In this document: positions 1 to 64,000 of the stretch, piece by piece | Numbering within the stretch: position 1 is the first letter of the stretch | Layout of the letters: the number at the start of each line of letters is the position of its first letter | DNA from: Candidatus Omnitrophota bacterium | GTDB lineage: Bacteria > Omnitrophota > Gorgyraeia > Gorgyraeales > Gorgyraeaceae | Assembly: GCA_030649895.1 (NCBI GenBank) | Contig: JAUSEX010000037.1 | Coordinates: forward strand, 3,815 to 67,814 | DNA: 64,000 bases | Direction of reading: 5' to 3' | The notes under the pieces: model-generated | Told to the model about the DNA's origin: nothing | Databases searched by the model: none | The model's input: the letters and a program-made list of their open reading frames with translations, nothing else | Position numbers and translations under genes: made by a program

Positions 1-3000
1 CTACATATAAACATGCTGCTGATGGAACTCTATTGGAGCCACCTACGATCGAAAGACATTATCCGCTTAAAACAGGAAAAGAAGATGTAACAGCTCTTAA
101 TCAGCCTGATAGGAAAGATAATACAGCAGTCCTGGTTTCTTATAATCCTCCTGATGGAGGGAGTATAGGAAGTGACCTAGATAATTATGGTCCTGTAGGG
201 GGCGGTTCTGATTTCAGTTCAAGTGGAATAACAATAGGAGATAAGACTTATTTCAGAACGGATAGCAATGATAAAGTGATATTTACTGCCACAGATGGAA
301 GTTATCTTATTGTTGATAAAGAAGCTGATAAGGCAATTGAGCGATATGATGCATCTAATAATGCGCGTATTATTTATAACTCTGACGGGTCAGTTAATAA
401 AGTGTATGAAAATGGTGTGGAGAGAGGATATAAAAATAATATTGTTTATTTTGCTAGAGCATATAAAGATGTGGAGATAGCAGATGGTTATATTGTTCCT
501 GAGGGCACTAATTTTAAAGTTGAGAACGGAGAAATAAGATTAGCAGAAATAATAGTGGTTACAAATAAGCCTGTATGGTTAGCTGATAAAGTGCAAGTGG
601 GCATAGGAAGCACATTCAAGGTAGAGAGTGACGGCAAAATGAAATTAGTTAAGGCAAAAGATAGTTATGCATATGCAGAAGCAAAGTTTGGTAATTATAT
701 CCTTGTAAATAGCGGATCGTTGAATGAAGATATGAGCCCTAAGGCAGGCATGGAGCTGAAATACGATGGAAAAAGCTATTGGGTGGGGGGTGATGGAAAG
801 ACGCTTCTTGATAAAGGTCCTGAAAATAAAAAACAGGACAATCGTTCATGGTGGGAATCAGCAGTTGGCGCTATAGGAGATGCAGCTGGTGCTGTGGGGA
901 ATGCAATAGGAACGATCTATGATTATTCTATAGTAGGCCCGTTACTTGAATGTGTCTTTATGGGCATGGGTCACGAGACTCCTGAGTCATGGAAAGAACT
1001 TACGGGTAGAGATACCCCGCTGAAATTTACGAGTGATATGAAAGGTGTTTGGAGAGTTATTAGCGGCAGTTGGGATAAGGCCTACGGCAGCCAGCTAATA
1101 GAAGGTAGTAATGCGAGAGAAGAAGGTGCTATGCAGGTGTGGTTGGTCGATGAATTAAGAAAAAAAGGATTTTACAAAGATGATGTGACAAGAAAGGAAA
1201 CAGATCCAAAAAATGACATTTGGAGGACGAATCTTAGAGGAAAACCCACAGAAGAGATTTTAGAAATGATAGATCCTAATGATAGAGAAGCTGCTACACC
1301 TTTAGTGGAGAAATATGTTGAAGGAATAAAAAATCTTGATAAAAGAGCAGCTAATGCTGATGCAAATATTGCTGAAGCAAGCTCAAAAATAGGCCCATCA
1401 GGTAATGCTATTTTATTTCTCTTGCCTAACAATGGCGCTATATTTCAATTTGAAGATTATTCTGTTATAGACTGGGTTTCTTTAGTGACTATTCCGTTAA
1501 TGTTTATACCTGGAGTCGGCACGGCTGCCGGCGCCGCAATTAAGGTAGGCGCCACTGCGTTAAAGGCACTACCAGGCGCATTAAAACTTATGTCAGTTAT
1601 ATCAAAAGTAGCTCCGGTTGCAGTTAAGCTGGCGCCAGTCGCAGAGAAAGCAGCTCCGGTTGCAGTTAAGTCAGCGTCAGTTGCAGAGAGACTAGCGCCA
1701 CTAGTTAGAGGGGCAAATTTCTTCCTTGAGACTGGAAAGAATTTTATTATCTCTCCAGTTAAGGATTTTCAGGCTTTATCTAAATTAGTTAGAGGAGTTA
1801 GGCCAGCGCTTCGAGTTCCGAATTTAACAACTATTTGGAGAAGTATAATAGGAGCGCCAGGAGAAAATATTTTGAGTAAAATAATAAGGATACCAGCAAG
1901 GGCAGCCAATCAGTTATTATTACGGCCGGCAGCTTTTGGAGTTAGTGAAATTGCGCCACGAATCTTTGCATATGGGACGCTAGGTGCTCCGTTTTTTGGT
2001 ATCACTGGTATTGGAATAGGTGACACTGGGCCATTAGGAGTTTGGGCTAATATTTCTAGCGGGATGTGGGCAACAATGAATCGGGTTTTCTATAGTCTTC
2101 CTGTGGCACCTTGGCGTAATAGTGAAAAAGCACAGGAATTCAAGAATATAGCCAATGAACATTCTCAGGCTCGGGATAAAATATTAAAAGGATGGATTGA
2201 AAGCGTTGGTTCTATTCCTGTGGCTGGATTTGTACTTCAAATTCCGCTTATGATAATGAGTTCGCTTTTTAGCTTTGCTGAGTTTCCTTATAGTTTTATT
2301 GGTACCAGTGCAGAATATGGATTGCTTAAAGGAATTACTAGCAGCGTTGCGGGATTGCTTAAATTTATGGTCAGCGTACCAGAGGCAGGGATTAATGGTA
2401 TGCTTTACCTATTTACAGGTAAAAATAGAGTATATCAAGGCAATCTTTCTGATTGGATAACATTGCAGCTAGGCGAAGGATACCTTAACTGGACTTCTCC
2501 AGATGAGAGTTATAAAGACGTTGAAGGTCGATTTAGTACGCTTGAAAATGTTGAATATCAGGGTTTCGCATATGCTATAGCAAACGCAGTATTGCTCCCG
2601 ATGTTTAATCCTAAGATGAAAGGGGAAGGAAAGTCAAATCGCGCTGAAGGACGCAATCGAGAATTAACAGCTAATGAAGCTAGTAGTGTCGTAACTAGGA
2701 CTGTTCTTATGCCAGTAAATATTGCTACAGGAGTCGTGTATGCGCCAATTCGGATACTTTGGTCTGGGATAAAAGGTGAAAAAAGAGGCGGAGGCTGGAA
2801 AAAAGGCTTTGTTGAGGCTGGCAGTGGCATTATGTCGCCAATTGTAGGCCCATTCAGGGGTAGATCCTCTATATCTCAAAAAGCCTATCGCTCAACAGAG
2901 CTTGGGCGCGGACCTTTACTAAATGCATCCGGCAGACCTCTTAACGCTCCCAATGAAACAGGTGGGCCTTTACTAAATGCATCCGGCAAACCTTTTTATG

Positions 3001-6000
3001 AACCTTCAATTGCAATGTTAGGCGAAGATACGCTCAGCTATAGGCCAGAAATAAAAGAACAGGCTGATAAGCAAGCTTTCGATAGGACAGTACATAAACT
3101 TGAAAAAGCTCGTGAGAAAGCAAGAACAGCGCAAGAAGATTATCAAAAAGGCAGAACTGACAAAGATAGACTGCCATCAGAAAAAAGAGAATTAGCCAGG
3201 AGAACGAGAGAGGCTCAGGTGGATTTTCTTACTTTAAAAAGTAGAATAGAAAAAGGTATATGGACATATGGGTTGCTTGATTCATTAAGAAATCCCATAG
3301 AGGCATGGAAAGCAAGAAATAATGCGGCAAAGATTAATCCTACGAATGAATTAATAGGCTCAACCATTAGAGAATATCTAAAGTATGATACAGCAGAGCT
3401 CAGGAATGGTTTTAAGAATGCCCTTGAAGCAGGAGATTTAGTAGATGCTTTGTCTTATGGTTTAGCTTTGTTTGGCAAAGATTTGGAAATCAAAGGTAAA
3501 GAATTAGATACTAAACCTGATCAGTTAAATGCTCAATTGGATTTTGGCTGGAAATTAGGGGAAGCTTTAAAAGAAATAACAGAAAAAGGCGGCTTAGAAA
3601 GTCCTTTAGCTCTTATATTTGAAATGGGCGGAGGAAAGACAGCCTCTGCAATCATTATGAATCTTTTCGCAATAGAATATGCAATAAGAAACGGCCGCAC
3701 AGGATATAATCTTTACGTAACTGAAAAAGCGCTTTTAGCGCGGCAGTTTATTGAGGGGAATACATGGGCATTTTTAGAGTTTGATAAGACAAGCGGCGAA
3801 TTTACCACTATAACTGGCAGAAAAGGAAGGGTTGTTACTGGCATGGACCCTGAAAGTGAATCAAGATTCTTAAATGCTGCTAGCGATAAAGATGTCGAGT
3901 TAATTGTTATGGATGGCCAGGCAGCTGATAGCATAAAATTAGCTGTAGATCGTAGCAATAATTCTCAAGAGTTAAGGGAAGCGCTTGGCAGGATGAGGGC
4001 TGCTTCAGGTGATGAATTTGATAGCATGTTAAAAGGAACTCCTGCCATAATAGGCACAGGCGAACTGCTTGACCAAATGAAAAGATATGCAGATGAAGGA
4101 AACGAAAAAGCTAAAGGACTAGTTGCTGCTGCAGAGCTACAAACTACTGTAATGATTGATATTTTGAATATAGTGCAGAAATATGGTGGGTTTAAGGATA
4201 TAAATCAAGTAGCGATTGATACACAGCTTAGCAGGTTTGGCAGGCTAAAAAGACAATTTGGTTTTGGTGGGCCAAAAAATGAAACTGAAATAAGAGGGCG
4301 CTATGCTGCTAATGATAAAGTTATAGCAGAAGTTGTAAGTTTATTGGAAAGAAAAGGAATGTCATCAGATGGGGCTAGGAGCTTAGCTAATGAAGCAGTA
4401 AATGCGTTATCTTTAAAGGAAGGTATAGATTATTATTTGAAATACAATGAAATTGGTAAACTTATTGGCTATGAAGTGACAGATAAAGCTACGATAAGGT
4501 TGGAAAATACACGGTTTGGTAGTTCAAAGCTTGCTGCCTTTGTTATGGCTAAAGAAGCGCTTGTGAAATTTAATGAAGGGAGAATGTCACTAGATGAAAT
4601 TAAACAACTGGTAAATGAAGAGCTCCTGAAAACAACTCTTGCTTCTGCGGATTTTGCTAGTTTTGTTGAACTAACAGGAAAGAATAAATGGGTACTATTC
4701 AGCGGTACTAAAGGTATGCCTAAAACTATGAAAAGGCTTGGAGTTAACGCAGTAGAAATTAAAACTAGTGAAATTAACTGGGATGAAAAAGGCTTGCTCA
4801 AAATAATAGCAGCAAGAGGCCAAAAAGCGCAATCTGACAAGATTCTAGCAGAAATTAAAGACGCAAAAACCCAGAAGAGAGCCATTGTTATTGTGCATAG
4901 AGGCAATGTTGAAGAGCTTAAACAGCTTGCAAGGGATGCAGGTATTTCGGAAGAGAATATTCATGCTATGACAGGTGAAAATCCCGCAAAGCTTGCTGAT
5001 TTTGAAAAAGAAGCGCGTTCTCGGCTTCAAAATACTGAAGGCGAATTCGAGGTCATAATACTTCCTGGTTTTGAAGCAGGTTCCAATATGTTGGAAATAG
5101 GAAGCAAAAATTATAAGGTTTCAGTTGTTGTTACTCATTTTAAAGATAGAGATCGCCTTGCTCAAACATTTGGGCGCGCAAATATTGAAGGGCGCAGAGC
5201 TTCAGCGGACTTTAGAGTGATAGTTGACGTGATGAAGGATGATAGCTTGGTTATGAAAGCTGAACGTGAAGTCATTCTTGAAATGTTAGACAGCGGAAAA
5301 ACCGAGACAGAGATTGAGATGGATATCCAGAATAAAATGAAAGAGATAGCAGAACAAATACTTGCGGAGTCAGATATTGCTACAGTAAGGACATTAGAAG
5401 AAAGAGAACAACCTGTCCGCGTAGCGGAGACACAAAATGAACTGACGCCTGAATTATTCAGTAAAGTCGAAAATAATTTTTATAGAGAGTTTGGGAGAGC
5501 TGAAACAGGTAGAAAAACGCTTGTAGATACTTTTAGAGAAGCAGTTGCTAAGGTTATTGAAGAAGGAAAAACACCGGAAGCATTTAACGCTGCTATAAAA
5601 GGTATGGCTTCAGAGTTTCGAGGGAGGGCAATGCAAATAGGCGCTATAGCTAACCCGGCAATTGCTAGTCAGATCAGGGGGTCCAATAATGAAGATGATA
5701 AAAATAGGTTAAGTTTTAGGTTATTACTTGAAGGTGTAAAGATATTATTTGCAATGAGGTCTTTTACAGATGAGGGCCTCTTTGAACAAATGCCGGTTTT
5801 AGCAGTTTTGGCTATGCCAACCATGCCTGCTGTGACTGAAAAACAAAAGAATAGGCTTGTGGAAATAGAAGCAGCTTTGATGGATAAAAATGTTACTTCA
5901 GAGGAAAGGCAAAAGCTATTAAATGAAAAAAAATCTATATTAGAAATGGTATTTGGTAAGATCAATGATTATCTTGAATCAGAATTAAAATTTGAAAAAG

Positions 6001-9000
6001 AGCAAAAAGAAACAGTAATGGAAGGCGTTAAGTTCTTATCTGGAAATTTTAAAAGCAATGATCCTGCGTTTGAGCAGTTTAGGGTTAATCCATTGGCAGT
6101 GATGCAGCAAATCGCTACTGGTAAAGTAAAAGGAGTTGAATCCGTTGTTGTAAAAGCTATAAGAGAACTGGTTGGAGAGCCGCGAGAAAATTTACCTCTG
6201 TGGTCAAAAACATGGGATAGAATAACAAGGCGGACTTCTCCGCAAATTAATTTTGCTCGTGTTGAGATTGCGGTAAATGATATTGCCAATGCGCTTGGTG
6301 TTGATAGAGATATAGTTGAAACCAATTTATTAAAACTCATGGGATATACATTGTCTCAGATAGGCACTATACGTGAGCAGCATAGTTTATTACTTGAATT
6401 AGGAGGCGAAGAATTTGGCAAGACTCTCGCAAATACTCTTCCTATAGCAGATATTTTGATAAAATTAGGCTCTAAATCAATATCACAAAGAGTTGAGTTT
6501 ATTAATAGCCTGGTTATGGGTGAAAAAACAGCGAAGCAATATGGCGTAACCAAAGGATCGGACGCTGTATTGAAGGTTTCTTCGGCAATACTAGGTATCT
6601 TGAAAGCGAAATCTGGCAAGTTAACATGGAGAGATTTATGGACTGACAAAGAAATAGAAAGCTCCGGCCTGGATAAAAGACAGGTTGCTATTATTATGGG
6701 TATTAATTATTCTATTCTCGAAAATTTGCCTGCTGATTTAGTTGATTTATATGATATTAATATATTGGCAGATTCTGAAATGATGGGCAAGGTTGTGGGC
6801 GTATATAAAATATTTGAAAAAATTGACCCTGAATTTGCAAAATGGTTAGTTGAGCCAGTAAAGACAGCGTTGCCTTCAGGGCTTGCCGAGTTGCAGCGAG
6901 ATGATCCGGAGATGTTTGCTCTGATAGAAGCATTACAAAGGAACCAGGGGGCGCCAAGCAGGGTATTCGGAATTTCCAATCTTATAGGCGAGTCAGATTC
7001 GGAGGAGCTTAAAAAAGTCCTTACGAGATTGTTAATACCAGGGGTTTCTAAAGAAGCGCCTAAAGAAGAAAAAGAAAATATTTATAGCCGTAGATTGGAT
7101 ATTTTGACTTCATCTATAGGAGAAGAAGGATTGGAATCTGAATATTCCCCAGCTGCCAGGATAGAGATGGCTATTGGAGTTTACGATTTTTTATCTTCTG
7201 TAGGAGTCAATGCAAGAGGGGTATCATGGGAAGATGTGAAGAAATTAAAAAGCTTTGCTGATATGGCGCAAGCGATTGAATCAGCTAGTTATAGAGAAAT
7301 AATTAAAGCAATAAAGCAAGGAATGCCGCAGGAAGAGAAATTAGAATATCTATTTAAAGTTGCCAAGGCAATAGAAAATAAAGATGAAATATTGTTAAAA
7401 AGTTTGGGAGTATTAAATGATGAAGATTGGCTAAGCCAATTCGATCCTGCTGATCAGGGGTTGCTTAGGAGATTGCTTGCAGGGGAAAGCTCAATAGAAG
7501 AAATTAGAGAAGAGGTTGTTGAGAGCGGTAGATTGGTTGGAACAGGCGCTCATGCAATGGCAATACGTTTGTTAAATGAAAAAGGTATTCTAAAATTGCT
7601 GGATTCGTCTGATCCTGAGCTTATTGAACGCGCAAGCCAAAGATATCAGGATGCCAAGAAATTAATACCTGAGTTGGTTATTCCTTATGTAATAAGAACA
7701 GATAAGGGCGAAGATATTACTATTATAATTCAGGAAAAAGTTGTGACGTCTAGATATGAGTTGGATAGTTTAATCGAGGCAAAAGACATGGAAGGCGCAA
7801 AAACATATGTCAGGAAATTAGTAGAGCTGGTTTATAAGCTGGCGGAAAAAGGTATTGTTTTTGACAGCGCTGTTGTTAATTCAGGCCTTGATATATTGGC
7901 TAATACAGCTGTAGATGCTAACGGCAATGTTAAAGTGCTTGATGTGGCAAATTTAAATCTTAAACCCAACAAAGAAGAAGACATAAGAGCTGGTGTGAAT
8001 AAAGTGCTTGAACGACTGCAGACTGATATTGGTGACGGCCTATTGAAGCAAGAATTTGCTATGGAACGCCAAACGCAGGATGCAATATATGACATTAATA
8101 AAGAAAGAGGCGAAAAACAAGTTGAATTGGCAAAAAATATTGCAAGTAAATGGCTTGAGGAGGCGCTTGCAGATATTACAAGAGGCGGCCCGAAAAAAAT
8201 AGATAGGCTTTTACATGATCCTGCTAGAATTCCTCCTAATATATACTTTGCATTTACCTATATAAAACAGTCTTTCCTAGATTTCCAAACACTTTTATTA
8301 AAACCAGAAGTAGAATATGCTTCGATAATCAATCTCTTTATAGAAAGGGCATTTACCCATGCGGAAGATATAGTCTCTTCAGGTATTAATGGCGTATACG
8401 AGGAAAAAATGGGAGTTTTTATAGATGAAATCCGCAAAGATCCTGCAAAATTAAAGATGCTTGCTGATTTATTAGGCCGCCGTTCAAGTGATATGGCTGG
8501 CATAGATAATTTTACTATCACAAGGGCTATCGGAGGCGTTTCTGCTGTAAACTGTGGTGTCCAGGCACTGCAGGTTGTTCTGGAACAGTGGGCGCCAGGC
8601 GCGATAAAGGGGTTAACACCAGAAGAATTAAGGAAGAAATTGGCAGGTGAGATAACGGATGAAGTTATAGCTATAATTGAAGCTGGATTTGGAGATCCTG
8701 AATCCGAATCAGCAAAGCTCTCCAGAGAGATAGTAATGAATCTGATGGAAGGCAAAATCGGGCACGATATAATTATTGCAGTTGCAGAAAAAGAATACGG
8801 AGTGAAAAACGTAAATCCAGTCACTATAGAAATTGACGAAGCAGCGCTTGAAAAATCGCTTGAAGGTATAGGCACAAGTTTTATCCTCTGGGTGCCTGGC
8901 CACTTTATGCCTATTGTTGGGTATAGAGGCGGGTTATTCGTTACAAAGACACTGAAAGGCGAAGATGTAGGCATAGATGTTAGAGATATACTTAATAAAT

Positions 9001-12000
9001 ATATACATGAAGCTGGCCAAGCCAGCGGTGGGACGATAACTATAATCATACCAGGCAACGACACAAAAGATAATAAGAGGTATTATGGCGCAACGCCGGA
9101 TTTATATTCACTCTTTAAGCCTGAACCTATAACAAGCGATGCAGGCGTAACATATTTTGGCAGCTTAGCTTCTTCAGGAAAAGCTATTTCTTCTGCAGGA
9201 GCAGGGCAGGAAAAAGCTGCTGAGCAAAAGGAGAGAGGGTTTGTAAGGAATTTAAGAAAAATCTTTGAGAAACACAGAAAATTAACCGCAGCTCTTATTA
9301 TAGGAGCGACAATAGCAGCAGGGATTGTGGCGCTGCCGGTTATTGTACCGATAATTTTACCTGCGATGGTAACTGCATTGCCAATCTTATTGGGAGGGGG
9401 AGCGGTTATTATGCTTTTTGCAGCTCCCGGTATATTTAAATTTGTAAGAAGCCTGAGGACAAGGGCGCCACCGCAGTTTACCCCGATTACCAGGAAGTCA
9501 GATGAAGCGCAGATAAAATCCCGCATTGAGGAGCAATTTGGAGTTGACCTAAAAGATATTAATTCCGATGACTGGAAAGAAATTCTCGTCCAGGCAGTTC
9601 TTGCCGATTACAGGGCATACCAACTTGGAAGCCATAAAGAGTATCACAAAAACAAAACTGTCAATTATTTCATAGAATATCCTATGATGATTGTTAATGT
9701 TCTGACCTTGCGCGTACTTGACCAGTTTTTCTTCAAACATTGGAGACAGCCGTTTAGTTATTTCCTGTCGCGTAGAGGCGATAAGAAGCATTATCTTGGT
9801 GAGCAGGCGCAGGCAGTCATGGAAGCGCTCATCAGCCAGCAAATAGCTAAAAAATCAGGCGACGTAGCTCAAAAGAATACCTTGGAATCGGTGCATAGCA
9901 AGCTTAAGACAGAGCTAGTAAGCGTTATTCCTACTTCCATAGTTGCCAATAGAGTTGCCGGCTTACTTGAGAAAAGATTAGCGATATCAAGCCTTGAAGA
10001 GCGTTCAGCGCTAAATATCGCAGGTTCAATATTAACTGGAGTAGTGTTAGGAGCTGTCAGCCTGGCCAATCAGCGATTGCGATTCGCAATTTTCAGCGCT
10101 ATTTCTTCCGGAATTCTCTTTGGGTTACTGGGGCCGGCAGGGTTATTCGGCAGCCTGGTAGGGGCAGGGTTCTTAACAGGTACGTTAGTTACTATAGGTA
10201 TGCCGCTTGGCCTGGCTGCGCTGAGTATCAGCCCGCTTATTCTATTGAGCCCGTTATTACTATTGGCATTCTTGAATTTCCCTGTCAGCTATGCAAAACA
10301 CCGCAGGGCAAATCCCGATGAAAATATTGTTAAATCGCTTTTGATTGTCTTAATGTCTCCTAAGTATTGGGCTGCAAACATTATGTCTGTGCCGATGTTG
10401 ATTATGGTAGGGCCGGAGATAGAGGGGACTATAAGGTACACCGAACATATTCCTTTAGTGGGTGATTTTGCCGCATGGATGGAAAAAGCTATATACGGGG
10501 CGCATGATAAGGAAACAGGGCAGCCTACTGTACCAGTGGGGCAGAAGCTTCTTGAGAGACTCCCAGGCGGTTCGCAGCTCAGCGATTTTACTTATCGTAT
10601 CTTTTCTCTGGGGCGAGGCGGTGATCTGCAAAGCGCGCATATGAAAAGTCAGATCGCCGCTATTGTTGCTACGGCTAAGATAGACGATAAGAGTTTCAAA
10701 GAAGAGCCAGCCGCTTTAAAGGAAGCGCCTGTAAGCGATGCTAAAGGATCTGAACAGGGAGTTACGGTTGAAGGGTATCAGCTCTTAGTTGATGGTAAAC
10801 CCTATCAGATGAAGGGGGTAACGTGGAGACCTTCCGAGGATAATAATTTCAGCCAGTGGTATCAGAAAGATATTACCCTGATGAAGGAGATGGGAGTAAA
10901 TACAGTAAGAACATACAGGCCTATAGATGACCAGAAGGTGCTTGATTATCTTGCCATGAACGGCATAAAGGTAATTATAGGATTTGACTACGGTAAAGAT
11001 ATACAAACAGGCGCTTATAAGGATTATATTAATAAATTTAAAGGACACCCCGCGATTCTATTGTGGGAATTTGGGAATGAATATAATTATCATTCAGACT
11101 GGTTCGGAGGAGATATTAATAATTGGTATAACACGTTAGAGAAGACTGCTCAGGAGGTCCATAAAATAGATAAAAGTCATCCTGTAGCCACTGCTCATGG
11201 CGAAATACCTGATAAGAATGCCTTAGTTAAAGTTCCCTCTGTAGATATATGGGGCATGAATGTCTATCGTTCGGATAGTCCGCAGGCCATATTTGATGAA
11301 TGGGGAGCCAGATCTAATAAACCTATGTATTTCTCGGAGGCTGGCGCGGATTCTATTGACAATAGGGTAGACAAAGAAGTACAAAGCGTTCAGGCCAATG
11401 CTAATGTGCATATCTGGTCGCAGGTAAATGCAGCAAGCAGTAAACTTCATCCAAATAACGTCTCAGCCGGAGCCGTATTTATGGAGTTTAATGACGAGCC
11501 GTGGAAGCCTAAAGGTTTTCAACACGATGGAGTTTATCCTGATAATTTTGCTAATGAACAGCATTTTGGTTTTGTAGATAAGGATCGTAACCCCAAAGAA
11601 GCCTTTTCTAAAATGAAGGATGGATGGAGCGAATCACCTTTTTCTGAAGCGCTGACAGGAGCTAAATCTATAACTAAAATATACGAAGGCGACAAGCATA
11701 CTAAGACAGCTTACAACATGGGTGCTGTAAATATTCTTGAAGAAAAGCTTCTTTTATCTCCAGAGGCCCAAATATTTCCGGAGGTCCAAAAAATTCTGGT
11801 AAGCGATATTCGGCAGGTTTTAAAAGTACCAGCTGATAAGAAAATCGAACTTAAAGATGTCAAGTTCGATAAGATTATAGAGGTGGATACGGTAACCGGC
11901 GCTAGAACCGTTAAATACGACTATGGGTTCCTGCCTGGCAAGCAAGACAAGACTATTATCAAGATATCCCAGGGGGCGCATGAAATTTTTGTGAGACGGG

Positions 12001-15000
12001 TAGCGGGCGCAATAGATAAAAACGAAAACTATCCTTATATGGAAAACGCAGGCTGGGATATATTGGACGAGAAAGGAAAGATAGTGCAGTATGATGCCGA
12101 ATCTCCGGAAGTATTGGAAAGATTGAAAAAGTTAGCCCAGAATAAGGATAGCAAATTACCTGATGAAGTTAAGAAAAGTATATTCAATGCGCAGGTAGCA
12201 GTTCGCGTCTATAAGCTTGTAGAAGGCGGTAGATTTGTAGAGGATAGGGTGAGCGCGATTGAAGCGAATAGGGAAGCTATAAGATTCTATGCCAAGCCGG
12301 AAACAGTAACATCAGGCGGCAGGACATTTGAAGTTTCTGGAAAGGCAGTTGTGGATACGTATGAGGCCATAAAAGCCATTTATTACTATGATAGTAGCTA
12401 TCAACTTATGACCAGTAAAGGTGAGGCGTTAACCAAAGACAATGCCGGAGACGTTATAGGCTGGGTCAGAGTAACCGGTGATAAACTTTTAATGAGTGAT
12501 GGAGCAGAATATAGCGTAATAGAAGAGCTTAAACCTGATAAAACTACTATGGTAAGACGCTTTGCTTCTGACGATAAAGGCAATGAACGGGCCAAGATAT
12601 CCAATCTTCCTGAAGGAGGGTATCTTATTCAGGTGGTTGATGAAAACGAAGTCATCGGAGACGATAAGGCTGACATGTTGACATATAACGGCACTAAAGA
12701 AGGTGGCTTGTATAAATTTAGCACAGATAAGCCTTATCTTACATCGCTTCTGAAGGATAGTTTTGAAATTAAAGTTGATGAAAAAGGCATTGCTACGGAA
12801 GAGGGCGTAAATAGCGTTCTTTCAGATTTTACCTTTGCAAATGAATCACTAAAGAATGCAGCGAGAGATGCTCTTAATAAAGGATTAAACGAGATAATAA
12901 ACAGTTTAGGGTTAAAAGATGGAAAGGTTCACGTAATGCATATAGTAAAGGAAGAGGTGCGCATAGCTAATGATGGAGTTAAATTTAATTATAGAGTCGA
13001 AGAAGACCCTGCCGCGAAGATTGTTGCCTATGTATCAAGTGATATGAAAGAAAAGGCAGACGTTATTATTAACACTAAGTGGGAAGGAGAAAATTCCTTA
13101 GAAGGGTATCAGTTCTCTCCGATAGGGCAGATTTTTAAATTGAAGACAGAAGGCGATATATTATCTCCTGATGATGTATTAAAAGATCTGGATATACAGT
13201 TGCGCGAACAACTGGAACAAAAAGGGATTAAGGTAAAAGAGCTGTCTTTATCCAAACTTAATCAGTATCTGGTGGTCCATAAAGACGGCAAAGATAAAGA
13301 TTATGAGGTGCTCTTCCATACGCGATATATTATGCGCGACGACCCGCTGAAAAGAGACTATGCAAGGTACGATAGAGGCGCTTTAAGGTTTATCAAGTTT
13401 GCCCATAATAAAACTGATATACCGTTTGGAGTTCCTGACGGGGAAGTAATTGTGGCTCCTGAAATACAAAGGATAATCAGGGAGACAGAATATTTCGAAC
13501 ACAGGCCGGGAGATAATGAGTATATATATAAAGTTATATTTGAATATAGAAACGGACAGGAGTATAAAAATGAGCCGATATTTATAGGGTACGATTACAA
13601 GACAGCTGTTGTATGGGAGCATTATGTTAATGAAGAATGGAAGCTTTATAGCAGGGATGGCCTGCCGTTTGAGGTTTCAAGGGTGGACGGCGCCAAAGAA
13701 TATCTCTACAGCGTTTTTGCTATTACAGTATTTGAAGACGGAGGCAATAGTTATATTATGGCTTCTGAAAATATAAAATCTTCTACGCCTGTTACTCCTC
13801 CTACTACGAGGATCAGCAGGGACAATACACTGTGGCGCATAATCGAAGGGAGGGGTATTGACAGTTTCATACATCAGGATGTCTACGCTACAAGCATGAC
13901 TGATAAGTTCTTAAATTCCGCTCCAGGAAGATTGGTCAAGCGTATTATGGGCAGCGATGATTTAGAAAAACTTATGGATAAGATCGAAAAACAAGGGATG
14001 GAAATTGACATAGATTATAGAAGATGTTTTGACAAATTAGAAGAAGGAGTATTTGTCGATAAAACAAGGTATCTTATGAACCAGGCGTGGATCGGAGCGA
14101 TAGGGTTTTTGGCGCTATTAGTATCTTTGCCTATCTTTAGAAGATTTTTAGGGTCAAAAGGCATAAGATGGATTTTTAGAAAAACAGGTAGAAGAATAGT
14201 GAATGTGAATGCTACAGAAGCAGATAGGCTTAGAGAAGTTATTGGTACTCCGGGCCTTGCTGATAAGCTTATAGTTCTGCGCGAACTTTCAGGCCCTATT
14301 ATTATAAATAGTAATCTGCCTGCGGCGGATAAAGGTGATTTTTTGCGTGATTATCTGTCGGTCTCTGGTTTTGATCCAGAAGAAGTCAATGAAATAGTTG
14401 GTTTATTTAATAGCGGAAAAATTACAATGGAAGATAAAGATGTGGATCCGAAATCTCTCCCGCGTGCTCCTCCTATTGATACTCTTCAGCACCTGGAAGA
14501 AGCTATTGCTAAGAAAAATTATCCCGCGGCAATTGTTATCAAGGCATTACTTGAAAAAAAGTTAATCACCCAGGACGACTTAGAAGGTACCTTTAGGAAA
14601 GAGGGGGCTTTAAGAGAAGGGGCTTTAAAGTGGGATTTGCTTGTAAAGGTATTGCTTAATAAGGCTCAGGATAAGGTCTTAGGAGAAATAAAGGAAGGGG
14701 ATTTTACAAATGTAGATAAACTTCTTCCTACGCCGGAAGCAAAAGTATTACAGTATGTGGTAAAGAACGATTTAATTGCCAAACCTGACTTAATAGAACT
14801 TTCCCATAAAGATAGTGGATATAGCGGTTTTACTGGTTTTGCCATTGGGCTCATAAAAGAGAAGTTTATTCAGCCGGTATTTGATGATGTGTTTAGCAGG
14901 ACCTTTGGAGCTGAAATAACAGAAGGGATCAAAGATATAACACTCGAGACCGTATTTGCAGAAATCCATCCTTTTATCTTCAAAGACCCTTCTTTACTCA

Positions 15001-18000
15001 AACAGATAATAGATACAAAAGATGCAGAATATAATCCTAATCCTATGAATAAGGCAATTGAAACTACCACGTTAAAAGAATTTATACTTTTAAAATTCAT
15101 ACAGCTGAATCCGTCACAGACAAACAATCATTCAATAGGGCAATTCTCAGCTATATGGCCATTTGCTCTATATGTAGTAAGAGAAGCTAAAAATGCGCTA
15201 GATAACGAAAGGAGCCCGGAGGAAATACTTTCTATAATCACTGCTTATAAGGATGTATTTATACCTCTTGTATCGCAAGAGGTGCTTAAAAAATATAAAA
15301 AGCAGATTACTGAACGTGACCCATGGGAAGAAATTGAAGGCGCTGAAAAAATTTTATTGGATGTGTTCTCTGATCTGGACTTCTATGATTTATTTGAGCG
15401 TTTATCTAAAAAAGAAACAAATCTTTTAGATCGCTTATCTGTAAATGGAACAAGTTTTGCTTTAGTTGAAGATTTAAGAAATGCCATAACAAACGGGAGA
15501 ATTAGTCAAGACGATTTGGCTAAGGAGCTTAAAAAGCTCACTTTAGATTTATCAATGGAGGATGCTCCTGAAGCAGTGCAGGCAGACGAAGCTACTGAGA
15601 AAGGTTTAATTTTTGGTTGGTTTAAATTAGGATTAGTTCATTTATATGTCAGCAGGATATTTAAGCCATTATTCAGTTCAAAATTCTGGGGTATTGATAG
15701 CCGAGCGAAAAAGATCGGTTTTACAGTAATGCTTTTTGGCTTAACAGGCCTTGGTATAGTTATAATGCCTCATTTTCTAGCTCTCGGGGCGGTATTAATA
15801 TCTTTTGGGGTTATGCTCTCTCCTATTATATGGGGCAAGTCATCAAGCCCGAAAGAGAAAATCTTCTGGGCATCAATATTTGGCGCAACTTCAATATACA
15901 CCTTTGGCATAATGACGCACTTTTTATTCTGGAAGCTTAGCCTGGTGGCCCTTACTTTTGGCACTGTGGCTACTGGAGGATTGCTTGTCTTGGTATTTAT
16001 ACCAACTCTTATTTCCTTCTATCATCTTGCTGTTAGCTTAAGGAGCTATATAGGGTTACATAAGGAACTTTGGAGCGGCACTGCAAGGTCTTTGACAGGG
16101 TGGCGGTCAATAGCGCCTTGGCCCACAAGATGGAATAGTTTATTCAAGAAATGGTACGTGGAATTCAAGGATGTTGAAAGAGATCATATGGCGCTTACCT
16201 CTAATGGCGAGTCAATAACAGAGTATTTGGAGCGGCTCGTAAATCTTCTACATGAAAGATATCTATTCTCGGATGACGAGAAGAGCGACTGGATCAAAGC
16301 ATTGAATAGTGAAGGAAAAGAAGGAAAGTTCAGAAAACCTCGCTCACCCAAAGCATTTGAGATCCTTTATAATGCGTTCTTTGCTATAAGCCAGAAAAAG
16401 CCTGCTCCTGATGTTTATTCCTTGCTGCAGCCTACTTCTACGCATGTCCAGGCAGCAGGAGAATTATTTACACATACGTTTGAAAATAGCGCTTTATTGG
16501 GAACTTTCGACGATCACCCGCTGTTAGATGAATTAATATACAGCTTGAAACAAAGAATTGGACTTAACGACGAAGATTCGGTAAAAAATAAAAAATGGGG
16601 TGATATTAATAGTTTAGGAAAAATGCTTAGTATTGAAAAGTTAGAGAGAAGGCTAGCTGACTGCGAAAACTTGAATGAAGAAGAAAAGCAAATTATCAGA
16701 GAGCGTATTCTAGACTTTTCAGAAAAGCATAATTGGACAAGTATGAAGCGTTCGCTTTTGGGTTACATGGCAAGAACCCAAAAGCCAGAGTGGGAAAATC
16801 TAATGGATAGGATAAAACAACAGATAATAAAAGACAAAGACAAAGAAACATTTCTTGAGGAATTAAGAGGGATAACGGAAAAATACGATATATATACTTT
16901 ATTGTTCGTAACAAACTATGGATTAACGCAGGAAGAAAGGCAATTTATTATAGAGTCTATGATGAAATGGCTCAATGAACTGCGTCCTACTGATGCGGCT
17001 GTTATTGAATCTATGGCATTGGATTATGTGGAATATCATTTATCAATATCTTATCAGTCAGGCGATTTAGAATACCATGGAGCAGCAAGAGAAATCTCTA
17101 TGAAATACCCGTCTCTTAAAGAGGCCTATGAAGTAATAAGTTCTAAAGCTGAAGGAGATAGAGACAATACAGAAAAAATCTTTTTTAGCGGATACAAAAA
17201 GTATAAATTTCTTGTCAGTATCAAGCTTAGACAGCTATTCCAGGACCAGACTGTATGGGCAGCTGATGCTGATTTGGCAAAGAATAGAATACCGCCTGTA
17301 GATAAGTTTGTAAAAAGTTTAAAAAATATACAAAAGGATACTGCGACTTCTGATATTATTAGAGAACTTTTAAGTGGCGGAGATATGAACCCTCTTCTAA
17401 AGTATAACATTACTGATTTAGATGATTGGGCAGAGAAATTTATCAGCTGGAGAAGAGCAAACTACGATAATATTGTCGCTCTGATTAATGCTTATTCTGC
17501 GCTTGCAGATGATTGGAATAAGATTTCTTCTCAATTAGCAACTATGGTTCATCAGAGTAGCAGTTCCGGCGTAAAATACGCTTTTTATAAACAAGAAGAT
17601 AATTTTATTCCCAAACTTAAGAATCCAGGCATAGGGAATGAGCTGTGGTTATATTATGGGAAATCAGTGAACTTTGATGCTCATGTAAGGAATTATCCGG
17701 GCCAGAATGTCTGGAGGTTTAACTGGGCGGCTCTGCAGGGAAGAAATCCCAATATAGCAGTAGTTAATACAATGATGAAGATATGGGCGAGCAGCAACAG
17801 CGCCTTTCCTGCAACTAATATCTATTCCATAGCACAGGAGGTCTTTACCTCGGATGTCCAGAGGGCAAGAAGAGGCATGCTGACTTTTTATGGCAAGGCC
17901 TGTGTGGTGCCGCAGGCAGTCAGCGTAGTTACTCCTCCTGGAGAAGATTCTGCGGCATTTCTTTTGCTTCAGAGGACAAATCCTTCATATACATCTACCC

Positions 18001-21000
18001 AGATAGACTGGTTTGGCTTTGAATGGGGAAGGATGTCATTCGCAGGCTCTATCATAGGGACAGAGATGAGGTATGCTTATAATGTTACGAGATTTTTGAT
18101 GGATAGGGGCCAGTTTGAATTGTTTTATAATAAAGATTTAGGATTCGACAAAAAATTATCTCATTTATTCCTATGGGCTCACTATTTTGTAGTGCCTTTC
18201 TCCCTAGGATTACTAGTGCTTCTTCCTATTCTTGCGCCATTTAGCGCATTTGCTTTTTTGACGCCTGTTATCTTTTTCGTAGCCGCGAGCTTTCTCCTTA
18301 TGGAAGCAATAAACACTAATAATTTTGTAAGGCACTGGAGGCAGACAGGCAATCTATGGGTTGCTGCTGTTTATACTATAAAAGATATTGTCCGAGCTTT
18401 TCCATTATATGTCGTGCTGTTGCCTTTCTTCTTGAGAGGGGTATGGTCTGCTTCCAAAGAGATATTTTCTTTTATAAGGACACAAAAGGAAGCGCGCCTT
18501 GCAATGGAAAATAAAAAAGATTGGTATAGCGATAAAATGCTATTTAAACTCTGGAATAAAAGCGGATTTCCTTTCAGCGGCGTTGTGGGCATATGGGGGC
18601 TTATCTCTTGGGTGGCAGCATTATTTACCATGACCCCCTGGGGGCCTATTATTTTACTGCCTTATCTCATGGCGTCTATTGCTTTCTTAACAGGCATGTA
18701 TGTATTTACAACGTCTGCTGATAGTAAAGGGAATTTAAAAGGCATGAGCTTGTCGGCTTTATTCCGGATGCTGCCCTATTCAATCGGAAAGACTATTTAT
18801 TATCTCTGGTTATTTGGTAAAGATAGGATAGGAAAATTTAGAAATAAGCCGTCTGCGCCAGCTGCGCCAACAGGTACCATAGGCAGTGAAGGTTCGGAAA
18901 AATATATACCAGGTATCAGGACCAGCAAACTAAGCGAAGACGCCAGAGTTTTAGTGCAGGCGAAGATTGGCGAAATAGAATCAAGGGTCAAAAATGCTTC
19001 TAACTTGAATATTGACGAGAGAAGTAAAATTAGCGACGCTATTTTAAAACTCAGGGAATATTTTGCCAGAGGCGATATTGTATCTTTCACTGCATTCGTT
19101 AATGGCCCTGAAGATTATTTACTTGCCTTTGCTACCTCTGCCCAGATTGTAATTATGAGCGATTTCTTTAATCGTCCGGAACTTCATACATATCTCGACG
19201 AAGTTCTTTTCCATGAAGCTTATGTAGCAGCGCACGGAGAGAAAGACTATGAAGCCCACCGCGCGATATACTTAGGTATCCAGAGAAAGATATTCGGCGA
19301 AGAAAACCCATTAAAAGGAATATTAAGAGAGATAATAAATAGCAAAAATCAAGCCAACGAATCAAGCGCTGCTGTGGGTTTAGCAGGGAAGAAAGGTTCA
19401 GCTGCAAGATCTTTCAGAGCTTTGCTTGACAGGTTATTTGGCAGAGAAGAGCGGTTAGGCCGCTTGAAGGTGTTAAGAGAGGTAGCATCTGAGCTTAACG
19501 ATGAAACTATAGCAGAGATGGTATATACGTTTGCAACAGATTTTCTGGGAGACGAAAGTAAGGTCCTGATAGGCGATACGCCAGGGGATCCGGTCATGCA
19601 GGTTAAAATTATTCTCGGAGCAAACGGAGAGATAGAGAAAAAGACACTTCAGGTTCATAAGATGTTCCTGGATAGGGTTATAAGCAAGGAAGGGACGCCT
19701 GAATATGATACCTATAAGAAGATACTTAAGTTTCTGTTGATTAAAGAAGGCGAACATTACAAAACTTCTTCCAGTTATGACCTTATTAAGATCGCGCATC
19801 TTAAGAGACAATACGAGCAAAATCCAAAAGATATAGAAGCTGCAAAGAGACTGGCTGCAATACAGATGTATTACGAAGCGGATAAATACGGGATGCTTTA
19901 TGACAATCTTCTTAGCCAGGGCATCACCGCTGAAGGCCTCAAGGAAATAGCCAATCAAGAGAATGACGAGTTCCTGAGAGATGTCCTGTCAGGCCTTGCT
20001 GGCTTAATGACGAATTACGAAAAATCCGGATACTTAGCGATAGCTAAAGACCTTGCCCAGGGCACAGGATACATTGCGGAATCAGTACGAGCAGCTCTAA
20101 CTGATGAAAGATTCAGCAATAATCTTGCGGAGTTGACTGATAAGTCTGGATTAGAAGATTATTATAGGTATGTAGAAACAGGGGTCAAGGAAATGCCTTA
20201 CAAGAAAGGACTTGTTTTTGGCTCTTCTAATCTTTTAGTCCAAACCCCTAAGAGGTTGCTTGAGGATATATATGCTCAGATAGAGGAAGGGCAGATAAAA
20301 AATGATAACTTGGAAAAACTCAAAGAAGGATATGCGGTTATTATATGCAGATTAGCTGCAACTGACGTTAAAACTTTTGATCTCCTGGAAGAAGGGCTCA
20401 ATAGGCTGCTTGACTCAGAAATGGTAAGGCGAAAAGCGGAAAAAACAGTCAACGGCTCTACTATGGTGTTTGTTAATATCGTTGATAAAAACGCGAATGA
20501 ACTTTTAAAATTTTTACTAGCTGAACTGCGCAAAGCAGCGCCTGTGTATTCCGGGAAAATAGAGAAGCTTTATCAGAATCTTGCGGCCGGAGATTTACCG
20601 CGGGATTCGCAGGGAAACTTCAGAGCCTTTACTAAAGAGGAATTAACCGAAAGGTTAAAGGCCCGGGCAGAAGAGATTAAAAAGGCTCGTCACAGCTTGA
20701 AGGGATACAGGATAGATCAGGCAGTGAGCATGCTAATAGAGTTATTGGAAGGCAGTAAACTGAGCGAACGAGAGCTAAATGAGCTTTATCCGGATATTGC
20801 TAGCGCATTATATGGGGAATACGAAAAACTGCAGGGCGCTTTTATGTTATACCCACAGGTGGTAAAGGCTATTACGGAAAGATTTCCTGGAGCGCATAAG
20901 GTATTTATTGCCAGAGATGCCGGGGTATTTTACGAAGCCGCATATCTGTATAGTTTAATAAATGGAATAAAACTTGATTCATCTCTGGTTTATGCAGGCG

Positions 21001-24000
21001 GTGTTGACGTAGCAGGGATGGGGAATCTCTCTCACAGTATATATATCCTGCGCCAGCTAGTCGAGACAGCAAAAACGCGAGGGTATCCAGAAGAAGAAGT
21101 GGAGAAAATAGTGAAAAAAGCGATAGAAAATCGTTTGAATCCTGAAAGCAAGAATTTTGATAGGCTGTTCGCAGATGATACTGAAAGACTATTCCAGATA
21201 ATTAGAGAGTCCGGCATACTGGAACATGAAAACGAGGTTCTTATAGATACCTTTAGCTCAGGAGCCACCCCGTTATTTATTAAATACGCTATCGAACGCC
21301 TGAGGCAAGACAAGGTAAGCCCGAAGATATTCATACTAAAAAGTAAGTACGGATTTTTTGACAATCTAAAAAATGCGGGGTTTGACTGGGGCTTCATCAA
21401 TAAAGTTACCCAGGAATATAAAAAGACGCATCCTGTTATGCCAGGCCTTAAATTAGCCCAGCCTGAGGCGGAGTTATTTTCATATCTGCGCGCCATGATA
21501 ACTTATAACGCTATGGTAGAATACAAGAGCCGAGTTATTGCTGCTAGAGGCGGATTTATCCGCGAAGGTGATGCACGCTTTTTTTTTGGAACGAAAAAGA
21601 AAACGCTTACTCCTGCTAGCGGAACAGCTGCCAAAGGTAAGGCCTTGCTTCCTCCTCATGAGCATGGAAGCGTAAATAGAGCTATAGCGCAAGCGCGTTC
21701 AGAAAATCGCGGATATATTATACAAAGAAGCGGCACTAAACTCGCGAGGGGGTGGAAAGATGGAAAATACGCGGATAAAATTAAACTTAGAAAGGCGATT
21801 GAACTTTTAATGGTGGAGCATATTCGTGAATTAGGTAGAATAGTTTTACCAAGCGGTTTGGGCGAAATTATACTAGCTGAAGACCTCGGCGCCCTTAATA
21901 TTATTTTGATCCAGCCTCGCAATAAATCTCCAGGTTTGATGGTAGAAAGCAAGAATGCCTTCCATGTTGCGCACCCAGGGATATCCTATAATTCTATTTA
22001 TATTGATAGACTTACCTTTGACCAGCTTGATATTCGGGAACTGGCCGCCTTAATCCTTTACGAAATAATAGAATTAAAAACTAAGAATTTGTCTTTGGGG
22101 AAAAAACGAAATTGGAGACCAGAACTGGCAGAAGAAATCCATCGATTAGCCGAAGAATACGAACAAATTATCGTTGGGCCAAGTCAAACCGGGACCGGCA
22201 GCCTTCTGGATGATAAGGTCCAGCAAATTTTAGAGGATTCTTTTGTCTTTAGAATTCAAAATTTAATTGATCCTTATATGAGCGAATTAAAGCCGCTTCT
22301 TGATAAATATCATAGAATGGCTACGGAAATTAAAGAGGCTGAAGCAATAATAGCGGAAGAAGCCGAGAGAGTAAAGGCCTTGCTGAACGAATTATCCAGC
22401 CTTTCAAGAGATAGAATTAAATCACTGCATGAAGAATTGAAGAGTCTTATGGAAGCATATTCTGGAGAAAATGCTGCGAAAACAGAATCAGCCAGAAAGA
22501 TAATAGAAAAAAGAGAAATCAATAAAGTTATAGATAAGATCAATGTTTTTTCGAGGGTTCCAGAAAATCAGATTGAGTTAGCTGAAGCCGGAGATGTAGG
22601 AAGTTTAGACGAATTTTTAGAAAGAAGCGATGCCGATGAATATATAAAACGGGCTGAAGATAGCATTATTCATGGCGAGCATGTTGTAGAATTCTTCTTT
22701 GCGGGAGCAGCCACCCGCTTTATAGAAGACCTCAGGGCATCAGGCAGGACAATAGAAAAGAAAGACGAACCACAATACCGTATGTATGGACTGGATATCT
22801 GGGATTTTGCCGGCCCGGCCAGAAAAGATTCTTCAGACTTAGGTTTAGGAATGGCGCAAAGGCAGCTATTTGCGTATAGAACTTTCCTGAAAAACTTGGC
22901 CCTGAAAAAAGGATTACATCCCGATGAGGTTCTGAAGCGCCAACGCCTTATTTTGCATATAAATGAAGATGTCGAAGAGATGGTTTTGAAGGACTTTATG
23001 GATAATGTTTTCTATGGTTTTGATCCAGATAATATTTTCTTTATGGTGCAGGAAACTTTACACGGGTATTCCCTTAAAGACGGTAAAATAGTTTTTGCCG
23101 AAGATAGCCCAAAACTTCCTTTTGGACATGGTTACGCCACAGAGCAATTGAACGTACCAGGTGTCGCTTTTCACCTTAAGGTAAAAAATGGAATAATGCA
23201 CAGAGAATATCTTTCAGAAGCAGTTTTGACAGAACTGGAACTTAAAACCGCCGGTTATTATATCGATACTCATAGAGTTAATGATTTGACTAAATTTTTA
23301 GTTGATGAGGTAGTGGATGTAAGAAAACTCGCCTTTAAAATATTTCTTATTGAACAAGAAAATGACGTCATTATAGAGCTGGTAGAAAACCCTGGAAAAC
23401 AAAAAGGGGGTAATCTTATCAAGGATAAAAGAACCGGCAAATACTTTCTTATAGAGACTTCTAATACAGAAGGCTCAGACCGGTTAAAGGAATTGCTGAC
23501 CAAGGCAAGCGAAGACAGTGCGCCTTATAACGCCTTTAGAATTATGTATAGACGTAGAGGCTTAGAGGAACTGTTAAAGAAGAGATTCCCTTATAACCTG
23601 CGATTTAAAAATGGCTATTTCTACTTGGAAGCAGTTACAGGAGACATAACTCAATTGGAAGAGGCCAACGCAGCTGCCTTTAAAGAAAAAGGCGCGGTTA
23701 TCAAAGACTTCAAACGACTGGGAGATTTAGGAATTGCTATTCCTGTATTGACAAAGAGTGATAAGGACCTTGCTGATGTAGTCAACCAGACAAGACATAA
23801 ACAAAGTTTGGCTGGTAGAAAGTTAAAAGACGTAATATCGCGACTACTTAGGCAAGGCCTTCCTCATGATTTTATAGAAAGAGCTATTTTATCAATGCCG
23901 CTTGAACATACTTCATCGGATACCGTGTCTGTGGATAGGCTTGTGGCTCAGATTGTGGAATGGCGCACTTTGATGGATAATTGTCTCGCAGAAAAAGGAG

Positions 24001-27000
24001 AGATACGAGTAGCTATAAAAAATCCAAAAGATGTTTATTATAAAGATGTGCCCGAAGAAGAAATCCCCTCATCTATTGACTATACGGAACTTACGATCGT
24101 TTCTAGAGATAGGCCGGGATTGGTCAGAGATATAGAGACCGTAATTGCTGAATACGGGGGCAATTTAACACGGCCGGCATTTGGGGCGATGAATGATGAA
24201 GGAATGGCGCGGTTGATTTATGAAATTAACCATGCTGAACGAAAAAATGCTTTTAATAGTAGAGAAATAGAAGAATTACGAAAAGCACTTTTAAAAATAA
24301 AGGTCGGCTTGGCGCCTCTTTCTATTAAACCAGAGTATGGATTCGAGGGTTGGAGAAAGGTCGAAGGGGATGCGGATGCTTATGAAGGAAAATTAGTTAT
24401 TGATGGCAATGTCATGGATCTGAAAGTTGTAAAATCTGCAAGTTCTTTCGAATATTTTCTGGGGTATGAAGGGGGGCCTGCGGGGTATGCTAGGATTTTA
24501 TTTAACAACAAAAAGCTTAAAGTCCATTATTTAGAACTTTCCCCTTCGTTTAGAAAGGCGATTGGCGATATTTCAGCAGCCAAAGTATTAATGAATATTA
24601 TGATCAGAGATTTATTCTTTATCGGAAGCCAGGATTTATCAGGGCTAATAGTCCAGGTAGTCATGAATGAAGATTCATCTACGCCTAAAGTAAATAATCT
24701 AATCGGAGGATTCGGGATAACCGAGTTTAACAGAGAAAAAGTAATGTCTATAATAATGGATGAAAAATCTAAAATTAGTATCGAAGAGACTAAGGCTCCT
24801 CATGAAGGCGTGCCGTATTTCAGGGTAGTATTGGAAGGAAAGCTGCCGCTAAAGATTTTTCTTAAAGCACGTTTAGAATATTCGTACAAAGACAAAAGGA
24901 CTTGGATTATTAGCAGGAAGATTTACGAACAAATGGAATCAGATGCAAGGTATAAACTAGGACAGGCTCCTCTGCAAGTCAAAGAACAGGCCCGGCTTAA
25001 AGGAGAATTAGCAAGAAGGCTCCAAGAAGACGAGGTTTTTGTCGGAGGAGTTGATTTTTATATGGATCCTGACAAAGTAGAGTGGCTTGAAGAGCATACT
25101 GCATCGTTGCCAGAGAATCCTTGGTTAGTAATTGATGACCTTGGTTCTGCTCATGCTCCAAGAGAGCAAAATGCGCCATCTCTTTTAGCCAATCTTTTCA
25201 CCGGAAAATGGAGTAAGTTTAATTGGGCGACAAGGGCTGTTTTTTCACTTGCTATAGTGCCGCATGAGGTTGGACATCTTTTTATGGCAAAAATAACCAA
25301 AACCCCTTTATTAAGAAAACTCTATATAGAAGATTTATCCAGTAAGATGCCTATAGCCGAAAGAGCCTCTCCAATAGTTCATTTAGCAGGATTGTTTGTA
25401 AATGCCTCTGTCGCTATTGCTTCAGCCTTTACTTTGCATTTCTTTGGCCACGCAGTTATAGATTTTACAAATCCTTTAGCTGGAATCCTCTCTTACGTCT
25501 TTCTTGCCAATAGCATTCTTTTTGCCTTAGAAATAATATTAGATGCTACCACTAAGCTTAGAGGAGATGTAACTAACGCAATTTTTGGACGCTCAGGATT
25601 TGCTAGTCAAATTAATGTACAGAGAGCTAAAAATATATTTTTCACATTCAAGGAATATATGAACGAGGCCTTGTATAACCCGGATTGGGGGTATTATGCA
25701 AGCGGCCGCGTAAAAATAGGGACTGTCAGAAAGGGGAGCGATTTTATTACTTACCCTTTGAAGCTATCTCCGCTATTTGGCGGAATGATTGCTGAACAGG
25801 CATTTAAGATGTGGGAGGGGATGGTCAGGGCAGGCACAATTACAGAAAATGAACAGTTTACTATTTTAGAGTTTGGCGGCGGAGACGGAACGCTGGCTTA
25901 TGATATTCTTTCACGCGCAAGCCAGAAGGCCCTGGATAATCCTGACTGGGCAAAGTTTTACAGAGCCCTACTTTATACTATAGGTGACCGCTCGCCTCCC
26001 TTGATTGAAATCCAAAAAAAGAAAAATGCGCGGTTTAATGGTAAATTTAATACGGTTTTAGTTGATGCGCTGAATCCTCTCGAGGGAGGCGTTTTCAAGC
26101 CCTCCTCTATAAAAGGCCTGATTCTTTCCAATGAATTGCTGGACGTTTCCGGCCACCAGAAACTTATCGTTTATCCGGACGGAGATATCAAGGTAACGCT
26201 ATCTATCCCAAAAATATCTTTAGCCTTGCTAGGCAATTTACCTAAAGACAAACAGAATGAGTTAGTTAAAAGAAATGAAGAGTTAATCTCGGAATTTAAG
26301 CTCCCTTTAACCGACGGGATATATCTTTCCAGGGATGATTTCTTGGCCCTGAAGGCTTATCTTAGGGATCTGGGCCCTGAGCAGGAGAATCTGTTTAATC
26401 AGGAAATAAGATTTATAGAAATTTATATTGACCCTATATATGTTCCGGAGGTCCTTAGCTATATTCAGGAGAATAAAGAAAGCATAGATGGATTTGTAGC
26501 TGATAATGAAAAGCCATTCGCTGTTTATATTAATCCTGATGGGGCGGGATACATCCAGGGCGCCGGAGAGATCCTGGATAAAGGCTACATCCTGACCATA
26601 GATTATGGCGGGTTATCGGATTATATTCTTGACCCTCAATATGAGCACCTTCTTATAATAAAAAATGGCTCAAGGGACGCTGATCCCTATAGCCTTCCTG
26701 GCCAACGAGATATCTCCGCTGAACAAAATTTTACTGATCTGGCAGCCGCTGGCCAAAAGATAGGGCTCAATACAGTATTTTACGGTAACCAGGCCCATCT
26801 TGAAGAAGGCGTGACTCCTTTAACGAGCCAATCTCTTTTGGAGGAGCTGGCAAAAAGGTTTCAGGGCCAGGAGCCTGGCTTATCTTCAGAGGAGGCTATG
26901 AAAAAAGCCAGGAGAGAAGTTGATGAATTCAGGCTTAGCGGAATCATTAATGATCCAGGTAGGAGCCCGTATAAGATGCTCATTCAACAGAAACCAGGGA

Positions 27001-30000
27001 CTGATAGCAAATATGTGTTTCCCGCTAGCTTGCTTCAATATACCGGGGAGAATAAAAGTAATGCTGGTCAGTCAATGCTCAAAATATTAGCTCCTTTTAT
27101 CGCAATAGTATTTATTGCCTGGTTCTTTATCAGCATTGTATTAGCGGCGCATACTGCGAATGCAGCTGGCTCTGGCAGCGCGGGGGCGCAGAACCGTGTT
27201 ATCCATCAACAGGAGGATGCGCGGATGATCCAGACTCCCGAGGTTGACATTCGTCCTGACGGTTTCTATGTTGAGAATAGAAGGATATTTATTGGGGCGG
27301 GAGTAAATTTCAGGATTTTGGATTATGACAACAATTTTGGGGCATATAGGCGGGTAACTGATTATCCTGAACAAGTAAAGGCTGAGCTGGCTGCTATACG
27401 CAGTATATCTCAGAGAGGGACTGTTGTTATCCGCGTGGGGTTATTGGATTCAGGGGTTAATTACTTTAAAGGCGAAGGTAATTATGCAAATATTCGGGAT
27501 GATGTGATTGCTTTCCTGCAATGGGCAAAGGATAACAATGTTATGGTAGAGTTTGTTCTAGCTGATTACCTGTTGGCTGCTCGTCATTCTGATGCCTTGA
27601 CCCATGATATTACCAGACAGGATATCACCCAAAGATTCTTAGGGGATTTGGTAAGGGATATCAAAGCTGATCCTAAGGCATTTTTAAGCCTCTGGGGATT
27701 TGATTTATACAATGAACCGGAATGGTCTGTCAGCCAAAGCTTTGGCGGTGGATGGGAGTATGTTACAGGAGAAAGGCCTGAACAGCCGATACCAATTGTG
27801 GATATGAACGCCTATTTTAATGAGGCTTACGAAACTATAAAGTCTATTGCTCCTGAAAAGTTCGTCACTATCGGCGTTTCAGCAAAGCATTTTAGCGTCA
27901 TAGGCGCAATAAAGGATAGGTTAGATTATTTTGCCCTGCATTACTATGCTTGGATGGGGCCTTTAGAAAGCTATGTCAGTCAGCTCCCGGAGAATAAACC
28001 TTGGCTATTAGAGGAATATCCCAGCAGAGACGAAGGTATGAATATCGAACCCGCTGTTTACTTGGATAATCTCTTAAATCTATGGAATACAGGTAAGCCT
28101 GCTTCAGGCGGATTAATCTGGATGTGGAGGCCAATCATAGGGCAGGCGGATGAAAATACCTCTGATGAAATGGTCGCTAAGCTTAGAGATTGGACTGCGC
28201 AACATCAAAATGAATTGGAAGGTAAATTTGGCCTGTTTCTTCCTCTAGTGTTCGGTTTTGCTTTAAAGCGTAAAGGAAACTTCTCGGAAACAGGAGAAGA
28301 TTCCTCGGAATTAGTTGATTGGAAAGCAGAATGCGATAGCCTTCCTATTCAGGCATATGATTCGGATTATTTTGTCGCTGCCAAGATATGGTCTTATAAA
28401 GGACTCAAGGTATTTTTTATTCCAGACCACAAATTCGAACACACCTTATTAAACCTGATGCGAAAGGCCTTAGGTTTTAAGTTTAGAGAGATACTTTCAG
28501 ATGCGCACGATGACGCAAGCTATCCGACTGAATATAAACCTTTGGATCCCGGAGAAGCCAGCGAGGGAGAAATTATTGATCGTTCCAATGCCTTAACTTC
28601 TGCGAATTGGCGTATGGCTCTTATAAAAGACGGGACCATCGCGGATTCTTATGACTTGTCGGTAATTAAGGCAGATGAGGGCGAAGGCCGGATACTTAAA
28701 CTGCGTTTAGCGCAATTTCCGGCAGTTACGCCTTCGAAAACAGATGAGACTATTTTAATTATTGAGAATGATTCTTTTGGTATATTTGACAGTAAAGAAC
28801 TTGAAAGAGCAATTAGTGAGTATGTCGACGCGCTTTTTAAACTTAATATTGAATTTGACGATGTTATTTTTGTAGACGCAGGAGATAAACTGTCTAACTG
28901 GATGATCGGCCCGCCAAGCACGCGTTATTATAGAGAACATATCTTGCGATTTTTATTGGCTAAACTTGCTGAGAAATACGAAGGCGGCGTAGATTATTCT
29001 ACGCAAAGAAGAAATGATCCCGCAAAAGAGATTAAAGGCGCAGAGGGAGATAGAATGGCAAATGGGGGTGTTCCCCGATCTGAGATGCAATCCGAGGCAT
29101 CAAAAGAAGAGCGGCAGCGTGATATCGATACGCAATTTATAGGCTTATTATACAGGGCTGCGTTTAATAGGCTGCCTGACATAAGGCATGATTTCGCTAG
29201 CGTGGTACGGGAAATGATAAGGGCAATGGCGGCTTACCGCGAATACTATCTTCTTTCTTCCACTCCCGTCAGAAGCCCGGATTCTATTACGCTGAAACTG
29301 CTCAAGGAAAGTATCGGCCAGGATGGAAAATTCCTTAATGTTAATTCTCATGCAGTTATGCAGCTGCGCATGGTAAGAGAGGTTTTTTCAGCAGATGCAA
29401 TGGTAGCAGCAATTGGTTATGATGACAAGAATGCCGAACTTCCGGTTATCGATCGCGTGTTATCATTAAAAACCGATGACTTGATTCGATATATTGAGAA
29501 GAATAAAAATAATATTGGTAAATCAAGGTTCAAAATATTACCTCTAGCGATACTATTTGGCGGATTTGCAGAAATGTTTTGGGGTTTTCCCTCTATTGCT
29601 CAGTCAGCGGGCTTAGAGGAGGCAGTAAATCAGAGAGCGTTCTTTCAGTCATTATTTTCCGAAACAACCTTGATAACCTTGGGGGCAATACTATTTACAT
29701 CTGTATCAATTGTAGGAGTAACTTTATCTTTATATAGGGTTTTTAAGCATAACTCCAAAAATGTAAGAGAACCTTCTCCTGCTCCTGACAAAGATCTAGC
29801 AAATGCTTCTGTTTGGGCTTTAGAAAGGATTTTGCATATTATAGATGAATTAAGCCGTGCAGGGGAAGAAGGAATCAGGCAGCTATTAGAGGAGATGAAA
29901 AAGAATTCTGAGAGCGTAGGCGTTGGAACAAGCCATGTAGAAGTTGCTGAAGAAGCTGATAGATCAAAAAATCAAGGACTAGGCGTTACGTTATACTCTG

Positions 30001-31868
30001 ATATACTGTTTGGGCTTGGAGGGGTTATTTCCAGAAAGATTACGCAGCTGATACAGCTGGTGCGGCTGGCTCGCGCTCCTGAAATAAAAAAATCAGCTTT
30101 TGAAGAAATAAGTTCGGATATCGAGCAGCTTAAGAAGAGTGGATGGTGGGAGAAGCAACCATTAAGCGAGAGATTGCGTTGGTTAATAGAACAGCCTAAG
30201 TACTACAGTCTACAGATTGATGAATGGGAAGAGCTTCTGGGTGTGAGTGGCCTGTTATATGGTACTTTGCGAGCCATACTCAAAGACCCTGAGCATGCGG
30301 TGCGAGTCAGAATGGACAAGATTGGTACGCTAAAGGCCCCCAGCAAACGACATGACTTTCCTCTTAGAATACTACCAAAATATCTTAAGACATATGGTCT
30401 TTGTGATTGCATAGCAGTGGCCTTGTATGATCCAGAGGCCAAAATAGGGAAGATGCTGCATATTACAGTTAAGAGCGATGCTGTAGGCATGATTAATGAG
30501 ACTATAAAAGAATTCAATTCTCGCGGACTAGAGGCTCATCTTATTGGCGGATGGCCGGATAGTTCACAGAAGCTTGCTGTCACTATATTGCGCGCACTGG
30601 AAGAACAAGGCGTTTCTGTGAAAAGTTTGGACATCTTAAACTATCTTGATAGATTTATATGGGATGAAAGAGACGCATTGCATGGCGACAGATCCATTGC
30701 CATGGATGTTGAGACGGGTACGCTCTTCAATCTGGTGGATTTAAGGCCCTCACAGCTTTCGTTCGGGGAACGGCTTTCTCAGCACTTGAGAATCTTGAGT
30801 TGGAGAACTCAATGGATATTCAGACGAGCGCATTCTTATTTATTTTTTAGATTGGTAAGCCGATTGACAGGCTATCTTAAGGACTTAGGTAGACTTCACG
30901 CTGAAAGCAGAGCTGATTCGCCTATACCGTTAGTAGGATTATTTACAGGTATACAAAGGGATAATATTTCGTCAAATTTACCCAGCAGCAGTCCGCATCC
31001 CTTGTCCCAGGGAATAGTAAATGGAATTATTAATTTATCAAGACTTCCTTTGGCAATTCGCCTTGATGCGCTGGTTTTAGACGGATCGTTCTACGCAGGC
31101 GAAGCAGGAAGCCTATTGAGAAAAAAATTAGGGCATATAGTGGATTCAGTAAGGAGTATAATTGGCCCAGATAAGTTAAAAACTTTGAGTGCAGGTAGCC
31201 CTGATGCCGGCATAAGCGAAATAAGCGATTTAGCAAACGGTGAGCCGGAACAAAATGACGTATCATCTCAAGGTCCTGTATTGCACAAAGGCTATCAACA
31301 CCACGAATTTTATGGATGGCTTAAAGAAAGAATAGAAAAAGGTGAGATTGAAAGGGGTTTGCCTCTTATTGTTTTTGACTATCATTCTGACGCCAGCTTA
31401 ATGGATGAAGGCAAAGTTACCAGGCGTAACTTTCTTACTCATTTAAAAGCGGAAGGTTTGGTCGGTGATATATATTGGGTCCAGCCGTCATGGAGCGAAC
31501 CTTTTTATCCTACAAAAGAGCAATCAGGGATTGAGTATAAAAGAATCATCCGCGATCTTCAGGAATTGTCAGAGATAAAAGGCAGGGTATTGGTAAGTAT
31601 AGATTATGATTATTTTTCAATTGCTGAGAGAAGCGGGTTTGCTCGTATAGTTCACGAGGTCAGCGCAAAAAGGGAAACCAGGGAAGTGATGGAAGTTTTA
31701 TTCGGGAATGAGAGCTTGGAGATAGTGGCCATTGATTTAACCTGGACCGGATCCGAGTTTATGTACCATGGCCAGGCAGAGTATATTGACAAAGGTTTAG
31801 AAGATAGTCTTAAGGCTGTCTTCGAAAAAGATATTTTAAGAAAGCCTGGTACCCTGACGAGCATATAA
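1..31868 (+). CDS. giant multi-domain membrane-anchored protein, 5'-partial (reading frame open to window start; at least 10,611 codons in window)
   Basis: Frame-3 reading frame has no stop from nt 3 to TAA at 31866-31868. The ORF-track TTG at 33 has sense codons upstream, so the true start lies beyond the window edge. At least 10 clusters of hydrophobic TM-like helices, long K/E-rich helical linkers and several recognisable enzyme-like modules (see sub-features). All minus-strand and off-frame ORFs inside it are short shadow ORFs. Confidence 0.85.
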   Translation, partial: TYKHAADGTLLEPPTIERHYPLKTGKEDVTALNQPDRKDNTAVLVSYNPPDGGSIGSDLDNYGPVGGGSDFSSSGITIGDKTYFRTDSNDKVIFTATDGSYLIVDKEADKAIERYDASNNARIIYNSDGSVNKVYENGVERGYKNNIVYFARAYKDVEIADGYIVPEGTNFKVENGEIRLAEIIVVTNKPVWLADKVQVGIGSTFKVESDGKMKLVKAKDSYAYAEAKFGNYILVNSGSLNEDMSPKAGMELKYDGKSYWVGGDGKTLLDKGPENKKQDNRSWWESAVGAIGDAAGAVGNAIGTIYDYSIVGPLLECVFMGMGHETPESWKELTGRDTPLKFTSDMKGVWRVISGSWDKAYGSQLIEGSNAREEGAMQVWLVDELRKKGFYKDDVTRKETDPKNDIWRTNLRGKPTEEILEMIDPNDREAATPLVEKYVEGIKNLDKRAANADANIAEASSKIGPSGNAILFLLPNNGAIFQFEDYSVIDWVSLVTIPLMFIPGVGTAAGAAIKVGATALKALPGALKLMSVISKVAPVAVKLAPVAEKAAPVAVKSASVAERLAPLVRGANFFLETGKNFIISPVKDFQALSKLVRGVRPALRVPNLTTIWRSIIGAPGENILSKIIRIPARAANQLLLRPAAFGVSEIAPRIFAYGTLGAPFFGITGIGIGDTGPLGVWANISSGMWATMNRVFYSLPVAPWRNSEKAQEFKNIANEHSQARDKILKGWIESVGSIPVAGFVLQIPLMIMSSLFSFAEFPYSFIGTSAEYGLLKGITSSVAGLLKFMVSVPEAGINGMLYLFTGKNRVYQGNLSDWITLQLGEGYLNWTSPDESYKDVEGRFSTLENVEYQGFAYAIANAVLLPMFNPKMKGEGKSNRAEGRNRELTANEASSVVTRTVLMPVNIATGVVYAPIRILWSGIKGEKRGGGWKKGFVEAGSGIMSPIVGPFRGRSSISQKAYRSTELGRGPLLNASGRPLNAPNETGGPLLNASGKPFYEPSIAMLGEDTLSYRPEIKEQADKQAFDRTVHKLEKAREKARTAQEDYQKGRTDKDRLPSEKRELARRTREAQVDFLTLKSRIEKGIWTYGLLDSLRNPIEAWKARNNAAKINPTNELIGSTIREYLKYDTAELRNGFKNALEAGDLVDALSYGLALFGKDLEIKGKELDTKPDQLNAQLDFGWKLGEALKEITEKGGLESPLALIFEMGGGKTASAIIMNLFAIEYAIRNGRTGYNLYVTEKALLARQFIEGNTWAFLEFDKTSGEFTTITGRKGRVVTGMDPESESRFLNAASDKDVELIVMDGQAADSIKLAVDRSNNSQELREALGRMRAASGDEFDSMLKGTPAIIGTGELLDQMKRYADEGNEKAKGLVAAAELQTTVMIDILNIVQKYGGFKDINQVAIDTQLSRFGRLKRQFGFGGPKNETEIRGRYAANDKVIAEVVSLLERKGMSSDGARSLANEAVNALSLKEGIDYYLKYNEIGKLIGYEVTDKATIRLENTRFGSSKLAAFVMAKEALVKFNEGRMSLDEIKQLVNEELLKTTLASADFASFVELTGKNKWVLFSGTKGMPKTMKRLGVNAVEIKTSEINWDEKGLLKIIAARGQKAQSDKILAEIKDAKTQKRAIVIVHRGNVEELKQLARDAGISEENIHAMTGENPAKLADFEKEARSRLQNTEGEFEVIILPGFEAGSNMLEIGSKNYKVSVVVTHFKDRDRLAQTFGRANIEGRRASADFRVIVDVMKDDSLVMKAEREVILEMLDSGKTETEIEMDIQNKMKEIAEQILAESDIATVRTLEEREQPVRVAETQNELTPELFSKVENNFYREFGRAETGRKTLVDTFREAVAKVIEEGKTPEAFNAAIKGMASEFRGRAMQIGAIANPAIASQIRGSNNEDDKNRLSFRLLLEGVKILFAMRSFTDEGLFEQMPVLAVLAMPTMPAVTEKQKNRLVEIEAALMDKNVTSEERQKLLNEKKSILEMVFGKINDYLESELKFEKEQKETVMEGVKFLSGNFKSNDPAFEQFRVNPLAVMQQIATGKVKGVESVVVKAIRELVGEPRENLPLWSKTWDRITRRTSPQINFARVEIAVNDIANALGVDRDIVETNLLKLMGYTLSQIGTIREQHSLLLELGGEEFGKTLANTLPIADILIKLGSKSISQRVEFINSLVMGEKTAKQYGVTKGSDAVLKVSSAILGILKAKSGKLTWRDLWTDKEIESSGLDKRQVAIIMGINYSILENLPADLVDLYDINILADSEMMGKVVGVYKIFEKIDPEFAKWLVEPVKTALPSGLAELQRDDPEMFALIEALQRNQGAPSRVFGISNLIGESDSEELKKVLTRLLIPGVSKEAPKEEKENIYSRRLDILTSSIGEEGLESEYSPAARIEMAIGVYDFLSSVGVNARGVSWEDVKKLKSFADMAQAIESASYREIIKAIKQGMPQEEKLEYLFKVAKAIENKDEILLKSLGVLNDEDWLSQFDPADQGLLRRLLAGESSIEEIREEVVESGRLVGTGAHAMAIRLLNEKGILKLLDSSDPELIERASQRYQDAKKLIPELVIPYVIRTDKGEDITIIIQEKVVTSRYELDSLIEAKDMEGAKTYVRKLVELVYKLAEKGIVFDSAVVNSGLDILANTAVDANGNVKVLDVANLNLKPNKEEDIRAGVNKVLERLQTDIGDGLLKQEFAMERQTQDAIYDINKERGEKQVELAKNIASKWLEEALADITRGGPKKIDRLLHDPARIPPNIYFAFTYIKQSFLDFQTLLLKPEVEYASIINLFIERAFTHAEDIVSSGINGVYEEKMGVFIDEIRKDPAKLKMLADLLGRRSSDMAGIDNFTITRAIGGVSAVNCGVQALQVVLEQWAPGAIKGLTPEELRKKLAGEITDEVIAIIEAGFGDPESESAKLSREIVMNLMEGKIGHDIIIAVAEKEYGVKNVNPVTIEIDEAALEKSLEGIGTSFILWVPGHFMPIVGYRGGLFVTKTLKGEDVGIDVRDILNKYIHEAGQASGGTITIIIPGNDTKDNKRYYGATPDLYSLFKPEPITSDAGVTYFGSLASSGKAISSAGAGQEKAAEQKERGFVRNLRKIFEKHRKLTAALIIGATIAAGIVALPVIVPIILPAMVTALPILLGGGAVIMLFAAPGIFKFVRSLRTRAPPQFTPITRKSDEAQIKSRIEEQFGVDLKDINSDDWKEILVQAVLADYRAYQLGSHKEYHKNKTVNYFIEYPMMIVNVLTLRVLDQFFFKHWRQPFSYFLSRRGDKKHYLGEQAQAVMEALISQQIAKKSGDVAQKNTLESVHSKLKTELVSVIPTSIVANRVAGLLEKRLAISSLEERSALNIAGSILTGVVLGAVSLANQRLRFAIFSAISSGILFGLLGPAGLFGSLVGAGFLTGTLVTIGMPLGLAALSISPLILLSPLLLLAFLNFPVSYAKHRRANPDENIVKSLLIVLMSPKYWAANIMSVPMLIMVGPEIEGTIRYTEHIPLVGDFAAWMEKAIYGAHDKETGQPTVPVGQKLLERLPGGSQLSDFTYRIFSLGRGGDLQSAHMKSQIAAIVATAKIDDKSFKEEPAALKEAPVSDAKGSEQGVTVEGYQLLVDGKPYQMKGVTWRPSEDNNFSQWYQKDITLMKEMGVNTVRTYRPIDDQKVLDYLAMNGIKVIIGFDYGKDIQTGAYKDYINKFKGHPAILLWEFGNEYNYHSDWFGGDINNWYNTLEKTAQEVHKIDKSHPVATAHGEIPDKNALVKVPSVDIWGMNVYRSDSPQAIFDEWGARSNKPMYFSEAGADSIDNRVDKEVQSVQANANVHIWSQVNAASSKLHPNNVSAGAVFMEFNDEPWKPKGFQHDGVYPDNFANEQHFGFVDKDRNPKEAFSKMKDGWSESPFSEALTGAKSITKIYEGDKHTKTAYNMGAVNILEEKLLLSPEAQIFPEVQKILVSDIRQVLKVPADKKIELKDVKFDKIIEVDTVTGARTVKYDYGFLPGKQDKTIIKISQGAHEIFVRRVAGAIDKNENYPYMENAGWDILDEKGKIVQYDAESPEVLERLKKLAQNKDSKLPDEVKKSIFNAQVAVRVYKLVEGGRFVEDRVSAIEANREAIRFYAKPETVTSGGRTFEVSGKAVVDTYEAIKAIYYYDSSYQLMTSKGEALTKDNAGDVIGWVRVTGDKLLMSDGAEYSVIEELKPDKTTMVRRFASDDKGNERAKISNLPEGGYLIQVVDENEVIGDDKADMLTYNGTKEGGLYKFSTDKPYLTSLLKDSFEIKVDEKGIATEEGVNSVLSDFTFANESLKNAARDALNKGLNEIINSLGLKDGKVHVMHIVKEEVRIANDGVKFNYRVEEDPAAKIVAYVSSDMKEKADVIINTKWEGENSLEGYQFSPIGQIFKLKTEGDILSPDDVLKDLDIQLREQLEQKGIKVKELSLSKLNQYLVVHKDGKDKDYEVLFHTRYIMRDDPLKRDYARYDRGALRFIKFAHNKTDIPFGVPDGEVIVAPEIQRIIRETEYFEHRPGDNEYIYKVIFEYRNGQEYKNEPIFIGYDYKTAVVWEHYVNEEWKLYSRDGLPFEVSRVDGAKEYLYSVFAITVFEDGGNSYIMASENIKSSTPVTPPTTRISRDNTLWRIIEGRGIDSFIHQDVYATSMTDKFLNSAPGRLVKRIMGSDDLEKLMDKIEKQGMEIDIDYRRCFDKLEEGVFVDKTRYLMNQAWIGAIGFLALLVSLPIFRRFLGSKGIRWIFRKTGRRIVNVNATEADRLREVIGTPGLADKLIVLRELSGPIIINSNLPAADKGDFLRDYLSVSGFDPEEVNEIVGLFNSGKITMEDKDVDPKSLPRAPPIDTLQHLEEAIAKKNYPAAIVIKALLEKKLITQDDLEGTFRKEGALREGALKWDLLVKVLLNKAQDKVLGEIKEGDFTNVDKLLPTPEAKVLQYVVKNDLIAKPDLIELSHKDSGYSGFTGFAIGLIKEKFIQPVFDDVFSRTFGAEITEGIKDITLETVFAEIHPFIFKDPSLLKQIIDTKDAEYNPNPMNKAIETTTLKEFILLKFIQLNPSQTNNHSIGQFSAIWPFALYVVREAKNALDNERSPEEILSIITAYKDVFIPLVSQEVLKKYKKQITERDPWEEIEGAEKILLDVFSDLDFYDLFERLSKKETNLLDRLSVNGTSFALVEDLRNAITNGRISQDDLAKELKKLTLDLSMEDAPEAVQADEATEKGLIFGWFKLGLVHLYVSRIFKPLFSSKFWGIDSRAKKIGFTVMLFGLTGLGIVIMPHFLALGAVLISFGVMLSPIIWGKSSSPKEKIFWASIFGATSIYTFGIMTHFLFWKLSLVALTFGTVATGGLLVLVFIPTLISFYHLAVSLRSYIGLHKELWSGTARSLTGWRSIAPWPTRWNSLFKKWYVEFKDVERDHMALTSNGESITEYLERLVNLLHERYLFSDDEKSDWIKALNSEGKEGKFRKPRSPKAFEILYNAFFAISQKKPAPDVYSLLQPTSTHVQAAGELFTHTFENSALLGTFDDHPLLDELIYSLKQRIGLNDEDSVKNKKWGDINSLGKMLSIEKLERRLADCENLNEEEKQIIRERILDFSEKHNWTSMKRSLLGYMARTQKPEWENLMDRIKQQIIKDKDKETFLEELRGITEKYDIYTLLFVTNYGLTQEERQFIIESMMKWLNELRPTDAAVIESMALDYVEYHLSISYQSGDLEYHGAAREISMKYPSLKEAYEVISSKAEGDRDNTEKIFFSGYKKYKFLVSIKLRQLFQDQTVWAADADLAKNRIPPVDKFVKSLKNIQKDTATSDIIRELLSGGDMNPLLKYNITDLDDWAEKFISWRRANYDNIVALINAYSALADDWNKISSQLATMVHQSSSSGVKYAFYKQEDNFIPKLKNPGIGNELWLYYGKSVNFDAHVRNYPGQNVWRFNWAALQGRNPNIAVVNTMMKIWASSNSAFPATNIYSIAQEVFTSDVQRARRGMLTFYGKACVVPQAVSVVTPPGEDSAAFLLLQRTNPSYTSTQIDWFGFEWGRMSFAGSIIGTEMRYAYNVTRFLMDRGQFELFYNKDLGFDKKLSHLFLWAHYFVVPFSLGLLVLLPILAPFSAFAFLTPVIFFVAASFLLMEAINTNNFVRHWRQTGNLWVAAVYTIKDIVRAFPLYVVLLPFFLRGVWSASKEIFSFIRTQKEARLAMENKKDWYSDKMLFKLWNKSGFPFSGVVGIWGLISWVAALFTMTPWGPIILLPYLMASIAFLTGMYVFTTSADSKGNLKGMSLSALFRMLPYSIGKTIYYLWLFGKDRIGKFRNKPSAPAAPTGTIGSEGSEKYIPGIRTSKLSEDARVLVQAKIGEIESRVKNASNLNIDERSKISDAILKLREYFARGDIVSFTAFVNGPEDYLLAFATSAQIVIMSDFFNRPELHTYLDEVLFHEAYVAAHGEKDYEAHRAIYLGIQRKIFGEENPLKGILREIINSKNQANESSAAVGLAGKKGSAARSFRALLDRLFGREERLGRLKVLREVASELNDETIAEMVYTFATDFLGDESKVLIGDTPGDPVMQVKIILGANGEIEKKTLQVHKMFLDRVISKEGTPEYDTYKKILKFLLIKEGEHYKTSSSYDLIKIAHLKRQYEQNPKDIEAAKRLAAIQMYYEADKYGMLYDNLLSQGITAEGLKEIANQENDEFLRDVLSGLAGLMTNYEKSGYLAIAKDLAQGTGYIAESVRAALTDERFSNNLAELTDKSGLEDYYRYVETGVKEMPYKKGLVFGSSNLLVQTPKRLLEDIYAQIEEGQIKNDNLEKLKEGYAVIICRLAATDVKTFDLLEEGLNRLLDSEMVRRKAEKTVNGSTMVFVNIVDKNANELLKFLLAELRKAAPVYSGKIEKLYQNLAAGDLPRDSQGNFRAFTKEELTERLKARAEEIKKARHSLKGYRIDQAVSMLIELLEGSKLSERELNELYPDIASALYGEYEKLQGAFMLYPQVVKAITERFPGAHKVFIARDAGVFYEAAYLYSLINGIKLDSSLVYAGGVDVAGMGNLSHSIYILRQLVETAKTRGYPEEEVEKIVKKAIENRLNPESKNFDRLFADDTERLFQIIRESGILEHENEVLIDTFSSGATPLFIKYAIERLRQDKVSPKIFILKSKYGFFDNLKNAGFDWGFINKVTQEYKKTHPVMPGLKLAQPEAELFSYLRAMITYNAMVEYKSRVIAARGGFIREGDARFFFGTKKKTLTPASGTAAKGKALLPPHEHGSVNRAIAQARSENRGYIIQRSGTKLARGWKDGKYADKIKLRKAIELLMVEHIRELGRIVLPSGLGEIILAEDLGALNIILIQPRNKSPGLMVESKNAFHVAHPGISYNSIYIDRLTFDQLDIRELAALILYEIIELKTKNLSLGKKRNWRPELAEEIHRLAEEYEQIIVGPSQTGTGSLLDDKVQQILEDSFVFRIQNLIDPYMSELKPLLDKYHRMATEIKEAEAIIAEEAERVKALLNELSSLSRDRIKSLHEELKSLMEAYSGENAAKTESARKIIEKREINKVIDKINVFSRVPENQIELAEAGDVGSLDEFLERSDADEYIKRAEDSIIHGEHVVEFFFAGAATRFIEDLRASGRTIEKKDEPQYRMYGLDIWDFAGPARKDSSDLGLGMAQRQLFAYRTFLKNLALKKGLHPDEVLKRQRLILHINEDVEEMVLKDFMDNVFYGFDPDNIFFMVQETLHGYSLKDGKIVFAEDSPKLPFGHGYATEQLNVPGVAFHLKVKNGIMHREYLSEAVLTELELKTAGYYIDTHRVNDLTKFLVDEVVDVRKLAFKIFLIEQENDVIIELVENPGKQKGGNLIKDKRTGKYFLIETSNTEGSDRLKELLTKASEDSAPYNAFRIMYRRRGLEELLKKRFPYNLRFKNGYFYLEAVTGDITQLEEANAAAFKEKGAVIKDFKRLGDLGIAIPVLTKSDKDLADVVNQTRHKQSLAGRKLKDVISRLLRQGLPHDFIERAILSMPLEHTSSDTVSVDRLVAQIVEWRTLMDNCLAEKGEIRVAIKNPKDVYYKDVPEEEIPSSIDYTELTIVSRDRPGLVRDIETVIAEYGGNLTRPAFGAMNDEGMARLIYEINHAERKNAFNSREIEELRKALLKIKVGLAPLSIKPEYGFEGWRKVEGDADAYEGKLVIDGNVMDLKVVKSASSFEYFLGYEGGPAGYARILFNNKKLKVHYLELSPSFRKAIGDISAAKVLMNIMIRDLFFIGSQDLSGLIVQVVMNEDSSTPKVNNLIGGFGITEFNREKVMSIIMDEKSKISIEETKAPHEGVPYFRVVLEGKLPLKIFLKARLEYSYKDKRTWIISRKIYEQMESDARYKLGQAPLQVKEQARLKGELARRLQEDEVFVGGVDFYMDPDKVEWLEEHTASLPENPWLVIDDLGSAHAPREQNAPSLLANLFTGKWSKFNWATRAVFSLAIVPHEVGHLFMAKITKTPLLRKLYIEDLSSKMPIAERASPIVHLAGLFVNASVAIASAFTLHFFGHAVIDFTNPLAGILSYVFLANSILFALEIILDATTKLRGDVTNAIFGRSGFASQINVQRAKNIFFTFKEYMNEALYNPDWGYYASGRVKIGTVRKGSDFITYPLKLSPLFGGMIAEQAFKMWEGMVRAGTITENEQFTILEFGGGDGTLAYDILSRASQKALDNPDWAKFYRALLYTIGDRSPPLIEIQKKKNARFNGKFNTVLVDALNPLEGGVFKPSSIKGLILSNELLDVSGHQKLIVYPDGDIKVTLSIPKISLALLGNLPKDKQNELVKRNEELISEFKLPLTDGIYLSRDDFLALKAYLRDLGPEQENLFNQEIRFIEIYIDPIYVPEVLSYIQENKESIDGFVADNEKPFAVYINPDGAGYIQGAGEILDKGYILTIDYGGLSDYILDPQYEHLLIIKNGSRDADPYSLPGQRDISAEQNFTDLAAAGQKIGLNTVFYGNQAHLEEGVTPLTSQSLLEELAKRFQGQEPGLSSEEAMKKARREVDEFRLSGIINDPGRSPYKMLIQQKPGTDSKYVFPASLLQYTGENKSNAGQSMLKILAPFIAIVFIAWFFISIVLAAHTANAAGSGSAGAQNRVIHQQEDARMIQTPEVDIRPDGFYVENRRIFIGAGVNFRILDYDNNFGAYRRVTDYPEQVKAELAAIRSISQRGTVVIRVGLLDSGVNYFKGEGNYANIRDDVIAFLQWAKDNNVMVEFVLADYLLAARHSDALTHDITRQDITQRFLGDLVRDIKADPKAFLSLWGFDLYNEPEWSVSQSFGGGWEYVTGERPEQPIPIVDMNAYFNEAYETIKSIAPEKFVTIGVSAKHFSVIGAIKDRLDYFALHYYAWMGPLESYVSQLPENKPWLLEEYPSRDEGMNIEPAVYLDNLLNLWNTGKPASGGLIWMWRPIIGQADENTSDEMVAKLRDWTAQHQNELEGKFGLFLPLVFGFALKRKGNFSETGEDSSELVDWKAECDSLPIQAYDSDYFVAAKIWSYKGLKVFFIPDHKFEHTLLNLMRKALGFKFREILSDAHDDASYPTEYKPLDPGEASEGEIIDRSNALTSANWRMALIKDGTIADSYDLSVIKADEGEGRILKLRLAQFPAVTPSKTDETILIIENDSFGIFDSKELERAISEYVDALFKLNIEFDDVIFVDAGDKLSNWMIGPPSTRYYREHILRFLLAKLAEKYEGGVDYSTQRRNDPAKEIKGAEGDRMANGGVPRSEMQSEASKEERQRDIDTQFIGLLYRAAFNRLPDIRHDFASVVREMIRAMAAYREYYLLSSTPVRSPDSITLKLLKESIGQDGKFLNVNSHAVMQLRMVREVFSADAMVAAIGYDDKNAELPVIDRVLSLKTDDLIRYIEKNKNNIGKSRFKILPLAILFGGFAEMFWGFPSIAQSAGLEEAVNQRAFFQSLFSETTLITLGAILFTSVSIVGVTLSLYRVFKHNSKNVREPSPAPDKDLANASVWALERILHIIDELSRAGEEGIRQLLEEMKKNSESVGVGTSHVEVAEEADRSKNQGLGVTLYSDILFGLGGVISRKITQLIQLVRLARAPEIKKSAFEEISSDIEQLKKSGWWEKQPLSERLRWLIEQPKYYSLQIDEWEELLGVSGLLYGTLRAILKDPEHAVRVRMDKIGTLKAPSKRHDFPLRILPKYLKTYGLCDCIAVALYDPEAKIGKMLHITVKSDAVGMINETIKEFNSRGLEAHLIGGWPDSSQKLAVTILRALEEQGVSVKSLDILNYLDRFIWDERDALHGDRSIAMDVETGTLFNLVDLRPSQLSFGERLSQHLRILSWRTQWIFRRAHSYLFFRLVSRLTGYLKDLGRLHAESRADSPIPLVGLFTGIQRDNISSNLPSSSPHPLSQGIVNGIINLSRLPLAIRLDALVLDGSFYAGEAGSLLRKKLGHIVDSVRSIIGPDKLKTLSAGSPDAGISEISDLANGEPEQNDVSSQGPVLHKGYQHHEFYGWLKERIEKGEIERGLPLIVFDYHSDASLMDEGKVTRRNFLTHLKAEGLVGDIYWVQPSWSEPFYPTKEQSGIEYKRIIRDLQELSEIKGRVLVSIDYDYFSIAERSGFARIVHEVSAKRETREVMEVLFGNESLEIVAIDLTWTGSEFMYHGQAEYIDKGLEDSLKAVFEKDILRKPGTLTSI
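1607..1705 (+). repeat. in-frame tandem short repeats (~21-33 nt units) inside giant ORF encoding K-V-A-P-V-A-V-K / L-A-P-V-A-E-K-like units
   Basis: gtagctccggttgcagttaag / ctggcgccagtcgcagagaaa / gcagctccggttgcagttaag / tcagcgtcagttgcagagaga read directly. Confidence 0.7.
2910..2993 (+). repeat. 30-nt direct repeat x2 (ggRcctttactaaatgcatccggcaRacct) separated by 24 nt, in-frame (GPLLNASG(R/K)P)
   Basis: two near-identical 30-mers at 2910-2939 and 2964-2993. Confidence 0.8.
8478..8960 (+). other. papain-like cysteine peptidase-like module within giant ORF (C39-like arrangement)
   Basis: ...ITRAIGGVSAVNCGVQALQVVLEQW... followed ~115 aa later by ...ILWVPGHFMPIVGY...: Cys-Gly near the start of a helix and a downstream His in a hydrophobic beta-strand, as in papain-fold peptidases. 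Motif-level only. Confidence 0.3.
10761..11630 (+). other. clan GH-A (4/7 TIM-barrel) glycoside hydrolase module 1 within giant ORF (GH2/GH72-like motif pattern)
   Basis: LLVDGKPYQMKGVTWRP ... MKEMGVNTVRTYRP ... ILLWEFGNEYN (acid/base Asn-Glu) ... KPMYFSEAGAD (nucleophile Glu position) ... FMEFNDEPWK. Same motif order as the free-standing genes at 57450 and 60712. Confidence 0.6.
21680..25140 (+). other. ~3.5-kb internal module of giant ORF paralogous to free-standing CDS 42725..46426
   Basis: Colinear protein similarity over ~1,100 aa. Example: GYIIQRSGTKLARGWKDG...NIILIQPRNKSPGLMVESKNAFHVAHPGISYNSIYIDRLTFDQLDIRELAALILYEIIELK versus GYIIRRNKTTISRGWKEG...NIILIQPRNRSPGLIVKDRNAFQVAHAGVAYNSIYIDKITFDHLNIEELAALVLHEIIEIK. 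Similarity continues through the nucleotidyltransferase-like, ACT-like and C-terminal regions. Confidence 0.8.
22681..23175 (+). other. UDP-sugar pyrophosphorylase (UDPGP family)-like nucleotidyltransferase module, Gly-loop degenerate
   Basis: EFFFAGAATRF (cf. LLAGGQGTRLG loop of UAP1/UGPase), DNIFFMVQETLHG (cf. NVxFFQQ motif), LPFGHGYAT (cf. APDGNGG). The Gly-rich loop is replaced by AGAATR. Confidence 0.4.
25255..25300 (+). other. HExxH motif embedded in hydrophobic TM segment (site-2-protease/M50-like arrangement)
   Basis: AVFSLAIVPHEVGHLFMAKI inside a cluster of TM-like helices (25230-25560). Confidence 0.3.
25630..26780 (+). other. MidA/NDUFAF7-like (Methyltransf_28) class I SAM methyltransferase-like module
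   Basis: YMNEALYNPDWGYYASG ... FITYPLKLSPLFGGMIAEQAFKMWE ... FTILEFGGGDGTLAYDIL ... LSNELLDVSG ... ILTIDYGG. Motif order typical of the MidA/NDUFAF7 family. Confidence 0.55.
27227..28140 (+). other. GH5/GH26-like (clan GH-A) glycoside hydrolase module 2, preceded by a TM helix (27080-27170)
   Basis: RIFIGAGVNFRILDYD ... VIRVGLLDSG ... LWGFDLYNEPEW (NEP acid/base motif) ... HYYAWMG ... LLEEYP. Confidence 0.45.
31290..31800 (+). other. C-terminal arginase/deacetylase-fold-like (UPF0489-like) module
   Basis: LPLIVFDYHSD ... VLVSIDYDYF pattern resembles the DxHxD / SxDxD metal-binding motifs of the arginase-deacetylase fold. Weak. Confidence 0.2.
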
Positions 31869-32007
31869 AGATTTTAGCAAACCTTTTGGGTGGAACTGGG
31901 CGGAATGCGCTATTCGGGCAATAGAAAACAGGCGTTCTGCTTATAAAGAATATATTTGTACGCCAAGACTATGTGGAGGAGATAATTGGTAAACAATTTT
32001 GAATTTA

Positions 32008-32040
32008 TGTATAGTAGGATGTCCCCGGATAGGACGTCCC
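32008..32040 (-). repeat. REP-like element copy (reverse orientation) with 5' GTAG, just upstream of the HExxH gene's probable start
   Basis: tgtataGTAGgatgtccccggataggacgtccc. Near-identical to 33891-33922. Confidence 0.6.
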
Positions 32041-32042
32041 AT

Positions 32043-33179
32043 ATGCATAGTCCTAGGCCTATTCTAAAGTTTATCTCTATTCTTATTGTTTTTATCTTTA
32101 ACTTTGAAAGTGTGGGACATTGCTTGCGGGTGCCGATGGTAATTAATGAAGATAGGTTTAGAAAAGCTGAAAGCGATGTTGCGGGGAAAACAATAAAAAT
32201 AAAATATCAAAGCATTAATGATGTTGTCTTGCAAGAGGTTAAAGAAGGCGAAGCAGGCTTTGAATTAGCAATGCAAGTTAGATATCATGCATATGATTCA
32301 ATGGGGAAAGTTGAAAATGATTTACGAGAACAGTTAATTAGAAATAACTGGTGGCTTAAAGCTATGTGGACACAAAAAGGATTGCCAAAGGAGCAGATTT
32401 CTATAACTATAAATGGACATATAATTGATGCTTACAATTGGAATAATGAAAGATTATCAGAAGAACAAATATCTCAGATAAGAGATGTCTTAAGTAAGTT
32501 TGCAATAATTGCAGGCGGGATTGCTTTGAAAAGAGTTCGCTATATTCTTATTGATAATCTAAGGGAGATAAATCCAAAATCTAGAGAAGAAATAAATGGT
32601 CGTGGAACGGGTCATGATCAGGTGATTTGGCTATATTTAAGAGCCATTCGTCCTATTTCTCACCGCGTGGAAGGAGCTACGAATCTTGAAGGAACATTGA
32701 TTCATGAACTGTCTCACAGTCTTACGTATATTATAGAGATTGATTGGGCAAAAAAATTTGGATGGAGACGCTTAGGAAGCCCTAATAAAATATTTCTAGA
32801 TGGCTCATATAGTATGTGGCAATTAGAAATTCCTGCACGCGCTGTAACTACGTATGCTGGAGAGTTTGATCCAGGGGAAGATATTTGTGAGAGCATGGTA
32901 GCTGCTCTGAAAAATCCAGAAATCTTAGACAGGGAACGCCTTGATTTTTTAAGAGGAAGTTTTTTGCAACCTTTAGATGAAAGAGATAACGAAATTCATA
33001 TTTCTGTAGAAAGATTTTATAAAAATAATATAGTATTACCTGCTGTTGCATCGCCGGTTAGATTTAAGAGGCATATATTAGAGCTTGAAGAAATTCCTGT
33101 TGAGTACCAGGTTGATGAGGAGTCCCTAGCTAGTTGGTTCCCATCTTTTCAGCCAAGAGTTATTGACAACGCTATTTAA
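32043..33179 (+). CDS. HExxH-motif putative zinc metallopeptidase with N-terminal signal/anchor
   Basis: ORF 31986(TTG)-33179. I prefer the ATG at 32043 (MHSPRPILKFISILIVFIFNF... signal-like) because the REP-like element at 32008-32040 lies just upstream, as for neighbouring genes. GGAGGAG at 31973-31979 would support the 31986 TTG instead. Single HELSH motif (GTLIHELSHSL). Confidence 0.55.
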   Translation: MHSPRPILKFISILIVFIFNFESVGHCLRVPMVINEDRFRKAESDVAGKTIKIKYQSINDVVLQEVKEGEAGFELAMQVRYHAYDSMGKVENDLREQLIRNNWWLKAMWTQKGLPKEQISITINGHIIDAYNWNNERLSEEQISQIRDVLSKFAIIAGGIALKRVRYILIDNLREINPKSREEINGRGTGHDQVIWLYLRAIRPISHRVEGATNLEGTLIHELSHSLTYIIEIDWAKKFGWRRLGSPNKIFLDGSYSMWQLEIPARAVTTYAGEFDPGEDICESMVAALKNPEILDRERLDFLRGSFLQPLDERDNEIHISVERFYKNNIVLPAVASPVRFKRHILELEEIPVEYQVDEESLASWFPSFQPRVIDNAI

Positions 33180-33190
33180 ATCTATGAGAC

Positions 33191-33220
33191 GGGGGACGTC
33201 CTATAAAGGGACACCCTATA
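33191..33220 (+). repeat. REP-like element copy (forward orientation) upstream of rayT
   Basis: gggggacgtcctataaagggacaccctata. Confidence 0.6.
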
Positions 33221-33305
33221 GTTAAAAAATAATTAATTTATTTGAAAGAATTCACCCTATTTATGTGTCTATATAGTAGATACATAAAAAAAGGAGGGTG
33301 GATTT

Positions 33306-33896
33306 ATGCCAAGGGCAAAAAGGCTTGTAAGCGATGATACAGTGTTTCATATTGTACAAAGAGGCAATAATAAACAAACTATTTTTAAGGAAGATGAAGA
33401 TTTTGAAAGATTCCTATCCATAATAAGAAAATATCTATCTAAGTTTAAGGTAGAAATTTACCATTATTGCCTTATGAGAAACCATATACACATTCTATTG
33501 AAGATATTTAAAAAAGAAACATTAGCAAAGATTATGCAGGGGATTTTTCAGTCCTATAGGTTTTACTATAAGCGTAAATATGGCTATATAGGCTATCTAT
33601 ATCAAGGTAGATACAAAAGCGAATTAATCCAAGATGATAGCTATTTATCAGAGTGTGGCCGTTACATAGAAAGAAACCCTGTAAGGGCTGGTATAGTAAA
33701 AAAACCTTATGAATATAGATGGTCAAGTTGTAAGCATTATACATCTGGCCAAAAGGATGATATGGTTACAGAAAACCCACTTTATGAAAGCTTTGGTAAG
33801 ACTATAGAGGCTAGGCGCTATAGTTACGAAGAATATGTTTCTACGGCAAGGCCGTATGAGGAAATGATTGACAGGCAATTTGGGATTTATATATAG
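33306..33896 (+). CDS. rayT: IS200-like Y1 (HUH) transposase of the REP-associated (RAYT/COG1943) type
   Basis: Strong AGGAGGG RBS 8 nt upstream. Family signature is MPRAKR...FHIVQRGNNKQTIF.DEDFERFL...YHYCLMRNHIHILL (HUH = H-I-H) ... YLYQGRYKSELIQDDSYLSECGRYIERNPVRAGIV...YRWSS. Flanked by inverted REP-like elements at 33191-33220 and 33891-33922. Confidence 0.8.
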   Translation: MPRAKRLVSDDTVFHIVQRGNNKQTIFKEDEDFERFLSIIRKYLSKFKVEIYHYCLMRNHIHILLKIFKKETLAKIMQGIFQSYRFYYKRKYGYIGYLYQGRYKSELIQDDSYLSECGRYIERNPVRAGIVKKPYEYRWSSCKHYTSGQKDDMVTENPLYESFGKTIEARRYSYEEYVSTARPYEEMIDRQFGIYI

Positions 33897-33951
33897 CAGG
33901 GTGTCCCTGAATAGGACGTCCCGGATGTCGCGCGGATGTCGCGGATGTCGG
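33891..33951 (-). repeat. REP-like element copy (reverse orientation) immediately 3' of rayT, followed by 3 tandem ggatgtcgc units
   Basis: atatagcagggtgtccctgaataggacgtccc then ggatgtcgcgc-ggatgtcgc-ggatgtcgg. Forms an imperfect 8-bp hairpin GGGTGTCC...GGACGTCC. Confidence 0.6.
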
Positions 33952-33964
33952 ATTAACAAAAAGT

Positions 33965-35863
33965 ATGTTAAATTTAAAAAAAACTTTAAGCATAAAAATA
34001 ACATCATTAATTGTAGTTTTAACATTATTTGTTACGAGCTTAGCGTATTGTATAGAGCTGCCTGAAAGAAGTTATCTTAGGGTTCCTCTTTTAGGTAATT
34101 CAGATGAAGGAAGAGATAGATTAGCGAGAATAGGGACGTCTTATTCAGGGACAAATCCCGGCCAAAATATTTTTATTGGCGAAGAAAAGAAAACATTTTT
34201 AAATGTTTTAGGAGGGGCAGGAAAATCAGCTGTAATATTGCTTGCGGGTATTACTCTGCTGATTCTTCCAGCGTTAGCTGCTTGCGTACCAGAATCCAAG
34301 CCGGCGGTATCAGCGCCAACTGCTCAACTAACAGCTCAAGCAATTATTCAGCCGACTCAGACACCGAGGGCAACAGGGGCGCCATTGACTCCTACTCAGG
34401 CGGCGACTGTGAACAATCAAATAGCGATAGTAAATTGGATTAACGCTAATGTAGCTACGAATACAGGGTTACCTTTGAGTTTTAGAGTGCCTAAGAATTT
34501 TGATTGGAATAAAACGTTAGACGCGGATCATCGAATTATATTAAAGGAAGGATTGGTGCTTTATGACGCCGGGCTTGCCATGATAGTCTGGGCGAATACT
34601 AAGAATATTGCGCAAACAGATAGATTAATTAATGTTCTATGGAAAGATTCTTTAGGAGAGTTTAAAACTTTGCGGGCGTATTATGATCCTGCTGATATTC
34701 CAGGGCACCCATTTATCTACAGGGACCCTCGAGGTAATGATATCAGTCCTTTTGAACCAGGTAAGCGTGGGTATATATTCAAGATAATTAATGCAGAAGG
34801 CCATTATAGGATTACTGATCCGCTTACCGGCAAGCAGGTAACTTGGCAGCAATGGCAGCCTATTAGCGGTGAGAATAGCTGGTTTGCTAATATAGGAACG
34901 ATGCATACGTATTATAGCAAATACGGCTTAACATATAATCCTAATTCATTGGAGCTTAAATTAGCGGAAGAGGTTGCGCGGGCAGCGCTTTTATTGCAGG
35001 CTGATGATATTGGCGGCATACGCATGGCGCCTATTGGCACCTCGTCAGAAGGTGAAACCGGTAAAGACCCTCTTAAATTTAGGTTATTTTATGATGAAAT
35101 TTCCACAGAGAATAATCTTTCGGGTTATGCAGGATTGCGGATGCTTGCGCAAGTTACCGGAAAAGCAGAATATAAAAAGGCTATGTCAGGCATTGAAGCG
35201 TATTTTAAATGGGCATATGTGCCTGAGCTTGGTATTTTTGCTCAGGGCGCTCATTTTTATCCGGATAAAGGCTGGGTAAAAAATACCCTATTTGCTACGG
35301 ATGTCCAGACATGGGCAATTGATGCATTGGGACCTGATGTTATAGATGCTTGGTTTGGAGAAGGGACTGCTTACAGGATGTGGCAAAAAACAAAAGAATT
35401 AGCGGGCGTCCGCGATAGCAGCGGCAGGCTTATTGGCCTTGATTTTGCTGATTATCGCGCGATCGGGCGCCAACCTTTGAATAGCGGAGAATGGACAGGA
35501 GGGGGGATTACTGGCGTACTGGAGGCAGCAAAATTTTACGCCGTGTCTCATCCTGATTGGGCAGATGAGTTACAAAAAGATGCAGAAGCTATGCGCCTAG
35601 GCATGGAGAGCTTAAGGCTGTCAGAAGGAGACAAAACAGGGTATTCCTATTTTTCATGCGTGGTAACGCCTCGTGAATGTCCTGCAAATTACGGCTGGTA
35701 TTCTCCGCCGGAGGTGGGAAGTTTGGCGTCCACTGCATGGGCGTATTTTGTGGATACAGGATTTAATCCTTTTTTCTTTGGTGGAAAATCACCCGTGGAT
35801 CAAAAGAAGAAAACCAGCATGGCTGCGCCATTTCGCGTTACTGATATCCGAGGCGCTATTTAG
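33965..35863 (+). CDS. secreted/signal-anchored hypothetical protein (possible alpha-helical glycosidase-like fold, unassigned)
   Basis: ATG with N-terminal MLNLKKTLSIKITSLIVVLTLFVTSLAYC leader shared with the next gene. Pro/Thr/Ala-rich linker, then a W/Y-rich globular region. No family confidently recognised. Confidence 0.7.
   Translation: MLNLKKTLSIKITSLIVVLTLFVTSLAYCIELPERSYLRVPLLGNSDEGRDRLARIGTSYSGTNPGQNIFIGEEKKTFLNVLGGAGKSAVILLAGITLLILPALAACVPESKPAVSAPTAQLTAQAIIQPTQTPRATGAPLTPTQAATVNNQIAIVNWINANVATNTGLPLSFRVPKNFDWNKTLDADHRIILKEGLVLYDAGLAMIVWANTKNIAQTDRLINVLWKDSLGEFKTLRAYYDPADIPGHPFIYRDPRGNDISPFEPGKRGYIFKIINAEGHYRITDPLTGKQVTWQQWQPISGENSWFANIGTMHTYYSKYGLTYNPNSLELKLAEEVARAALLLQADDIGGIRMAPIGTSSEGETGKDPLKFRLFYDEISTENNLSGYAGLRMLAQVTGKAEYKKAMSGIEAYFKWAYVPELGIFAQGAHFYPDKGWVKNTLFATDVQTWAIDALGPDVIDAWFGEGTAYRMWQKTKELAGVRDSSGRLIGLDFADYRAIGRQPLNSGEWTGGGITGVLEAAKFYAVSHPDWADELQKDAEAMRLGMESLRLSEGDKTGYSYFSCVVTPRECPANYGWYSPPEVGSLASTAWAYFVDTGFNPFFFGGKSPVDQKKKTSMAAPFRVTDIRGAI
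33991..34128 (+). repeat. leader module A copy 1 (~138 nt; 5' coding region incl. signal peptide), ~90% identical to 35895-36032
   Basis: cataaaaataacatcattaattgtagttttaacattatttgttacRagcttagcgtattgtatagagctgcctgaaagaagttatct... shared. Confidence 0.8.
34130..34153 (+). repeat. REP-like element copy inside the 5' coding region of CDS 33965-35863
   Basis: atagggacgtcttattcagggaca equals the reverse complement of the 33899-33922 core with one mismatch. Confidence 0.5.
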
Positions 35864-35886
35864 AGTTAGAATAAGGGCGTTTTATT

Positions 35887-38800
35887 ATGTTAACTATAAA
35901 AATAACATCATTAATTGTAGTTTTAACATTATTTGTTACAAGCTTAGCGTATTGTATAGAGCTGCCTGAAAGAAGTTATCTCAGGACCCCTCTTTTAGGG
36001 AATTCAGATAAAGGGAGAGTCAGGTTAGCGGATGGATTGGGGCTAATGCCTTTGAACAGCAGGGTTATTGTGGGCATGCATGAAGGCGAATTGAATCTTT
36101 ATATCGAGGGCGTTGTCTCTGAGCAGGTAAAGCAGGATTTAAGAACTCTCTTGAATGCAAATCCGTATATTATAACGTATTCAATTAAAAGCATCTTTGA
36201 TGCCGACTCATTGGAATTCGAACCCTCTGAAATAACGGGTTTAAAATTAAAGAAGATCGGAGAAGGTATATATAAACGGGTTTTTTTGATAGAGGGAATC
36301 ATAACTCGCGACGGCCGTATTTTTCATAATTATCCTTTTGTCATGAAGATAACCAAGGGAGTGGATTTTGGCGATGTCCATTTGACAGAGGCGCATATAG
36401 GAGAAACTGCAAAGGCTGCGAATGAGTTAGCGCATAGCGATCCGCCGCTTCATCCAAGATTAGGAGGAGATTGGTTTTTTAATTTTGAGAATAGGAAATT
36501 TTGGGTCTTAACCGAAGGGTATGTCAGAGGCGTCAATTCAAAGATAAAAAGCGAAAGAATCGTAGAGGATGCTATATTGGGCAATGGTGATCCTGCTGCA
36601 AGAGATAAAATATTTTTAGAAACCGAAGAGAACGCTTTTTATGCGTATATTAAGGCGTGGAAGATATGGCGGGGACAGGAGCCGGTTGATACTGAAACGC
36701 TTTCTAGATTTATTGCTGACCCAAATCTGGAAAATATCGTAGATAAAATGCTGGTAGATCTGGATCTTTTATCCAGCAGCGCTAATGCCGGCTATCTCGT
36801 AAAAATTCTCTCGGAATGGTCAGACCTGGCTGACCGAGATAAAGGCCGTGTTATCTCGCGGGCTGCTCTCCGGGCCATTGGCAGAGAAGAAGGTATGAAG
36901 TTTTTAGCCGCAGCGAAGGATCAGATCGAAAATGGCATAAGCTATAAATATATCGCAAAGGCAATAGGTAATTTTTTGGAAGAGCAGTCTAAAGCGTTTT
37001 TGGCTTATTTTTATATTTTTAACGGCGAATTTAAAAAATTTATCAGGGTAAACCCAGTAATATTTAGAGGCATAGTAATGGATTTACAAAAAAATGAGCC
37101 GCTGAGAAAAGAACAGGAGGAAGGGATTGAAAAATTTTCCAAAGCTATGGATGAAATTTTTGAGCTAAGGGAGCTATATCTCATGGAAGAAGAGTATCCT
37201 AGCATTTGCGATTCTTATGCCGCAAGAGTAACGCAGATATTAAGGGATCATGGCATTGACGCGTCGCATGAAGTTTGTCGATGGCCAGAGCTGCAGATTC
37301 TCATGAGAGCCCCAAGCTATAATCCCGAGCATTATTTTGTTTTATCAAGAATCGCAGGATATGAATTTATCATTGATATTACAGCTGATCAGTTTGAAGT
37401 AAAAGATCTGTATGGAAATCCGCAGCAGTTAGGGTTGGTAGTGATACCCCTGGAAGTCGTCAGAAATAATCCGGATAAATTCTGGATGTACAATGGAAGA
37501 TTGTCTGCTTCTTTTGTTAATGTGCCGCTGGAGGAAAGATTGGATGCAGTTGAGATGCTATCCAGCGTGTTAAGGATATATGATGATGCAAAAAAAAGAA
37601 GCCTATCTTTAATCTTATGGCCTCAAACAGGAGAAAGCGTTTGGACGCGAGATCAGGCCAGGGTTAGAGTAGAAACGTTGCTGTTAGATATGAACGGTGA
37701 GGATGTAAACATAGCGAGGCGAGCGAGACATGAATTGGCGGCATCGAGGCAAAGAGCTGTTGAACCGTTATTAGATATTTTGAAAGAAACGGATGACTGG
37801 GAGCTAATGGAGAAGATTTATAAGGCTTTATTGATCGCCTGTGATCTTGTCAGCATCAGAAAGCTTCAGGATTTATATTTTAAACTGGAAGACGAATGGA
37901 AAAAAAATTGGATTCGTATCGCTTTAGAAAAGTTGATGCAATTAGATAGTTTTATTATGACCTATTCGCCAAAAGAAGGTAATGCGATCGAAAAAACTAC
38001 TTTTAAGAATAGGCTTGAAAAAGCGGAAGAATATATTTTAGGTTTAATCAGGGCTGACCCCGGAAGGATTAAGGTGATATTGGACTGCTGCGCTTCAGAT
38101 AGCAGCACTACCCTGGATATCGCAAAAAAAACCCATGGCGAAGATGAGGGCATAAAGATTATTGGAATGGATATCAATGAGATTCTTTATGTGGTCAGTG
38201 ACGCAGGAGGCAATGTGGCTGTATTTGATTCGCTGGATAACCTGGTTAGGTTAGATACGAAAGATGGATATTGGATAAGAAATTCCGAGGGTTGGGTTAA
38301 AGACGGCTATCATTTAGTTGAAGACGGGCCGGATAAAGAGGCTGTATCCTTATATGGAAGATTAAAGGAAACCTTACAGGCGCATCTGAGAAGAAAAATT
38401 GATATTTCAAAAAATGGCGTAGAACCTGATGCGTATAGCGATGGCCAGGGCAATAGAATAGAAGCTATATATCTTGTTAACCCTGAAGCTATAGAATGGG
38501 CAATGAGCCATAATTTAGAATTTATGCAGGGAGATTTTTTTAATTTAACAAATACCGTTGCGCAAAAAAGCGTAGATATAGCTATTGTCGGCAATGTTTT
38601 GGGGGAATATTATGAATATTATAGCCAAGATTCTACTTATGAGGCGCTAAAAGAAATAGGCCTTACGCTGAAAGAGGGCGGGAGGCTTATTATAGGAAAC
38701 AATCCTTCAAGAGTGATGACGGTAGATTTTCAGTTTCTTGTCTATGAACGCAAAGGCGATAATCTGGTATTAGTAGATATTGTTGGGCAGCCGCATATAT

Positions 38801-38895
38801 GGAAAGGTGAAGAAATAAAACAGATCGCTCTTAAATCGATTGAAAAAAGAGCGATTTCTATGCCTTTTTATTCTAATACCAGAGATCAGTTGTAG
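35887..38895 (+). CDS. secreted/signal-anchored multi-domain protein: transglutaminase-like Cys-protease-like core + C-terminal class I SAM-MTase-fold module
   Basis: N-terminal 30 aa almost identical to the previous gene. SICDSYAARVTQILRDHGIDA...HYFVL...IIDITADQ resembles the transglutaminase-like Cys-His-Asp core. The C-terminus has the MTase-fold motif order (ILDCCASDSS / IIGMDIN / VDIAIVGNVL / LKEGGRLIIG), with a degenerate motif I. Confidence 0.7.
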   Translation: MLTIKITSLIVVLTLFVTSLAYCIELPERSYLRTPLLGNSDKGRVRLADGLGLMPLNSRVIVGMHEGELNLYIEGVVSEQVKQDLRTLLNANPYIITYSIKSIFDADSLEFEPSEITGLKLKKIGEGIYKRVFLIEGIITRDGRIFHNYPFVMKITKGVDFGDVHLTEAHIGETAKAANELAHSDPPLHPRLGGDWFFNFENRKFWVLTEGYVRGVNSKIKSERIVEDAILGNGDPAARDKIFLETEENAFYAYIKAWKIWRGQEPVDTETLSRFIADPNLENIVDKMLVDLDLLSSSANAGYLVKILSEWSDLADRDKGRVISRAALRAIGREEGMKFLAAAKDQIENGISYKYIAKAIGNFLEEQSKAFLAYFYIFNGEFKKFIRVNPVIFRGIVMDLQKNEPLRKEQEEGIEKFSKAMDEIFELRELYLMEEEYPSICDSYAARVTQILRDHGIDASHEVCRWPELQILMRAPSYNPEHYFVLSRIAGYEFIIDITADQFEVKDLYGNPQQLGLVVIPLEVVRNNPDKFWMYNGRLSASFVNVPLEERLDAVEMLSSVLRIYDDAKKRSLSLILWPQTGESVWTRDQARVRVETLLLDMNGEDVNIARRARHELAASRQRAVEPLLDILKETDDWELMEKIYKALLIACDLVSIRKLQDLYFKLEDEWKKNWIRIALEKLMQLDSFIMTYSPKEGNAIEKTTFKNRLEKAEEYILGLIRADPGRIKVILDCCASDSSTTLDIAKKTHGEDEGIKIIGMDINEILYVVSDAGGNVAVFDSLDNLVRLDTKDGYWIRNSEGWVKDGYHLVEDGPDKEAVSLYGRLKETLQAHLRRKIDISKNGVEPDAYSDGQGNRIEAIYLVNPEAIEWAMSHNLEFMQGDFFNLTNTVAQKSVDIAIVGNVLGEYYEYYSQDSTYEALKEIGLTLKEGGRLIIGNNPSRVMTVDFQFLVYERKGDNLVLVDIVGQPHIWKGEEIKQIALKSIEKRAISMPFYSNTRDQL
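35895..36032 (+). repeat. leader module A copy 2
   Basis: see 33991-34128. Confidence 0.8.
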
Positions 38896-38896
38896 A

Positions 38897-38960
38897 GAGT
38901 TGTAGGGGGACGTTCTATTTGGAGTTGTAGGGGGACGTTCTATTTGGGGACACCCTATAC
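38897..38960 (+). repeat. two tandem 25-nt REP-like copies (AGTTGTAGGGGGACGTTCTATTTGG x2) + GGACACCCTATAC, overlapping stop codon of upstream gene; AGTTGTAG occurs 3 times
   Basis: Read directly at 38888-38960. Confidence 0.65.
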
Positions 38961-39125
38961 AAAGACAGGCTTTATGTTGAATATTAAAAAAATATTATTA
39001 ATCAGGGTAATAAGCTTATTACTTTCAATAAGCGTCGCGCTTCCAGACGCTGCCTATTCTCTATCTGAAAGCCTAAGAGTTCCATTAAATACCCCGGAAC
39101 TTAAAGAGCGGCAGGAAGAAGTTCA
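38923..39125 (+). repeat. leader module B copy 1 (REP-like motif + RBS + signal-peptide coding + LR[VA]PLNT.ELKERQEE), ~90% identical to 42680-42885
   Basis: ...tttatgttgaatattaaaaaaatattattaatcagggYaataagcttattRctttcaataagcgtcgcgcttccagRcgctgcctattctct... shared. Confidence 0.8.
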
Positions 39126-42100
39126 ACGATTTCTAACGCAGGACAAGGCAACTTCCACGCTTTTATCTCCTACGGTTTTAGTTACTGGTGGAGCAGGGTA
39201 TATTGGAAATTTTGTTGTCAGGCAGCTTCGCAGCAAAGGTTACAATGTGATTATTTATGACAGGGCTACTCGCCCGGAACTTGCATTGGAAAAGCTTAAA
39301 TATATACAAGGGGACTTGGGTGATCGCAAGCGTTTGGATGAAGTTTTTAAGGCGGAGCATGTTAATGCAGTTATCCATTTGGCTGCTTTAATTCAAGTGC
39401 CGGAATCAGTCAGGCGGCCAGCGGCTTACTATGAAAATAACTTTATTAATACGCTCGCTCTTCTAGATACTATGGCAAAGCATAGGGTAAGAAGTATTGT
39501 GTTTTCATCATCTGCCGCAGTGTATGGCGAGGGCTCTGAAGAGCTGCTGACAGAACAAACCAATGTTAATCCGGCTAATCCTTATGGTGAAACAAAATGG
39601 CTTATGGAAGAAGCTATGCGGGCCTATGAAAAACGTTATGGTATTCATTCAGTGGCGTTACGCTATTTTAATGCAGCCGGGGCAGCAATGGATGGCTCGG
39701 TTGGCGAAGCCCATCAGCCTGAAACGCATATTATTCCGAGTTTATTGGAGAAGGCGGTTAAAAAAAGAGAGAAGCTGCCTATCCGCAGAGGTTATCCTAC
39801 GCCGGACGGTACAGCGATCCGGGACTTTGTCCATGTGGAAGATTTAGCGCGAGCACATACCCTTGCATTAGACTACATAGTTCGCGAACAGCATAGCGAT
39901 ATTTTTAATCTTGGTACCGGGTCTGGGACATCAGTGCGGGAGATAGTAGAAAGCATTGAAAGGCTGACCGGGGAAGATGTCCCAATAGAGCTTTCTGCTC
40001 CGCGATCAGGAGGCGTAGCGCGGCTTGTAGCTAGTTTTACAAAGGCGCAGGCGCGTTTGGGCTGGATGCCTATATTAGGTATTGAGCAGATTCTTGAGTC
40101 TGCATTGAAATGGCATAGCAACAGGCCTATCATGACTCAGCAGCAAGGCGAAAATATTTTTATGGGCAGCCATGGCGAAGCTCAGGCATTTGAGCGCGTA
40201 ATATCACAGCTTAGGTCTAATTTTGTAATTGGTGATTCATTGCGCGAAGAAGTCATGGTTCGTCTTGCAAAAAGGATGCAGGTATTACTTAAAGAAGCGG
40301 ATCAGGCTGACGCAGAAGAGATATTGCGCGTTATATTTGCAAGTAACACGTGGCTGGTTAGCAGAGAAAAGCGCATTGTCAATGACCAGGAGTTAATGGC
40401 GCTGCTTGCAAAAAGCCTGGCTATTTCGCTGCGGCGCGAAGACGCAAAAGAAATTGCAGAATTCCTTAACGCGCTTCTGAACCATTATCCTGAAAATTTA
40501 CTGCCTGAAGCTAAGCGATTAATTCATTCATATTTAGTTGTCTATAATATCGATAGGCCATTGAAGATAGCTACTGTTGTTTCCCGCTATGGAGGCCAGA
40601 TCAGAATATTAAGGCCGGAAAATCATCCTCTTGGGGAGAATAATCTGCGGTTGAAACTAGAGCAGCTGGAAGAGCTTTACGGTATAAATACTAATGTTTA
40701 CTGGGAGTTGATTTTAGTTCAGGATGGGGACGATAGGAAGCCTGAAGATCCACTCAGGCGCCTGCGCACTATTGATATGGATAGGGATATTGTATTGGTT
40801 GAGCATCCTGATTACTTTGCTTCAGGAAGAGTGAGGCTTTATGAGCTGGATCAACAAGAGAAGCTGCGTTTAGGCAGCGTGCGTACCGGGGCTACTACTT
40901 ATGGCGCCCGCCAAGCCATAAGAAATGGCGCTGATTTTGTAGTTATTACAGATGGCGATGTATCAGCCCATATTGGACAGGAAGGACTTTTGCTTGAGCC
41001 TCAATTGAAAGGTGAAAAAATAGTTGCTGTTGGGTCACGCAGCGCTAGCGGTTCAATAGTGCGCGGCCGCAAACTTATCCGTCGTATTATAAGCCCGGGG
41101 TTTAATATTTTTTCCCGCTTGTTTTTGTCTTTGGGGCCTATCCGTGATACTCAATGTGGTTTTAAAGCTTACAGCCGTCAAGTGTTAGAAGATATTTTAC
41201 CTGTAAATAAGGATAATAGATTTGATATCGAATTTGCCTATAATTTTTCTGGCGAAGTAAATCTCCTTTGGAGGGCCAGGCTTTCCGGATATCAATTAAA
41301 AGAAATACCTATTGCCTGGTTTGATACTCCTACAACTACAGTAAAGCGCAGCGATATTATAAATATGGCCAAAGGCGTTTTAAGGCAAAGAGCTTATTTG
41401 GACAAATGGAAAAAAAGAACACCATCTGGCCAGGAGACAGAGACTATTTCTCTTCCAGGCAGCACAAAGGCGTGGGACCTTCAGTATAGAATAATGCCTA
41501 TAGAAGAAAAAATCAAAGTAGCCATGTCTAAATATGATTTAGGCGTTGCTTCTTTTGAAGATATCCGTTACGAAGAACTAAGGGGTGGAGTTCCTAACAG
41601 GCTTCCATTGAGACTGGAAACTCCTTTGGGAAATTTTGCCTTAAAACAGATTGCGCTTACATTGGAAGAGGCAAGATTTTGCGTTTCAGTGCTTCGCAGG
41701 CTTCAAAAAGAAAAGTTGCCTATCCCGGCATTAGTAAAGACTAAAGATTTTCCTGACGAGAAAACAGACAGCTATTTTATAAAAATAGGCACTTATTTTT
41801 ATATCTTGGAAGAATTTAAGGAGGGCCGATATGTTGATCGCTTACAGGCTGAGCCAGCCCATTTTTATAGCATAGGAAAGATAATGGCGGATATCCATCA
41901 TATTCTTGCTGGCTTTACACCGGAGGGGCAGAAAACAGCTGCTCCTGTAATAGATATCTTACGGCATAGGCGCGAGTTTCAGCAGCTAAGGGGAAGATTA
42001 AGAAACAGGGAAACTTTACAATTAAAAGCAGGAGAAATTTTATTTTTATATTTATATGAAGAAATTATGCAGCAGTTCGATATTTTAGAGAATAATCTTT

Positions 42101-42666
42101 CCGAATCAATTTACAATAGTTTGCCCAGAGTTGTTGTCCATGGAGACGCTTCTTTTCCAAATATATTATTTTCTGATACGGGAGAAGTTGTTGCTTTGCT
42201 TGACTGGGAACGGTCCAGGATTCAGCCGCGCGTAGAAGATTTTAAGAATACTATAATGACGGTTGATCCGATACAGGGCCGCACCTATGATTTTGACAGC
42301 TTGGTAGAACTGGTAGCTGCTTATCAGGCACATACTGCTGATAAGCTTACAGAGGCAGAATTGCGGGCTATACCCGAAGTTTTAAGGGCAACGTTTCTCT
42401 GGGAATTCGCTTCTCGTTTTATGTCTAGGATTTCAGAATTGGAACAAAAAGAAGGAATGGACAGGCTTGACAATATGCTTTTAAAGTTTCAGAGTTTTAA
42501 AAAAGATTTCCCTGGTACAAATGAGAGTATTCAAAGATTTATAAAGGAAGTAAACTCAAAAAGCCGAGAAATATTAATAGGCCCTGCTGAATCCCAGGAG
42601 CCTGTCTTTGAGATAAAGAGGGCGCTTGAAGAAGATGGATCGCCTGTTTTGCGTAATCAGATTTAA
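38974..42666 (+). CDS. signal-peptide-bearing tri-domain fusion: NAD-dependent sugar epimerase (GalE-like) + family-2 glycosyltransferase (DPM1-like) + APH/choline-kinase-like phosphotransferase
   Basis: ATG at 38974 (ORF-track TTG 38944 overlaps the repeat element). Signal peptide MLNIKKILLIRVISLLLSISVALPDAAYS. Epimerase: VLVTGGAGYIGNFVV (Rossmann GxxGxxG) ... YGETKW (YxxxK) ... matches GalE. GT2: LVQDGDD ... FVVITDGD ... DTQCGFKAYSRQ. Kinase: VVVHGDASFPNILF ... LLDWERS. Confidence 0.8.
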   Translation: MLNIKKILLIRVISLLLSISVALPDAAYSLSESLRVPLNTPELKERQEEVQRFLTQDKATSTLLSPTVLVTGGAGYIGNFVVRQLRSKGYNVIIYDRATRPELALEKLKYIQGDLGDRKRLDEVFKAEHVNAVIHLAALIQVPESVRRPAAYYENNFINTLALLDTMAKHRVRSIVFSSSAAVYGEGSEELLTEQTNVNPANPYGETKWLMEEAMRAYEKRYGIHSVALRYFNAAGAAMDGSVGEAHQPETHIIPSLLEKAVKKREKLPIRRGYPTPDGTAIRDFVHVEDLARAHTLALDYIVREQHSDIFNLGTGSGTSVREIVESIERLTGEDVPIELSAPRSGGVARLVASFTKAQARLGWMPILGIEQILESALKWHSNRPIMTQQQGENIFMGSHGEAQAFERVISQLRSNFVIGDSLREEVMVRLAKRMQVLLKEADQADAEEILRVIFASNTWLVSREKRIVNDQELMALLAKSLAISLRREDAKEIAEFLNALLNHYPENLLPEAKRLIHSYLVVYNIDRPLKIATVVSRYGGQIRILRPENHPLGENNLRLKLEQLEELYGINTNVYWELILVQDGDDRKPEDPLRRLRTIDMDRDIVLVEHPDYFASGRVRLYELDQQEKLRLGSVRTGATTYGARQAIRNGADFVVITDGDVSAHIGQEGLLLEPQLKGEKIVAVGSRSASGSIVRGRKLIRRIISPGFNIFSRLFLSLGPIRDTQCGFKAYSRQVLEDILPVNKDNRFDIEFAYNFSGEVNLLWRARLSGYQLKEIPIAWFDTPTTTVKRSDIINMAKGVLRQRAYLDKWKKRTPSGQETETISLPGSTKAWDLQYRIMPIEEKIKVAMSKYDLGVASFEDIRYEELRGGVPNRLPLRLETPLGNFALKQIALTLEEARFCVSVLRRLQKEKLPIPALVKTKDFPDEKTDSYFIKIGTYFYILEEFKEGRYVDRLQAEPAHFYSIGKIMADIHHILAGFTPEGQKTAAPVIDILRHRREFQQLRGRLRNRETLQLKAGEILFLYLYEEIMQQFDILENNLSESIYNSLPRVVVHGDASFPNILFSDTGEVVALLDWERSRIQPRVEDFKNTIMTVDPIQGRTYDFDSLVELVAAYQAHTADKLTEAELRAIPEVLRATFLWEFASRFMSRISELEQKEGMDRLDNMLLKFQSFKKDFPGTNESIQRFIKEVNSKSREILIGPAESQEPVFEIKRALEEDGSPVLRNQI

Positions 42667-42679
42667 AAAAAGCAAAGGA

Positions 42680-42711
42680 CTAGGGACGTTCTATTCGGGG
42701 ACACCCCATAC
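42680..42711 (+). repeat. REP-like element copy upstream of CDS 42725
   Basis: ctagggacgttctattcggggacaccccatac. Confidence 0.6.
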
Positions 42712-42885
42712 AAAGAGAGGTTTTATGTTGAATATTAAAAAAATATTATTAATCAGGGCAATAAGCTTATTGCTTTCAATAAGCGTCGCGCTTCCAGGCG
42801 CTGCCTATTCTCTGCCTGAAAACCGCTCTAATGCCTTAAGAGCTCCATTAAATACGCTGGAACTTAAGGAGCGGCAGGAAGAAGC
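42680..42885 (+). repeat. leader module B copy 2
   Basis: see 38923-39125. Confidence 0.8.
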
Positions 42886-45800
42886 TTTAAAGGCGATAAT
42901 ATCTCCTATAGGTGCGTATTTGGAAGCCGATGAAATGACAGTTGGTGATGAAGCGGAATTAGGCAAAACACCTGCTGATCAAAGAAATGATGCCAATATT
43001 GCCAAAGGCGAGGGAATATTTGCTCCGGACGAACACGCTGAAGCAAATACTATAATAAGACAGGCAAGAAGAGAGAGGCGGGGATATATCATCAGAAGGA
43101 ATAAAACTACGATTTCCAGGGGCTGGAAAGAAGGTAAAGATGAGGATAAGGCTAAACTTAATAAGGCTATTGATTTATTGCTGGATGGGCATATGGGTAA
43201 GTTTAAGAGCATAGCTTTGCCAAAGGGACTGGGCGAAATTAACTTATCCGACAGGCTCCATATCCCAAATATTATATTGATTCAACCGAGAAATAGATCT
43301 CCCGGCCTAATTGTAAAAGATAGAAATGCCTTCCAGGTTGCCCACGCAGGAGTAGCCTATAATTCTATTTATATTGATAAGATTACTTTTGATCATCTCA
43401 ATATTGAAGAATTGGCCGCTTTAGTTCTTCATGAGATAATAGAGATAAAAGCAAAGAGCTTGACCTTGGAGAAAGGCGTAACTTGGACTGAACTGGCAAT
43501 GGATGTTCATCAACTGGCTGAGAGATACGAGATAGATGTTGCAGGGCCCAGCCTAAGCGGCGTTGGCAGTAGGTTGGATGATAAAGTAAGAGAGGTTTTG
43601 CAAAGTGCTTTTGCATTCAGGATTCAAAGCTTGATCGAGCCTTACGTTAGCCAGCTACAGCCTCTTATTGATAGATATCATCAGGCAAGTGATAAAAAGG
43701 ATAGAGAAGAAATAGAAAAAGAAATTAATAAAATAGTAAACAAAATCAATGTCTTCTCCGTGGTTCCAGAAGATCAGATTGTTCTGGCCGAGGACGAAGA
43801 TATAGAAGCTTTAGATAAGTTCTTAAAGAGAAAGCGCGCCAAAGAGCATATAAAGTTTGCAGAAGATACAATTATTCAAGGCAGGTATATCCCGGAATTT
43901 TTCTTTGCTGGCGCAGCTACTCGCCTCATCGAAGACCTTAAGGGGTTGGGCATAAAGATAGAGGATAGAGATGAATACAAGTATCGTATGTATTCTTTGG
44001 ATCCCTGGGATTTTGCCGGGCCGGCCAGAGCGGCTTCCTTAAATTTAAATTTAGGAATGGGCCAGAGGCAGCTTTTTGCCTATAGAGCCTTCTTAGAGAA
44101 ATTGGCTAAAGAAAGAGGCTTAAACCCGCGTGATGTTATAAAGAGGCAGCGTCTTATCCTGCACGTAAGCGCAGAGATAGCGGATGAAGTTCAGGAAGAT
44201 TTCTTAGCTAGCAACCTTTTGGGTTTTGACCCTCAATATGGTTTTGATCTTCAGAACGTCTTCTTTATTATGCAGGAGAATTTACCCGGTTATCTTCTTA
44301 AAGATGGCCAGGTAAATTTAGCTCAAGATAGCAAAAAACTTCCATTTGGGCATGGCTATGCGACAATGCAGGTAAACATACCTTCCGTAGCTTTTCGCCT
44401 TATAGCAAGGGACAACAAGGTATATCGAGAATATCTATCAGAGGATATATTGACTGAGCTGGAAGGCGAGGGCGCAGACTGCTTTGTTGGCACACATAGG
44501 GTTAATGACTTAACTAAATTTCTGGTCGATGGGGTAGTAGATATACAAAAGCTAGCTTTTAGCATATATCTTATTAAGAAAGGTAATGATCTTGTTGTAG
44601 AGCTGGTTGAGAATCCCATGGACCAAGAAGGCAAGAGACAGAAAGGAGGAAATCTTATTAAAGATAGAAGGACCAATAGAAAGTTTTTGATCGAAACTTC
44701 TAATACAAGCGGTTCAGTTAAATTGGATGAGATGTTAACTAAAGCCAGTCAAGAAGGCGCCCCCTATAATGCCTTTCGTCTTACATATGGATTGAGGCCT
44801 TTAAAGAAATTATTAAGGAAAGATTTATCTTACAATTTGAGGTTTAAGAATGGTTATTTCTATTTGGAGGCGGTTACTGGAGATTTAACTCAACTGGAAG
44901 ATGTAAAGTCAGCGGCATTCAAGAGGAGAGGAGATGTTATCAAAGATTTTAAAAAGCTATCTAATTTGGATATTGCCACACCTATCCTTACAGAAAGTGA
45001 TAAAGCTTTAATAGGGTCGTTTGATCAATTAAAACATAGGCAAGCCTTAAGCAATGGGAAGATAACAGAATTGATATATAGATTACAAAGAGAAGGTATT
45101 CCCGCAGATTTCATAAATACTGTTATCTTATCTATGCCTCTTGAGCATACGTCAGCTGATACTGTTCCTGCGGATAGGCTCAGGGATCAAGTTATGGAGC
45201 TATACGGTTTAATGAAGCGGTATCTTGAAAACCCAGGGCAGATTCAATATTCTGTCAAGAATCCGAAAGATACTTACTATAAGGGAGTCCCTGAAGAAAA
45301 AATTCCTCAGCCGATTAATTATTCCGAAATTATGGTGGTTAGCAAAGACAGGGCCGGACTGTTAAGAGATATACAGGCTGAAATTGCTAAACTCAGAGGC
45401 AGCGGCGGTTCGCTTTATTTTTCTATCTATAAAGACACAATTTTATTGGTTTGTGAAGTGCAGCATGTTCAGAGAAAGGATGCTTTCAGCGGCCAAGAAA
45501 TAAAGATGCTGGAGTTAGCGCTCTCGCAGATAAAGGTGGAAGAGAAAATGCCTCTCATTAGGCCTGAGTATCGCTTTGACGATTGGGGTGAGGACGAAAG
45601 GCATGATAATGTTTACGAGGGCGAGGTAATTGTCGATAGCAGGGTTTTAAATTTACGGGTGGAGAAGTACGAAGATGGCTTTAAGTATTTTCTTACTTAT
45701 AAAGGCGAAGGCGTTGGATATGGTAGGATTTTATTTGGGACAGGCAAGTTTGAAATCCATTATTTAGAGACCCAAGACTGGTTTAGAAAAAAGGTCGCCG

Positions 45801-46426
45801 ATATTTCTATAGCTAAACTATTAATGAATATCATGATTAAAGATTTATTGCTGATAGGAAATCAGAATCTATCGGGTTTAACTGTTCGCATGGTTATGGG
45901 AATGCCTGGTACGATTCCAAGGGTAAATAATCTTATCGGGGATTTTGGGATAACCGATTTTGATAAAGATGCTGTAAGAGATATGATAATGGACAGAGAA
46001 TCTAAAATCGCTATCAGCGAAACAGAACCCCCGAAGCAAGGCGTACCATATTTTGAGATAAGATTAGACAATAGATTTTCGCTGAAGATTTTTCTCAAGG
46101 CGCCTAAGGAATATTCATATAAAGATAAGAGAACATGGATCATTAACAGGCAAATTTACGAGCAAATGAAGTCAGAATATACAGTTCGGATCGCCCCGGA
46201 TAGATGGCTGCAGGATAAGCTTAAGGAAGAATTAGTAAGGAGGCTTGAAGAGGACGAGATTTTTGTGGGAGGGGTTGATTATTATGTTGATCCTGATAAG
46301 GTTGAGGGGCTAGAAAGTTATGCTATACTATTGCCGATCAACCCTTGGTCAATAAATGCAAACTATGATACTCAGAAAAAACCAGGCCGATTTTTAGGCC
46401 GGAAGAAGATAGATTCCGCGTTATAA
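42725..46426 (+). CDS. secreted multi-domain protein, free-standing paralogue of giant-ORF module 21680-25140 (UDPGP-like nucleotidyltransferase + ACT-like + unknown regions)
   Basis: ATG at 42725 preferred over ORF-track start 42626, which overlaps the upstream gene and the repeat element. Leader MLNIKKILLIRAISLLLSISVALPGAAYS is near-identical to the previous gene. EFFFAGAATRL ... NVFFIMQENLPG ... LPFGHGYAT ... EIMVVSKDRAGLLRDIQAEIA (ACT-like). Confidence 0.8.
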   Translation: MLNIKKILLIRAISLLLSISVALPGAAYSLPENRSNALRAPLNTLELKERQEEALKAIISPIGAYLEADEMTVGDEAELGKTPADQRNDANIAKGEGIFAPDEHAEANTIIRQARRERRGYIIRRNKTTISRGWKEGKDEDKAKLNKAIDLLLDGHMGKFKSIALPKGLGEINLSDRLHIPNIILIQPRNRSPGLIVKDRNAFQVAHAGVAYNSIYIDKITFDHLNIEELAALVLHEIIEIKAKSLTLEKGVTWTELAMDVHQLAERYEIDVAGPSLSGVGSRLDDKVREVLQSAFAFRIQSLIEPYVSQLQPLIDRYHQASDKKDREEIEKEINKIVNKINVFSVVPEDQIVLAEDEDIEALDKFLKRKRAKEHIKFAEDTIIQGRYIPEFFFAGAATRLIEDLKGLGIKIEDRDEYKYRMYSLDPWDFAGPARAASLNLNLGMGQRQLFAYRAFLEKLAKERGLNPRDVIKRQRLILHVSAEIADEVQEDFLASNLLGFDPQYGFDLQNVFFIMQENLPGYLLKDGQVNLAQDSKKLPFGHGYATMQVNIPSVAFRLIARDNKVYREYLSEDILTELEGEGADCFVGTHRVNDLTKFLVDGVVDIQKLAFSIYLIKKGNDLVVELVENPMDQEGKRQKGGNLIKDRRTNRKFLIETSNTSGSVKLDEMLTKASQEGAPYNAFRLTYGLRPLKKLLRKDLSYNLRFKNGYFYLEAVTGDLTQLEDVKSAAFKRRGDVIKDFKKLSNLDIATPILTESDKALIGSFDQLKHRQALSNGKITELIYRLQREGIPADFINTVILSMPLEHTSADTVPADRLRDQVMELYGLMKRYLENPGQIQYSVKNPKDTYYKGVPEEKIPQPINYSEIMVVSKDRAGLLRDIQAEIAKLRGSGGSLYFSIYKDTILLVCEVQHVQRKDAFSGQEIKMLELALSQIKVEEKMPLIRPEYRFDDWGEDERHDNVYEGEVIVDSRVLNLRVEKYEDGFKYFLTYKGEGVGYGRILFGTGKFEIHYLETQDWFRKKVADISIAKLLMNIMIKDLLLIGNQNLSGLTVRMVMGMPGTIPRVNNLIGDFGITDFDKDAVRDMIMDRESKIAISETEPPKQGVPYFEIRLDNRFSLKIFLKAPKEYSYKDKRTWIINRQIYEQMKSEYTVRIAPDRWLQDKLKEELVRRLEEDEIFVGGVDYYVDPDKVEGLESYAILLPINPWSINANYDTQKKPGRFLGRKKIDSAL

Positions 46427-46571
46427 TTTTTTGCAAGCAAAAGGTGATTATTACTTGCCAAGAAAACTTTTCTAGTGCAAAAGAAGGCCTATTGCCGTAG
46501 ATTTTCTTAATTCTTTGATTTTCTCGTTAAGGGGCTTTTGCCTCTAATTTCTTACTATTTTGCAGTAAAGA

Positions 46572-46580
46572 TGGTATAAT
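46572..46580 (+). promoter_or_regulatory. extended -10 promoter element TGGTATAAT upstream of small ORF 46620
   Basis: atggtataat read directly, in an AT-rich 190-nt intergenic region. Confidence 0.3.
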
Positions 46581-46619
46581 AAAAAAATAAAAAAAGGATA
46601 GCTGTTTCTAAAAATTGTT

Positions 46620-47051
46620 ATGAATTTTCCAATTTTTTACACATTGTTTTTCTGGATTGCGTGGATCAGCATTATTACGATTATTTTAAAGGTTGTCCCT
46701 ATGGGGGCCGAGCTGATAACTATTTGTATATGCGCTATTTTAGGGGTTGCCCTGTATTTTTCAGCTCCTTCCATAGTAACCGAATGCCTGGAAAACCTGC
46801 GGGATAAGAAGCCAGATAAGAATAAAATGATAAGCGAGAGTAGAAAAAAATTTTTAAATGAGCAATATCTTAGAAAAAGATACAGGTATATAAAATTAAA
46901 CAAAAAAGAAAATATAATATCCAGTACTATAGATAAAAAAGATAAAATATCCCTCATGGAAGTTGTGCATGGAGATACTCCTGAATTTGCGCAGCAGTTA
47001 ATCCAGGAGTACGAAAATAAAAAAGAGGTATTTAGTTCCCGAGATTTATAA
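46620..47051 (+). CDS. small membrane protein (2 TM), K-rich C-terminus, hypothetical
   Basis: Two hydrophobic helices at the N-terminus. Extended -10 TGGTATAAT 40 nt upstream. AT-rich region, so the opposite-strand ORF 46637-46957 is also open. Weak call. Confidence 0.35.
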   Translation: MNFPIFYTLFFWIAWISIITIILKVVPMGAELITICICAILGVALYFSAPSIVTECLENLRDKKPDKNKMISESRKKFLNEQYLRKRYRYIKLNKKENIISSTIDKKDKISLMEVVHGDTPEFAQQLIQEYENKKEVFSSRDL

Positions 47052-47101
47052 TGAGGGATACCGTAGTAATAATTTGCTGGGGCTGATAGCGGGGGGGCAG
47101 C

Positions 47102-47500
47102 ATGAGGATAGATAAAGAAGAAGCGCTAAAAGCAAAGATGGATTCACTGGGGATAAAAGAAACAGACCTGGAGGAGAAATTTATACGTTCGAACAAGAAG
47201 GGCGGGCAAAAGGTCAATAAGACATCCTCGTGCGTCTACCTCAAATACAAGCCTACGGGCATAGAGGTTAAGTGCCAGGAAGAACGTTCCCAGGCCCTTA
47301 ACAGATTTCTTGCCAGAAGGATACTCGTTAATAAAATCGAATCGCTTGTCCTGGGCAAAGAAGCGGAGATAGAGAAGAGGATAGAAAAGATAAGACGCCA
47401 GAAACGAAAACGTTCCAGGAGGGCCAAGGAAAAAATGCTCAGGTATAAAAAAATGCGCTCTGAAAAAAAAGAACTGCGAAAATTTCAGGCTGAAATATAA
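47102..47500 (+). CDS. arfB: alternative ribosome-rescue factor ArfB (YaeJ/ICT1 family peptidyl-tRNA hydrolase, GGQ motif)
   Basis: KETDLEEKFIRSNKKGGQKVNKTSSCVYLKY ... QEERSQALNRFLARRIL plus a basic C-terminal tail (RRQKRKRSRRAKEK). Matches the E. coli YaeJ pattern GGQHVNKTSTAIHLRF ... QEYRSQELNRE. Confidence 0.8.
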   Translation: MRIDKEEALKAKMDSLGIKETDLEEKFIRSNKKGGQKVNKTSSCVYLKYKPTGIEVKCQEERSQALNRFLARRILVNKIESLVLGKEAEIEKRIEKIRRQKRKRSRRAKEKMLRYKKMRSEKKELRKFQAEI

Positions 47501-47505
47501 AAGAT

Positions 47506-49269
47506 ATGAATATCGGATTACCGCTTATAATTTCTTTACCCGTCTATTTTTTAGCGTACCGGTTTTACGGCGGGTTTATCTCCCGGGTGTTTGAGGCGAA
47601 TGATAAAACTCAGACTCCGGCTGTTGCTATAAAAGATGGAGTGGATTACGTCCCTACTAAATTAGGAGTGGTTTTTTCTCATCATTTTGCCTCTATAGCG
47701 GGAGCAGGCCCGATTATCGGGCCGACAGTCGCCCTCATATTTGGTTATGCGCCGATATGGTTATGGGTTGTTTTAGGAACGGTATTTATAGGAGCTGTAC
47801 AGGATTATACAGCTCTTTTTGTAAGCATCCGGGAGAAGGGCCATTCCATTGCAGAGGTAGCTGATCGCACCTTAGGTAGGTTCGGATTTTTCCTGCTCAT
47901 CTCTTTTACAATTATAATGCTTCTTTATGTTACATCTGCTTTCTTGTGGCTGACTACCATATCCCTAACATCGCTGGTGCCACTGGAATCAATGAGGGTC
48001 GCGCCCGGGGAAACAATACTAAAAACATTGACTGATTCTGACGGCATAATTAAAGCACGCATTGGCGGCATTGCTTCCACTTCAGTGATTATTATGACTT
48101 TATTTGCCCCGCTAATAGGTTTTTTTCTTTATAAAAGACAGCGCAATATCCTGCTGGTTGGGCTTTTTGCTTTGATAATAGGAGTTTTTTCGATAATTAT
48201 TGGAGTAGTTTTTCCGCTAACTCTTAATCTTCACGTATGGATGGTCCTGCTTACATTTTATGTGATCTTGGCAGCTGGTATTCCGGTATGGGTACTTTTG
48301 CAGCCAAGGGACTTTATTAACTCTCTTTTACTTTACCTGGGGATTTGCTTTCTTTTTGTCGGAATAATCGCCGGAGGGTTTCTGGGGATAAAACTTCAGG
48401 CGCCAGCTTTCAATATTGCTAATGGCACAAATATTTTAGGGCCTATTTGGCCGTTTCTTTTTATTACTGTTGCCTGCGGCGCGATATCCGGGTTCCACGC
48501 GCTGGTCGCAGGAGGGACTATTTCCAAGCAGATATCCAGGGAATCTGACGCCAAAAGAGTGGGCTATGGCGGAATGATACTGGAATCGCTTCTGGCCGTG
48601 CTTGTAATATTAACAGTGGCAGGCGGATTGGATTTTGCCACTTATAATAGTATCGTTAATCCTGCAGCAAAAGGTGCGATAGGCAATCCTATCCTGGCTT
48701 TTTCATTGGCAATGGGTACATTACTGAACAAATCTATAGGGCTTCCTGTATCCGGTGGGACAGTTTTAGGAATCTTGATGATAGAAGGATTTATAATCAC
48801 TACATTGGATACGGCAGTAAGGCTTAACCGTTATTTATTCGAAGAACTCTGGGCGATTATTATGACAAAACCGCCGAAAATATTTAAGTCGTATATGTTT
48901 AATGCGTCTCTTTCCGCAGGTCTTATGTTGTTTTTATGTTACACTAACACGTTTAAACAGATCTGGCTGCTTTTCGGTTCAGCAAATCAGCTTTTGGCTG
49001 CATTAAGCTTGATCGTGGTATCCGTATGGCTGGCCAAGCGCAAAAAAGCCAGTTTTTTTACTATTTTGCCCGCTGTATTTATGATGGTAACTACTATTTA
49101 TTCGCTTTGGCATATGCTGATCAAACAGTACGTGCCGGAACATAATTATTCACTGAGTATTACTGTGATCTCGCTTATATTATTATCCGCAGGCGTAATC
49201 TTTTTAGCTGTAAACAAGTTAAGCAGCCATATCTTTCCTAGGCACAGGTTACCTTCGCACAAATTATAA
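47506..49269 (+). CDS. cstA: carbon starvation protein A family peptide/pyruvate transporter
   Basis: HHFASIAGAGPIIGPTVALIFGYAPIWLWVVLGTVFIGAVQDY is the CstA N-terminal signature. Multi-pass membrane protein of 587 aa. Confidence 0.8.
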   Translation: MNIGLPLIISLPVYFLAYRFYGGFISRVFEANDKTQTPAVAIKDGVDYVPTKLGVVFSHHFASIAGAGPIIGPTVALIFGYAPIWLWVVLGTVFIGAVQDYTALFVSIREKGHSIAEVADRTLGRFGFFLLISFTIIMLLYVTSAFLWLTTISLTSLVPLESMRVAPGETILKTLTDSDGIIKARIGGIASTSVIIMTLFAPLIGFFLYKRQRNILLVGLFALIIGVFSIIIGVVFPLTLNLHVWMVLLTFYVILAAGIPVWVLLQPRDFINSLLLYLGICFLFVGIIAGGFLGIKLQAPAFNIANGTNILGPIWPFLFITVACGAISGFHALVAGGTISKQISRESDAKRVGYGGMILESLLAVLVILTVAGGLDFATYNSIVNPAAKGAIGNPILAFSLAMGTLLNKSIGLPVSGGTVLGILMIEGFIITTLDTAVRLNRYLFEELWAIIMTKPPKIFKSYMFNASLSAGLMLFLCYTNTFKQIWLLFGSANQLLAALSLIVVSVWLAKRKKASFFTILPAVFMMVTTIYSLWHMLIKQYVPEHNYSLSITVISLILLSAGVIFLAVNKLSSHIFPRHRLPSHKL

Positions 49270-49350
49270 GACAGTCGTTTAAACTAAGTTCCGATGTTTT
49301 TCAATTATGCTTGATATTTACTGCCGGATTTTATATAATAGGGCTTGCTT

Positions 49351-49435
49351 GCGCGGGTGGTGGAATTGGCAGACACGTACGTTTGAGGGGCGTATGGCTT
49401 CGGCCTTGTGGGTTCAAGTCCCACCCCGCGTACCA
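49351..49435 (+). tRNA. tRNA-Leu (anticodon GAG), long variable arm, CCA encoded
   Basis: GCGCGGG acceptor / GTGGAATTGGCAGAC D-arm / anticodon loop TTGAGGG / long variable arm GGCTTCGGCC / GGGTTCAAGTCCCAC T-arm / ACCA. Folded by eye; G1-U72 wobble assumed. Confidence 0.7.
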
Positions 49436-49457
49436 AACTTTGCAAAGCAAAGTTTGG
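49433..49457. terminator. perfect 11-bp hairpin (ccaaactttgc-aaa-gcaaagtttgg) overlapping tRNA-Leu 3' end; possible bidirectional terminator between convergent tRNA and GGDEF gene
   Basis: Inverted repeat read directly. No strong U-tract on either side. Confidence 0.35.
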
Positions 49458-49629
49458 TATTGAAGCAGCGTTAAATAATCCGACTAAAAGTGGGATTATA
49501 GCTGCTGAAATATCTTTCCAAAGTATCTTTGCGAAGGCGAATTTGATCTTGAGCTGTCATAGTTCTTAAATGTTTGCGGTGAGAGATATTCTCCGAACTT
49601 CTTCAGCCGCGTAGAAAGCCTACGGCCAC

Positions 49630-50568
49630 CTACACGGTTTTTTCCCGCCGCTCTTTTACGTAGTTGCTTCCAGGAAGGCTTTTGGCGTGTTCTTTTAGCT
49701 CGGCTCCCAATTCACTCACTTCTCCTACGTGATTGATTTTTATTTTCTCGTTTGTTACCACTCCTATAGATATTGAAAGAAGAGGTATTTTTCTAATTTT
49801 TTTCTGCCGATCTTTTCCGACTATATAACCTTTTTCCAGATCTTCTTTATTATATAATCCCGGAACCATTGAGGTAAAATCAGCTATGATTTTTTTACAC
49901 AATTCATCTACTTTATCAGGGATTGTCACTACGACAAAATCGTCCCCTCCTATATGGCCTATAAAATCTTGCGGGGTACCTTTCTCCTGCGCGGAGCTTA
50001 TCAATATTCTGGCGGTATTTTTTATTACCTCGTCGCCTTTTTCAAAGCCATATTTATCGTTAAACGCCTTGAATTTATCAAGATCAACATAACATACCGC
50101 GAATAATTCATTTTTGGTTATGCGAATGCGAAGTTCGTTTATTATGGAAACATTCCCCGGAAGCCTTGTGAGCGGGTTTGCGTCCAGGTCCCTGGCTGTT
50201 CTCCTGAGCACCATTTTTACTCTGGCTACCAGCTCCTGGGGCTCAAAAGGTTTTACCATGTAATCGTCTGCGCCTGCGTTGATGCCGTGTATCTTATCGG
50301 TTGTTTCGCCTTTGCCCGTGAGCATTATAATAGGCATGTGTTGTATTAATATGTCCTGTTTTAGAATCCTGCAGACTTCGTCGCCGCAGATCTTGGGCAT
50401 TTTAAAGTCTGTTATGAGAAGATCAGGGGTGGATTTTTTTATCATATCCACAGCTTCCTGGCCATCGTGCGCTTCTATTATCTCATAGCCTTCCGCCTCA
50501 AGCGTTATTCTTATAACATCCAGTATATCAGAATCATCATCTGCTATAAGTATTTTTTCTTTTAGCAT
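49630..50568 (-). CDS. response regulator: REC receiver + GGDEF-family diguanylate cyclase domain (motif GGDDF)
   Basis: ILIADDDSDILDV ... DLLITDFKMP ... YMVKPF (REC). RLPGN ... FAVCYVDLDKFKAFNDKYG ... GHIGGDDFVVV (GGDEF domain with GGDDF; no RxxD I-site upstream). Confidence 0.85.
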   Translation of the reverse strand: MLKEKILIADDDSDILDVIRITLEAEGYEIIEAHDGQEAVDMIKKSTPDLLITDFKMPKICGDEVCRILKQDILIQHMPIIMLTGKGETTDKIHGINAGADDYMVKPFEPQELVARVKMVLRRTARDLDANPLTRLPGNVSIINELRIRITKNELFAVCYVDLDKFKAFNDKYGFEKGDEVIKNTARILISSAQEKGTPQDFIGHIGGDDFVVVTIPDKVDELCKKIIADFTSMVPGLYNKEDLEKGYIVGKDRQKKIRKIPLLSISIGVVTNEKIKINHVGEVSELGAELKEHAKSLPGSNYVKERREKTV

Positions 50569-50605
50569 TTATTTGACCTTTCTTTACACTTCGTAAGTGT
50601 ATTGT

Positions 50606-52075
50606 TTAGTATTTGGGCAATGTAAAGGTGAATCTGGTGCCTTTGCCTAGTTCGCTGTTGAACCAGATTTTGCCCTTGTGGGCCTCTACTATTTTTTTAA
50701 CAAGAGATAGCCCCAGTCCAGATCCTTTTATTTTCTGATCCAGGGCATTGTCCGCCCTGAAAAATTCCTGAAAAACTTTTGACATATCCTGGGGAGGGAT
50801 GCCTATGCCGGTATCTTCCACGCTGAATTGGATAACGTCATCAGTTTCTTCTATAAAAACGGTTACCACGCCTTTTTCCGGGGTGAATTTTACTGCGTTA
50901 CTTAAAAGATTCAGAAATACTCTTTCTATCTGGCTGTGATCAGCTTTTATTTTGTCGAATTTTATTTTGGAGTTTATTTTTAGCGAGATATTTTTTTCTT
51001 TAATTTGAGGTGTGATTATATCTATGATAGAATCCAGCAGCTCTTCTATGGAGAGATCTTTCAGCTCCATCTGGATCTTCCCGGATTCTATTCTGGCTAT
51101 ATCCAGGAGGTTGTTTATCAGATGAACCAGGCTGTTGGAGTGCTTATCTATTTTTTCCAGTCTCTCTTTCTGGGCCGGTAATACATCCCCTAGTTTACCT
51201 GTCATCAGTATGGAGGCGTAACCTTTTATAGATGTTAAAGGGGTCCTGAGCTCATGGGATACGCTGGATATGAAATCAGATTTCATTTTATTAAGATTTT
51301 TAAGATCTTCGTTTAAGTCCTCCAGTTCTTTGGTGCGTTCAGCAACTCTTCTTTCCAATTCTCTATGCGAACTGAAAAGTTCCGTATATAGCTTTGCATT
51401 TTCAATAGCTGTACCTATCAGGCCTGAGAGCATGGACACAAGGTCAGTATCGTCTTCTCCTGTTTTTCCGTACATAGAAGTATTCCCTATGATTAAGAAC
51501 CCGACGGGCTCCTCTCTTACCACAATAGGAGCCGATAGAAAAGATTCTACTTTCAGGAGATCCAGGAGATCCCATTTTCTGTCTATGTTTTCCAGCAATA
51601 TATTGACGAGCAGGGTTTTTTCTTTTTTAAATAGAAAATTTGCAAATTTTGTTTTATTGAGTTCCATTTCTATTGCTTTTATTTCAATATCGGAGTAACC
51701 CACAGAGCTTTTTATTGCCATGGTTGCCGAGGAATCGTCCTTAAACATAACAATTAATTTTGAAAAGCCTAGTTTTAACACAAAAGGATGATTTATCATG
51801 CTAAAGATAGTGTCTATATTAAAAGTGGAACTCACCTTTCTGCTAAGTTCGTGAAGCGTATACAGGCTGGCTATTTTTTTGTCCAGGTCTTCCTGCACCT
51901 TATTGAGAGCGAGGTCGGTTTTTATAATTATCTTTGCCTGGCTATCCAGCTGGTCTACGATATTTTGCAGCCTTTTGTTAAATTTTTCTGATTTTATGCG
52001 CCTGGTGATTTCAAAGTGATATAACATATAGAGAATCACGGTTGCCAGAGAGAATGCCGTTATAGGCATATTCAT
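50606..52075 (-). CDS. membrane sensor histidine kinase with GAF-like domain
   Basis: N-terminal TM. FISSVSHELRTPLTSIKGYASIL (H-box). LLSNAVKFTP ... DTGIGIP ... GSGLGLSLVKKIVEAHKGKI (HATPase N/G1/G2 boxes). Confidence 0.85.
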   Translation of the reverse strand: MNMPITAFSLATVILYMLYHFEITRRIKSEKFNKRLQNIVDQLDSQAKIIIKTDLALNKVQEDLDKKIASLYTLHELSRKVSSTFNIDTIFSMINHPFVLKLGFSKLIVMFKDDSSATMAIKSSVGYSDIEIKAIEMELNKTKFANFLFKKEKTLLVNILLENIDRKWDLLDLLKVESFLSAPIVVREEPVGFLIIGNTSMYGKTGEDDTDLVSMLSGLIGTAIENAKLYTELFSSHRELERRVAERTKELEDLNEDLKNLNKMKSDFISSVSHELRTPLTSIKGYASILMTGKLGDVLPAQKERLEKIDKHSNSLVHLINNLLDIARIESGKIQMELKDLSIEELLDSIIDIITPQIKEKNISLKINSKIKFDKIKADHSQIERVFLNLLSNAVKFTPEKGVVTVFIEETDDVIQFSVEDTGIGIPPQDMSKVFQEFFRADNALDQKIKGSGLGLSLVKKIVEAHKGKIWFNSELGKGTRFTFTLPKY

Positions 52076-52077
52076 AG

Positions 52078-53274
52078 TTACTCCGAAAATAATGTTATAG
52101 AAATACTATGGTTATTAAAACAATACTGGCTGCCGGCGGATTCAGTTGCGTTAAAAAGCCCGTATTCTCCGAGAGTATAGCAGCCCAGGATAGGCGTTTC
52201 TTTGCCTATAGTTTCTTTTACGATGTCTATTTCTTTATAAGCGTCATTTCTCAGGAGCAAAAGCCTGCTTATGTCGCTAAACATAACCGCAAATTTTATT
52301 TTTGTATCTTTTATATAGCTTAAGGCTTCTTTTGCAGCATTTTTTGCTGATTCAAGGATCAGATCTTTATCGCTTATCATCAGGCTGATATCTTCATCTT
52401 CTTTGATGTCTGCATTTAGCGCCAGGCTTCCGTTGTCCCCCGCCATCAAAGGTATCCTCGTGATATAGTTTTTGTTTTCATCTGTTTGGCGTATTCCTAA
52501 AGGATATCTTATGCCTAATTTAAAAATCCAGTCATTTGTAATTTCCTGAGGGGATATTTCAAAATAATCTTCATATATTTTTACAGCTGCTTTTTTGTCT
52601 ATTTCTTTTATAATATTAGAGTTAGCCTTTGTGACTTTATGCGGTTTTCCTATAGGCTGCCAGCAACTGGATTGCCCCATGCCTAGTACCAAATTTCCTG
52701 ATATAATAGCCCCTATTACGGAATCATTATGTATTTCATTGTCAGCGTACTGGGATGCCTTTGAACCGTATAAGTTGTTGCACGCGCCTCCCCCTATTAT
52801 GGGAAAATATGTTCCAAGCACTTCTTGCGCGCCTCTTAAGATATCAGCGCTATTTCCGGAAACGCCGTCGGAAAACATTAGATAGGCCTGCTTAATGCCG
52901 CGGTTTTTTATTGAGCCAAAAGCTTTTAAGGCTGCCTTGCTTCCAGCCAAACGGGAATTATTGCTTACTTTGTCGCCTGTCCCACAGAAAAATTTGATAG
53001 AATCGGAACTGATTATAAAAACAGTTACTGAGTTTTGATTAGAGCCATAGCTTGAGATAGATCCTATGCTAGAACATCCTATCAGAGGCGTATCTTTTAT
53101 TATAGAACGCACCCCTTTTATTGCCTCATGTTGGATGTATATTGCAGATATGAATATAATTAATATACTGGGGTTATTTTTTTCAATTTGATGATAGGCG
53201 CTTAAGGCAGCTTCTTTACCTGCAGCGAGGGAATCTAATTTAGTGCTTATACCTGTTCCTATTAGAGTGGCCAT
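52078..53274 (-). CDS. FIST (FIST_N/FIST_C) sensory domain protein, first gene of FIST-HK-GGDEF operon
   Basis: ~400 aa with Gly/Ser-rich motifs typical of the FIST N and C domains (...GCSSIGSISSYG..., ...ILGCYTLGEYG...). Stop is 3 nt before the HK start. Confidence 0.5.
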   Translation of the reverse strand: MATLIGTGISTKLDSLAAGKEAALSAYHQIEKNNPSILIIFISAIYIQHEAIKGVRSIIKDTPLIGCSSIGSISSYGSNQNSVTVFIISSDSIKFFCGTGDKVSNNSRLAGSKAALKAFGSIKNRGIKQAYLMFSDGVSGNSADILRGAQEVLGTYFPIIGGGACNNLYGSKASQYADNEIHNDSVIGAIISGNLVLGMGQSSCWQPIGKPHKVTKANSNIIKEIDKKAAVKIYEDYFEISPQEITNDWIFKLGIRYPLGIRQTDENKNYITRIPLMAGDNGSLALNADIKEDEDISLMISDKDLILESAKNAAKEALSYIKDTKIKFAVMFSDISRLLLLRNDAYKEIDIVKETIGKETPILGCYTLGEYGLFNATESAGSQYCFNNHSISITLFSE

Positions 53275-53292
53275 ATTTTTATACTCATCAAG

Positions 53293-53321
53293 AATAATAC
53301 CTAATAAGGCATACTATGTCA
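53293..53321 (-). promoter_or_regulatory. sigma70-like promoter for FIST-HK-GGDEF operon (minus strand TTGACA-N17-TATTAT)
   Basis: Reverse complement of 53293-53321 reads TTGACAtagtatgccttattaggTATTAT. The -10 lies ~20 nt upstream of the FIST start codon. Confidence 0.45.
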
Positions 53322-53364
53322 ATAGTTTTATTGATTTCCTGGCCCAAAAAAGGTAAATTTCATC

Positions 53365-53392
53365 TTGACAAAATCAAAAAAATCATTAAAAT
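53365..53392 (+). promoter_or_regulatory. sigma70-like promoter TTGACA-N16-TAAAAT upstream of tRNA-Glu
   Basis: ttgacaaaatcaaaaaaatcattaaaat read directly, ~100 nt upstream of the tRNA. Confidence 0.35.
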
Positions 53393-53494
53393 AGTACTAG
53401 TACTTTATAAGATATATAAGACTTTAATGCTGTTCTTTAATATAATTTTAAATTAACCAAGAGGCCGGGTAATGATGCGGATTAGAGAACTATA

Positions 53495-53572
53495 GGCCCT
53501 ATCGTCTAGCCTGGTCTAGGACAGGTGGTTCTCAGCCATCAGACAGGGGTTCAAATCCCCTTGGGGCTACCA
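53495..53572 (+). tRNA. tRNA-Glu (anticodon CUC by my fold), CCA encoded
   Basis: GGCCCTA / TCGTCTAGCCTGGTCTAGGAC D-arm closely resembles bacterial tRNA-Glu / anticodon loop TTCTCAG / AGGGGTTCAAATCCCCT T-arm / TGGGGCT-A-CCA. Confidence 0.6.
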
Positions 53573-53629
53573 AACCGTATTAAAAGCATAGTTGCTTAAT
53601 AATGGATAAACTAAAGAAAGGGGGATGTA

Positions 53630-53878
53630 GTGGATAAAAAGTACAAGGTCTTGGGAATTAGTTCTGTGGTATTTAAAGTTTTATCTTGGGCTTCTCTGGC
53701 AATAGGAATAGTAGCTGCTATCATTATATTCATAGGAGGTGGCACGCCAGATGCACCTAGAGCAACGGGTTTTATAGGGATTTTATTAGGAGTGATTTAT
53801 TTTTTTATATTCCTTGTTGCGTCAGAGGTAATAACGCTACTTTTAGAGATACACTCAAAAGTTGAAAAGGGCGCATAA
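53630..53878 (+). CDS. small membrane protein (2 TM), hypothetical
   Basis: GTG start 7 nt after AAGGGGGA RBS. Two hydrophobic helices. Confidence 0.4.
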   Translation: MDKKYKVLGISSVVFKVLSWASLAIGIVAAIIIFIGGGTPDAPRATGFIGILLGVIYFFIFLVASEVITLLLEIHSKVEKGA

Positions 53879-53969
53879 TTTTTTAAGATATCTAATAAGT
53901 TATTTTTAATAATATATTTAGAAATAGAAGTTATCTATGAAGTATATAGTACGTAAGGGGGGCGCATAA

Positions 53970-54305
53970 ATGAAAATGAGTGATTTCGTAGAGAAGAGAA
54001 GATCCAGGAGATTGAATTTGTCTCTTCCTATGGTGCTCAGGCGGCTTACCGGGGAAGGCAAAGAAGAAGTCGTAGAAGCAGTAACCTCCAATGTAAGCTA
54101 TGATGGGGTATGTATAAGTGATGTGGATTTAAAAGATATAAAGCCGAATGATAATTTACAGATAACCCTTTCAGTGCCACGAGATGATTCAAGAGATTTC
54201 CCCTTTTCCCGTATTATTGGCAAGGCAAGGGTAGTTAGGGCCGGGATGGAAACTTACGCACTTGAGTTTAGCGAAGATGTATCTCGGCTTTGTATCGCTA
54301 ATTAA
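53970..54305 (+). CDS. PilZ-domain c-di-GMP-binding protein
   Basis: EKRRSRRLNL (RxxxR) ... NVSYDGVCI (D/NxSxxG): the two PilZ c-di-GMP binding motifs at canonical spacing. Good RBS. Confidence 0.6.
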   Translation: MKMSDFVEKRRSRRLNLSLPMVLRRLTGEGKEEVVEAVTSNVSYDGVCISDVDLKDIKPNDNLQITLSVPRDDSRDFPFSRIIGKARVVRAGMETYALEFSEDVSRLCIAN

Positions 54306-54385
54306 AGAACTGTTTCTTGTTTCGTTCCTTTCAGTGGCAAGATTCGGAATTAAATTTGCAAAGCAAATTCAAAAGGATGAAATGC

Positions 54386-55702
54386 ATGAATAAGAAGCTT
54401 TGTATTTTTTTTATACTTTCTTTGTTTATCGTTTTTTTAAGTCTTTCTTTAGTGGGATGCGGGCCTAAAGCACAGAATAAAGAGCAGGTTAAAACAATAA
54501 AAGTGTGGCATTGGATGAGCGACAGGGAGAAAGCATTCCTTGAGCTTGCCAAAAGATATGAAATTGAAACAGGCATAAGGGTGAATTTTGAGCTTTATGC
54601 GCCTTCCGATGCATATGCCCAGAAAGTAAGAGCAGCCGCCCAGACAAACACCCTTCCGGATATATACGGGATCTTGGGAGAAAAAAGAGATTTTGCAAGT
54701 TTTATAAAGGCAGGCTATGTATATGACATTACAGAAGAAATGGATAAAAATGAGGGCGCCTGGAAAAATAAGTTATTTGCAAAGGCCCTTAGCGTAAATG
54801 AATTTGGGCAGGGTAATAGTTTCGAAGTCAAGCCGGGCATATATGGCGCGCCTATAGATGTCACTAATATGCAGATGCTTTATAATAAGGATTTACTGAA
54901 AGCAGTTGGCGTTGACCCGTCAAATCCTCCAAGGACATGGAAAGATTTGGTAGCTGTAAATAGAAAACTGAAAGCAAAGGGTATTCAAGGGTTGGTGAGC
55001 GGATGGGGAGAGACATGGATGATAGATTGTTTCGCGTCTAATTACGCGTTTAACATAATGGGCAAAGACAAGGTTCTTGATACTATACGCGGCAAAATCC
55101 CTTATACGGATCCCGATTGGATAAAAGTTTTTGACCTGTTCCGCGAGATGAGAGACGAAGGAATTTTTGCTTCCGGCATAGTCACCATGGTCAACAAAAC
55201 AGCAGAGCAGCTTTTTGCAAATAACAGGGCTGCGTTTGCATTTAACGGTTCGTGGTGTGTTAACGTTTATAGAGGCATGAACCCTGATTTAAATTACGGG
55301 GCGATGCTTCCCCCTGAGGCTTCAGACAAATATCCCATGACCATCTGGGGCGGGGCAGGGTCCAGCTTTATGGTGAATAAGCAATCCAAAGAGGCTCAGC
55401 TGGCAGTGGATTTTTTAAAATGGATAACAGACGCGCCTCAGCAGGTTTTTCTTTCAAAAGAGACGCAGGATTTACCTTCTAATAAAAACAGTTTAAAGGA
55501 TATGCCCATGGTGCTTTCTCAGTTTGCGAATGCCATGGATAACACCACTCATCCGAACGCTTGGGGCGTATCGGAGTTTCCTGTTGTCATAGAGGCGTTT
55601 GACAAGGGCATACAGTCCATTATTATAGGCGAGAAAACCCCGGAACAACTTGCAAGGGAAGTGCAGCAGGTTAAAGAACGCGAAATAGCTAAGAAGCAAT
55701 GA
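54386..55702 (+). CDS. ABC transporter substrate-binding lipoprotein, carbohydrate (family 1 SBP)
   Basis: ATG 54386 with AAAAGGA RBS. MNKKLCIFFILSLFIVFLSLSLVGC lipobox. Sugar-SBP-like W/Y-rich fold. Start of a three-gene ABC operon. Confidence 0.8.
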   Translation: MNKKLCIFFILSLFIVFLSLSLVGCGPKAQNKEQVKTIKVWHWMSDREKAFLELAKRYEIETGIRVNFELYAPSDAYAQKVRAAAQTNTLPDIYGILGEKRDFASFIKAGYVYDITEEMDKNEGAWKNKLFAKALSVNEFGQGNSFEVKPGIYGAPIDVTNMQMLYNKDLLKAVGVDPSNPPRTWKDLVAVNRKLKAKGIQGLVSGWGETWMIDCFASNYAFNIMGKDKVLDTIRGKIPYTDPDWIKVFDLFREMRDEGIFASGIVTMVNKTAEQLFANNRAAFAFNGSWCVNVYRGMNPDLNYGAMLPPEASDKYPMTIWGGAGSSFMVNKQSKEAQLAVDFLKWITDAPQQVFLSKETQDLPSNKNSLKDMPMVLSQFANAMDNTTHPNAWGVSEFPVVIEAFDKGIQSIIIGEKTPEQLAREVQQVKEREIAKKQ

Positions 55703-56592
55703 ATAATATGCGCACCAAGACAATTTTTCAAAATTATCTATTTGTGTTACCCGCGGTTTTAATATTTTCAATATTCTACATCTACCCTTTCTATAAGGTA
55801 TTTACCTTATCTTTGTGCCAATGGGATGGCATTGCGAGATTTGATTTTGCCGGAAATTTTATAGGCTTAAGAAATTTTATTGAACTGTTCCAGGATAAGA
55901 TCTGGTGGGGCGCAATGCTTCAGGCAGGTTACATAACCCTGATAGCTTTGACGTTTCAAAATGCCCTCGCGCTGATCCTGGCTTTTGCGTGCGACAGAAA
56001 TATAAAAGGCGGGCATATCTATAGGGTTATATTTTATTTACCGCTTGTTCTTTCAGAAGTTGTAGTAGGCCTTGTATGGAAATGGATATATGACGGCAAT
56101 TATGGGCTTTTGAATCACTGGCTTGCATCTATGGGGTTTTCAAACCTTGTTACTGACTGGCTCTCAAACCCGAATACAGCGCTTACCTGCGTAGCTATAA
56201 TACATTGCTGGAAAGGCTTCGGATGGGGGTTTATCATTTTTTTGGCAGGACTACAGACAATCCCCAGACAGTTATACGAGGCAGCCAGGGTTGATGGCGC
56301 GTCAAGCTGGCAGATGTTTAAGAGCGTCACAATGCCTCTTATGGTACCTGTATTTATACTCGTGTCTATTCTGACAATCCTTGGCACAATGCAGGTATTT
56401 GTCCTGATACTTTCAATGACAGACGGCGGGCCTGGATATCACACAGAGGTGCCTGTCACAAGGATCCTTGCGTCAATGGTAGATTCTTCAAGATTCGGAT
56501 ACGCGTGCAGTCAGGGCGTGATGTTTGGAATGGTTCTTCTGGCTGTTTCGTTTGTGCAGATAAAGTTATCGAAATATATGAAACAAGCATAG
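55699..56592 (+). CDS. carbohydrate ABC transporter permease (MalF/UgpA-like)
   Basis: ATGA overlap with the SBP stop. Six TM helices. EAA-like loop YEAARVDGASSWQMFKSVTMP. Confidence 0.85.
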   Translation: MNNMRTKTIFQNYLFVLPAVLIFSIFYIYPFYKVFTLSLCQWDGIARFDFAGNFIGLRNFIELFQDKIWWGAMLQAGYITLIALTFQNALALILAFACDRNIKGGHIYRVIFYLPLVLSEVVVGLVWKWIYDGNYGLLNHWLASMGFSNLVTDWLSNPNTALTCVAIIHCWKGFGWGFIIFLAGLQTIPRQLYEAARVDGASSWQMFKSVTMPLMVPVFILVSILTILGTMQVFVLILSMTDGGPGYHTEVPVTRILASMVDSSRFGYACSQGVMFGMVLLAVSFVQIKLSKYMKQA

Positions 56593-56604
56593 TATGGGAA
56601 AATT

Positions 56605-57453
56605 ATGAAAGAAGGCGCGAAGTATAAAGTAGAGAAATTTTTAAAAGACAGCGTGATACATATTCTGCTTATCATTGTGTCTATCGGATGCCTTTTCCCG
56701 CTTTTGTGGATGGTTGGTTCCAGCCTTAAAACACAGCAGACGATATTTTCAGATATGAGCGTCTTCCCTAAAAATCCTGCGTGGGGTAATTTTTATAGCG
56801 CGTGGACAAAAGGCGAATTTGGGATGTATTTCCTGAACAGTCTGTTTTATACTGTAACAGTTGTATTTTGCATAGTCATTATTTCGTCTCTGGCAGCTTT
56901 CGCATTTTCCAGGCTGAAGTTTCCAGGTAAGAATATCCTTTTTTATATGTTTCTTGGGGCTATGATGATACCTCTTCCGGGAAGCTTTGTGCCTCTTTAC
57001 GTCCTTATGACAAGGCTTCATCTGGTAAATACGAGGATAGGTTATATACTCTGCATGATAAACGTAGGGCTTTCTTTCAGTATATATCTGCTAAAGACGT
57101 TTTTTGACAAAATGCCGACTGAGCTGGAAGATGCGGCCCGCATAGACGGATGCTCGAGATTAGGGATATGGTGGAACATGGCTCTTCCGCTTGCAAGACC
57201 TGCAATAGCTGTTATAGTGATATTTAATTCCCTTAATGTATGGAACGAATATATACTAGCTACGTTGATATTTTCAAGTAAAAATCTGATGCCTTTACAA
57301 AGAGGCCTTATGATATTCCAGGGGATCCATGTTACCGAGTACCCGCTTTTAATGGCAGGCATGACAATTACCGCCTTGCCGATAATTTTAGTGTATCTGA
57401 TAATGCAGAGGCATATTATTAAAGGTATAACAGCTGGAGTGATAGTAGGATGA
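56605..57453 (+). CDS. carbohydrate ABC transporter permease (MalG/UgpE-like)
   Basis: EDAARIDGCSRLGIWWNMALPLARPA EAA motif. Six TM helices. Confidence 0.85.
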   Translation: MKEGAKYKVEKFLKDSVIHILLIIVSIGCLFPLLWMVGSSLKTQQTIFSDMSVFPKNPAWGNFYSAWTKGEFGMYFLNSLFYTVTVVFCIVIISSLAAFAFSRLKFPGKNILFYMFLGAMMIPLPGSFVPLYVLMTRLHLVNTRIGYILCMINVGLSFSIYLLKTFFDKMPTELEDAARIDGCSRLGIWWNMALPLARPAIAVIVIFNSLNVWNEYILATLIFSSKNLMPLQRGLMIFQGIHVTEYPLLMAGMTITALPIILVYLIMQRHIIKGITAGVIVG

Positions 57454-59798
57454 AACTAAATAGAGGTTGCAAGAGTTTGCTGGGGGCGGCGTTAATTGCA
57501 TTATTTGTGCTATGCCCTGGCCGTCATGCTCAATCCGAAGAGACGGGCGATGCAAATTTGTCTCCCAAGGACATGATTGTCCGCGCGTGGGAGGCGTGGG
57601 GCGCAAAGAATTATGAGAGGACTTTTTACTGGACTGATAAGTGCATAGGCGAGTATAGCGAGGAGGCGAAAAAAGAGCAGGCGTCTTTAAGCGATTTTCC
57701 TCCAACAGATATTATGGATCAATACGAGACCCTGAACGCAGTAGGCACGAGTTTTTTTATTCAGGGCGAGGCGTATCTTTCCCAGGGAAAGATTGGAGAG
57801 GCAAAGAAGGCCTTTAGTATGGCTATAAAAGATTATAGTTTTGCCCAGAACTGGGATCCAAGAGGCTGGTACTGGAGCGTAAAGGAAAAAAGCGAGGCCA
57901 CCATAGAAAAATCAGAGAAAAAACCTGATGTGGCTGATGAAAAAAGGCCAAAACCAGCGCCTGGTTTTAAGAAAAAACCCAGCACCACTATCACGCTTTA
58001 CGATCCAGGCAAAGAGGCAATTGTAGATTATAAAAAATATGGATATTTTAAAAATGTCGGCACTGATAAATATGCATATGTCACAAAGGACCAGGAAGGG
58101 CTTTCACAGGCAGCAGGGGAGGCCATATATCCAAACACATCGAGCGTAAACTGGGATCTGAACTATAAAAAGGTCAAGGACGAAGGTAGGCTGGAAGGAA
58201 GCCACTGGGATTTTGTGAATACGGATGACCTGGAGGCAAATTTTTACAAATGGTCCGGCGCGCCTGAACCTCAGGGCGTGCGTATGTTTTATACGGGGTT
58301 AAGCCTTGAGAAATCAGGCCTTCTAGAACACGCGATAAAAGCGTATTATTCCATAGTTATACACTTTCCAAAGTCAGTAGGCTGGACTTATTTTCGTACG
58401 CCATGGTACATATCCCAGGTTGCCATTGACAGGATAGATTTTTTATTAAGGACCCATCCTGAACTTAAGATGGAGCTAACGGGAGCCAGGATAAAGGTAG
58501 AGAACGGTTTTGACGATATTCTTGCAAACGACAGGTTAGTTGTTAATCCGGGAGAACTCAGGAAAATAGATTTTTTATATAGGGTAAAAAGTATTGTAAA
58601 AAATAGTATACTTAAAGGCTATATCGCAAAAAAAGGCAGGGTTGTGAAGCAGATAGGTGACGGAAAAGTGGATCTTGTTAAATACGAAAACAACCACTGG
58701 CAGTTAAGGGTGGAAGGCAAGCCTTATATTATCAAAGGCGTTGCGTATTCCCCGAGTAAAATAGGCCAAAGCCCTGACGAAGGCACCCTGGAAGACTGGA
58801 TGCAGGCGGACTACAATAAAAATGGAAAGATAGACGGGCCTTATGACACGTGGGTGGATAAGAATTTAAATAACACGCAGGATTCGGATGAAAAGGCAGT
58901 GGGCGATTTTCAATTATTAAAGGAAATGGGATGCAATACAATCAGGCTATATCATCACGCCTCAAATAAGGAGCTTTTAAAGGAACTTTATCGGCGTTAT
59001 GGTATAATGGTGATAATGGGGGATCTCCTGGGGGCGTATACGGTGGGTTCAGGCGCAGGCTGGTATGAAGGAACGGATTACGCAAATCCTGAACACAGGA
59101 AGAATATGCTTGAGAGCGTCAAAAAGATGGTGGAGGAGTTTAAAGACGAGCCATATGTGCTTTTCTGGATGCTCGGAAATGAAAATAATTATGGCGTAGC
59201 TAATAATGCAAAAAGAAACCCAAAAGCTTATTACGAATTCGTAAACGAAGCGGCTATTATGATAAAGTCTATGGACAGAGACCATCCGGTGGGAATCTGT
59301 AATGGAGATCTTACATTCCTGGATATATGCTCCAGCTTGGCGCCTAACGTGGACATATACGGTTCAAACGTATACAGAGGTAAATACGGGTTCGGCACGA
59401 GTTTCTGGGAGAATGCGAAAGATATATGGGGAAAACCTGTTGTGATAACGGAATATGGTTGCCCTGCATACATGGAAGGAAAATCCGAAGAGATCGCTCA
59501 GGAAGCTCAGGCAGAATATCTTAAAAACGCGTGGCAGGATATTGTGTATAATTCAGCCGGTAGTTCTGGCACAGGAAACTCTATAGGCGGGATGCTTTTT
59601 GAATGGGTTGACGAGTGGTGGAAGGCGTATGAGTCTTCAGTGCATGACTCGAAAAGAAACTGGTCAGGCCCTTTTCCTGACGGGTGGAATTACGAAGAGT
59701 GGCTTGGCGTATGCAGCCAGGGTGACGGGAAATCCAGCCCATTTTTAAGACAGCTCAGAAAGACTTATTTTACTTATAAGGAAATGTGGAATAAGTAG
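57450..59798 (+). CDS. secreted clan GH-A glycoside hydrolase (GH2/GH72-like motifs) with N-terminal TPR-like region
   Basis: ATGA overlap with the permease stop. Signal peptide. LRVEGKPYIIKGVAYSP ... LKEMGCNTIRLYHH ... VLFWMLGNENN ... KPVVITEYGCPAY ... MLFEWVDEWWK. Confidence 0.75.
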   Translation: MKLNRGCKSLLGAALIALFVLCPGRHAQSEETGDANLSPKDMIVRAWEAWGAKNYERTFYWTDKCIGEYSEEAKKEQASLSDFPPTDIMDQYETLNAVGTSFFIQGEAYLSQGKIGEAKKAFSMAIKDYSFAQNWDPRGWYWSVKEKSEATIEKSEKKPDVADEKRPKPAPGFKKKPSTTITLYDPGKEAIVDYKKYGYFKNVGTDKYAYVTKDQEGLSQAAGEAIYPNTSSVNWDLNYKKVKDEGRLEGSHWDFVNTDDLEANFYKWSGAPEPQGVRMFYTGLSLEKSGLLEHAIKAYYSIVIHFPKSVGWTYFRTPWYISQVAIDRIDFLLRTHPELKMELTGARIKVENGFDDILANDRLVVNPGELRKIDFLYRVKSIVKNSILKGYIAKKGRVVKQIGDGKVDLVKYENNHWQLRVEGKPYIIKGVAYSPSKIGQSPDEGTLEDWMQADYNKNGKIDGPYDTWVDKNLNNTQDSDEKAVGDFQLLKEMGCNTIRLYHHASNKELLKELYRRYGIMVIMGDLLGAYTVGSGAGWYEGTDYANPEHRKNMLESVKKMVEEFKDEPYVLFWMLGNENNYGVANNAKRNPKAYYEFVNEAAIMIKSMDRDHPVGICNGDLTFLDICSSLAPNVDIYGSNVYRGKYGFGTSFWENAKDIWGKPVVITEYGCPAYMEGKSEEIAQEAQAEYLKNAWQDIVYNSAGSSGTGNSIGGMLFEWVDEWWKAYESSVHDSKRNWSGPFPDGWNYEEWLGVCSQGDGKSSPFLRQLRKTYFTYKEMWNK

Positions 59799-59888
59799 GA
59801 AGGAGGTGTATTTTATAGAAATAAAAATAAATGTTAATCGCGCGTAGATAGCGCGGGGAAATAAAGCAGCAGAACAAAGGAGGGAAAG

Positions 59889-60605
59889 GTGAAAAAAAGT
59901 TTGAGTTTAACATTATTGGCAGCAGCGGGACTGATAGTATTCAGCGTAGCTAGTTGTGGCGGATCAAGTCAACCGCAGGCAAAGTCCAATGTTTCGGAAG
60001 AAGCAAAGCAGGTTGCAAAAGCAAATTATTCTTATGATGAAGAAAATGCTTATAGTACGGTTTCTTCCGGCAAGGGAACAATATCGGGCTTTAAGGGTTT
60101 TTCTGTTTATACGGACGCAAGATCTCCTGATAACCATTACATAGCTTCAGGTTACATGGGGGATTACTCAGACGTTAAGATAGATAACGCAAGTTTTGAC
60201 AACCCGCACAGTGGCACTACCTGCATCAAGGTTGCTTATTCAAACGCCTCGAGCCAGGGCGCAAGATGGTCAGGCATGTATTGGCAGAGCCCTGCAAATA
60301 ATTGGGGTGATAAAAAAGGCGGGTTTGATCTGACAGGCGCCACAAAACTCACATTGTGGGTAAGAGGCGCAAAGGGCGGGGAGAGGATAGAGGAGTTCAA
60401 GATAGGCGGTATAACAGGCCTTTATCCTGATTCAGATATAGCAGGTATAGGACCCGTGCTATTGACTACAGAATGGCAGAGGCACGAAATAGACCTGAGC
60501 GGCAAGGACCTCAGCTACATAAGCGGAGGATTTTGCTGGTCAAGCAATTTAGACGTGAATCCTGACGGCGTTACTTTTTATCTAGATGATATAAAGTACG
60601 AATAG
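59889..60605 (+). CDS. lipoprotein with carbohydrate-binding-module-like beta-sandwich (hypothetical)
   Basis: GTG start after AAGGAGGG. LLAAAGLIVFSVASCGG lipobox. Aromatic/Gly-rich beta-sandwich-like sequence (GTTCIKVAYSN ... WSGMYWQS ... LTLWVRGAKGG). Confidence 0.5.
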   Translation: MKKSLSLTLLAAAGLIVFSVASCGGSSQPQAKSNVSEEAKQVAKANYSYDEENAYSTVSSGKGTISGFKGFSVYTDARSPDNHYIASGYMGDYSDVKIDNASFDNPHSGTTCIKVAYSNASSQGARWSGMYWQSPANNWGDKKGGFDLTGATKLTLWVRGAKGGERIEEFKIGGITGLYPDSDIAGIGPVLLTTEWQRHEIDLSGKDLSYISGGFCWSSNLDVNPDGVTFYLDDIKYE

Positions 60606-60655
60606 TGGCGTAAATACTTAGCAGAAAAACAAGGTATTCTTAGAGCGAAGCCGAA

Positions 60656-60682
60656 GGTCGAGTCGAGAGGCTCTCGACTCGA
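60656..60682. repeat. perfect 13-nt inverted repeat (gtcgagtcgagag / ctctcgactcgac) in intergenic region, flanked by cgaag / tcgctcg tandem motifs; possible terminator or regulatory hairpin
   Basis: Read directly. No U-tract. Confidence 0.4.
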
Positions 60683-60711
60683 CTCGCTCGCTCGAAGAAT
60701 ATTAATGAATT

Positions 60712-61935
60712 ATGAAAACTAAAATTATTTGTGTAGTTTTTATGGCGTTGGTTGTGTTGGTGGCCGGCGCATTTGCTTTTTCTATCTTTTCTAAGATTGG
60801 CGAGCCATCCAGGGTTTATATAAAAACTATAGATGGAAAACGTTTTCAGCTAGTAGTCAAGAATCGTCCTTATGTTATTAAAGGTATGGTCTATAACCCT
60901 GTGCCCATAGGAGAGAATCATTTATATGATTTCTGGAGCGATTCGCGTAAGCCTCATATGGTGGATGGCAAGCTCATGAAAGATGCAGGCGTGAATACTA
61001 TAAGGGTTTATCAGCCGGGTAAATATGCGGAAAATACGAAAGAGACAATGAGGGATTTATACAATATATTCGGGATCAGGGTGGCAATGGGGCATTGGCT
61101 TGGATTCTGGGATAGTCCTAATTACGCAGACCCTGTTTTCATGGAACGGGTCAAGAAAGACGTCCTTGATATGGTGAGAACCTATAAGGATGAAAAGGGA
61201 ATATTGATGTGGATACTGGGCAACGAGAATAATATATCGTTCTCATACAGTCCGCAGAGCATGAATCTATGGACTACAGATGAGATAGAAAAATTAGATG
61301 ACCCGTTTTTGAAAAGGCAGGCGAGGGCAAAATTTTATTATTCTTTCGTAAACGAGATTGCCAGGGAAATACATAAGATAGACAAAAATCACCCCGTGGT
61401 TTTAGCCAACGCAGAGCTTACAGACATAGATGCTGCAACGGATGTTGCGTCTGATATAGATATACTCGGGTGTTCGATATATAGAGGAAAATCATTTGGA
61501 AGTTTTTTCAGGGAGGCTCAGAAAAAGCTTAATAAACCTGTGCTTATAACAGAGTTCGGGTGCGATAGATACGATGCATTTTTGGAAAAAGAAGATCAGT
61601 CTGTCCAGGCTGAATTCATAGAGGCGGAAGTAAAAGAGGTGAAAAAAAATCTTTTTAACGGGACCGGCGTGGGAAATTCAATAGGTTGTTTTGTGTTTGA
61701 ATGGACGGACGAATGGTGGAAAGCAGAGGAGAATGACGCTAGCAAATGGGGCATTCATGACACTACGGCCTGCTGGTCTAACGGCGCATATTATTGCGAT
61801 ATAAAAGCTTCTCAGAATATGAATATAAACGAAGAATGGTGGGGCGTATGTTCCCTGAAAAAAAATAAGGCTGGCCTTGACGAACGTGTGCCTACTCAGG
61901 CATACTTTAAGTTAAAGGAACTATGGAAAAAATAA
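60712..61935 (+). CDS. membrane-anchored/secreted clan GH-A glycoside hydrolase (GH2/GH72-like motifs)
   Basis: FQLVVKNRPYVIKGMVYNP ... KDAGVNTIRVYQP ... ILMWILGNENN ... KPVLITEFGCDRY ... FVFEWTDEWWK. N-terminal hydrophobic helix. Confidence 0.75.
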   Translation: MKTKIICVVFMALVVLVAGAFAFSIFSKIGEPSRVYIKTIDGKRFQLVVKNRPYVIKGMVYNPVPIGENHLYDFWSDSRKPHMVDGKLMKDAGVNTIRVYQPGKYAENTKETMRDLYNIFGIRVAMGHWLGFWDSPNYADPVFMERVKKDVLDMVRTYKDEKGILMWILGNENNISFSYSPQSMNLWTTDEIEKLDDPFLKRQARAKFYYSFVNEIAREIHKIDKNHPVVLANAELTDIDAATDVASDIDILGCSIYRGKSFGSFFREAQKKLNKPVLITEFGCDRYDAFLEKEDQSVQAEFIEAEVKEVKKNLFNGTGVGNSIGCFVFEWTDEWWKAEENDASKWGIHDTTACWSNGAYYCDIKASQNMNINEEWWGVCSLKKNKAGLDERVPTQAYFKLKELWKK

Positions 61936-61936
61936 G

Positions 61937-64000
61937 ATGATAAATCTAATCGCGGAAAGTAAAGAGTCAAAAGTAAAGAGTCAAAACCGAAAGGTAAAAT
62001 TTAAAACCTTTGGATTTCTGATCGCAGTTTTTACTTTTTCGTTTTTACTTTTTAATTTTTATTGCTATGCCCAGGAGCAGGATATCGCAGAGAGTTTCGG
62101 CCTGTACAGCAAAGGTATAGATTATTATCATAAAGGCAGATTATATGAAGCGCAGGAGATTCTCGAACAGTCCGTGAGGCTTGACCCTAGAAACTACGAG
62201 GCCCAGGGATATCTGGATCTGGTGAACGCAGAGATCAATATGCGCGGCAAAGGCAAGTTGGATATCTACCAGCAGGCAGATAAATTGACAAGGGAAATGG
62301 ATTTTGACAATAGGAAGCAATACGCGGAAATAGAAGAGTATAGGCAGTATGGAAATGATCCCCAGCCGCAAATAGAATCCTACGAAGATTCTGATAATCC
62401 GGAATACTATTCCGAAGAAGAGGTTGTTGAAAGCAGCCCTAATAATAAAGGCAAGATTAGCGGTGAGCTCAGGGTTTCTATGGGCGTTACTTCAGAGGAT
62501 TTTATATGGAAAGACGCCAATGGTGATAAGATTGGAGTGCCTTTTGAAAAAAATTGGAGATATCTGTGGGGTCAGGACAGGTACAATACATATGATAAAA
62601 AGATTTACGATAGTTTAAAAATTAATGTAGATACAATGAAGGAGTATGGTTTTAATTTTTACAGCCAGATTACAATAGACCCTTGGACATTCGTAGGCAC
62701 AGAAGACGTGAGGATTAATTCTACTTTAGGCGGGGATTACGCAGATATTAATTTAAAATACTGGTCAGGCACAAGAAGCACTATAAATGAGATCTACAGG
62801 ACTAACAAAGGAAATATTATAAATCTTAAGGAGATAAAGATCAAACATGGCCTTACAAGCCCTAATACCCCGACCGGCCTTACAGACTGGTCCACAAATT
62901 TTACATCTATTCCGACAGGCACAGAGATAGACTGGAAATATATGCCTGTAAGGAAACTATGGGTGGATTACGCCAACGAAGATAAGACATTTGATGGAAG
63001 GGTGTTTTTCATGGCTGACCAATATCAGGCGCTAACTTCCGATGATCCATTAAGGCTTTCCAATAACCATGTTTACTGGGAGGAAAGTCCCTGGCTGGAT
63101 GAGTATGAGCCAAGCAGGATATTTTATCCTGACAGCGGTCTCAGGCCTGTTAAGCAAGGAAGGTGGGTTCGCAGGCTTTCATTTTTTGCCAAGGATAGCG
63201 AACAGGACAGGCTTACTTTTTTAAGAGGGGTGTCGCTTAACGGAGATATTTTTTCCGGCTCTAATTATAAGATGACAGTCGCCACTCCTATGAACTTATG
63301 GGATGATTATGAAAATGTTACAAGCATTCCTGCCGCGTTCAGGACAAAGACAGAAATCACTCCGGAATTTACGCTCGGGTCTATCTATACTTTTAAAGGA
63401 GGCATGCGTTCCGACAGCCTGGAGGCAATGAATCAGGTTTTAGGCATTGACGCTGATTACAGCATCTCTCCTGAATGGGATATTGTGGCAGAGGCCGCGG
63501 GGTCAAAAACAGATGTGGACGAGGCAAATGGGATGGGAACTTCTTATGACGGGGCGGCGTATAGCGTAGGTATAAAAAGCGAAGCGTATAAAACAGCCTT
63601 AACTGCGAATTACATGGCCCAGGATTTCTACCCCGGGCTTTCCAATTACAGGTATACAAGGAAGGACCAGTTTTATTCCAGTCACATCAGATTTTCTAAA
63701 ATTCCAGATCAAGATGAGGCTATAAGCGTAGGGGACGGTATTGACAGAGGCAGGATAACGGCTAATTTTAAAACAGAGGGGGATTTTTTAGACGGGGATT
63801 TAAACGCAAAATTAAATCTCAGGGATGTGCATAAAGATAACGGCAAGAATGTGGAAACAGCAGGAAGAACTGAGGCCACGCTTAAAGTGACGCCGCAGAT
63901 GACGCTGAAGGCCCTGGGAGGATATCGAAAACTTCCAAAAACAATAGCAGGCTTGGACCCTCTGTTTTACGCTAAAAGCTCTTACGCGTTTACGGATTAT
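61937..64000 (+). CDS. secreted hypothetical protein, 3'-partial (runs off window end; not in supplied ORF track)
   Basis: ATG at 61937 immediately after the TAA of the previous gene. 688 sense codons to the window end with no stop (translated by hand). N-terminal signal-like FGFLIAVFTFSFLLFNFYCYAQEQ. TPR-like helix pair, then a Y/W/G/D-rich beta-rich sequence reminiscent of an outer-membrane or surface protein. Confidence 0.6.
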   Translation, partial: MINLIAESKESKVKSQNRKVKFKTFGFLIAVFTFSFLLFNFYCYAQEQDIAESFGLYSKGIDYYHKGRLYEAQEILEQSVRLDPRNYEAQGYLDLVNAEINMRGKGKLDIYQQADKLTREMDFDNRKQYAEIEEYRQYGNDPQPQIESYEDSDNPEYYSEEEVVESSPNNKGKISGELRVSMGVTSEDFIWKDANGDKIGVPFEKNWRYLWGQDRYNTYDKKIYDSLKINVDTMKEYGFNFYSQITIDPWTFVGTEDVRINSTLGGDYADINLKYWSGTRSTINEIYRTNKGNIINLKEIKIKHGLTSPNTPTGLTDWSTNFTSIPTGTEIDWKYMPVRKLWVDYANEDKTFDGRVFFMADQYQALTSDDPLRLSNNHVYWEESPWLDEYEPSRIFYPDSGLRPVKQGRWVRRLSFFAKDSEQDRLTFLRGVSLNGDIFSGSNYKMTVATPMNLWDDYENVTSIPAAFRTKTEITPEFTLGSIYTFKGGMRSDSLEAMNQVLGIDADYSISPEWDIVAEAAGSKTDVDEANGMGTSYDGAAYSVGIKSEAYKTALTANYMAQDFYPGLSNYRYTRKDQFYSSHIRFSKIPDQDEAISVGDGIDRGRITANFKTEGDFLDGDLNAKLNLRDVHKDNGKNVETAGRTEATLKVTPQMTLKALGGYRKLPKTIAGLDPLFYAKSSYAFTDY

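Follow-up and report, generated by a model that had tools for sequence, protein, structure and literature searches.

The gene rayT, which lies in a 64,000-nucleotide stretch of Omnitrophota DNA (the whole of which is termed the window here), encodes a domesticated-type, RAYT-class transposase and is bracketed by two inverted copies of a repeat; the same inverted arrangement surrounds more than 60 homologous genes, nearly all of them from Omnitrophota. Judged from its sequence, the region is probably a gene, together with its cognate repeat, of the reference class described as TIRYT or TIRtron (Di Nocera, De Gregorio & Rocco 2013; PMC3733652), as TnpA-Y1 subclass 2.1 (Quentin et al. 2018; PMC6006769) and as RAYT group 1 (Bertels et al. 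2017; PMC5581495). Elements of this kind have been described before. Nor does the repeat act as a signal set before every gene.

A RAYT-class gene and its inverted repeats

The rayT gene (33306-33896, plus strand) is intact and specifies a 196-aa Y1/HUH tyrosine transposase with the motifs NHIH, YQGRY, YIERNP and WSS. The product matched the Pfam family PF01797 (Y1_Tnp) at 55.9 bits, and its scores against the NCBIfam models REP_Tyr_transpos (NF047646, an equivalog model; 63.8 bits) and IS200 (NF033573; 20.3) lay under the respective cut-offs of 80 and 55. In a 30-sequence alignment H60 and H62 of NHIH, Y120, N124 and P125 of YIERNP, and S140 and S141 of WSS were all invariant, and the best PDB match was a distant relative, E. 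coli TnpA-REP (4ER8; E 9e-4). With the HUH and tyrosine residues invariant and 4ER8 the closest structure, the identification of the ORF as a RAYT-class Y1/HUH protein, made in an earlier sequence-only reading, is upheld. A Pfam scan of the 196-aa protein returned Y1_Tnp at residues 13-124 alone, with no distal C-terminal HTH-like domain, and protein length across the family is 194-197 aa. The exact protein was matched on a single 5.9-kb Logan contig, which terminates inside the common leader described below.

Both arms of the rayT-flanking pair were recovered by a motif search and by an inverted-repeat search. The upstream arm, copy b (33193-33216, plus strand), ends 89 nt before the rayT ATG, and the downstream arm, copy c (33899-33922, minus strand), has the rayT stop codon within its inner flank; the two are inverted and 92% complementary. 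The order of inverted repeat, rayT and inverted repeat, which had been proposed previously, was borne out and is conserved in the homologous loci. Indeed, unbiased flank-to-flank alignment of 69 such loci, whose proteins range from 100% to about 42% identity, recovered at most of them an inverted pair of the same bipartite design, with one arm at the stop codon and the other ~60-130 nt upstream of the ATG. Among loci selected by motif pattern, the repeat variant follows protein divergence or clade (rho 0.33; 0 of 999 permutations was as high), and in the same motif-pattern-selected set identity across loci was ~80% in the two blocks of the repeat, 45% in the spacer between them and 27-31% in the adjoining non-coding DNA.

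Published TIRYT genes have terminal inverted repeats, many of which contain GGGG[AT][CG]A[CG] (PMC3733652). Plasmid-borne proteobacterial homologues of 39% identity (in R. rubrum and P. aeruginosa) have perfect inverted repeats with GGGGTCAG or GGGGACAG, which conform to this published motif. Like the TIRYT systems, the region combines a RAYT-like Y1/HUH gene not with palindromic REPs but with terminal inverted repeats set at a more or less constant distance from it; the repeats begin GGGG[AT][CG] and constitute a moderate-sized family of singles, dimers and clusters. The protein motifs NHIH, (L)YQ, YIERNP and WSS are near matches, not identities, to those listed for subclass 2.1 (NHVH or NH[YF]H; W[EQ] or FQ; YIELNP or Y[IV]HLNP; an SS tail; Table 1 of PMC6006769). 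The rayT protein is smaller than the TIRYT proteins (196 aa; their median is 238), and no distal HTH or DnaA_C-like domain could be detected in it; a distal C-terminal HTH-like domain (Bac_DnaA_C, HTH_23 or HTH_28) is reported for TIRYT examples in subclass 2.1, within which subgroup 2.1.2 is heterogeneous for the domain (PMC6006769). The Omnitrophota repeat also departs from the published class in being bipartite, in carrying strict GGGGWSAS in some clades only (11 of the 38 loci tabulated; an outer-end GGGGAC is general), and in the tandem duplications at its outer flank, a feature unmentioned in the three surveys of the class, whose coverage did not extend to Omnitrophota, the host in this case (PMC3733652, PMC6006769, PMC5581495).

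It could be argued that the gene and its two ends are instead an autonomous insertion sequence of the IS200/IS605 type, mobile as a unit and present in several identical copies. The rayT protein shares with that group the Y1/HUH fold and PF01797, a truncated second copy of its 3' end, accompanied by a repeat, is found 1.3 kb upstream of the gene, homologues are also found on plasmids, and many homologues occur on contigs of <1 kb that contain the gene alone, as expected if assemblies break at repeats. It should be emphasized, however, that the ends are inverted and are not same-strand subterminal hairpins, that the tyrosine motif is Y---NP (class 2) and not Y---Q (class 1), and that the IS200 model score is short of its cut-off. 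There is, in addition, no tnpB and no sign of multiple near-identical copies (the upstream relic has diverged to 79% identity over its clearest stretch), and most of the dispersed repeats have no copy of the gene within 8 kb. We regard an insertion sequence of this type as very unlikely, and assignment to the TIRYT class is preferred.

The repeat unit and its dispersal

Each repeat unit measures about 24-26 nt and is bipartite, with block 1, (G)GGGACGTCC, and block 2, GGGACACCC, on either side of a variable 6-nt spacer. The blocks, 9-10 nt each, are related to one another and the spacer is free; in the rayT arms block 2 faces inward. The sequence GGGGACAC was found in two of the window copies, f and g.

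A different view of this unit, in part also put forward from the window alone, is that it is a classical REP/REPIN, that is, a 24-nt imperfect palindrome that as single-stranded DNA forms a hairpin (GGGTGTCC / GGACGTCC) with two G.T pairs and that the RAYT recognises along with a GTAG-like 5' tag. Such systems in E. coli and Pseudomonas (REP/REPIN-RAYT; subclasses 2.2 and 2.5; 4ER8) do resemble the Omnitrophota family, in that the enzymes are homologous, inverted repeats flank the gene, copies are extragenic, gene-less inverted doublets give rise to long hairpins, and the arms often differ in their spacers in a heterodimer-like manner. The layout of the flanking arms and of the convergent pairs is thus REPIN-like, and the proposed 8-bp stem has some backing from the alignment, in which 88% of cells pair (standard or wobble) compared with 42-56% in slid controls, and 14 double-sided changes were counted against 5.8 +/- 1.8 in shuffles. 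Copy a, in which a G.T pair is replaced by A-T, folds best (-5.4 kcal/mol, z -2.0). Against a palindrome, the three inner pairs of the stem are broken in 25-39% of the variants, and eleven single units folded as single-stranded DNA gave weak structures that vary from unit to unit (-1.2 to -5.9 kcal/mol) and were no better than shuffles (z +0.8 to -2.1). The GTAG tetranucleotide is present in the window, solely at the two units of a 25-nt duplication, but it does not stand as a tag, since it is unconserved, 5 of 103 unique copies having it no more than 9 nt from their outer end.

Copy number bears on the same question. Classical REPs are present in tens to hundreds of copies per genome, and a similar abundance, with an extragenic distribution, had been anticipated for the repeat studied here. 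The distribution was indeed extragenic (70 of 82 copies), but there were only 1-7 exact copies per species-representative assembly, many of them at contig ends. In the scan of species-representative genomes the exact motif occurred in 22 DNA stretches from ten assemblies, labelled as Omnitrophota or Omnitrophica (four), uncultured Planctomycetia or Planctomycetales (five) and 'uncultured bacterium' (one). When variants were counted two assemblies held at least 8-9 copies, and a complete 1.14-Mb chromosome had one; the copy number appears to be about ten per genome. The words that flank RAYT group 1 genes have about a dozen occurrences per replicon (PMC5581495), and subclass 2.1 is described as REP-less (PMC6006769). 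Together with the absence of a convincing palindrome, the unconserved GTAG and the NCBIfam REP_Tyr_transpos score of 63.8, below the equivalog cut-off of 80, the apparently low copy number makes a classical REP/REPIN an unlikely identity for the repeat. The TIRYT-type repeat that is favoured here is found as singles, as convergent dimers (L005, L006, L009, L010, L013, which has two, L016 and L022) and as clusters (the window; L004 with L019). In other genomes it adjoins tRNAs and unrelated genes and often forms convergent pairs 10-65 nt apart. Folding energies of such pairs were -18 to -28 kcal/mol (z -4.7 to -8.2), and their two arms frequently differ in spacer. Inspection by eye of two convergent dimers, L009 and L016, revealed no target-site duplications around them, and a search of viral contigs for the motif found none.

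Repeat copies and leader modules in the window

Five full copies of GGGACGTYCTATNNNGGGACAYCC are present in the window, against a chance expectation of none. When three mismatches were allowed, a search for GGGACGTYCTATNNNGGGACACCC located five matches, at 32017-32040 (minus strand), 33193-33216 (plus), 33899-33922 (minus), 38932-38955 (plus) and 42683-42706 (plus), and had 0 matches in 100 shuffles. A search with the 5' half, GGGACGTYYTAT, added a degenerate copy at 34133 and a half copy at 38907. Seven copies had been claimed previously; five of these are full and the remaining two are the degenerate and the half copy. All lie within 32,017-42,706, and the motif search of the remaining 53 kb of the window yielded no additional copies.

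The outermost copy, a (GGGACGTCCTATCCGGGGACATCC, one mismatch, 32.2 bits; 32017-32040, minus strand), is fused to a relic of another RAYT gene copy, a frameshifted pseudogene fragment (31918-32016, plus strand) that corresponds to the 3' end. The relic aligns with the 3' end of rayT, 31976-32045 being 79% identical to 33858-33927, and its translation, containing AIENRRSAYKEYICTPR, matches the C-terminus of the family. With 79% identity over its clearest stretch, the relic is not a recent copy. The ATG at 32043 is only 2 nt beyond copy a, yet the copy faces away from that gene. Copy d (34133-34156, plus strand; GGGACGTCTTATTCAGGGACAAAT, 18.2 bits) is degenerate and lies inside the ORF 33965-35863 (gene 3), between the common leader and a second hydrophobic segment bearing a lipobox-like sequence. 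Copies f (38932-38955, plus strand) and g (42683-42706, plus strand) are each 18 nt upstream of an ATG, at 38974 (gene 5) and 42725 (gene 6), respectively. Relative to the downstream gene, copies a and c face away, and f and g face toward it.

The genes of this cassette share leaders of two types. Leader type A (33986-34126, plus strand) has a 91% identical twin at 35890-36030, which no repeat adjoins. Leader type B is part of a duplicated block (38932-39121, plus strand; twin 42683-42884) that comprises the repeat, a ribosome-binding site and the first 49 codons; the twins, about 190 nt long, are 92-93% identical and the proteins are otherwise unrelated. Leader sharing among the cassette genes is real and the repeat is dispensable for it, as the leader is common to genes 3 and 4 and gene 4 has no repeat. 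Neither Pfam nor NCBIfam has a model for the leader family, and tblastn of the five leaders against all fetched loci gave weak matches alone (L004, L022 and L024), with no constant spacing to the repeat.

These arrangements invite the proposal that the repeat is a dedicated cis-regulatory site, its two GGGAC half-sites acting as a direct-repeat operator or promoter of the leader-bearing cassette and the transposase-like gene being a bystander. In its favour, genes 5 and 6 each have a forward copy 18 nt ahead of the ATG and rayT has one at 89 nt, block 2 is in many cases succeeded by a TAnnnT-like hexamer, and at L004 three copies are situated 84-100 nt upstream of co-directional genes, one of them leader-bearing. 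However, the idea that one copy precedes every gene fails, in that gene 4 (35887-38895) has no copy upstream, the copy at 34133 is within an ORF and the orientations are mixed, with copies a and c opposite. Copies f and g, moreover, are not independent, as both belong to one duplicated block. A sigma-70 promoter and terminator scan of 31800-43000 showed no enrichment and no site at the motif, and Rfam at gathering thresholds, applied to the whole window, detected a tRNA and nothing else. A shared regulatory signal is also hard to reconcile with the copies elsewhere, which adjoin tRNAs and unrelated genes or stand as face-to-face pairs 10-65 nt apart, a layout that makes no sense for a promoter or operator. 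The only constant partner across the >60 loci is the transposase gene, into the 3' end of which one arm points. A dedicated regulatory site is, in our estimation, highly improbable.

The forward copies upstream of rayT, gene 5 and gene 6 may nevertheless contribute to expression in a secondary way.

Flank duplications and a model for the element

Two of the window copies have exact tandem duplications at their outer flank. A period-11 tract, GGATGTCGC(GC) repeated three times (33922-33951, plus strand), abuts the outer end of copy c and stops 1 nt before GACG. An exact 25-nt duplication, GAGTTGTAGGGGGACGTTCTATTTG repeated twice (38897-38946, plus strand), extends from the outer flank through nucleotide 15 of the repeat, and thereby creates the half copy at 38907. 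Exact flank duplications stopping 0-2 nt before GACG were found at 15 of 104 copies; by strict criteria duplications affected the outer flank of 18 of 105 copies, the inner flank of 1 of 105 and 0.3% of random positions. The position at which they stop suggests that the duplications mark a defined candidate nick or stall site at the outer repeat end. In the proteobacterial TIRYT loci, examined by eye, there was one tandem 10-mer, in R. rubrum, on the inner side.

To our knowledge no TIRYT or group-1 RAYT has been studied biochemically, and no activity has been demonstrated for any. The linkage of the gene to the repeat and their co-variation, with the flank duplications as a hint, suggest that the repeat is the recognition site of the rayT enzyme, which would nick it at or beside the outer end (GGG|GACG). 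The pair of inverted copies bracketing rayT, of which the downstream arm overlaps the stop codon, would be the primary arrangement, and the other copies in the window would be secondary products of the same system. Within this scheme 31918-32040 is most readily seen as what is left of another gene copy, truncated but still joined to its 3' arm, and copy d as a decayed repeat inside gene 3, while another copy appears to have been duplicated, along with a ribosome-binding site and signal-peptide leader, upstream of genes 5 and 6. Nicking may occasionally seed solo copies and gene-less convergent pairs across the genome, to about ten per genome, and the convergent pairs, when single-stranded, would form long hairpins with an internal loop. 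Any effects on the expression of neighbouring genes would be incidental.

A more far-reaching scenario is that repeated nicking at a fixed point, GGG|GACG, at the outer end of each repeat, with slipped resynthesis, leaves the flank duplications, and that these breaks help to carry preassembled modules, each with a repeat, a ribosome-binding site and a secretion leader, to positions ahead of unrelated genes for cytoplasmic-type enzymes beside the giant gene. A domesticated transposase would then be a generator of new secreted effectors in Omnitrophota, a speculation that we think unlikely to prove correct.

Currently genes of this family are annotated merely as 'transposase', and the result provides their correct label across Omnitrophota; it also explains why Omnitrophota genome assemblies break at this gene. 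The family offers several leads, namely a compact 196-aa enzyme, a very well-conserved 24-nt bipartite site, natural gene-less dimers and a candidate cleavage point at the flank duplications. The leader modules that unrelated enzymes beside the giant gene have in common are a further lead in their own right, perhaps of greater interest.

A RAYT-class gene between inverted repeats

A motif search of the window identified five copies of GGGACGTYCTATNNNGGGACAYCC, at 32017 (-), 33193 (+), 33899 (-), 38932 (+) and 42683 (+), referred to here as copies a, b, c, f and g, respectively; no copy occurred in 100 shuffles of the sequence. The 5' half of the repeat is found at two more sites, 34133, a decayed copy (copy d) inside the ORF 33965-35863 (gene 3), and 38907, a half copy made by an exact 25-nt tandem duplication (38897-38946). 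A profile derived from all the repeat copies detected no further copy in the 64 kb, and the motif coordinates and copy count of the sequence-only reading are correct.

The ORF between copies b and c (rayT; 33306-33896) encodes a 196-residue protein that matches Pfam Y1_Tnp (55.9 bits), and which scores 63.8 bits against the NCBIfam model 'REP-associated tyrosine transposase', below the curated 80, and just 20.3 bits against IS200 in NCBIfam. A search of 5.8 billion proteins returned 915 relatives at E <= 1e-10; nearly all those that are named are 'transposase [Candidatus Omnitrophota]', and many are on contigs of <1 kb with no other gene. Aligning 30 relatives with identities as low as 48% showed H60 and H62 (NHIH), R102, Y120-I-E-R-N-P and S140-S141 to be invariant. 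The profile of this alignment retrieved a single solved structure, that of E. coli TnpA-REP (4ER8, E 9e-4), with the match spanning the HuH, WQ/YQ, Y---NP and W.FS motifs. The HUH (H60, H62) and Tyr (Y120) residues, on the presence of which the proposed RAYT identity had been staked, are thus conserved, and the ORF is RAYT-class.

When one genome per bacterial and archaeal species was scanned for the exact pattern, the motif was located in only 22 DNA stretches from ten assemblies, labelled Omnitrophota/Omnitrophica (four), uncultured Planctomycetia/Planctomycetales (five) and 'uncultured bacterium' (one). The 24-nt repeat is nearly invariant across the motif-bearing species. Just one scanned locus, L018, contains a rayT homologue, and here inverted copies bracket the gene exactly as in the window. 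The flanks of homologues were also collected from public assemblies and a metagenome scan, and the upstream flank was aligned, with no imposed motif, to the reverse-complemented downstream flank. The order inverted repeat, gene, inverted repeat, proposed for the window, recurs in most of the 69 homologous loci with both flanks as a pair of single architecture, comprising block 1, (G)GGGACG(T/G)(T)CC, a 5-7-nt spacer, often unlike between the two arms, and block 2, G(G/T)(G/A)(A/C)CACCC; the upstream arm precedes the ATG by ~60-130 nt, and the downstream one is located at the stop codon. Repeat variants follow the protein tree: CAGACGTCC...GGTACACCC accompanies proteins at 53-65% identity, GGGACGGTCC...GTGCCACCCC those at 50-58% and GGGACGTTCCCC...GTACCACCC those at 43-48%, and divergence of repeat and protein is correlated (rho 0.33; 0 of 999 permutations as high in a Mantel-like test). 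Identity is ~80% in the blocks, which is partly built in as the loci were chosen with the motif pattern, 45% in the spacer and 27-31% in neighbouring non-coding DNA.

Cassette leaders and local history

It had been suggested that every cassette gene is preceded by one copy, and that the repeat may act as a shared cis-regulatory signal for these genes. Neither that placement nor a signal dedicated to the cassette survives inspection of the locus, as the gene at 35887-38895 (gene 4) has no copy, copy d is intragenic and orientations are mixed, with a and c opposite to f and g. Copy a directly abuts a frameshifted relic, 31918-32016, which corresponds to the last ~33 codons of a second rayT copy, indicating that the gene-plus-arm unit was once duplicated or rearranged here. 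In genes 5 and 6 a block that begins at the outer repeat edge and takes in the ribosome-binding site and 49 codons (38932-39121 and 42683-42884) displays 92-93% nucleotide identity, and the two proteins are unrelated outside this block; copies f and g did not arise as independent insertions. Genes 3 and 4 have the other leader type in common (33986-34126 and 35890-36030; 91% identical) and, as gene 4 has the leader but no repeat, leader sharing is independent of the repeat. Leaders that are 91-93% identical on otherwise unlike proteins point to recent recombination or gene conversion confined to the 5' ends. That the left edge of the block coincides with the repeat edge means little, as just 16-36 nt separate it from the end of the preceding gene.

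All five cassette starts (32043, 33965, 35887, 38974 and 42725) encode a hydrophobic, signal-like helix and then LR[VTA]P[LM], fused to cytoplasmic-type enzymes; gene 5, for example, contains GalE (364 bits), a GT2-like domain and a CotS/APH kinase domain. Similar leaders (..SLRNPM.., ..KLRVPL.., ..SLRPIL..) occur on unrelated enzymes in another Omnitrophota assembly (L004; 56-1789, 1804-2670 and 4774-7311 (-)). No model in Pfam or NCBIfam covers the leader, which may act as a sorting or processing signal specific to this lineage. In gene 3 a second hydrophobic segment (34157-34300), ending in a lipobox-like LAAC, directly follows the decayed copy d; the arrangement suggests that the shared leader was placed before a pre-existing lipoprotein gene. 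Copies c (33902-33931) and d (34124-34153), which are 192 nt apart and flank the gene 3 start codon and leader, are 83% complementary over 30 nt, such that the mRNA could form a long-range stem.

The low-GC window (~40%) is dominated by one ORF of 10,611 codons (33..31868 (+)), open at the window start, which is consistent with the giant genes known from Omnitrophota. Downstream of this ORF are a same-strand gene run, a two-component system and a cluster for sugar uptake; at 54-60 kb, genes for a solute-binding protein, an ABC permease and a glycosidase agree with the neighbourhood reported downstream of Omnitrophota giant genes. Other Omnitrophota likewise have rayT homologues no more than a few kb from very long genes (L029 1-6856, L026 3-3605 and 5779-9573, L025 1-2175), the long gene of L029 being at least 4,407 aa. 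A transposase followed by a TPR protein gene is kept in both L026 and L029, and L026 contains a second Y1_Tnp gene (weak match, 222 aa, 12498-13166) 2.2 kb downstream of the RAYT homologue. The only public contig with an identical rayT protein, L001 (Logan contig SRR13727527_47415; 5.9 kb), stops inside the shared leader of gene 3, which shows that short-read assemblies break at these repeats.

Folding and abundance of the repeat

The repeat had also been read as a REP-like palindromic element. When 11 single units were folded as ssDNA on both strands, energies were -1.2 to -5.9 kcal/mol (z +0.8 to -2.1 versus shuffles), and the predicted structures vary between units. Across 72 distinct 26-nt units the proposed 8-bp hairpin pairs in 88% of cells, compared with 42-56% in slid controls, with 14 double-sided changes against 5.8 +/- 1.8 in shuffles; five pairs barely vary, two are G.T in almost all copies and three inner pairs are broken in 25-39% of variants. 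The GTAG tetranucleotide is present in the window, solely at the two units of the 25-nt duplication, but does not hold as a tag, as just 5 of 103 unique copies have it close to the outer end. A crude ORF call places 70 of 82 copies outside genes. Copies are few, not the tens to hundreds anticipated: motif-bearing assemblies in the species scan contain 1-7 exact matches, many within 200 nt of a contig end, two fragmentary assemblies at least 8-9 copies and a complete 1.14-Mb chromosome one exact match. A classical palindromic REP is unlikely in view of the weak single-unit folding, the lack of a conserved GTAG and the low copy number.

Dispersed copies are often convergent pairs, 10-65 nt apart, in the relative orientation of the arms around the gene. 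These pairs fold strongly (-18 to -28 kcal/mol, z -4.7 to -8.2) through block-block pairing, the spacers usually forming an internal loop, and some retain a trace of the gene 3' end beside the inner arm (L010), as expected for deletion derivatives.

Flank duplications and the TIR-flanked RAYT branch

At many copies the outer flank contains exact short tandem duplications, such as GGGAGCAAC x2, CACGAACTAG x2 and TAAATCGGG x2, and in the window GGATGTCGC(GC) x3 at 33922-33951. The units, 6-11 nt in, for example, L008, L013, L022, L025 and L029, end 0-2 nt before GACG. Under strict criteria (exact, period 7-14, ending <=5 nt from the boundary) duplications were found at the outer flank of 18 of 105 copies, the inner flank of 1 of 105 and 0.3% of random positions in the same loci (binomial p ~1e-25; Fisher p 2e-5), and 15 of 27 periodic tracts stop 0, 1 or 2 nt short of GACG. 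The duplicated unit is unlike at each site, even between the two arms of one gene, and thus the duplications are scars and not binding sites. The 25-nt duplication in the window and partial 5' copies (L022, L024, L039, L047) resemble the same event on a larger scale. We infer from these scars that replication stalls, or a nick is made, at a specific site, GGG|GACG, after which slipped resynthesis from the free 3' end would generate the duplications, marks of the kind expected of an HUH enzyme that attaches to the 5' phosphate. The TIRYT/RAYT surveys of Di Nocera 2013, Quentin 2018 and Bertels 2017 make no mention of this signature.

Di Nocera et al. 2013 (PMC3733652) set RAYT genes with REPs apart from RAYT-like genes with terminal inverted repeats (TIRYTs, TIRtrons); GGGGWSAS is common to many TIRYT repeats, whose distance to the gene is similar and which occur as singles, dimers and clusters in families of moderate abundance. 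Most TIRYTs belong to TnpA-Y1 subclass 2.1, characterized by NHVH/NH[YF]H, W[EQ]/FQ, YIELNP, an SS tail and 'no REP', and corresponding to Bertels' RAYT group 1 (Quentin et al. 2018, PMC6006769), for which the flanking word has ~12 genome-wide occurrences versus 57-140 for REPIN-associated groups (Bertels et al. 2017, PMC5581495). The rayT protein motifs NHIH, YQ, YIERNP and WSS fit subclass 2.1 and, as in TIRYTs, the window repeat starts GGGGAC and includes GGGGACAC. The best plasmid matches to rayT are 'transposases' of P. aeruginosa and Rhodospirillum rubrum plasmids, at 39% identity (E 5e-34 and 5e-32); perfect inverted repeats, 32 nt and 19 nt long, lie on either side of these genes and contain GGGGACAG and GGGGTCAG. 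In contrast with the TIRYT class, the Omnitrophota proteins are short (194-197 aa versus a median of 238) and have no distal HTH-like domain detectable by Pfam search, the repeat is bipartite and the strict 8-mer GGGGWSAS is present in just 11 of 38 tabulated loci. Taken together, the comparisons indicate that the repeat family is real and that rayT belongs to the known TIR-flanked RAYT branch, not to the classical palindromic REPs. The phylum Omnitrophota is a host of this branch not previously described, and to the biology of the family the locus brings two modest additions, a bipartite site with foldable gene-less dimers and the flank-duplication signature.

Follow-up and report, generated by a model that had tools for sequence, protein, structure and literature searches.

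A leader module of Omnitrophota proteins and its recent copying between neighbouring genes with unrelated bodies

Organization of the locus

The window, that is, the whole 64-kb stretch of Omnitrophota DNA analyzed here, contains a giant gene and, just 3' of it, five genes in a row that begin with leaders of one family. The coding features are the following:

3..31868, + strand: giant ORF (>10,611 aa), 5' end cut by the window edge (ORF list)
32043..33179, + strand: gene with diverged leader C (32043-32171; ...VGHC LRVPM...); leader HMM 27.4 bits, E 8e-8
33965..34129, + strand: leader A, first 55 codons of gene 33965-35863 (632 aa); leader HMM 81.8 bits
34175..34285, + strand: second signal-peptide-like segment with a lipobox (IGEEKKTFLNVLGGAGKSAVILLAGITLLILPALAAC) in the leader-to-body gap of gene 33965; hydrophobic aa 85-110
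35887..36033, + strand: leader A', first 49 codons of gene 35887-38895 (1002 aa); leader HMM 63.3 bits
38974..39121, + strand: leader B, first 49 codons of gene 38974-42666 (1230 aa); leader HMM 46.8 bits
42725..42884, + strand: leader B', first 53 codons of gene 42725-46426 (1233 aa); leader HMM 49.5 bits

The giant ORF, in which no in-frame stop precedes position 33, codes for a protein with matches to a GH2-type TIM barrel and to Methyltransf_28; it ends in ...TLTSI, consistent with the C-terminal signature described below, and the leader HMM detects no internal leader-like segment in it. The preliminary description of this DNA had recognized two pairs of leaders (33965/35887 and 38974/42725), which are real, but had missed the fifth, diverged leader gene, 32043-33179. 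This gene has no match in a Pfam scan, contains an HExxH motif in its body, ends in ...VIDNAI and has an orthologue (P0111) with 76% identity.

The body of gene 33965-35863 (ending in ...DIRGAI) belongs to an Omnitrophota secreted-protein family with 55 body homologues, and its second signal-like segment (lipobox LAAC at aa 104-107) lies where leaderless homologues begin with a plain signal peptide. Gene 35887-38895 (...TRDQL) has a weak methyltransferase match at its C-terminal end. Gene 38974-42666 (...LRNQI) codes for a GalE epimerase (364 bits), an APH/CotS-type kinase (2.8e-19) and a weak GT2 match (E 0.005), and the body of gene 42725-46426 (...KIDSAL) is paralogous to an internal part of the giant protein (53% identity to aa 7193-8376). 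Among the annotations proposed earlier for these bodies, GalE and the kinase were confirmed, GT2 is weak, the methyltransferase stayed below the cut-off, and the terms "UDPGP-like" and "transglutaminase-like" found no support in Pfam, NCBIfam and PDB sequence searches.

Two near-identical pairs of leaders

Pair A (33986-34126 versus 35890-36030) aligns without gaps over 141 nt at 90.8% identity (self-blastn E 3.9e-50; leader A is 91% identical to 35887-36033). Both genes begin with ATGTTAA, followed by an 18-nt indel, so that homology extends from the start codon. The two proteins share 43 of 47 leader residues, and their comparison gave no other match outside the leader. Pair B is composed of two parts, 38932-39073 versus 42683-42824 (142 nt, 93%) and 39074-39121 versus 42837-42884 (48 nt, 92%), separated by a 12-nt indel, which together make about 190 nt with 92-94% identity (blastn, 202 columns, E 1.7e-67). 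Its left edge lies 42 nt 5' of the ATG, exactly at a repeat motif, and the proteins share 43 of 53 leader residues in front of unrelated bodies. In a self-comparison of the whole 64 kb, no repeat longer than 100 nt exceeds 80% identity except pairs A and B, and types A and B are just 62-65% identical to each other at the DNA level. The near-identity reported earlier for both pairs, including the motif upstream of pair B, is thus specific and not an effect of low complexity. An independent Logan assembly (SRR13727527) matches the window at 100% identity. Contig breaks fall within both repeats, with contig L002 stopping at 34021 and contig L001 beginning at 42729, and the assembly reproduces at 100% the upstream-leader junction of 33965 and, in L001, the leader-body junction of 42725.

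Pair A differs at 13 positions in 141 nt (5 codons changed synonymously and 4 with replacement) and the coding part of pair B at 12 in 150 nt (5 synonymous, 7 replacement), with 4 further differences in the 42 common non-coding nt. Synonymous and non-coding sites are therefore conserved like replacement sites, which argues for recent DNA copying, and not selection on the peptide, as the cause of the identity. Moreover, identity ends 1-2 codons beyond the last column of the leader family profile, whose border was set independently. These data support the proposal that the leaders are a discrete module, present as DNA-level copies on genes with unrelated bodies.

The leader family in Omnitrophota

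A profile built from the five window leaders was searched against 1.84 billion representative proteins (E<=1e-3) and matched 101 protein clusters, nearly all of them at residues 1-55 of proteins of 69-3503 aa, with the consensus MLKFKKVLNLKIISLLVAIVFLLNSTAYGIDLSNKSHLRVPLLGNSEEGRERL. LR.P[LMIVF] is present in 80 of the 99 non-window matches. Grouping of the 82 bodies tested gave 52 groups with no relation to one another, so that the leader family is borne by at least 52 unrelated body types across Omnitrophota, with domains that include radical SAM/B12, PfkB, PPDK_N, methyltransferases, kinases and HEAT/TPR. A source name was present for 8 of 20 clusters looked up, and all 8 were Candidatus Omnitrophota. 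Profile scans found no Pfam or NCBIfam model matching the leader. Judged from these searches, this leader of about 55 residues appears to be typical of the phylum Omnitrophota and previously undescribed. Further examples lie in L005, L009, L023, L032, L033 and L035, and no conserved partner gene was found beside leader genes in four other loci examined. The pattern of the window recurs in L028 and L031, which have 98% identity along 720 bp that cover the glmS 3' end, a spacer and the leader, and then continue into unrelated bodies; an assembler leaving a repeated leader by different paths could also have produced this case.

A C-terminal signature is likewise common to leader proteins, whose sequences close with R-x-x-[L/I/V] (p~1e-11), in fuller form hydrophobic-R-x-x-L/I/V-COOH. 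The last residue is L, I or V in 70 of 101 leader proteins versus 23 of 105 control ORFs (p 7e-12), and all 20 verified complete leader genes have an ending of this type. Within the 33965 body family the tail is confined to the N-terminally truncated P0006 and to P0001, P0003 and P0004, the three full-length proteins that begin with a leader or a leader-like segment. The C-terminal ending is probably a second part of the leader's signal.

REP repeats and the RAYT transposase

The motif upstream of pair B (GGGACGTYCTAT-N3-GGGACAYCC) is a REP-type extragenic repeat of the REP-associated tyrosine transposase (RAYT) encoded at 33306-33896. It flanks this Y1-transposase gene in inverted orientation and also occurs, inverted, upstream of 33965 and of 32043. 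The elements in the window are:

31930..32011, + strand: second RAYT copy, 3'-end remnant (76-79% identity between 31930-32040 and 33813-33922, which holds the RAYT 3' end and REP)
32012..32042, - strand: REP copy directly 5' of ATG 32043; nhmmer REP model, E 9e-9
33192..33220, + strand: REP copy, RAYT 5' flank; nhmmer E 6e-10
33306..33896, + strand: RAYT (IS200-like Y1); Pfam Y1_Tnp 5.9e-15
33894..33922, - strand: REP copy, RAYT 3' flank, inverted relative to 33192-33220; nhmmer E 1e-9
34131..34153, + strand: degenerate REP in coding sequence, abutting the end of pair A identity; nhmmer E 1.1e-4
38897..38959, + strand: REP region 5' of gene 38974; self-comparison repeat family D6 and nhmmer REP model
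42680..42710, + strand: REP copy 5' of gene 42725, left end of the pair B repeat; nhmmer E 2.7e-9

In NCBIfam the transposase is matched best by REP-associated tyrosine transposase, at 1.5e-17 and with 63.8 bits, less than the cut-off of 80 bits. The degenerate element at 34131-34153 has 20 of 21 bases as in the 33894-33922(-) copy. In the region 38897-38959 a 25-nt unit is tandemly doubled (38897-38921 and 38922-38946), which gives a REP half-site (38906-38922) and a full REP (38931-38959). The repeat is found in ordinary intergenic DNA of about 10 other Omnitrophota MAGs. In other Omnitrophota, copies are also arranged as inverted pairs (doublets) folding into long hairpins.

The preliminary description had taken the upstream motif as a common element of a cassette system. 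A role as cassette promoter or recombination site was rejected, given that the repeat is tied to the RAYT and is intergenic in those MAGs. Pair A has no common DNA upstream of its genes. No integrase, attC-like site or promoterless cassette array was found, and a dedicated cassette machinery is not supported.

Two recent copy events

That the leaders of other tandem genes (L005, L033) are not near-identical indicates that the near-identity in the window reflects two recent local copy events, with divergence of about 7-10% since then, within a leader family that is itself old and phylum-wide, and is not evidence of an operating cassette system. We consider it probable that the repeats are copies of the Omnitrophota leader module of about 55 residues, twice recently copied onto a neighbour. 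In both cases, 7-10% divergence ago, the leader DNA of one gene would have passed to the gene beside it by gene conversion or illegitimate recombination, and in pair B the copy would have taken in the 5' untranslated region and the adjoining REP repeat.

The leaders were probably first owned by 35887 and 38974 and received by 33965 and 42725. This direction is suggested by P0145, which resembles 35887 across the leader-body junction and beyond; by P0076, P0098 and P0116, which resemble 38974 beyond the junction (...VQR..FLTQ); by the paralogy of the 42725 body to the giant-protein module; and by the REP relic and second, lipobox signal found in 33965 3' of the leader, about 50 of its body homologues beginning with a plain signal peptide. 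The donor may also have been a third copy elsewhere in the genome. Each of the copied tracts has one border at the left end of a REP element and, because REP elements are the substrate of the cluster's RAYT, the break-points may stem from RAYT activity or from REP-seeded recombination. Two copy events have been seen in all, and the REP link consists of two break-point coincidences.

An unlikely alternative is concerted evolution only, in which all five genes would carry old family leaders and recurrent conversion between neighbours, seeded by REP and leader homology, would keep adjacent pairs alike without any grafting onto new bodies. The family-type leaders on all five genes and the REP homology at the left flank of pair B fit this scheme, as do P0003 and P0004, the closest relatives of the 33965 body, in which a leader-like N-terminus is likewise combined with a second signal and with the C-terminal tail, so that 33965 was probably leader-bearing before the copy event. 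However, divergence of 7-10% with 12- and 18-nt indels speaks against ongoing homogenisation, neither types A and B (62-65%) nor the tandem leaders of L005 and L033 have been homogenised, and the 42725 body, as a paralogue of a leaderless internal module of the giant gene, suggests leader gain. Concerted evolution overlaps with the copying of leaders onto neighbours, from which it differs in mechanism, not in nature.

Architecture and possible role of the leader

The leader starts with a lysine-rich segment (M-x-K-F-K-K-x-x-N-x-K), followed by a hydrophobic core of 12-13 residues, a short polar stretch whose last residues are small (A-Y-G/S/C) and a conserved mature-side stretch (I-D-L-x-x-K-x-H-L-R-x-P-L-x-G-N-S-x-E-G-x-x-R-L). 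This build resembles a cleavable Sec-type signal peptide followed by a putative sorting or processing motif (LRxPL), in agreement with the earlier proposal of an export or targeting leader. Its role is most likely export toward a lineage-specific destination, to which it would route from the cytoplasm diverse enzymes and very long proteins, with the same domain types as giant proteins. Two features fit this role poorly: the cargo consists mostly of enzymes needing cytoplasmic cofactors (NAD+, ATP, SAM, Fe-S, B12), as would not be expected for Sec export into the periplasm, and about a quarter of the members, including 33965, have a second signal-like segment (Tat-type RRxFL or lipobox) directly after the leader, for which a simple cleaved signal peptide is an insufficient account.

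A leader that is not a secretion signal was also considered and is judged unlikely: either a membrane anchor or docking peptide, holding cytoplasmic-type enzymes at the membrane or on the giant membrane protein, or a pro-peptide cut at LRxPL by a dedicated protease, e.g., the C39/S8 peptidase domains reported on giant proteins. It is in line with the typical cytoplasmic enzymes among the cargo, whose domains are of the same kinds as the giant-protein repertoire (bioRxiv 10.1101/2023.11.21.568195), with the frequent hydrophobic or Tat-like second segments after the leader, and with the appearance of L-R-x-P-L and the C-terminal hydrophobic-R-x-x-L, which resemble short recognition motifs related to each other. 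Nevertheless, a core of just 12-13 residues, after which the consensus has a polar stretch and, at -3/-1, small residues, is the pattern of a cleaved signal peptide and not of a 20-residue anchor; four lysines before the core versus a net charge of about +1 after it predict the C-terminal side to be outside, and the 33965 body family is otherwise secreted via plain signal peptides.

Finally, metagenome mis-assembly (a collapsed or chimeric repeat) or AT-rich low complexity is effectively refuted: short-read assemblies do break at these repeats and leader-gene contigs in other samples are often short, but the two copies of a pair are told apart by 12-13 positions as well as by in-frame indels, each copy being in frame with a long body, the independent assembly matches both junctions at 100%, the blastn E values are 4e-50 and 2e-67 with no further such repeats in 64 kb, and the leader family is present in about 100 independent proteins from many sources.

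Comparison with known systems

The motif of the window resembles REP/REPIN elements and their RAYTs in that it flanks a Y1-transposase gene in inverted orientation and recurs in intergenic DNA. It differs in that the single unit is two direct half-sites with no obvious palindrome, the RAYT scores under the NCBIfam trusted cut-off and one copy sits in coding sequence; also, the unit is conserved across many Omnitrophota species, whereas REPs are usually species-specific.

Polymorphic toxins and effectors with CdiA VENN, Rhs or MIX/FIX-type markers, and pilE/pilS-type conversion, likewise combine a conserved N-terminal trafficking module with interchangeable C-terminal parts and have break-points at the border. 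Leader genes, in contrast, have no toxin/immunity pairs and no silent or orphan cassettes; their bodies are whole multi-domain enzymes with their own histories, with two copy events.

Oomycete RxLR-dEER and Plasmodium PEXEL (RxLxE/Q/D) are host-targeting leaders of eukaryotic pathogens, in which a signal peptide is followed within about 10-30 residues by an Arg/Leu motif and a charged stretch. As in the present family, a conserved leader precedes highly diverse effector bodies, with modular evolution at the leader-body junction. They belong to eukaryotic secretory pathways and their motifs are unrelated, the likeness being no more than a lead. Omnitrophota are thought to be host-dependent or predatory.

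Known lineage-specific conserved signal peptides are YSIRK-G/S (PF04650), ESPR (PF13018), which is an extension found in autotransporters, and, in accessory-Sec substrates, KxYKxGKxW together with the AST region next to it. Like the leader, they are conserved in one lineage in the sequence itself, beyond the physico-chemical pattern, and are borne by many unrelated, often very large proteins; in accessory-Sec substrates the signal also includes a conserved N-terminal piece of the mature protein, as may hold for the leader. The Omnitrophota leader has no sequence kinship with them (Pfam and NCBIfam scans were empty) and is distinguished by its restriction to Omnitrophota, by conservation that reaches about 25 residues beyond its predicted site of cleavage (LRxPL..GNS.EG..RL), by the co-occurring C-terminal ending and by a cargo that consists chiefly of cytoplasmic-type enzymes.

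The Leader Gene Cluster

The giant ORF that fills the first 31.9 kb (3-31868, over 10,611 codons and truncated at its 5' end by the edge of the window) is followed by genes that are all on the plus strand. Five of them, named here by their start positions, begin with related leaders:

32043-33179, plus strand, gene 32043, with a diverged leader of the same family; C-terminus VIDNAI
33306-33896, plus strand, transposase gene (RAYT, for REP-associated tyrosine transposase)
33965-35863, plus strand, gene 33965 (leader A); C-terminus DIRGAI
35887-38895, plus strand, gene 35887 (leader A'); C-terminus TRDQL
38974-42666, plus strand, gene 38974 (leader B); C-terminus LRNQI
42725-46426, plus strand, gene 42725 (leader B'); C-terminus IDSAL

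The preliminary description of this DNA had reported near-identical leaders in two gene pairs with unrelated mature parts, and both observations are correct. Pair A (33986-34126 and 35890-36030) shares 141 nt at 90.8% identity, and pair B (38932-39121 and 42683-42884) is 92-94% identical on each side of a 12-nt indel, while the paired proteins have no similarity beyond the leaders in either pair. A self-comparison of the full window returns pairs A and B as the sole long high-identity repeats (E 4e-50 and 2e-67). The window agrees at 100% identity with an independent assembly made from SRR13727527, whose contig ends fall within both repeats, as expected of genuine repeats.

The codon differences are five synonymous and four replacement in pair A, and five synonymous and seven replacement in pair B, whose shared non-coding stretch has 4 differences in 42 bases. 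Silent and non-coding sites are thus as conserved as replacement sites, which means that the likeness within each pair stems from recent common ancestry of the DNA and not from selection on the peptide. A-type and B-type leaders have only 62-65% DNA identity, yet their peptides are clearly homologous.

The REP Repeat and Its Transposase

A cassette system with a common upstream element had also been proposed, and this part of the interpretation is not supported. The element (GGGACGTYCTAT-N3-GGGACAYCC) proved to be a REP-type repeat, and no dedicated recombination apparatus was found. The window contains five full copies, one partial copy and one half-site, all within 32-43 kb, and the following features are connected with the repeat or with the segments next to it:

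31930-32042, leftover 3' end of a second RAYT gene together with a REP, between the giant gene and gene 32043
33192-33220, plus orientation, REP copy on one side of the RAYT gene
33894-33922, minus orientation, inverted REP copy on the other side of the RAYT gene
34131-34153, degenerate REP in gene 33965 (E 1e-4), directly after the copied tract and followed by the lipobox segment
34175-34285, second signal-like segment of gene 33965, with a lipobox
38897-38946, two identical tandem copies of a 25-nt unit (GAGTTGTAGGGGGACGTTCTATTTG) that includes the first REP half-site

ORF 33306-33896 codes for a Y1 (HUH) transposase (Pfam Y1_Tnp, 5.9e-15, above cut-off), and in NCBIfam it scores best with the model for REP-associated tyrosine transposase (1.5e-17), at 63.8 bits, below the 80-bit cut-off. 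The REP of the RAYT remnant stops 1 nt before the ATG of gene 32043, and its AGGA may serve as ribosome-binding site for this gene; the same REP after a RAYT 3' end is also present at another locus (L019). The exact motif occurs at 22 intergenic loci in about ten other Omnitrophota MAGs (up to eight per MAG), often as an inverted doublet that folds to a long hairpin (z -7 to -9). The 24-nt core is nearly invariant in about ten Omnitrophota MAGs of different environments (L003-L024), some of them mislabelled as Planctomycetia; REP elements are usually less broadly conserved than this core.

The repeat precedes leader genes because it sits in the spacers of a co-directional gene cluster, and it lies outside the leader module, since pair A has no upstream DNA in common. 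As for an integron-like or other dedicated cassette system, RAYT is the only mobile-element protein in 31.9-46.4 kb, and each leader gene is complete and has a start codon of its own, unlike a promoterless cassette. Around the leaders, there is no match to Rfam families; promoter-like sites show no excess over shuffled sequence (36 vs 39.6 +/- 6.4), and the total count of terminator-like hairpins is somewhat above that of shuffles (21 vs 12.5 +/- 3.2).

Copying of Leader Modules

Leader swapping or gene conversion, the mechanism first put forward, is supported in the form of in-frame module copying between genes with unrelated bodies (the protein parts behind the leader). The identity break-points, whose position relative to the leader-body junction had been proposed as a check, lie one to two codons past the last column of the independently obtained family profile, so that whole leader modules moved in frame. 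In other genomes, the leader subfamilies carry on past the junction like 35887 in P0145 (...RLKDGLALMPL) and like 38974 in P0076, P0098 and P0116 (...ERQQ.VQR...FLTQEE). These continuations suggest that 35887 and 38974 retained their native leaders and that the copies would have gone to 33965 and 42725.

The REP relic and second signal of gene 33965 would suggest a first-time graft of the leader, but an overwritten leader sequence is the more cautious reading: the closest homologues of its body already have a leader or leader-like N-terminus, the second signal and the C-terminal tail, so gene conversion over an older leader is as likely in pair A as a first-time graft. The tract of pair B starts exactly at the left end of a REP, and one border of each copy event (A and B) falls at such an end, which hints at RAYT- or REP-assisted recombination behind the copying, as two coincidences and not as proof. 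An ATT codon at 34175 lies 19 nt past the REP relic, a spacing equal to that from REP to ATG in pair B, and it is possible, as an anecdotal observation, that it is a former start codon.

Two loci from other assemblies (L028:1298-2017 and L031:1-720) are 98% identical from the glmS 3' end across the spacer to about codon 58 of the leader, beyond which their bodies are unrelated. Either bodies were exchanged at a single locus, or different assembly paths led out of the repeated leader. In L029, a remnant of the glmS 3' end lies downstream of the leader gene. The leaders of tandem genes in L005 and L033 are not near-identical, which makes near-identity the exception.

A Leader Family in Omnitrophota

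A profile built from the five window leaders was searched against 1.84 billion representative proteins and retrieved 101 of them at E<=1e-3, of 69-3,503 residues and nearly all aligned at residues 1-55. The matches have a sharp consensus (MLKFKKVLNLKIISLLVAIVFLLNSTAYGIDLSNKSHLRVPLLGNSEEGRERL), with LR.P[LMIVF] present in 80 of the 99 non-window matches, and an improved profile recovers exactly five leaders in the window. Every protein with a named source (8 of 20 clusters looked up) comes from Candidatus Omnitrophota, and more leader genes were present in Omnitrophota loci fetched for other reasons (three in L005, two in L033, and others in L009, L023, L032 and L035). The 82 bodies tested make up 52 unrelated groups; their domains (radical SAM/B12-binding, PfkB kinase, PPDK_N, methyltransferase, aldo-keto reductase, HEAT and TPR) are the repertoire reported for Omnitrophota giant proteins (bioRxiv 10.1101/2023.11.21.568195; 2026 preprint).

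Neither Pfam nor NCBIfam has a model that matches the leader, in searches with leaders and full-length proteins. Three leader sequences gave no Pfam match at E<=10; in NCBIfam at E<=1, leader A gave none and leader B only the TatA model NF001854, sub-threshold (E 0.00088, 19.9 bits against a 72-bit cut-off). The leader thus differs from the known conserved signal-peptide families (YSIRK, ESPR, KxYKxGKxW, TAT_signal and others), whose models it does not match. In a word index of 5.8 billion proteins, the leader B peptide had no match and an alignment of 83 leaders had one only, results of little weight because the word filter is ill-suited to a short, diverged leader. The leader alignments contain no conserved stretch of 7-10 columns, and a back-translated pattern (AYGI[DE]L..K..LR.P) found only four metagenome loci. 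PDB sequence searches with three bodies were uninformative, and no conserved partner gene was found beside leader genes at four other loci. In the literature, the word "leader" is absent from the Omnitrophota giant-gene papers (bioRxiv 10.1101/2023.11.21.568195; 2026 preprint) and the word "motif" from the 2026 preprint, and an additional text search brought up no account of a leader of this type.

The Shared C-Terminal Ending

Leader proteins also resemble each other at the opposite end: L, I or V is the last residue in 70 of 101, compared with 23 of 105 control ORFs taken from genomes of the same kind (p 7e-12), and such an ending is found in all 20 stop-codon-verified leader genes, the window's five among them. 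The preferred pattern is a hydrophobic residue, R, T/S/D, S/D/Q and a final L/I/V (survey of the window genes, proteins P0058-P0156 and loci L005, L009, L023, L032, L033 and L035). The giant ORF has a matching C-terminus (TLTSI, end 31868), its N-terminus lying beyond the window edge. Within the body family of 33965, the ending co-varies with the leader: a C-terminal extension with this ending is present in the full-length P0001, P0003 and P0004, which have a leader or leader-like N-terminus, and in the N-terminally truncated P0006, and about 50 leaderless members lack it. The leader with its matching C-terminal ending is a phylum-wide and apparently undescribed feature of more than a hundred protein families, mostly enzyme-like, unrelated to each other and tied to the giant-gene system.

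Leader Architecture and Second Signals

The leader has a Lys-rich start, a hydrophobic core of 12-13 residues, a six-residue polar stretch and about 25 conserved hydrophilic residues centred on L-R-x-P-L. The n-region (consensus MLKFKKVLNLK) places four Lys ahead of the core and is positively charged like that of Sec/SPI signal peptides; window leaders have two to four Lys/Arg in it, except 35887, which has one after an 18-nt deletion. The consensus core IISLLVAIVFLL is followed by NSTAYG, which fits a Sec/SPI core and c-region as read from the sequence, with small residues at -3/-1 (A-Y-G in the consensus; A-Y-C, A-Y-S and G-H-C in the window). The build is that of a Sec signal peptide of the cleaved kind, joined to a conserved motif on the mature side; translocation and cleavage are putative, and the charge distribution predicts translocation of the C-terminal side. 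A Tat signal peptide (S/T-R-R-x-F-L-K before the core) does not fit an n-region that reads KFKK, with no RR, nor does a lipoprotein signal, which would place a lipobox ([LVI][ASTVI][GAS]C) where the core ends, fit a consensus that ends in AYG-I or leader A, which reads L-A-Y-C, with Tyr at -1.

About a quarter of the leader proteins carry a second signal-like segment directly after the leader (P0003, P0004, P0078, P0094, P0101, P0119, P0120, P0131, P0138, P0147, P0152 and P0154), conserved between the homologues P0147 and P0154. In many cases the segment is a textbook twin-arginine motif, with RRxFL and a hydrophobic stretch, and in some a lipobox. The Tat-like RRxFL motifs that some members have lie downstream of the leader in every case, and true lipoboxes are confined to 33965 (LAAC, in its second segment) and P0131. 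A simple cleaved signal peptide does not account for these segments; together with the shared C-terminal ending, they argue that the leader is more than a generic signal. The best inference, held with moderate confidence, is that the leader directs export and sorting. The cofactor dependence of the cargo and the frequency of second signals speak against the export reading.

Relation to Giant Genes and a Possible Sorting Route

A Pfam scan of the giant protein's first 10,000 residues finds only a GH2-type TIM barrel and Methyltransf_28, and the leader profile finds no relics inside the ORF at E<10; such relics would be expected if the ORF had grown by fusion of leader genes. The body of 42725 (43118-46315) is a paralogue of giant residues 7193-8376 (21747-25091), with 53% identity (65-69% in the DNA), and P0062, from another genome, is 57% identical to giant residues 6260-6435. 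Modules of the giant gene and stand-alone leader genes are thus related by descent. A 65-nt repeat within the giant ORF (27029-27093 and 29480-29544) is 78% identical.

Downstream of the cluster (53970-61935) are genes for a PilZ protein, a solute-binding protein, two ABC permeases and GH2/GH72-like hydrolases, and another Omnitrophota locus (L025:12725-15362) has the same order of giant gene, leader gene, PilZ, solute-binding protein and permease. These surroundings match the published giant-gene neighborhood (bioRxiv 10.1101/2023.11.21.568195). Gene 33965 is annotated at NCBI as the hypothetical protein Q7O04_04575, on a 111-kb contig of a Candidatus Omnitrophota MAG, with Q7O04_04580 as neighbor.

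Omnitrophota are uncultured, apparently host-dependent or predatory, and have genes among the largest reported; their giant multi-enzyme proteins and the surrounding enzymes may act inside the cell, on its surface or in a prey cell (bioRxiv 10.1101/2023.11.21.568195; 2026 preprint). A doubtful possibility, which we offer tentatively, is that the leader (signal peptide plus LRxPL..GNS.EG..RL) and the hydrophobic-R-x-x-[L/I/V]-COOH ending mark the substrates of an undescribed sorting or secretion route that carries cytoplasmic-type enzymes and multi-thousand-residue proteins out of the cell, that genes join or leave it by gaining a leader copy, and that modules are exchanged with giant genes. 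The cargo would comprise epimerase/kinase fusions, radical SAM proteins and methyltransferases, destined possibly for the cell surface, a giant-protein complex or prey, and the bodies of 42725 and P0062, as paralogues of internal giant-protein modules, would be examples of the exchange.

The leader and the C-terminal ending provide a concrete, searchable label for proteins probably handled together, and the labelled set lends itself to a count in the 176 available complete genomes and to correlation with candidate machinery. The near-identical pairs show how a gene can change its leader, a module of 150-200 bp being copied next door. In this simple way new enzymes can be brought into the labelled set, among them pieces related to giant genes. 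The proposed Omnitrophota route would be a bacterial analogue of the RxLR/PEXEL host-targeting leaders.

Follow-up and report, generated by a model that had tools for sequence, protein, structure and literature searches.

The closest described systems are the archaeovorin-type giant proteins of Omnitrophota, multi-pass proteins of 10–150 kaa in which HEAT, glycosyltransferase (GT), PPDK, PGM, methyltransferase (MTase), HAD and radical-SAM modules stand behind signal peptides or transmembrane (TM) helices. Their genes occupy a neighbourhood, described by West-Roberts et al. 2023 (bioRxiv 10.1101/2023.11.21.568195), that runs from the giant gene through PilZ and a solute-binding protein (SBP) with an ABC transporter to glycoside hydrolases. 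PPDK, PGM, glycolytic enzymes, GTs, MTases and radical SAM are all listed as metabolic modules predicted to lie on the outer side of such signal peptide- or TM-bearing giants, which is treated as an unsolved puzzle in both preprints (bioRxiv 10.1101/2023.11.21.568195; 10.64898/2026.06.07.730766). The second of these also reports archaea and bacteria as prey of Omnitrophota and signal peptides called by DeepTMHMM on 48% of long Omnitrophota proteins (bioRxiv 10.64898/2026.06.07.730766).

Other lineages offer further parallels. The YSIRK-G/S, KxYKxGKxW and ESPR (type V secretion) signals are lineage-restricted, conserved signal-peptide regions that mark an exported subset of proteins for a route or site. 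In the vlp/vsp families of Mycoplasma and the lipoprotein families of Borrelia, a near-identical upstream region and leader precede otherwise dissimilar neighbours. Plasmodium PEXEL (RxLxE/Q/D) and oomycete RxLR-dEER proteins carry a signal peptide followed within about 10–30 residues by a near-invariant motif, and they form large, diverse, clustered, fast-evolving families of a host-dependent organism.

The stretch analysed here (the window) comprises 64 000 nucleotides from an uncultured, probably predatory Omnitrophota bacterium. Its layout matches the published giant-gene neighbourhood, and five adjoining genes with a common leader lie beside the giant gene:

33–31868, + strand: 3′ part of a giant open reading frame (ORF) of more than 10 600 residues, which runs past the 5′ edge of the window
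32043–33179, + strand: leader-bearing protein of 378 residues with HExxH (HELSH); leader at about 32043–32189, LRVP at 32124
33193–33922, + strand: IS200-like Y1 transposase (RAYT) unit; RAYT at 33306–33896 (Pfam Y1_Tnp, E 6e-15)
33965–35863, + strand: leader-bearing protein of 632 residues, passenger family unassigned; leader at 33965–34123
35887–38895, + strand: leader-bearing protein of 1002 residues; leader at 35887–36045, LRTP at 35980
38974–42666, + strand: leader-bearing tri-enzyme protein of 1230 residues
42725–46426, + strand: leader-bearing protein of 1233 residues; leader at about 42725–42898, LRAP at 42836
53970–61935, + strand: context genes for PilZ, a solute-binding protein, two ABC permeases and GH2/GH72-like glycosidases

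The product of the giant ORF is an archaeovorin-like multi-pass membrane protein with GH2_C-like and Methyltransf_28 Pfam modules, and its length (>10.6 kaa) and about 19 hydrophobic segments place it with the archaeovorin-type giants. The two focal proteins (38974 and 42725) share with these giants the phylum, the locus type and the inside-or-outside paradox, but with 1230 and 1233 residues (1.0–1.2 kaa) and one hydrophobic segment apiece, at the N-terminus, they are not giants of this type. The initial annotation had called the locus a type not described so far. This is overstated, as the neighbourhood and the outer-side metabolic modules have been published (bioRxiv 10.1101/2023.11.21.568195; 10.64898/2026.06.07.730766). 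What is new relative to both preprints is a stereotyped leader with an LRxP motif, its attachment to complete precursors and the depletion of cysteine, all of which are absent from them; the words 'leader' and 'cysteine' have no occurrence in either (bioRxiv 10.1101/2023.11.21.568195; 10.64898/2026.06.07.730766).

The focal genes had been said to carry the same leader, and 142 nt that take in the 5′ UTR are indeed 93% identical between them (38932–39073 and 42683–42824). A second near-identical pair is 33986–34126 and 35890–36030 (91% nucleotide identity). All five window leaders have a K-rich n-region, a hydrophobic stretch, AY[S/C] or GHC and then LR[VAT]P[LM]. Rather than an ordinary signal peptide, the leader is a module of about 55 residues (MxxFKKxxxxK, about 16 hydrophobic residues, AY[G/A/S], nine residues, L-R-x-P and a short charged helix) that is confined to Omnitrophota among named matches. 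When a profile of seven leaders was searched against 1.84e9 cluster representatives, 81 clusters were matched at E ≤ 1e-3, 80 of them from residue 1 onward, and each named member is a Candidatus Omnitrophota protein. Among 83 leaders, L, R and P of the L-R-x-P motif are present in 82, 83 and 77, respectively.

In 51/83 leaders the start Met stands exactly 37 residues ahead of the L-R-x-P motif (position −37). Lys is found at −33 in 51, at −32 in 58 and at −27 in 52 of the 83; the focal proteins begin MLNIKK..R. About 16 uncharged residues, mostly I/L/V/F/A, form the h-region from −26 to −11, which is shorter than the usual TM span (KD12 of 2.5–2.9 in the window), and N/S/T in the c-region precede a predicted cleavage site with G/S/A at −1 (65/83), Tyr at −2 (65/83) and A/V/T/S at −3 (62/83). 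By these rules and by family conservation, the leader is predicted to have the n-region, h-region and −3/−1 site of a Sec/signal peptidase I substrate. Ahead of the core the charge is about +3, and in the 25 residues that follow it the charge is +1 to +2. The leader does not match three other signal types. A Tat signal would need the RR motif, which is missing (TIGR01409 and PF10518 match the second signal of P0156 alone, not the leader); the consensus A-Y-G-I is without the lipobox [LVI][ASTVI][GAS]C of signal peptidase II substrates, Cys following AY in a few members only, with Tyr as the −1 residue; and the G|F-x-x-x-E motif of type IV pilin-like (class III) signals is absent from all leaders.

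The leader is kept as a peptide at the extreme N-terminus and is set before unrelated genes. Of 16 residues that are identical between the leaders of 33965 and P0097, ten have different codons, and the similarity of 33965 to P0100 is confined to the leader. Passengers include GalE, radical SAM, PPDK, PGM, MraZ, subtilase and multi-TM giants of 2050–3503 residues with further hydrophobic segments, as well as other secreted types (NAGPA, ChaN and HExxH proteins besides the S8 subtilase); leader-only ORFs of 69–150 residues also exist. The two focal genes and their three neighbours are members of an Omnitrophota-specific polymorphic family that is defined by its N-terminus and not by its enzymes. 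The exported proteins of 53970–61935 have ordinary, non-stereotyped signal peptides or lipoboxes, which argues that the leader marks a special class.

In about 15% of members (approximately 9–12 of 75) the leader is closely followed by another complete signal of Tat, Sec or lipoprotein type, whose hydrophobic core has K/R ahead of it and a lipobox, AxA site or SRRxFLK motif behind. P0170, P0120 and P0146 retain the Met that is native to this signal. The 33965 protein has a second signal of lipoprotein type (..ILPALAAC, about 34196–34285), and an in-frame degenerate REP (34124–34153) lies between it and the leader. Where second-signal passengers can be identified they are of secreted type (S8 subtilase, ChaN), and the cofactor-dependent passengers have no second signal. 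A simple reading of the leader as an export signal does not predict such second signals.

We confirmed the ORF at 38974–42666, whose product of 1230 residues is identical, start codon included, to NCBI protein P0001 of a Candidatus Omnitrophota MAG. Residues 1–29 (MLNIKKILLIRVISLLLSISVALPDAAYS) are its predicted signal peptide, and the protein is laid out as follows:

38974–39141, + strand: leader, with LRVP at 39073–39084 and then a charged helix
39175–40128, + strand: UDP-glucose 4-epimerase (GalE) domain, residues 68–385, no Cys
40531–41400, + strand: DPM1/DPMS-like GT2 glycosyltransferase domain, with VQDGDD, TDGD and RDTQCGFKAY
41572–42480, + strand: APH/CotS-like kinase domain, residues 867–1169, with HGDASFPN and DWE

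The proposed GalE-like domain is borne out by Pfam Epimerase (residues 68–314, E 1e-58) and the TIGR01179 equivalog (364 bits; cutoff, 262). It matches PDB entry 8wxk (E 9e-84), with GGAGYIG, SSSAAVYG, YGETK and RYFNAAGA conserved, and the active-site check suggested in the initial annotation aligns the GxxGxxG, Ser and YxxxK catalytic motifs to this structure. No in-frame ATG, GTG or TTG occurs between the leader and the Rossmann motif, so GalE can be made solely as a leader fusion. Pfam PF00535 alone gives a weak match to the GT2 domain (17 bits, E 5e-3, below gathering). The profile A6, for which the homologue P0002 contributed its three GT2 repeats, matches only one family in the PDB, that of the archaeal dolichol-phosphate mannose synthase 5mlz (E 3e-7, about 100 residues), and the domain has the DxD and D-T-Q-C-G-F-K-type acceptor-loop motifs; this favours the label 'DPM1-like', with the Pfam score below gathering. 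The APH/choline-kinase-like assignment is supported: Pfam APH (PF01636) gives 70 bits (cutoff, 23), and the HGDxxxxN catalytic loop and the DWE metal site are both present, while the best NCBIfam matches, the CotS family and homoserine kinase II, are both below cutoff. Fusions of GalE to the next enzymes of sugar activation or transfer are known from cyanobacterial GalE-GT2, GalE-GalK/GalT and yeast Gal10, and we found homologues of this kind (P0005–P0011, P0018 and P0045, among others). In contrast to the 38974 protein, these are without the leader, as none was recovered by the leader-profile search of 1.84 billion representatives, and they have normal Cys contents.

The ORF at 42725–46426 is also confirmed (1233 residues), with orthologues in Omnitrophota (P0086 and P0087, 59% identical). 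A UDP-sugar-pyrophosphorylase-like domain had been placed in it, for which we find no support: nothing is matched in Pfam even at E 5, in NCBIfam or in the PDB by sequence and profile searches, and BLASTP and hhalign comparison with the true UDPGP (PF01704) region of P0040 is not significant. No family is recognized for the passenger in these three databases, and the AF2 model (pLDDT 33) is unusable. The resemblance to UDPGP is at the level of motifs alone (FFFAGAATRL, GVGSRLDDK and LPFGHGYAT). For the 35887 protein, the claimed MTase-like module is retained as a weak match (Methyltransf_31, E 4e-4, below gathering) and the transglutaminase-like module as a weak papain/transglutaminase-like match (Tox-PLDMTX, E 0.011); a HEAT-like match is weak as well. 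The 32043 protein matches Pfam WLM weakly (E 0.025).

Cysteine makes up 0.16% of both focal proteins, 0.09% of the giant (10 Cys in 10 621 residues) and 0.45% of the leader family, compared with 0.9–1.8% in the other window proteins and 1.35% in the GalE-fusion homologues. The GalE domain of the 38974 protein has none, against a homologue median of four; only one of 65 homologues has none. Few cysteines are typical of proteins that are secreted unfolded across the outer membrane, such as RTX proteins and autotransporter passengers.

The claim that the leader stands on cytoplasmic-type enzymes is upheld by a bona fide GalE here and by a B12-binding radical-SAM enzyme with CxxxCxxC intact elsewhere in the family. 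Outside the cytoplasm there is no supply of NAD, UDP-sugars, ATP, SAM or acetyl-CoA, and we agree that these cofactor-dependent proteins make poor sense as ordinary periplasmic enzymes. The escape offered in the initial annotation, an uncleaved N-in anchor with cytoplasmic catalytic domains, is topologically impossible, since a protein that starts inside and crosses the membrane once has its C-terminal bulk outside.

We tentatively favour, on sequence grounds, a lineage-specific Sec-type leader with a sorting motif that has been spread by recombination, whereby cytoplasmic-type enzymes may have been recruited to an exported arsenal. The leader would target the protein to the Sec translocon during synthesis, and cleavage would follow AY[G/A/S], at a site that obeys the −3/−1 rule of signal peptidase I. 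In a second step, the new LRxP-bearing N-terminus could act as a signal for sorting, processing or docking that holds the proteins at a surface apparatus of the giant protein, where the cell meets its host or prey. There, GalE would supply UDP-Gal(NAc) and the DPM1-like GT2 would move the sugar to polyprenyl phosphate, with the CotS/APH-like kinase alongside; the enzymes would draw on nucleotide sugars and ATP from the host or prey and would not work in a normal periplasm. Second signals would be relics of recent cassette capture.

This reading is supported by the fixed layout of the LRxP family over 80 clusters in, among named members, Omnitrophota alone, by selection at the peptide level (33965 and P0097) and by the portability of leaders that are 91–93% identical on unrelated neighbours or shared as the leader only (33965 and P0100). 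The secreted-type passengers, the Cys depletion in the focal proteins, the giant and the family, and the frequency of signal peptides on long Omnitrophota proteins (bioRxiv 10.64898/2026.06.07.730766) point the same way. As in Mycoplasma and Borrelia, near-identical upstream regions and leaders on dissimilar neighbours suggest recombinational spread of a leader cassette, although those are lipoprotein leaders of surface antigens, whereas the Omnitrophota leader has no lipobox and multi-domain enzymes as passengers. Unlike YSIRK-G/S, KxYKxGKxW and ESPR, which are unrelated in sequence and belong to other phyla, the leader is most conserved after its predicted cleavage site and its passengers include cytoplasmic-type enzymes. 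Against an exported arsenal stand the confinement of the cofactors to the cytoplasm, the radical-SAM carrier, which Sec export would deliver without its Fe–S cluster, and the second signals, which would be inverted or serve no purpose once a Sec leader had been cleaved off.

In a second reading, which we consider rather unlikely, the leader is a zip code for membrane targeting or tethering without translocation, with the LRxP helix docking onto a partner such as the giant protein. The hydrophobic helix would be embedded in the cytoplasmic membrane or rest on it, and each passenger's own features would set its destination: GalE, GT2, kinase, radical SAM, PPDK, PGM and MraZ would remain at the cytoplasmic face, and a passenger that has a Tat, Sec or lipoprotein signal of its own would be exported by it. 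Every passenger is then placed where its biochemistry demands, second signals being found on secreted types and not on cofactor-dependent ones. These signals look functional and have N-in polarity, the Fe–S motif is intact in the radical-SAM carrier and the charges flanking the core are nearly balanced. The cytoplasmic face is the usual workplace of DPMS-like GT2 enzymes, and the one here would meet both polyprenyl phosphate and UDP-sugar there. However, an N-out/C-in span has to move a tail with three or four lysines across the membrane, contrary to the positive-inside rule, and a conserved signal peptidase-type −3/−1 site with a polar c-region is unexpected in a mere anchor. Moreover, several secreted-type passengers, namely 32043 (HExxH) and P0100 (DUF3131), have no second signal, and the Cys depletion is left unexplained.

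Delivery into prey or host, as the initial annotation proposed, would have the leader export the proteins and LRxP serve as a host-targeting signal; this is improbable in our view. The enzymes would enter an attached cell, in its cytoplasm or envelope, and use its NAD, UDP-sugars, ATP and SAM, which would answer the cofactor problem and would be compatible with the Cys depletion of the focal proteins and the host-dependent phylum. A signal peptide, an invariant short motif some ten residues on and highly diverse passengers recall PEXEL and RxLR; those are eukaryotic, ER-based and without sequence kinship to the leader, so that the likeness is one of analogy only. Clustering beside a giant surface protein, the archaeal origin of the sole PDB relative of the GT2 and the published predation (bioRxiv 10.64898/2026.06.07.730766) also speak for delivery. 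Yet the leader is not linked to any delivery machinery, a housekeeping-type GalE, an MraZ or a PGM would make an odd effector, a radical-SAM cargo would have to be loaded with Fe–S inside the target cell, the second signals are unexplained and the support is by analogy alone.

Finally, the leader could be mainly a recombination or mobile-element cassette (5′ UTR, start and leader), REP/RAYT-associated or homologous, that has little or no role in localization and provides downstream genes with expression and a translation start, or alternatively regulates co-translationally through R-x-P. Within the window, all five REP copies fall in the leader-gene cluster, where they flank the RAYT or occupy the spacers that immediately precede leader start codons (four of the five): one lies directly upstream of 32043 (32017–32040), two more lie upstream of 38974 (38932–38955) and 42725 (42683–42706), and inverted copies flank the RAYT (33193–33216 and 33899–33922). 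Inverted REPs also bracket the 33965 leader, the 5′ UTR is conserved along with the leader, and the leader-only ORFs and the native start codons and signals kept behind the leader fit a cassette too. An ArfB-like ribosome-rescue gene near leader genes in two loci also speaks for this reading. It is nonetheless very unlikely. Over 80 clusters the length is fixed, residues are invariant and the amino-acid sequence is conserved while synonymous positions diverge. Long in-frame fusions are maintained, GalE is without an alternative start, and the LRxP stands at codon 38–41 or so, before the signal peptide could exit the ribosome tunnel, which is a poor fit to known force-sensing arrest peptides. 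The association with REPs may be incidental, because REPs usually accumulate in intergenic spacers near their RAYT.

The window DNA belongs to a metagenome-assembled genome (MAG) of Candidatus Omnitrophota, a widespread phylum of ultra-small bacteria that depend on hosts and are almost entirely uncultured; giant multi-enzyme proteins are its hallmark. The giant ORF of the window combines modules of the GH2_C-like and Methyltransf_28 (NDUFAF7-like SAM MTase) types and is followed by five consecutive genes, each opening with a similar leader of ∼55 residues (a K-rich n-region, a hydrophobic core of ∼16 residues, AY[G/A/S], nine residues and L-R-x-P). The features of this region are as follows.

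Features of the leader-gene cluster and its surroundings
33–31868, + strand, giant ORF (>10,600 aa, start beyond the window edge) with ∼19 hydrophobic segments
32017–32040, REP copy
32043–33179, leader gene, 378 aa, HExxH motif
33193–33216, REP copy
33306–33896, IS200-like Y1 transposase (RAYT)
33899–33922, REP copy
33965–35863, leader gene
34124–34153, degenerate REP copy, in-frame inside ORF 33965
35887–38895, leader gene
38932–38955, REP copy
38974–42666, leader gene, GalE-GT2-kinase
42683–42706, REP copy
42725–46426, leader gene
46620–47051, ORF for a small membrane protein with two segments (143 aa, no family), directly 3′ of the leader cluster
47102–47500, small gene with an ArfB-like RF-1 domain (ribosome rescue type), downstream of the leader cluster

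Farther downstream lie CstA, a two-component/GGDEF/FIST block, PilZ, a solute-binding protein, two ABC permeases and GH2/GH72-like glycosidases. A neighbourhood of this type has been described for the giant genes of Omnitrophota (West-Roberts et al., 2023; bioRxiv 10.1101/2023.11.21.568195), and the locus type, which the initial annotation took to be undescribed, is already published. The product of CDS 38974–42666 is 100% identical to NCBI protein P0001, annotated as GalE, on a 111 kb contig; exact look-up of this protein in assemblies gave no match, and the downstream part was found only on one 7 kb Logan contig. The 46620 ORF was considered as a conserved small membrane partner and rejected; it is unrelated to the ORF in the equivalent position after the leader-bearing protein P0089 in locus L006.

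The leaders of CDS 38974 and 42725 are 93% identical over 142 nt, 5′ UTR included, those of 33965 and 35887 are 91% identical over 141 nt, and the proteins behind each near-identical pair are mutually unrelated. All five leaders can be aligned as protein, with the start Met, a Ser in the hydrophobic core and L-R-x-P invariant. In a six-frame scan of the window LR[VATI]P[LVMI] occurs six times. Five occurrences directly follow a hydrophobic stretch at the N-terminus, and the other, HELRTPL of a histidine kinase, is the HisKA H-box and not part of a leader. Searching 1.84 billion cluster representatives with a leader profile yielded 81 clusters at E ≤ 1e-3, 80 of which match from residue 1; the remaining one, P0099 (11 internal matches), is an unrelated repeat protein that contains STLRVPANTP units and a false positive. 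All members with a source name are from Candidatus Omnitrophota. The consensus of 83 sequences anchored on LR is M-l-k-F-K-K-x-l-n-x-K-I-I-S-L-i-v-a-i-x-F-f-x-x-s-t-a-Y-G-I-d-l-s-x-K-s-h-L-R-v-P-L-x-x-n-s-x-x-g-r-x-r-l, and the spacing is fixed, the Met lying exactly 37 residues upstream of the anchor in 51 of the 83. Identical residues of distant members often have different codons; it is therefore the peptide and not the DNA that is under selection.

Neither Pfam nor NCBIfam has a model for the leader region, the leader is absent from the two papers on Omnitrophota giant proteins (bioRxiv 10.1101/2023.11.21.568195; 10.64898/2026.06.07.730766), and a further literature search retrieved nothing on it. 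Word-indexed searching with this leader as a profile gave two short proteins and nothing else, and scans of genome contigs and of metagenome contigs with the subfamily-A leader gave one locus each, both of lineages found before. A weak TatA match of one of the five leaders (20.8 bits versus a cutoff of 72) was rejected, as it reflects no more than a 'TM plus amphipathic helix' layout. An arrest peptide with R-x-P, like SecM or the RAPP peptides, is a minor rival only, as codons 38–41 are too near the N-terminus for force sensing. Some 25 members of the family are shorter than 200 aa and may be fragments, remnants or small secreted peptides. One stand-alone ORF of 75 aa (P0090; L002 10001–10228) consists of the leader only, is conserved on five contigs (also L003, L004, L005 and L008) and is located upstream of a leader-bearing radical-SAM/NUDIX gene.

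The passengers of cytoplasmic type comprise GalE-GT2-kinase, GNAT, PPDK with HEAT, PGM/PMM, a Ser/Thr kinase, MraZ, HAD with Methyltransf_28 and a B12-binding radical SAM with NUDIX in which CxxxCxxC is intact. Those of secreted type are subtilase S8, NAGPA, ChaN-like, DUF3131 and glucoamylase-like proteins, and TPR proteins and proteins of 2,050–3,503 aa also occur. Among the members of at least 300 aa, 38 of 51 are without a further hydrophobic segment. About 9–12 of 75 members contain a complete second signal within ∼110 residues behind the leader, with K/R ahead of the hydrophobic core; three of them retain the native Met.

Second signals behind the leader
P0156, Tat motif SRRNFLK, above the TIGR01409 cutoff
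P0170, Tat motif NRRKFFL
P0120, Tat motif TRRFFM
P0168, Tat motif GRRIFLK
P0150, Sec signal ending AQA|E
33965 of the window, lipobox (LAAC)
P0146, Sec-type signal before the subtilase

These complete second signals imply that the leader was prepended to whole genes, precursors included. The internal Shine-Dalgarno candidate before the retained Met of P0146 is ambiguous. The five clear REP copies of the window, each a 24 nt palindrome (GGGACGTCCTATnnnGGGACACCC; five copies in 64 kb versus zero expected by chance), all lie inside the leader-gene cluster (32017–42706), where they flank the RAYT and also stand shortly before the start codons of four of the five leader genes; inverted REPs enclose the 33965 leader. 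This layout fits a cassette of 5′ UTR plus leader that spread by recombination; REPs tend to pile up near their RAYT regardless. At 38897–38946 a perfect 25 nt tandem duplication (two copies of GAGTTGTAGGGGGACGTTCTATTTG) overlaps the REP upstream of CDS 38974.

Of the three domains initially assigned to the protein of CDS 38974–42666 (1230 aa), GalE is unambiguous. It scores 364 bits with TIGR01179 (cutoff 262) and matches PDB entry 8wxk at E 9e-84 with every signature motif kept, and the C-terminal kinase lies above the Pfam APH threshold, its nearest relatives being CotS-family and type II homoserine kinases. The GT2 domain is weak in Pfam, but a PDB search with a profile that includes the three GT2 repeats from the homologue P0002 finds archaeal dolichol-phosphate mannose synthase (E 3e-7) and nothing else, so that the label 'DPM1-like' is fair. 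There is no in-frame start codon between the leader and the GalE Rossmann motif, and GalE is therefore necessarily made as a leader fusion. P0002 itself (2,137 aa, ENA) is leaderless and has three tandem DPM1-like GT2 modules, HAD-like modules and a nucleotidyltransferase-like C-terminus; the GT2 module is therefore reused in other large multi-enzyme proteins. A partial GalE/HEAT/kinase-like protein, P0003, is close to the Omnitrophica protein P0004; its 3 kb contig, labelled 'Methanosarcinales archaeon' at NCBI, is probably Omnitrophota DNA mis-binned with an archaeal host or prey.

The UDP-sugar pyrophosphorylase (UDPGP) proposed for the 42725 protein (1233 aa) finds no support in Pfam (up to E 5), in NCBIfam or in sequence and profile searches of the PDB, nor in comparisons with a genuine UDPGP fusion by BLASTP and hhalign. 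The only relatives of this protein are two Omnitrophota orthologues (59% identity), and the AF2 model from the three-sequence alignment has a pLDDT of 33. Matches to the transglutaminase-like and MTase-like modules suggested for 35887 are present but stay below threshold. An assignment of 33965 as a DUF3131 enzyme was rejected because its similarity to the leader-family protein P0100 is limited to the leader.

The proteins of CDS 38974 and 42725 contain two Cys per ∼1,230 residues (0.16%) and the giant ORF ten in 10,621 residues (0.09%). The mean of the leader family is 0.45%; the other window proteins, which include cytoplasmic regulators as well as ordinary glycosidases and binding proteins with signal peptides, have 0.9–1.8%, and GalE-fusion homologues of other organisms 1.35%. 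There is no Cys in the GalE domain of 38974, and two related Omnitrophota-type fusions have none and one; 65 other GalE fusions have a median of four in this domain, which lacks Cys in one of the 65. Proteins that pass through an outer membrane unfolded, such as RTX proteins and autotransporter passengers, typically avoid cysteine. The depletion is modest and indirect evidence for a class under constraints unlike those of normal cytoplasmic enzymes. Even Cys counts as a disulfide signature are not robust, since part of the Cys sits in the leaders.

By every rule-based criterion the leader looks like a cleavable Sec signal peptide, with a predicted cleavage site between Y-G/A/S and I, small residues at −3 and −1 and Tyr at −2. 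The motif just past this site is conserved even better than the Sec-type features, and ordinary exported proteins of the same genome carry ordinary, unrelated signals. On these grounds we tentatively favour the leader as a lineage-specific export-plus-sorting signal that would mark a polymorphic protein set associated with the giant-protein apparatus. The second signals behind it would then be relics of recent cassette capture.

As the main rival, the leader might tether or address proteins at the membrane without translocating them. Such an arrangement would put each passenger in a place that suits its chemistry and would account both for the radical-SAM carrier and for second signals that are still intact, but it is at odds with the positive-inside rule and does not agree with the conservation of a peptidase-type site, and we consider it rather unlikely. 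Still more doubtful is delivery into prey, the idea of the initial annotation, which goes one step further than export. By analogy with the PEXEL and RxLR host-targeting signals, the LRxP leader would be their bacterial counterpart, a phylum-specific tag by which predatory or episymbiotic Omnitrophota mark the members of their exported 'effectorome'; entire enzymes of cytoplasmic type (GalE, GT2, kinases, PPDK, radical SAM) would be routed to the contact zone or into the prey cell and run on prey cofactors there, and any gene that gained the leader cassette at its front would become a new effector. A mostly selfish or regulatory cassette is the least likely reading, and an improbable one, because conservation is at the peptide level. 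The uncleaved N-in anchor with cytoplasmic domains, initially offered as the alternative, is impossible for a single span.

That metabolic modules possibly reside outside the cell is a published paradox, and inside versus outside is an open question in both giant-protein papers (bioRxiv 10.1101/2023.11.21.568195; 10.64898/2026.06.07.730766). What appears to be new is that the paradox extends to mid-size, single-segment proteins adjoining the giant gene, that these all open with one stereotyped leader, specific to the phylum and invariant in LRxP, that this leader is prepended to unrelated genes, complete precursors included, and that the class is cysteine-depleted. The tag, short, N-terminal and sharply conserved, is common to 80 or more protein clusters. 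It delimits a set of proteins open to testing and gives an experimental handle on the inside/outside question: the 55-residue leader can be fused to reporters, LRxP can be mutated, and phylogenetic profiling over ∼180 complete genomes can compare the leader sequence with candidates for a sorting machinery. Export of the tagged enzymes would mean that complete nucleotide-cofactor pathways are deployed outside the bacterial cytoplasm or in prey, which would be unusual; without export, the leader would resemble a signal peptide but do another job, and would be a caution for topology-based inference in Omnitrophota.

Two further observations concern the neighbours of leader genes. ArfB-like RF-1-domain genes lie a few kilobases from leader-family genes in two independent loci (47102–47500 of the window and L009 7060–7470), which may be a coincidence. 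In L006 (SAG AM-311-J02, JBHPFI010000013.1; 2481–9869) a 2,462 aa protein matching eukaryote-type 1,3-beta-glucan synthase (FKS, PF02364) is flanked by a giant gene of 8,163 aa and the leader-bearing P0089.
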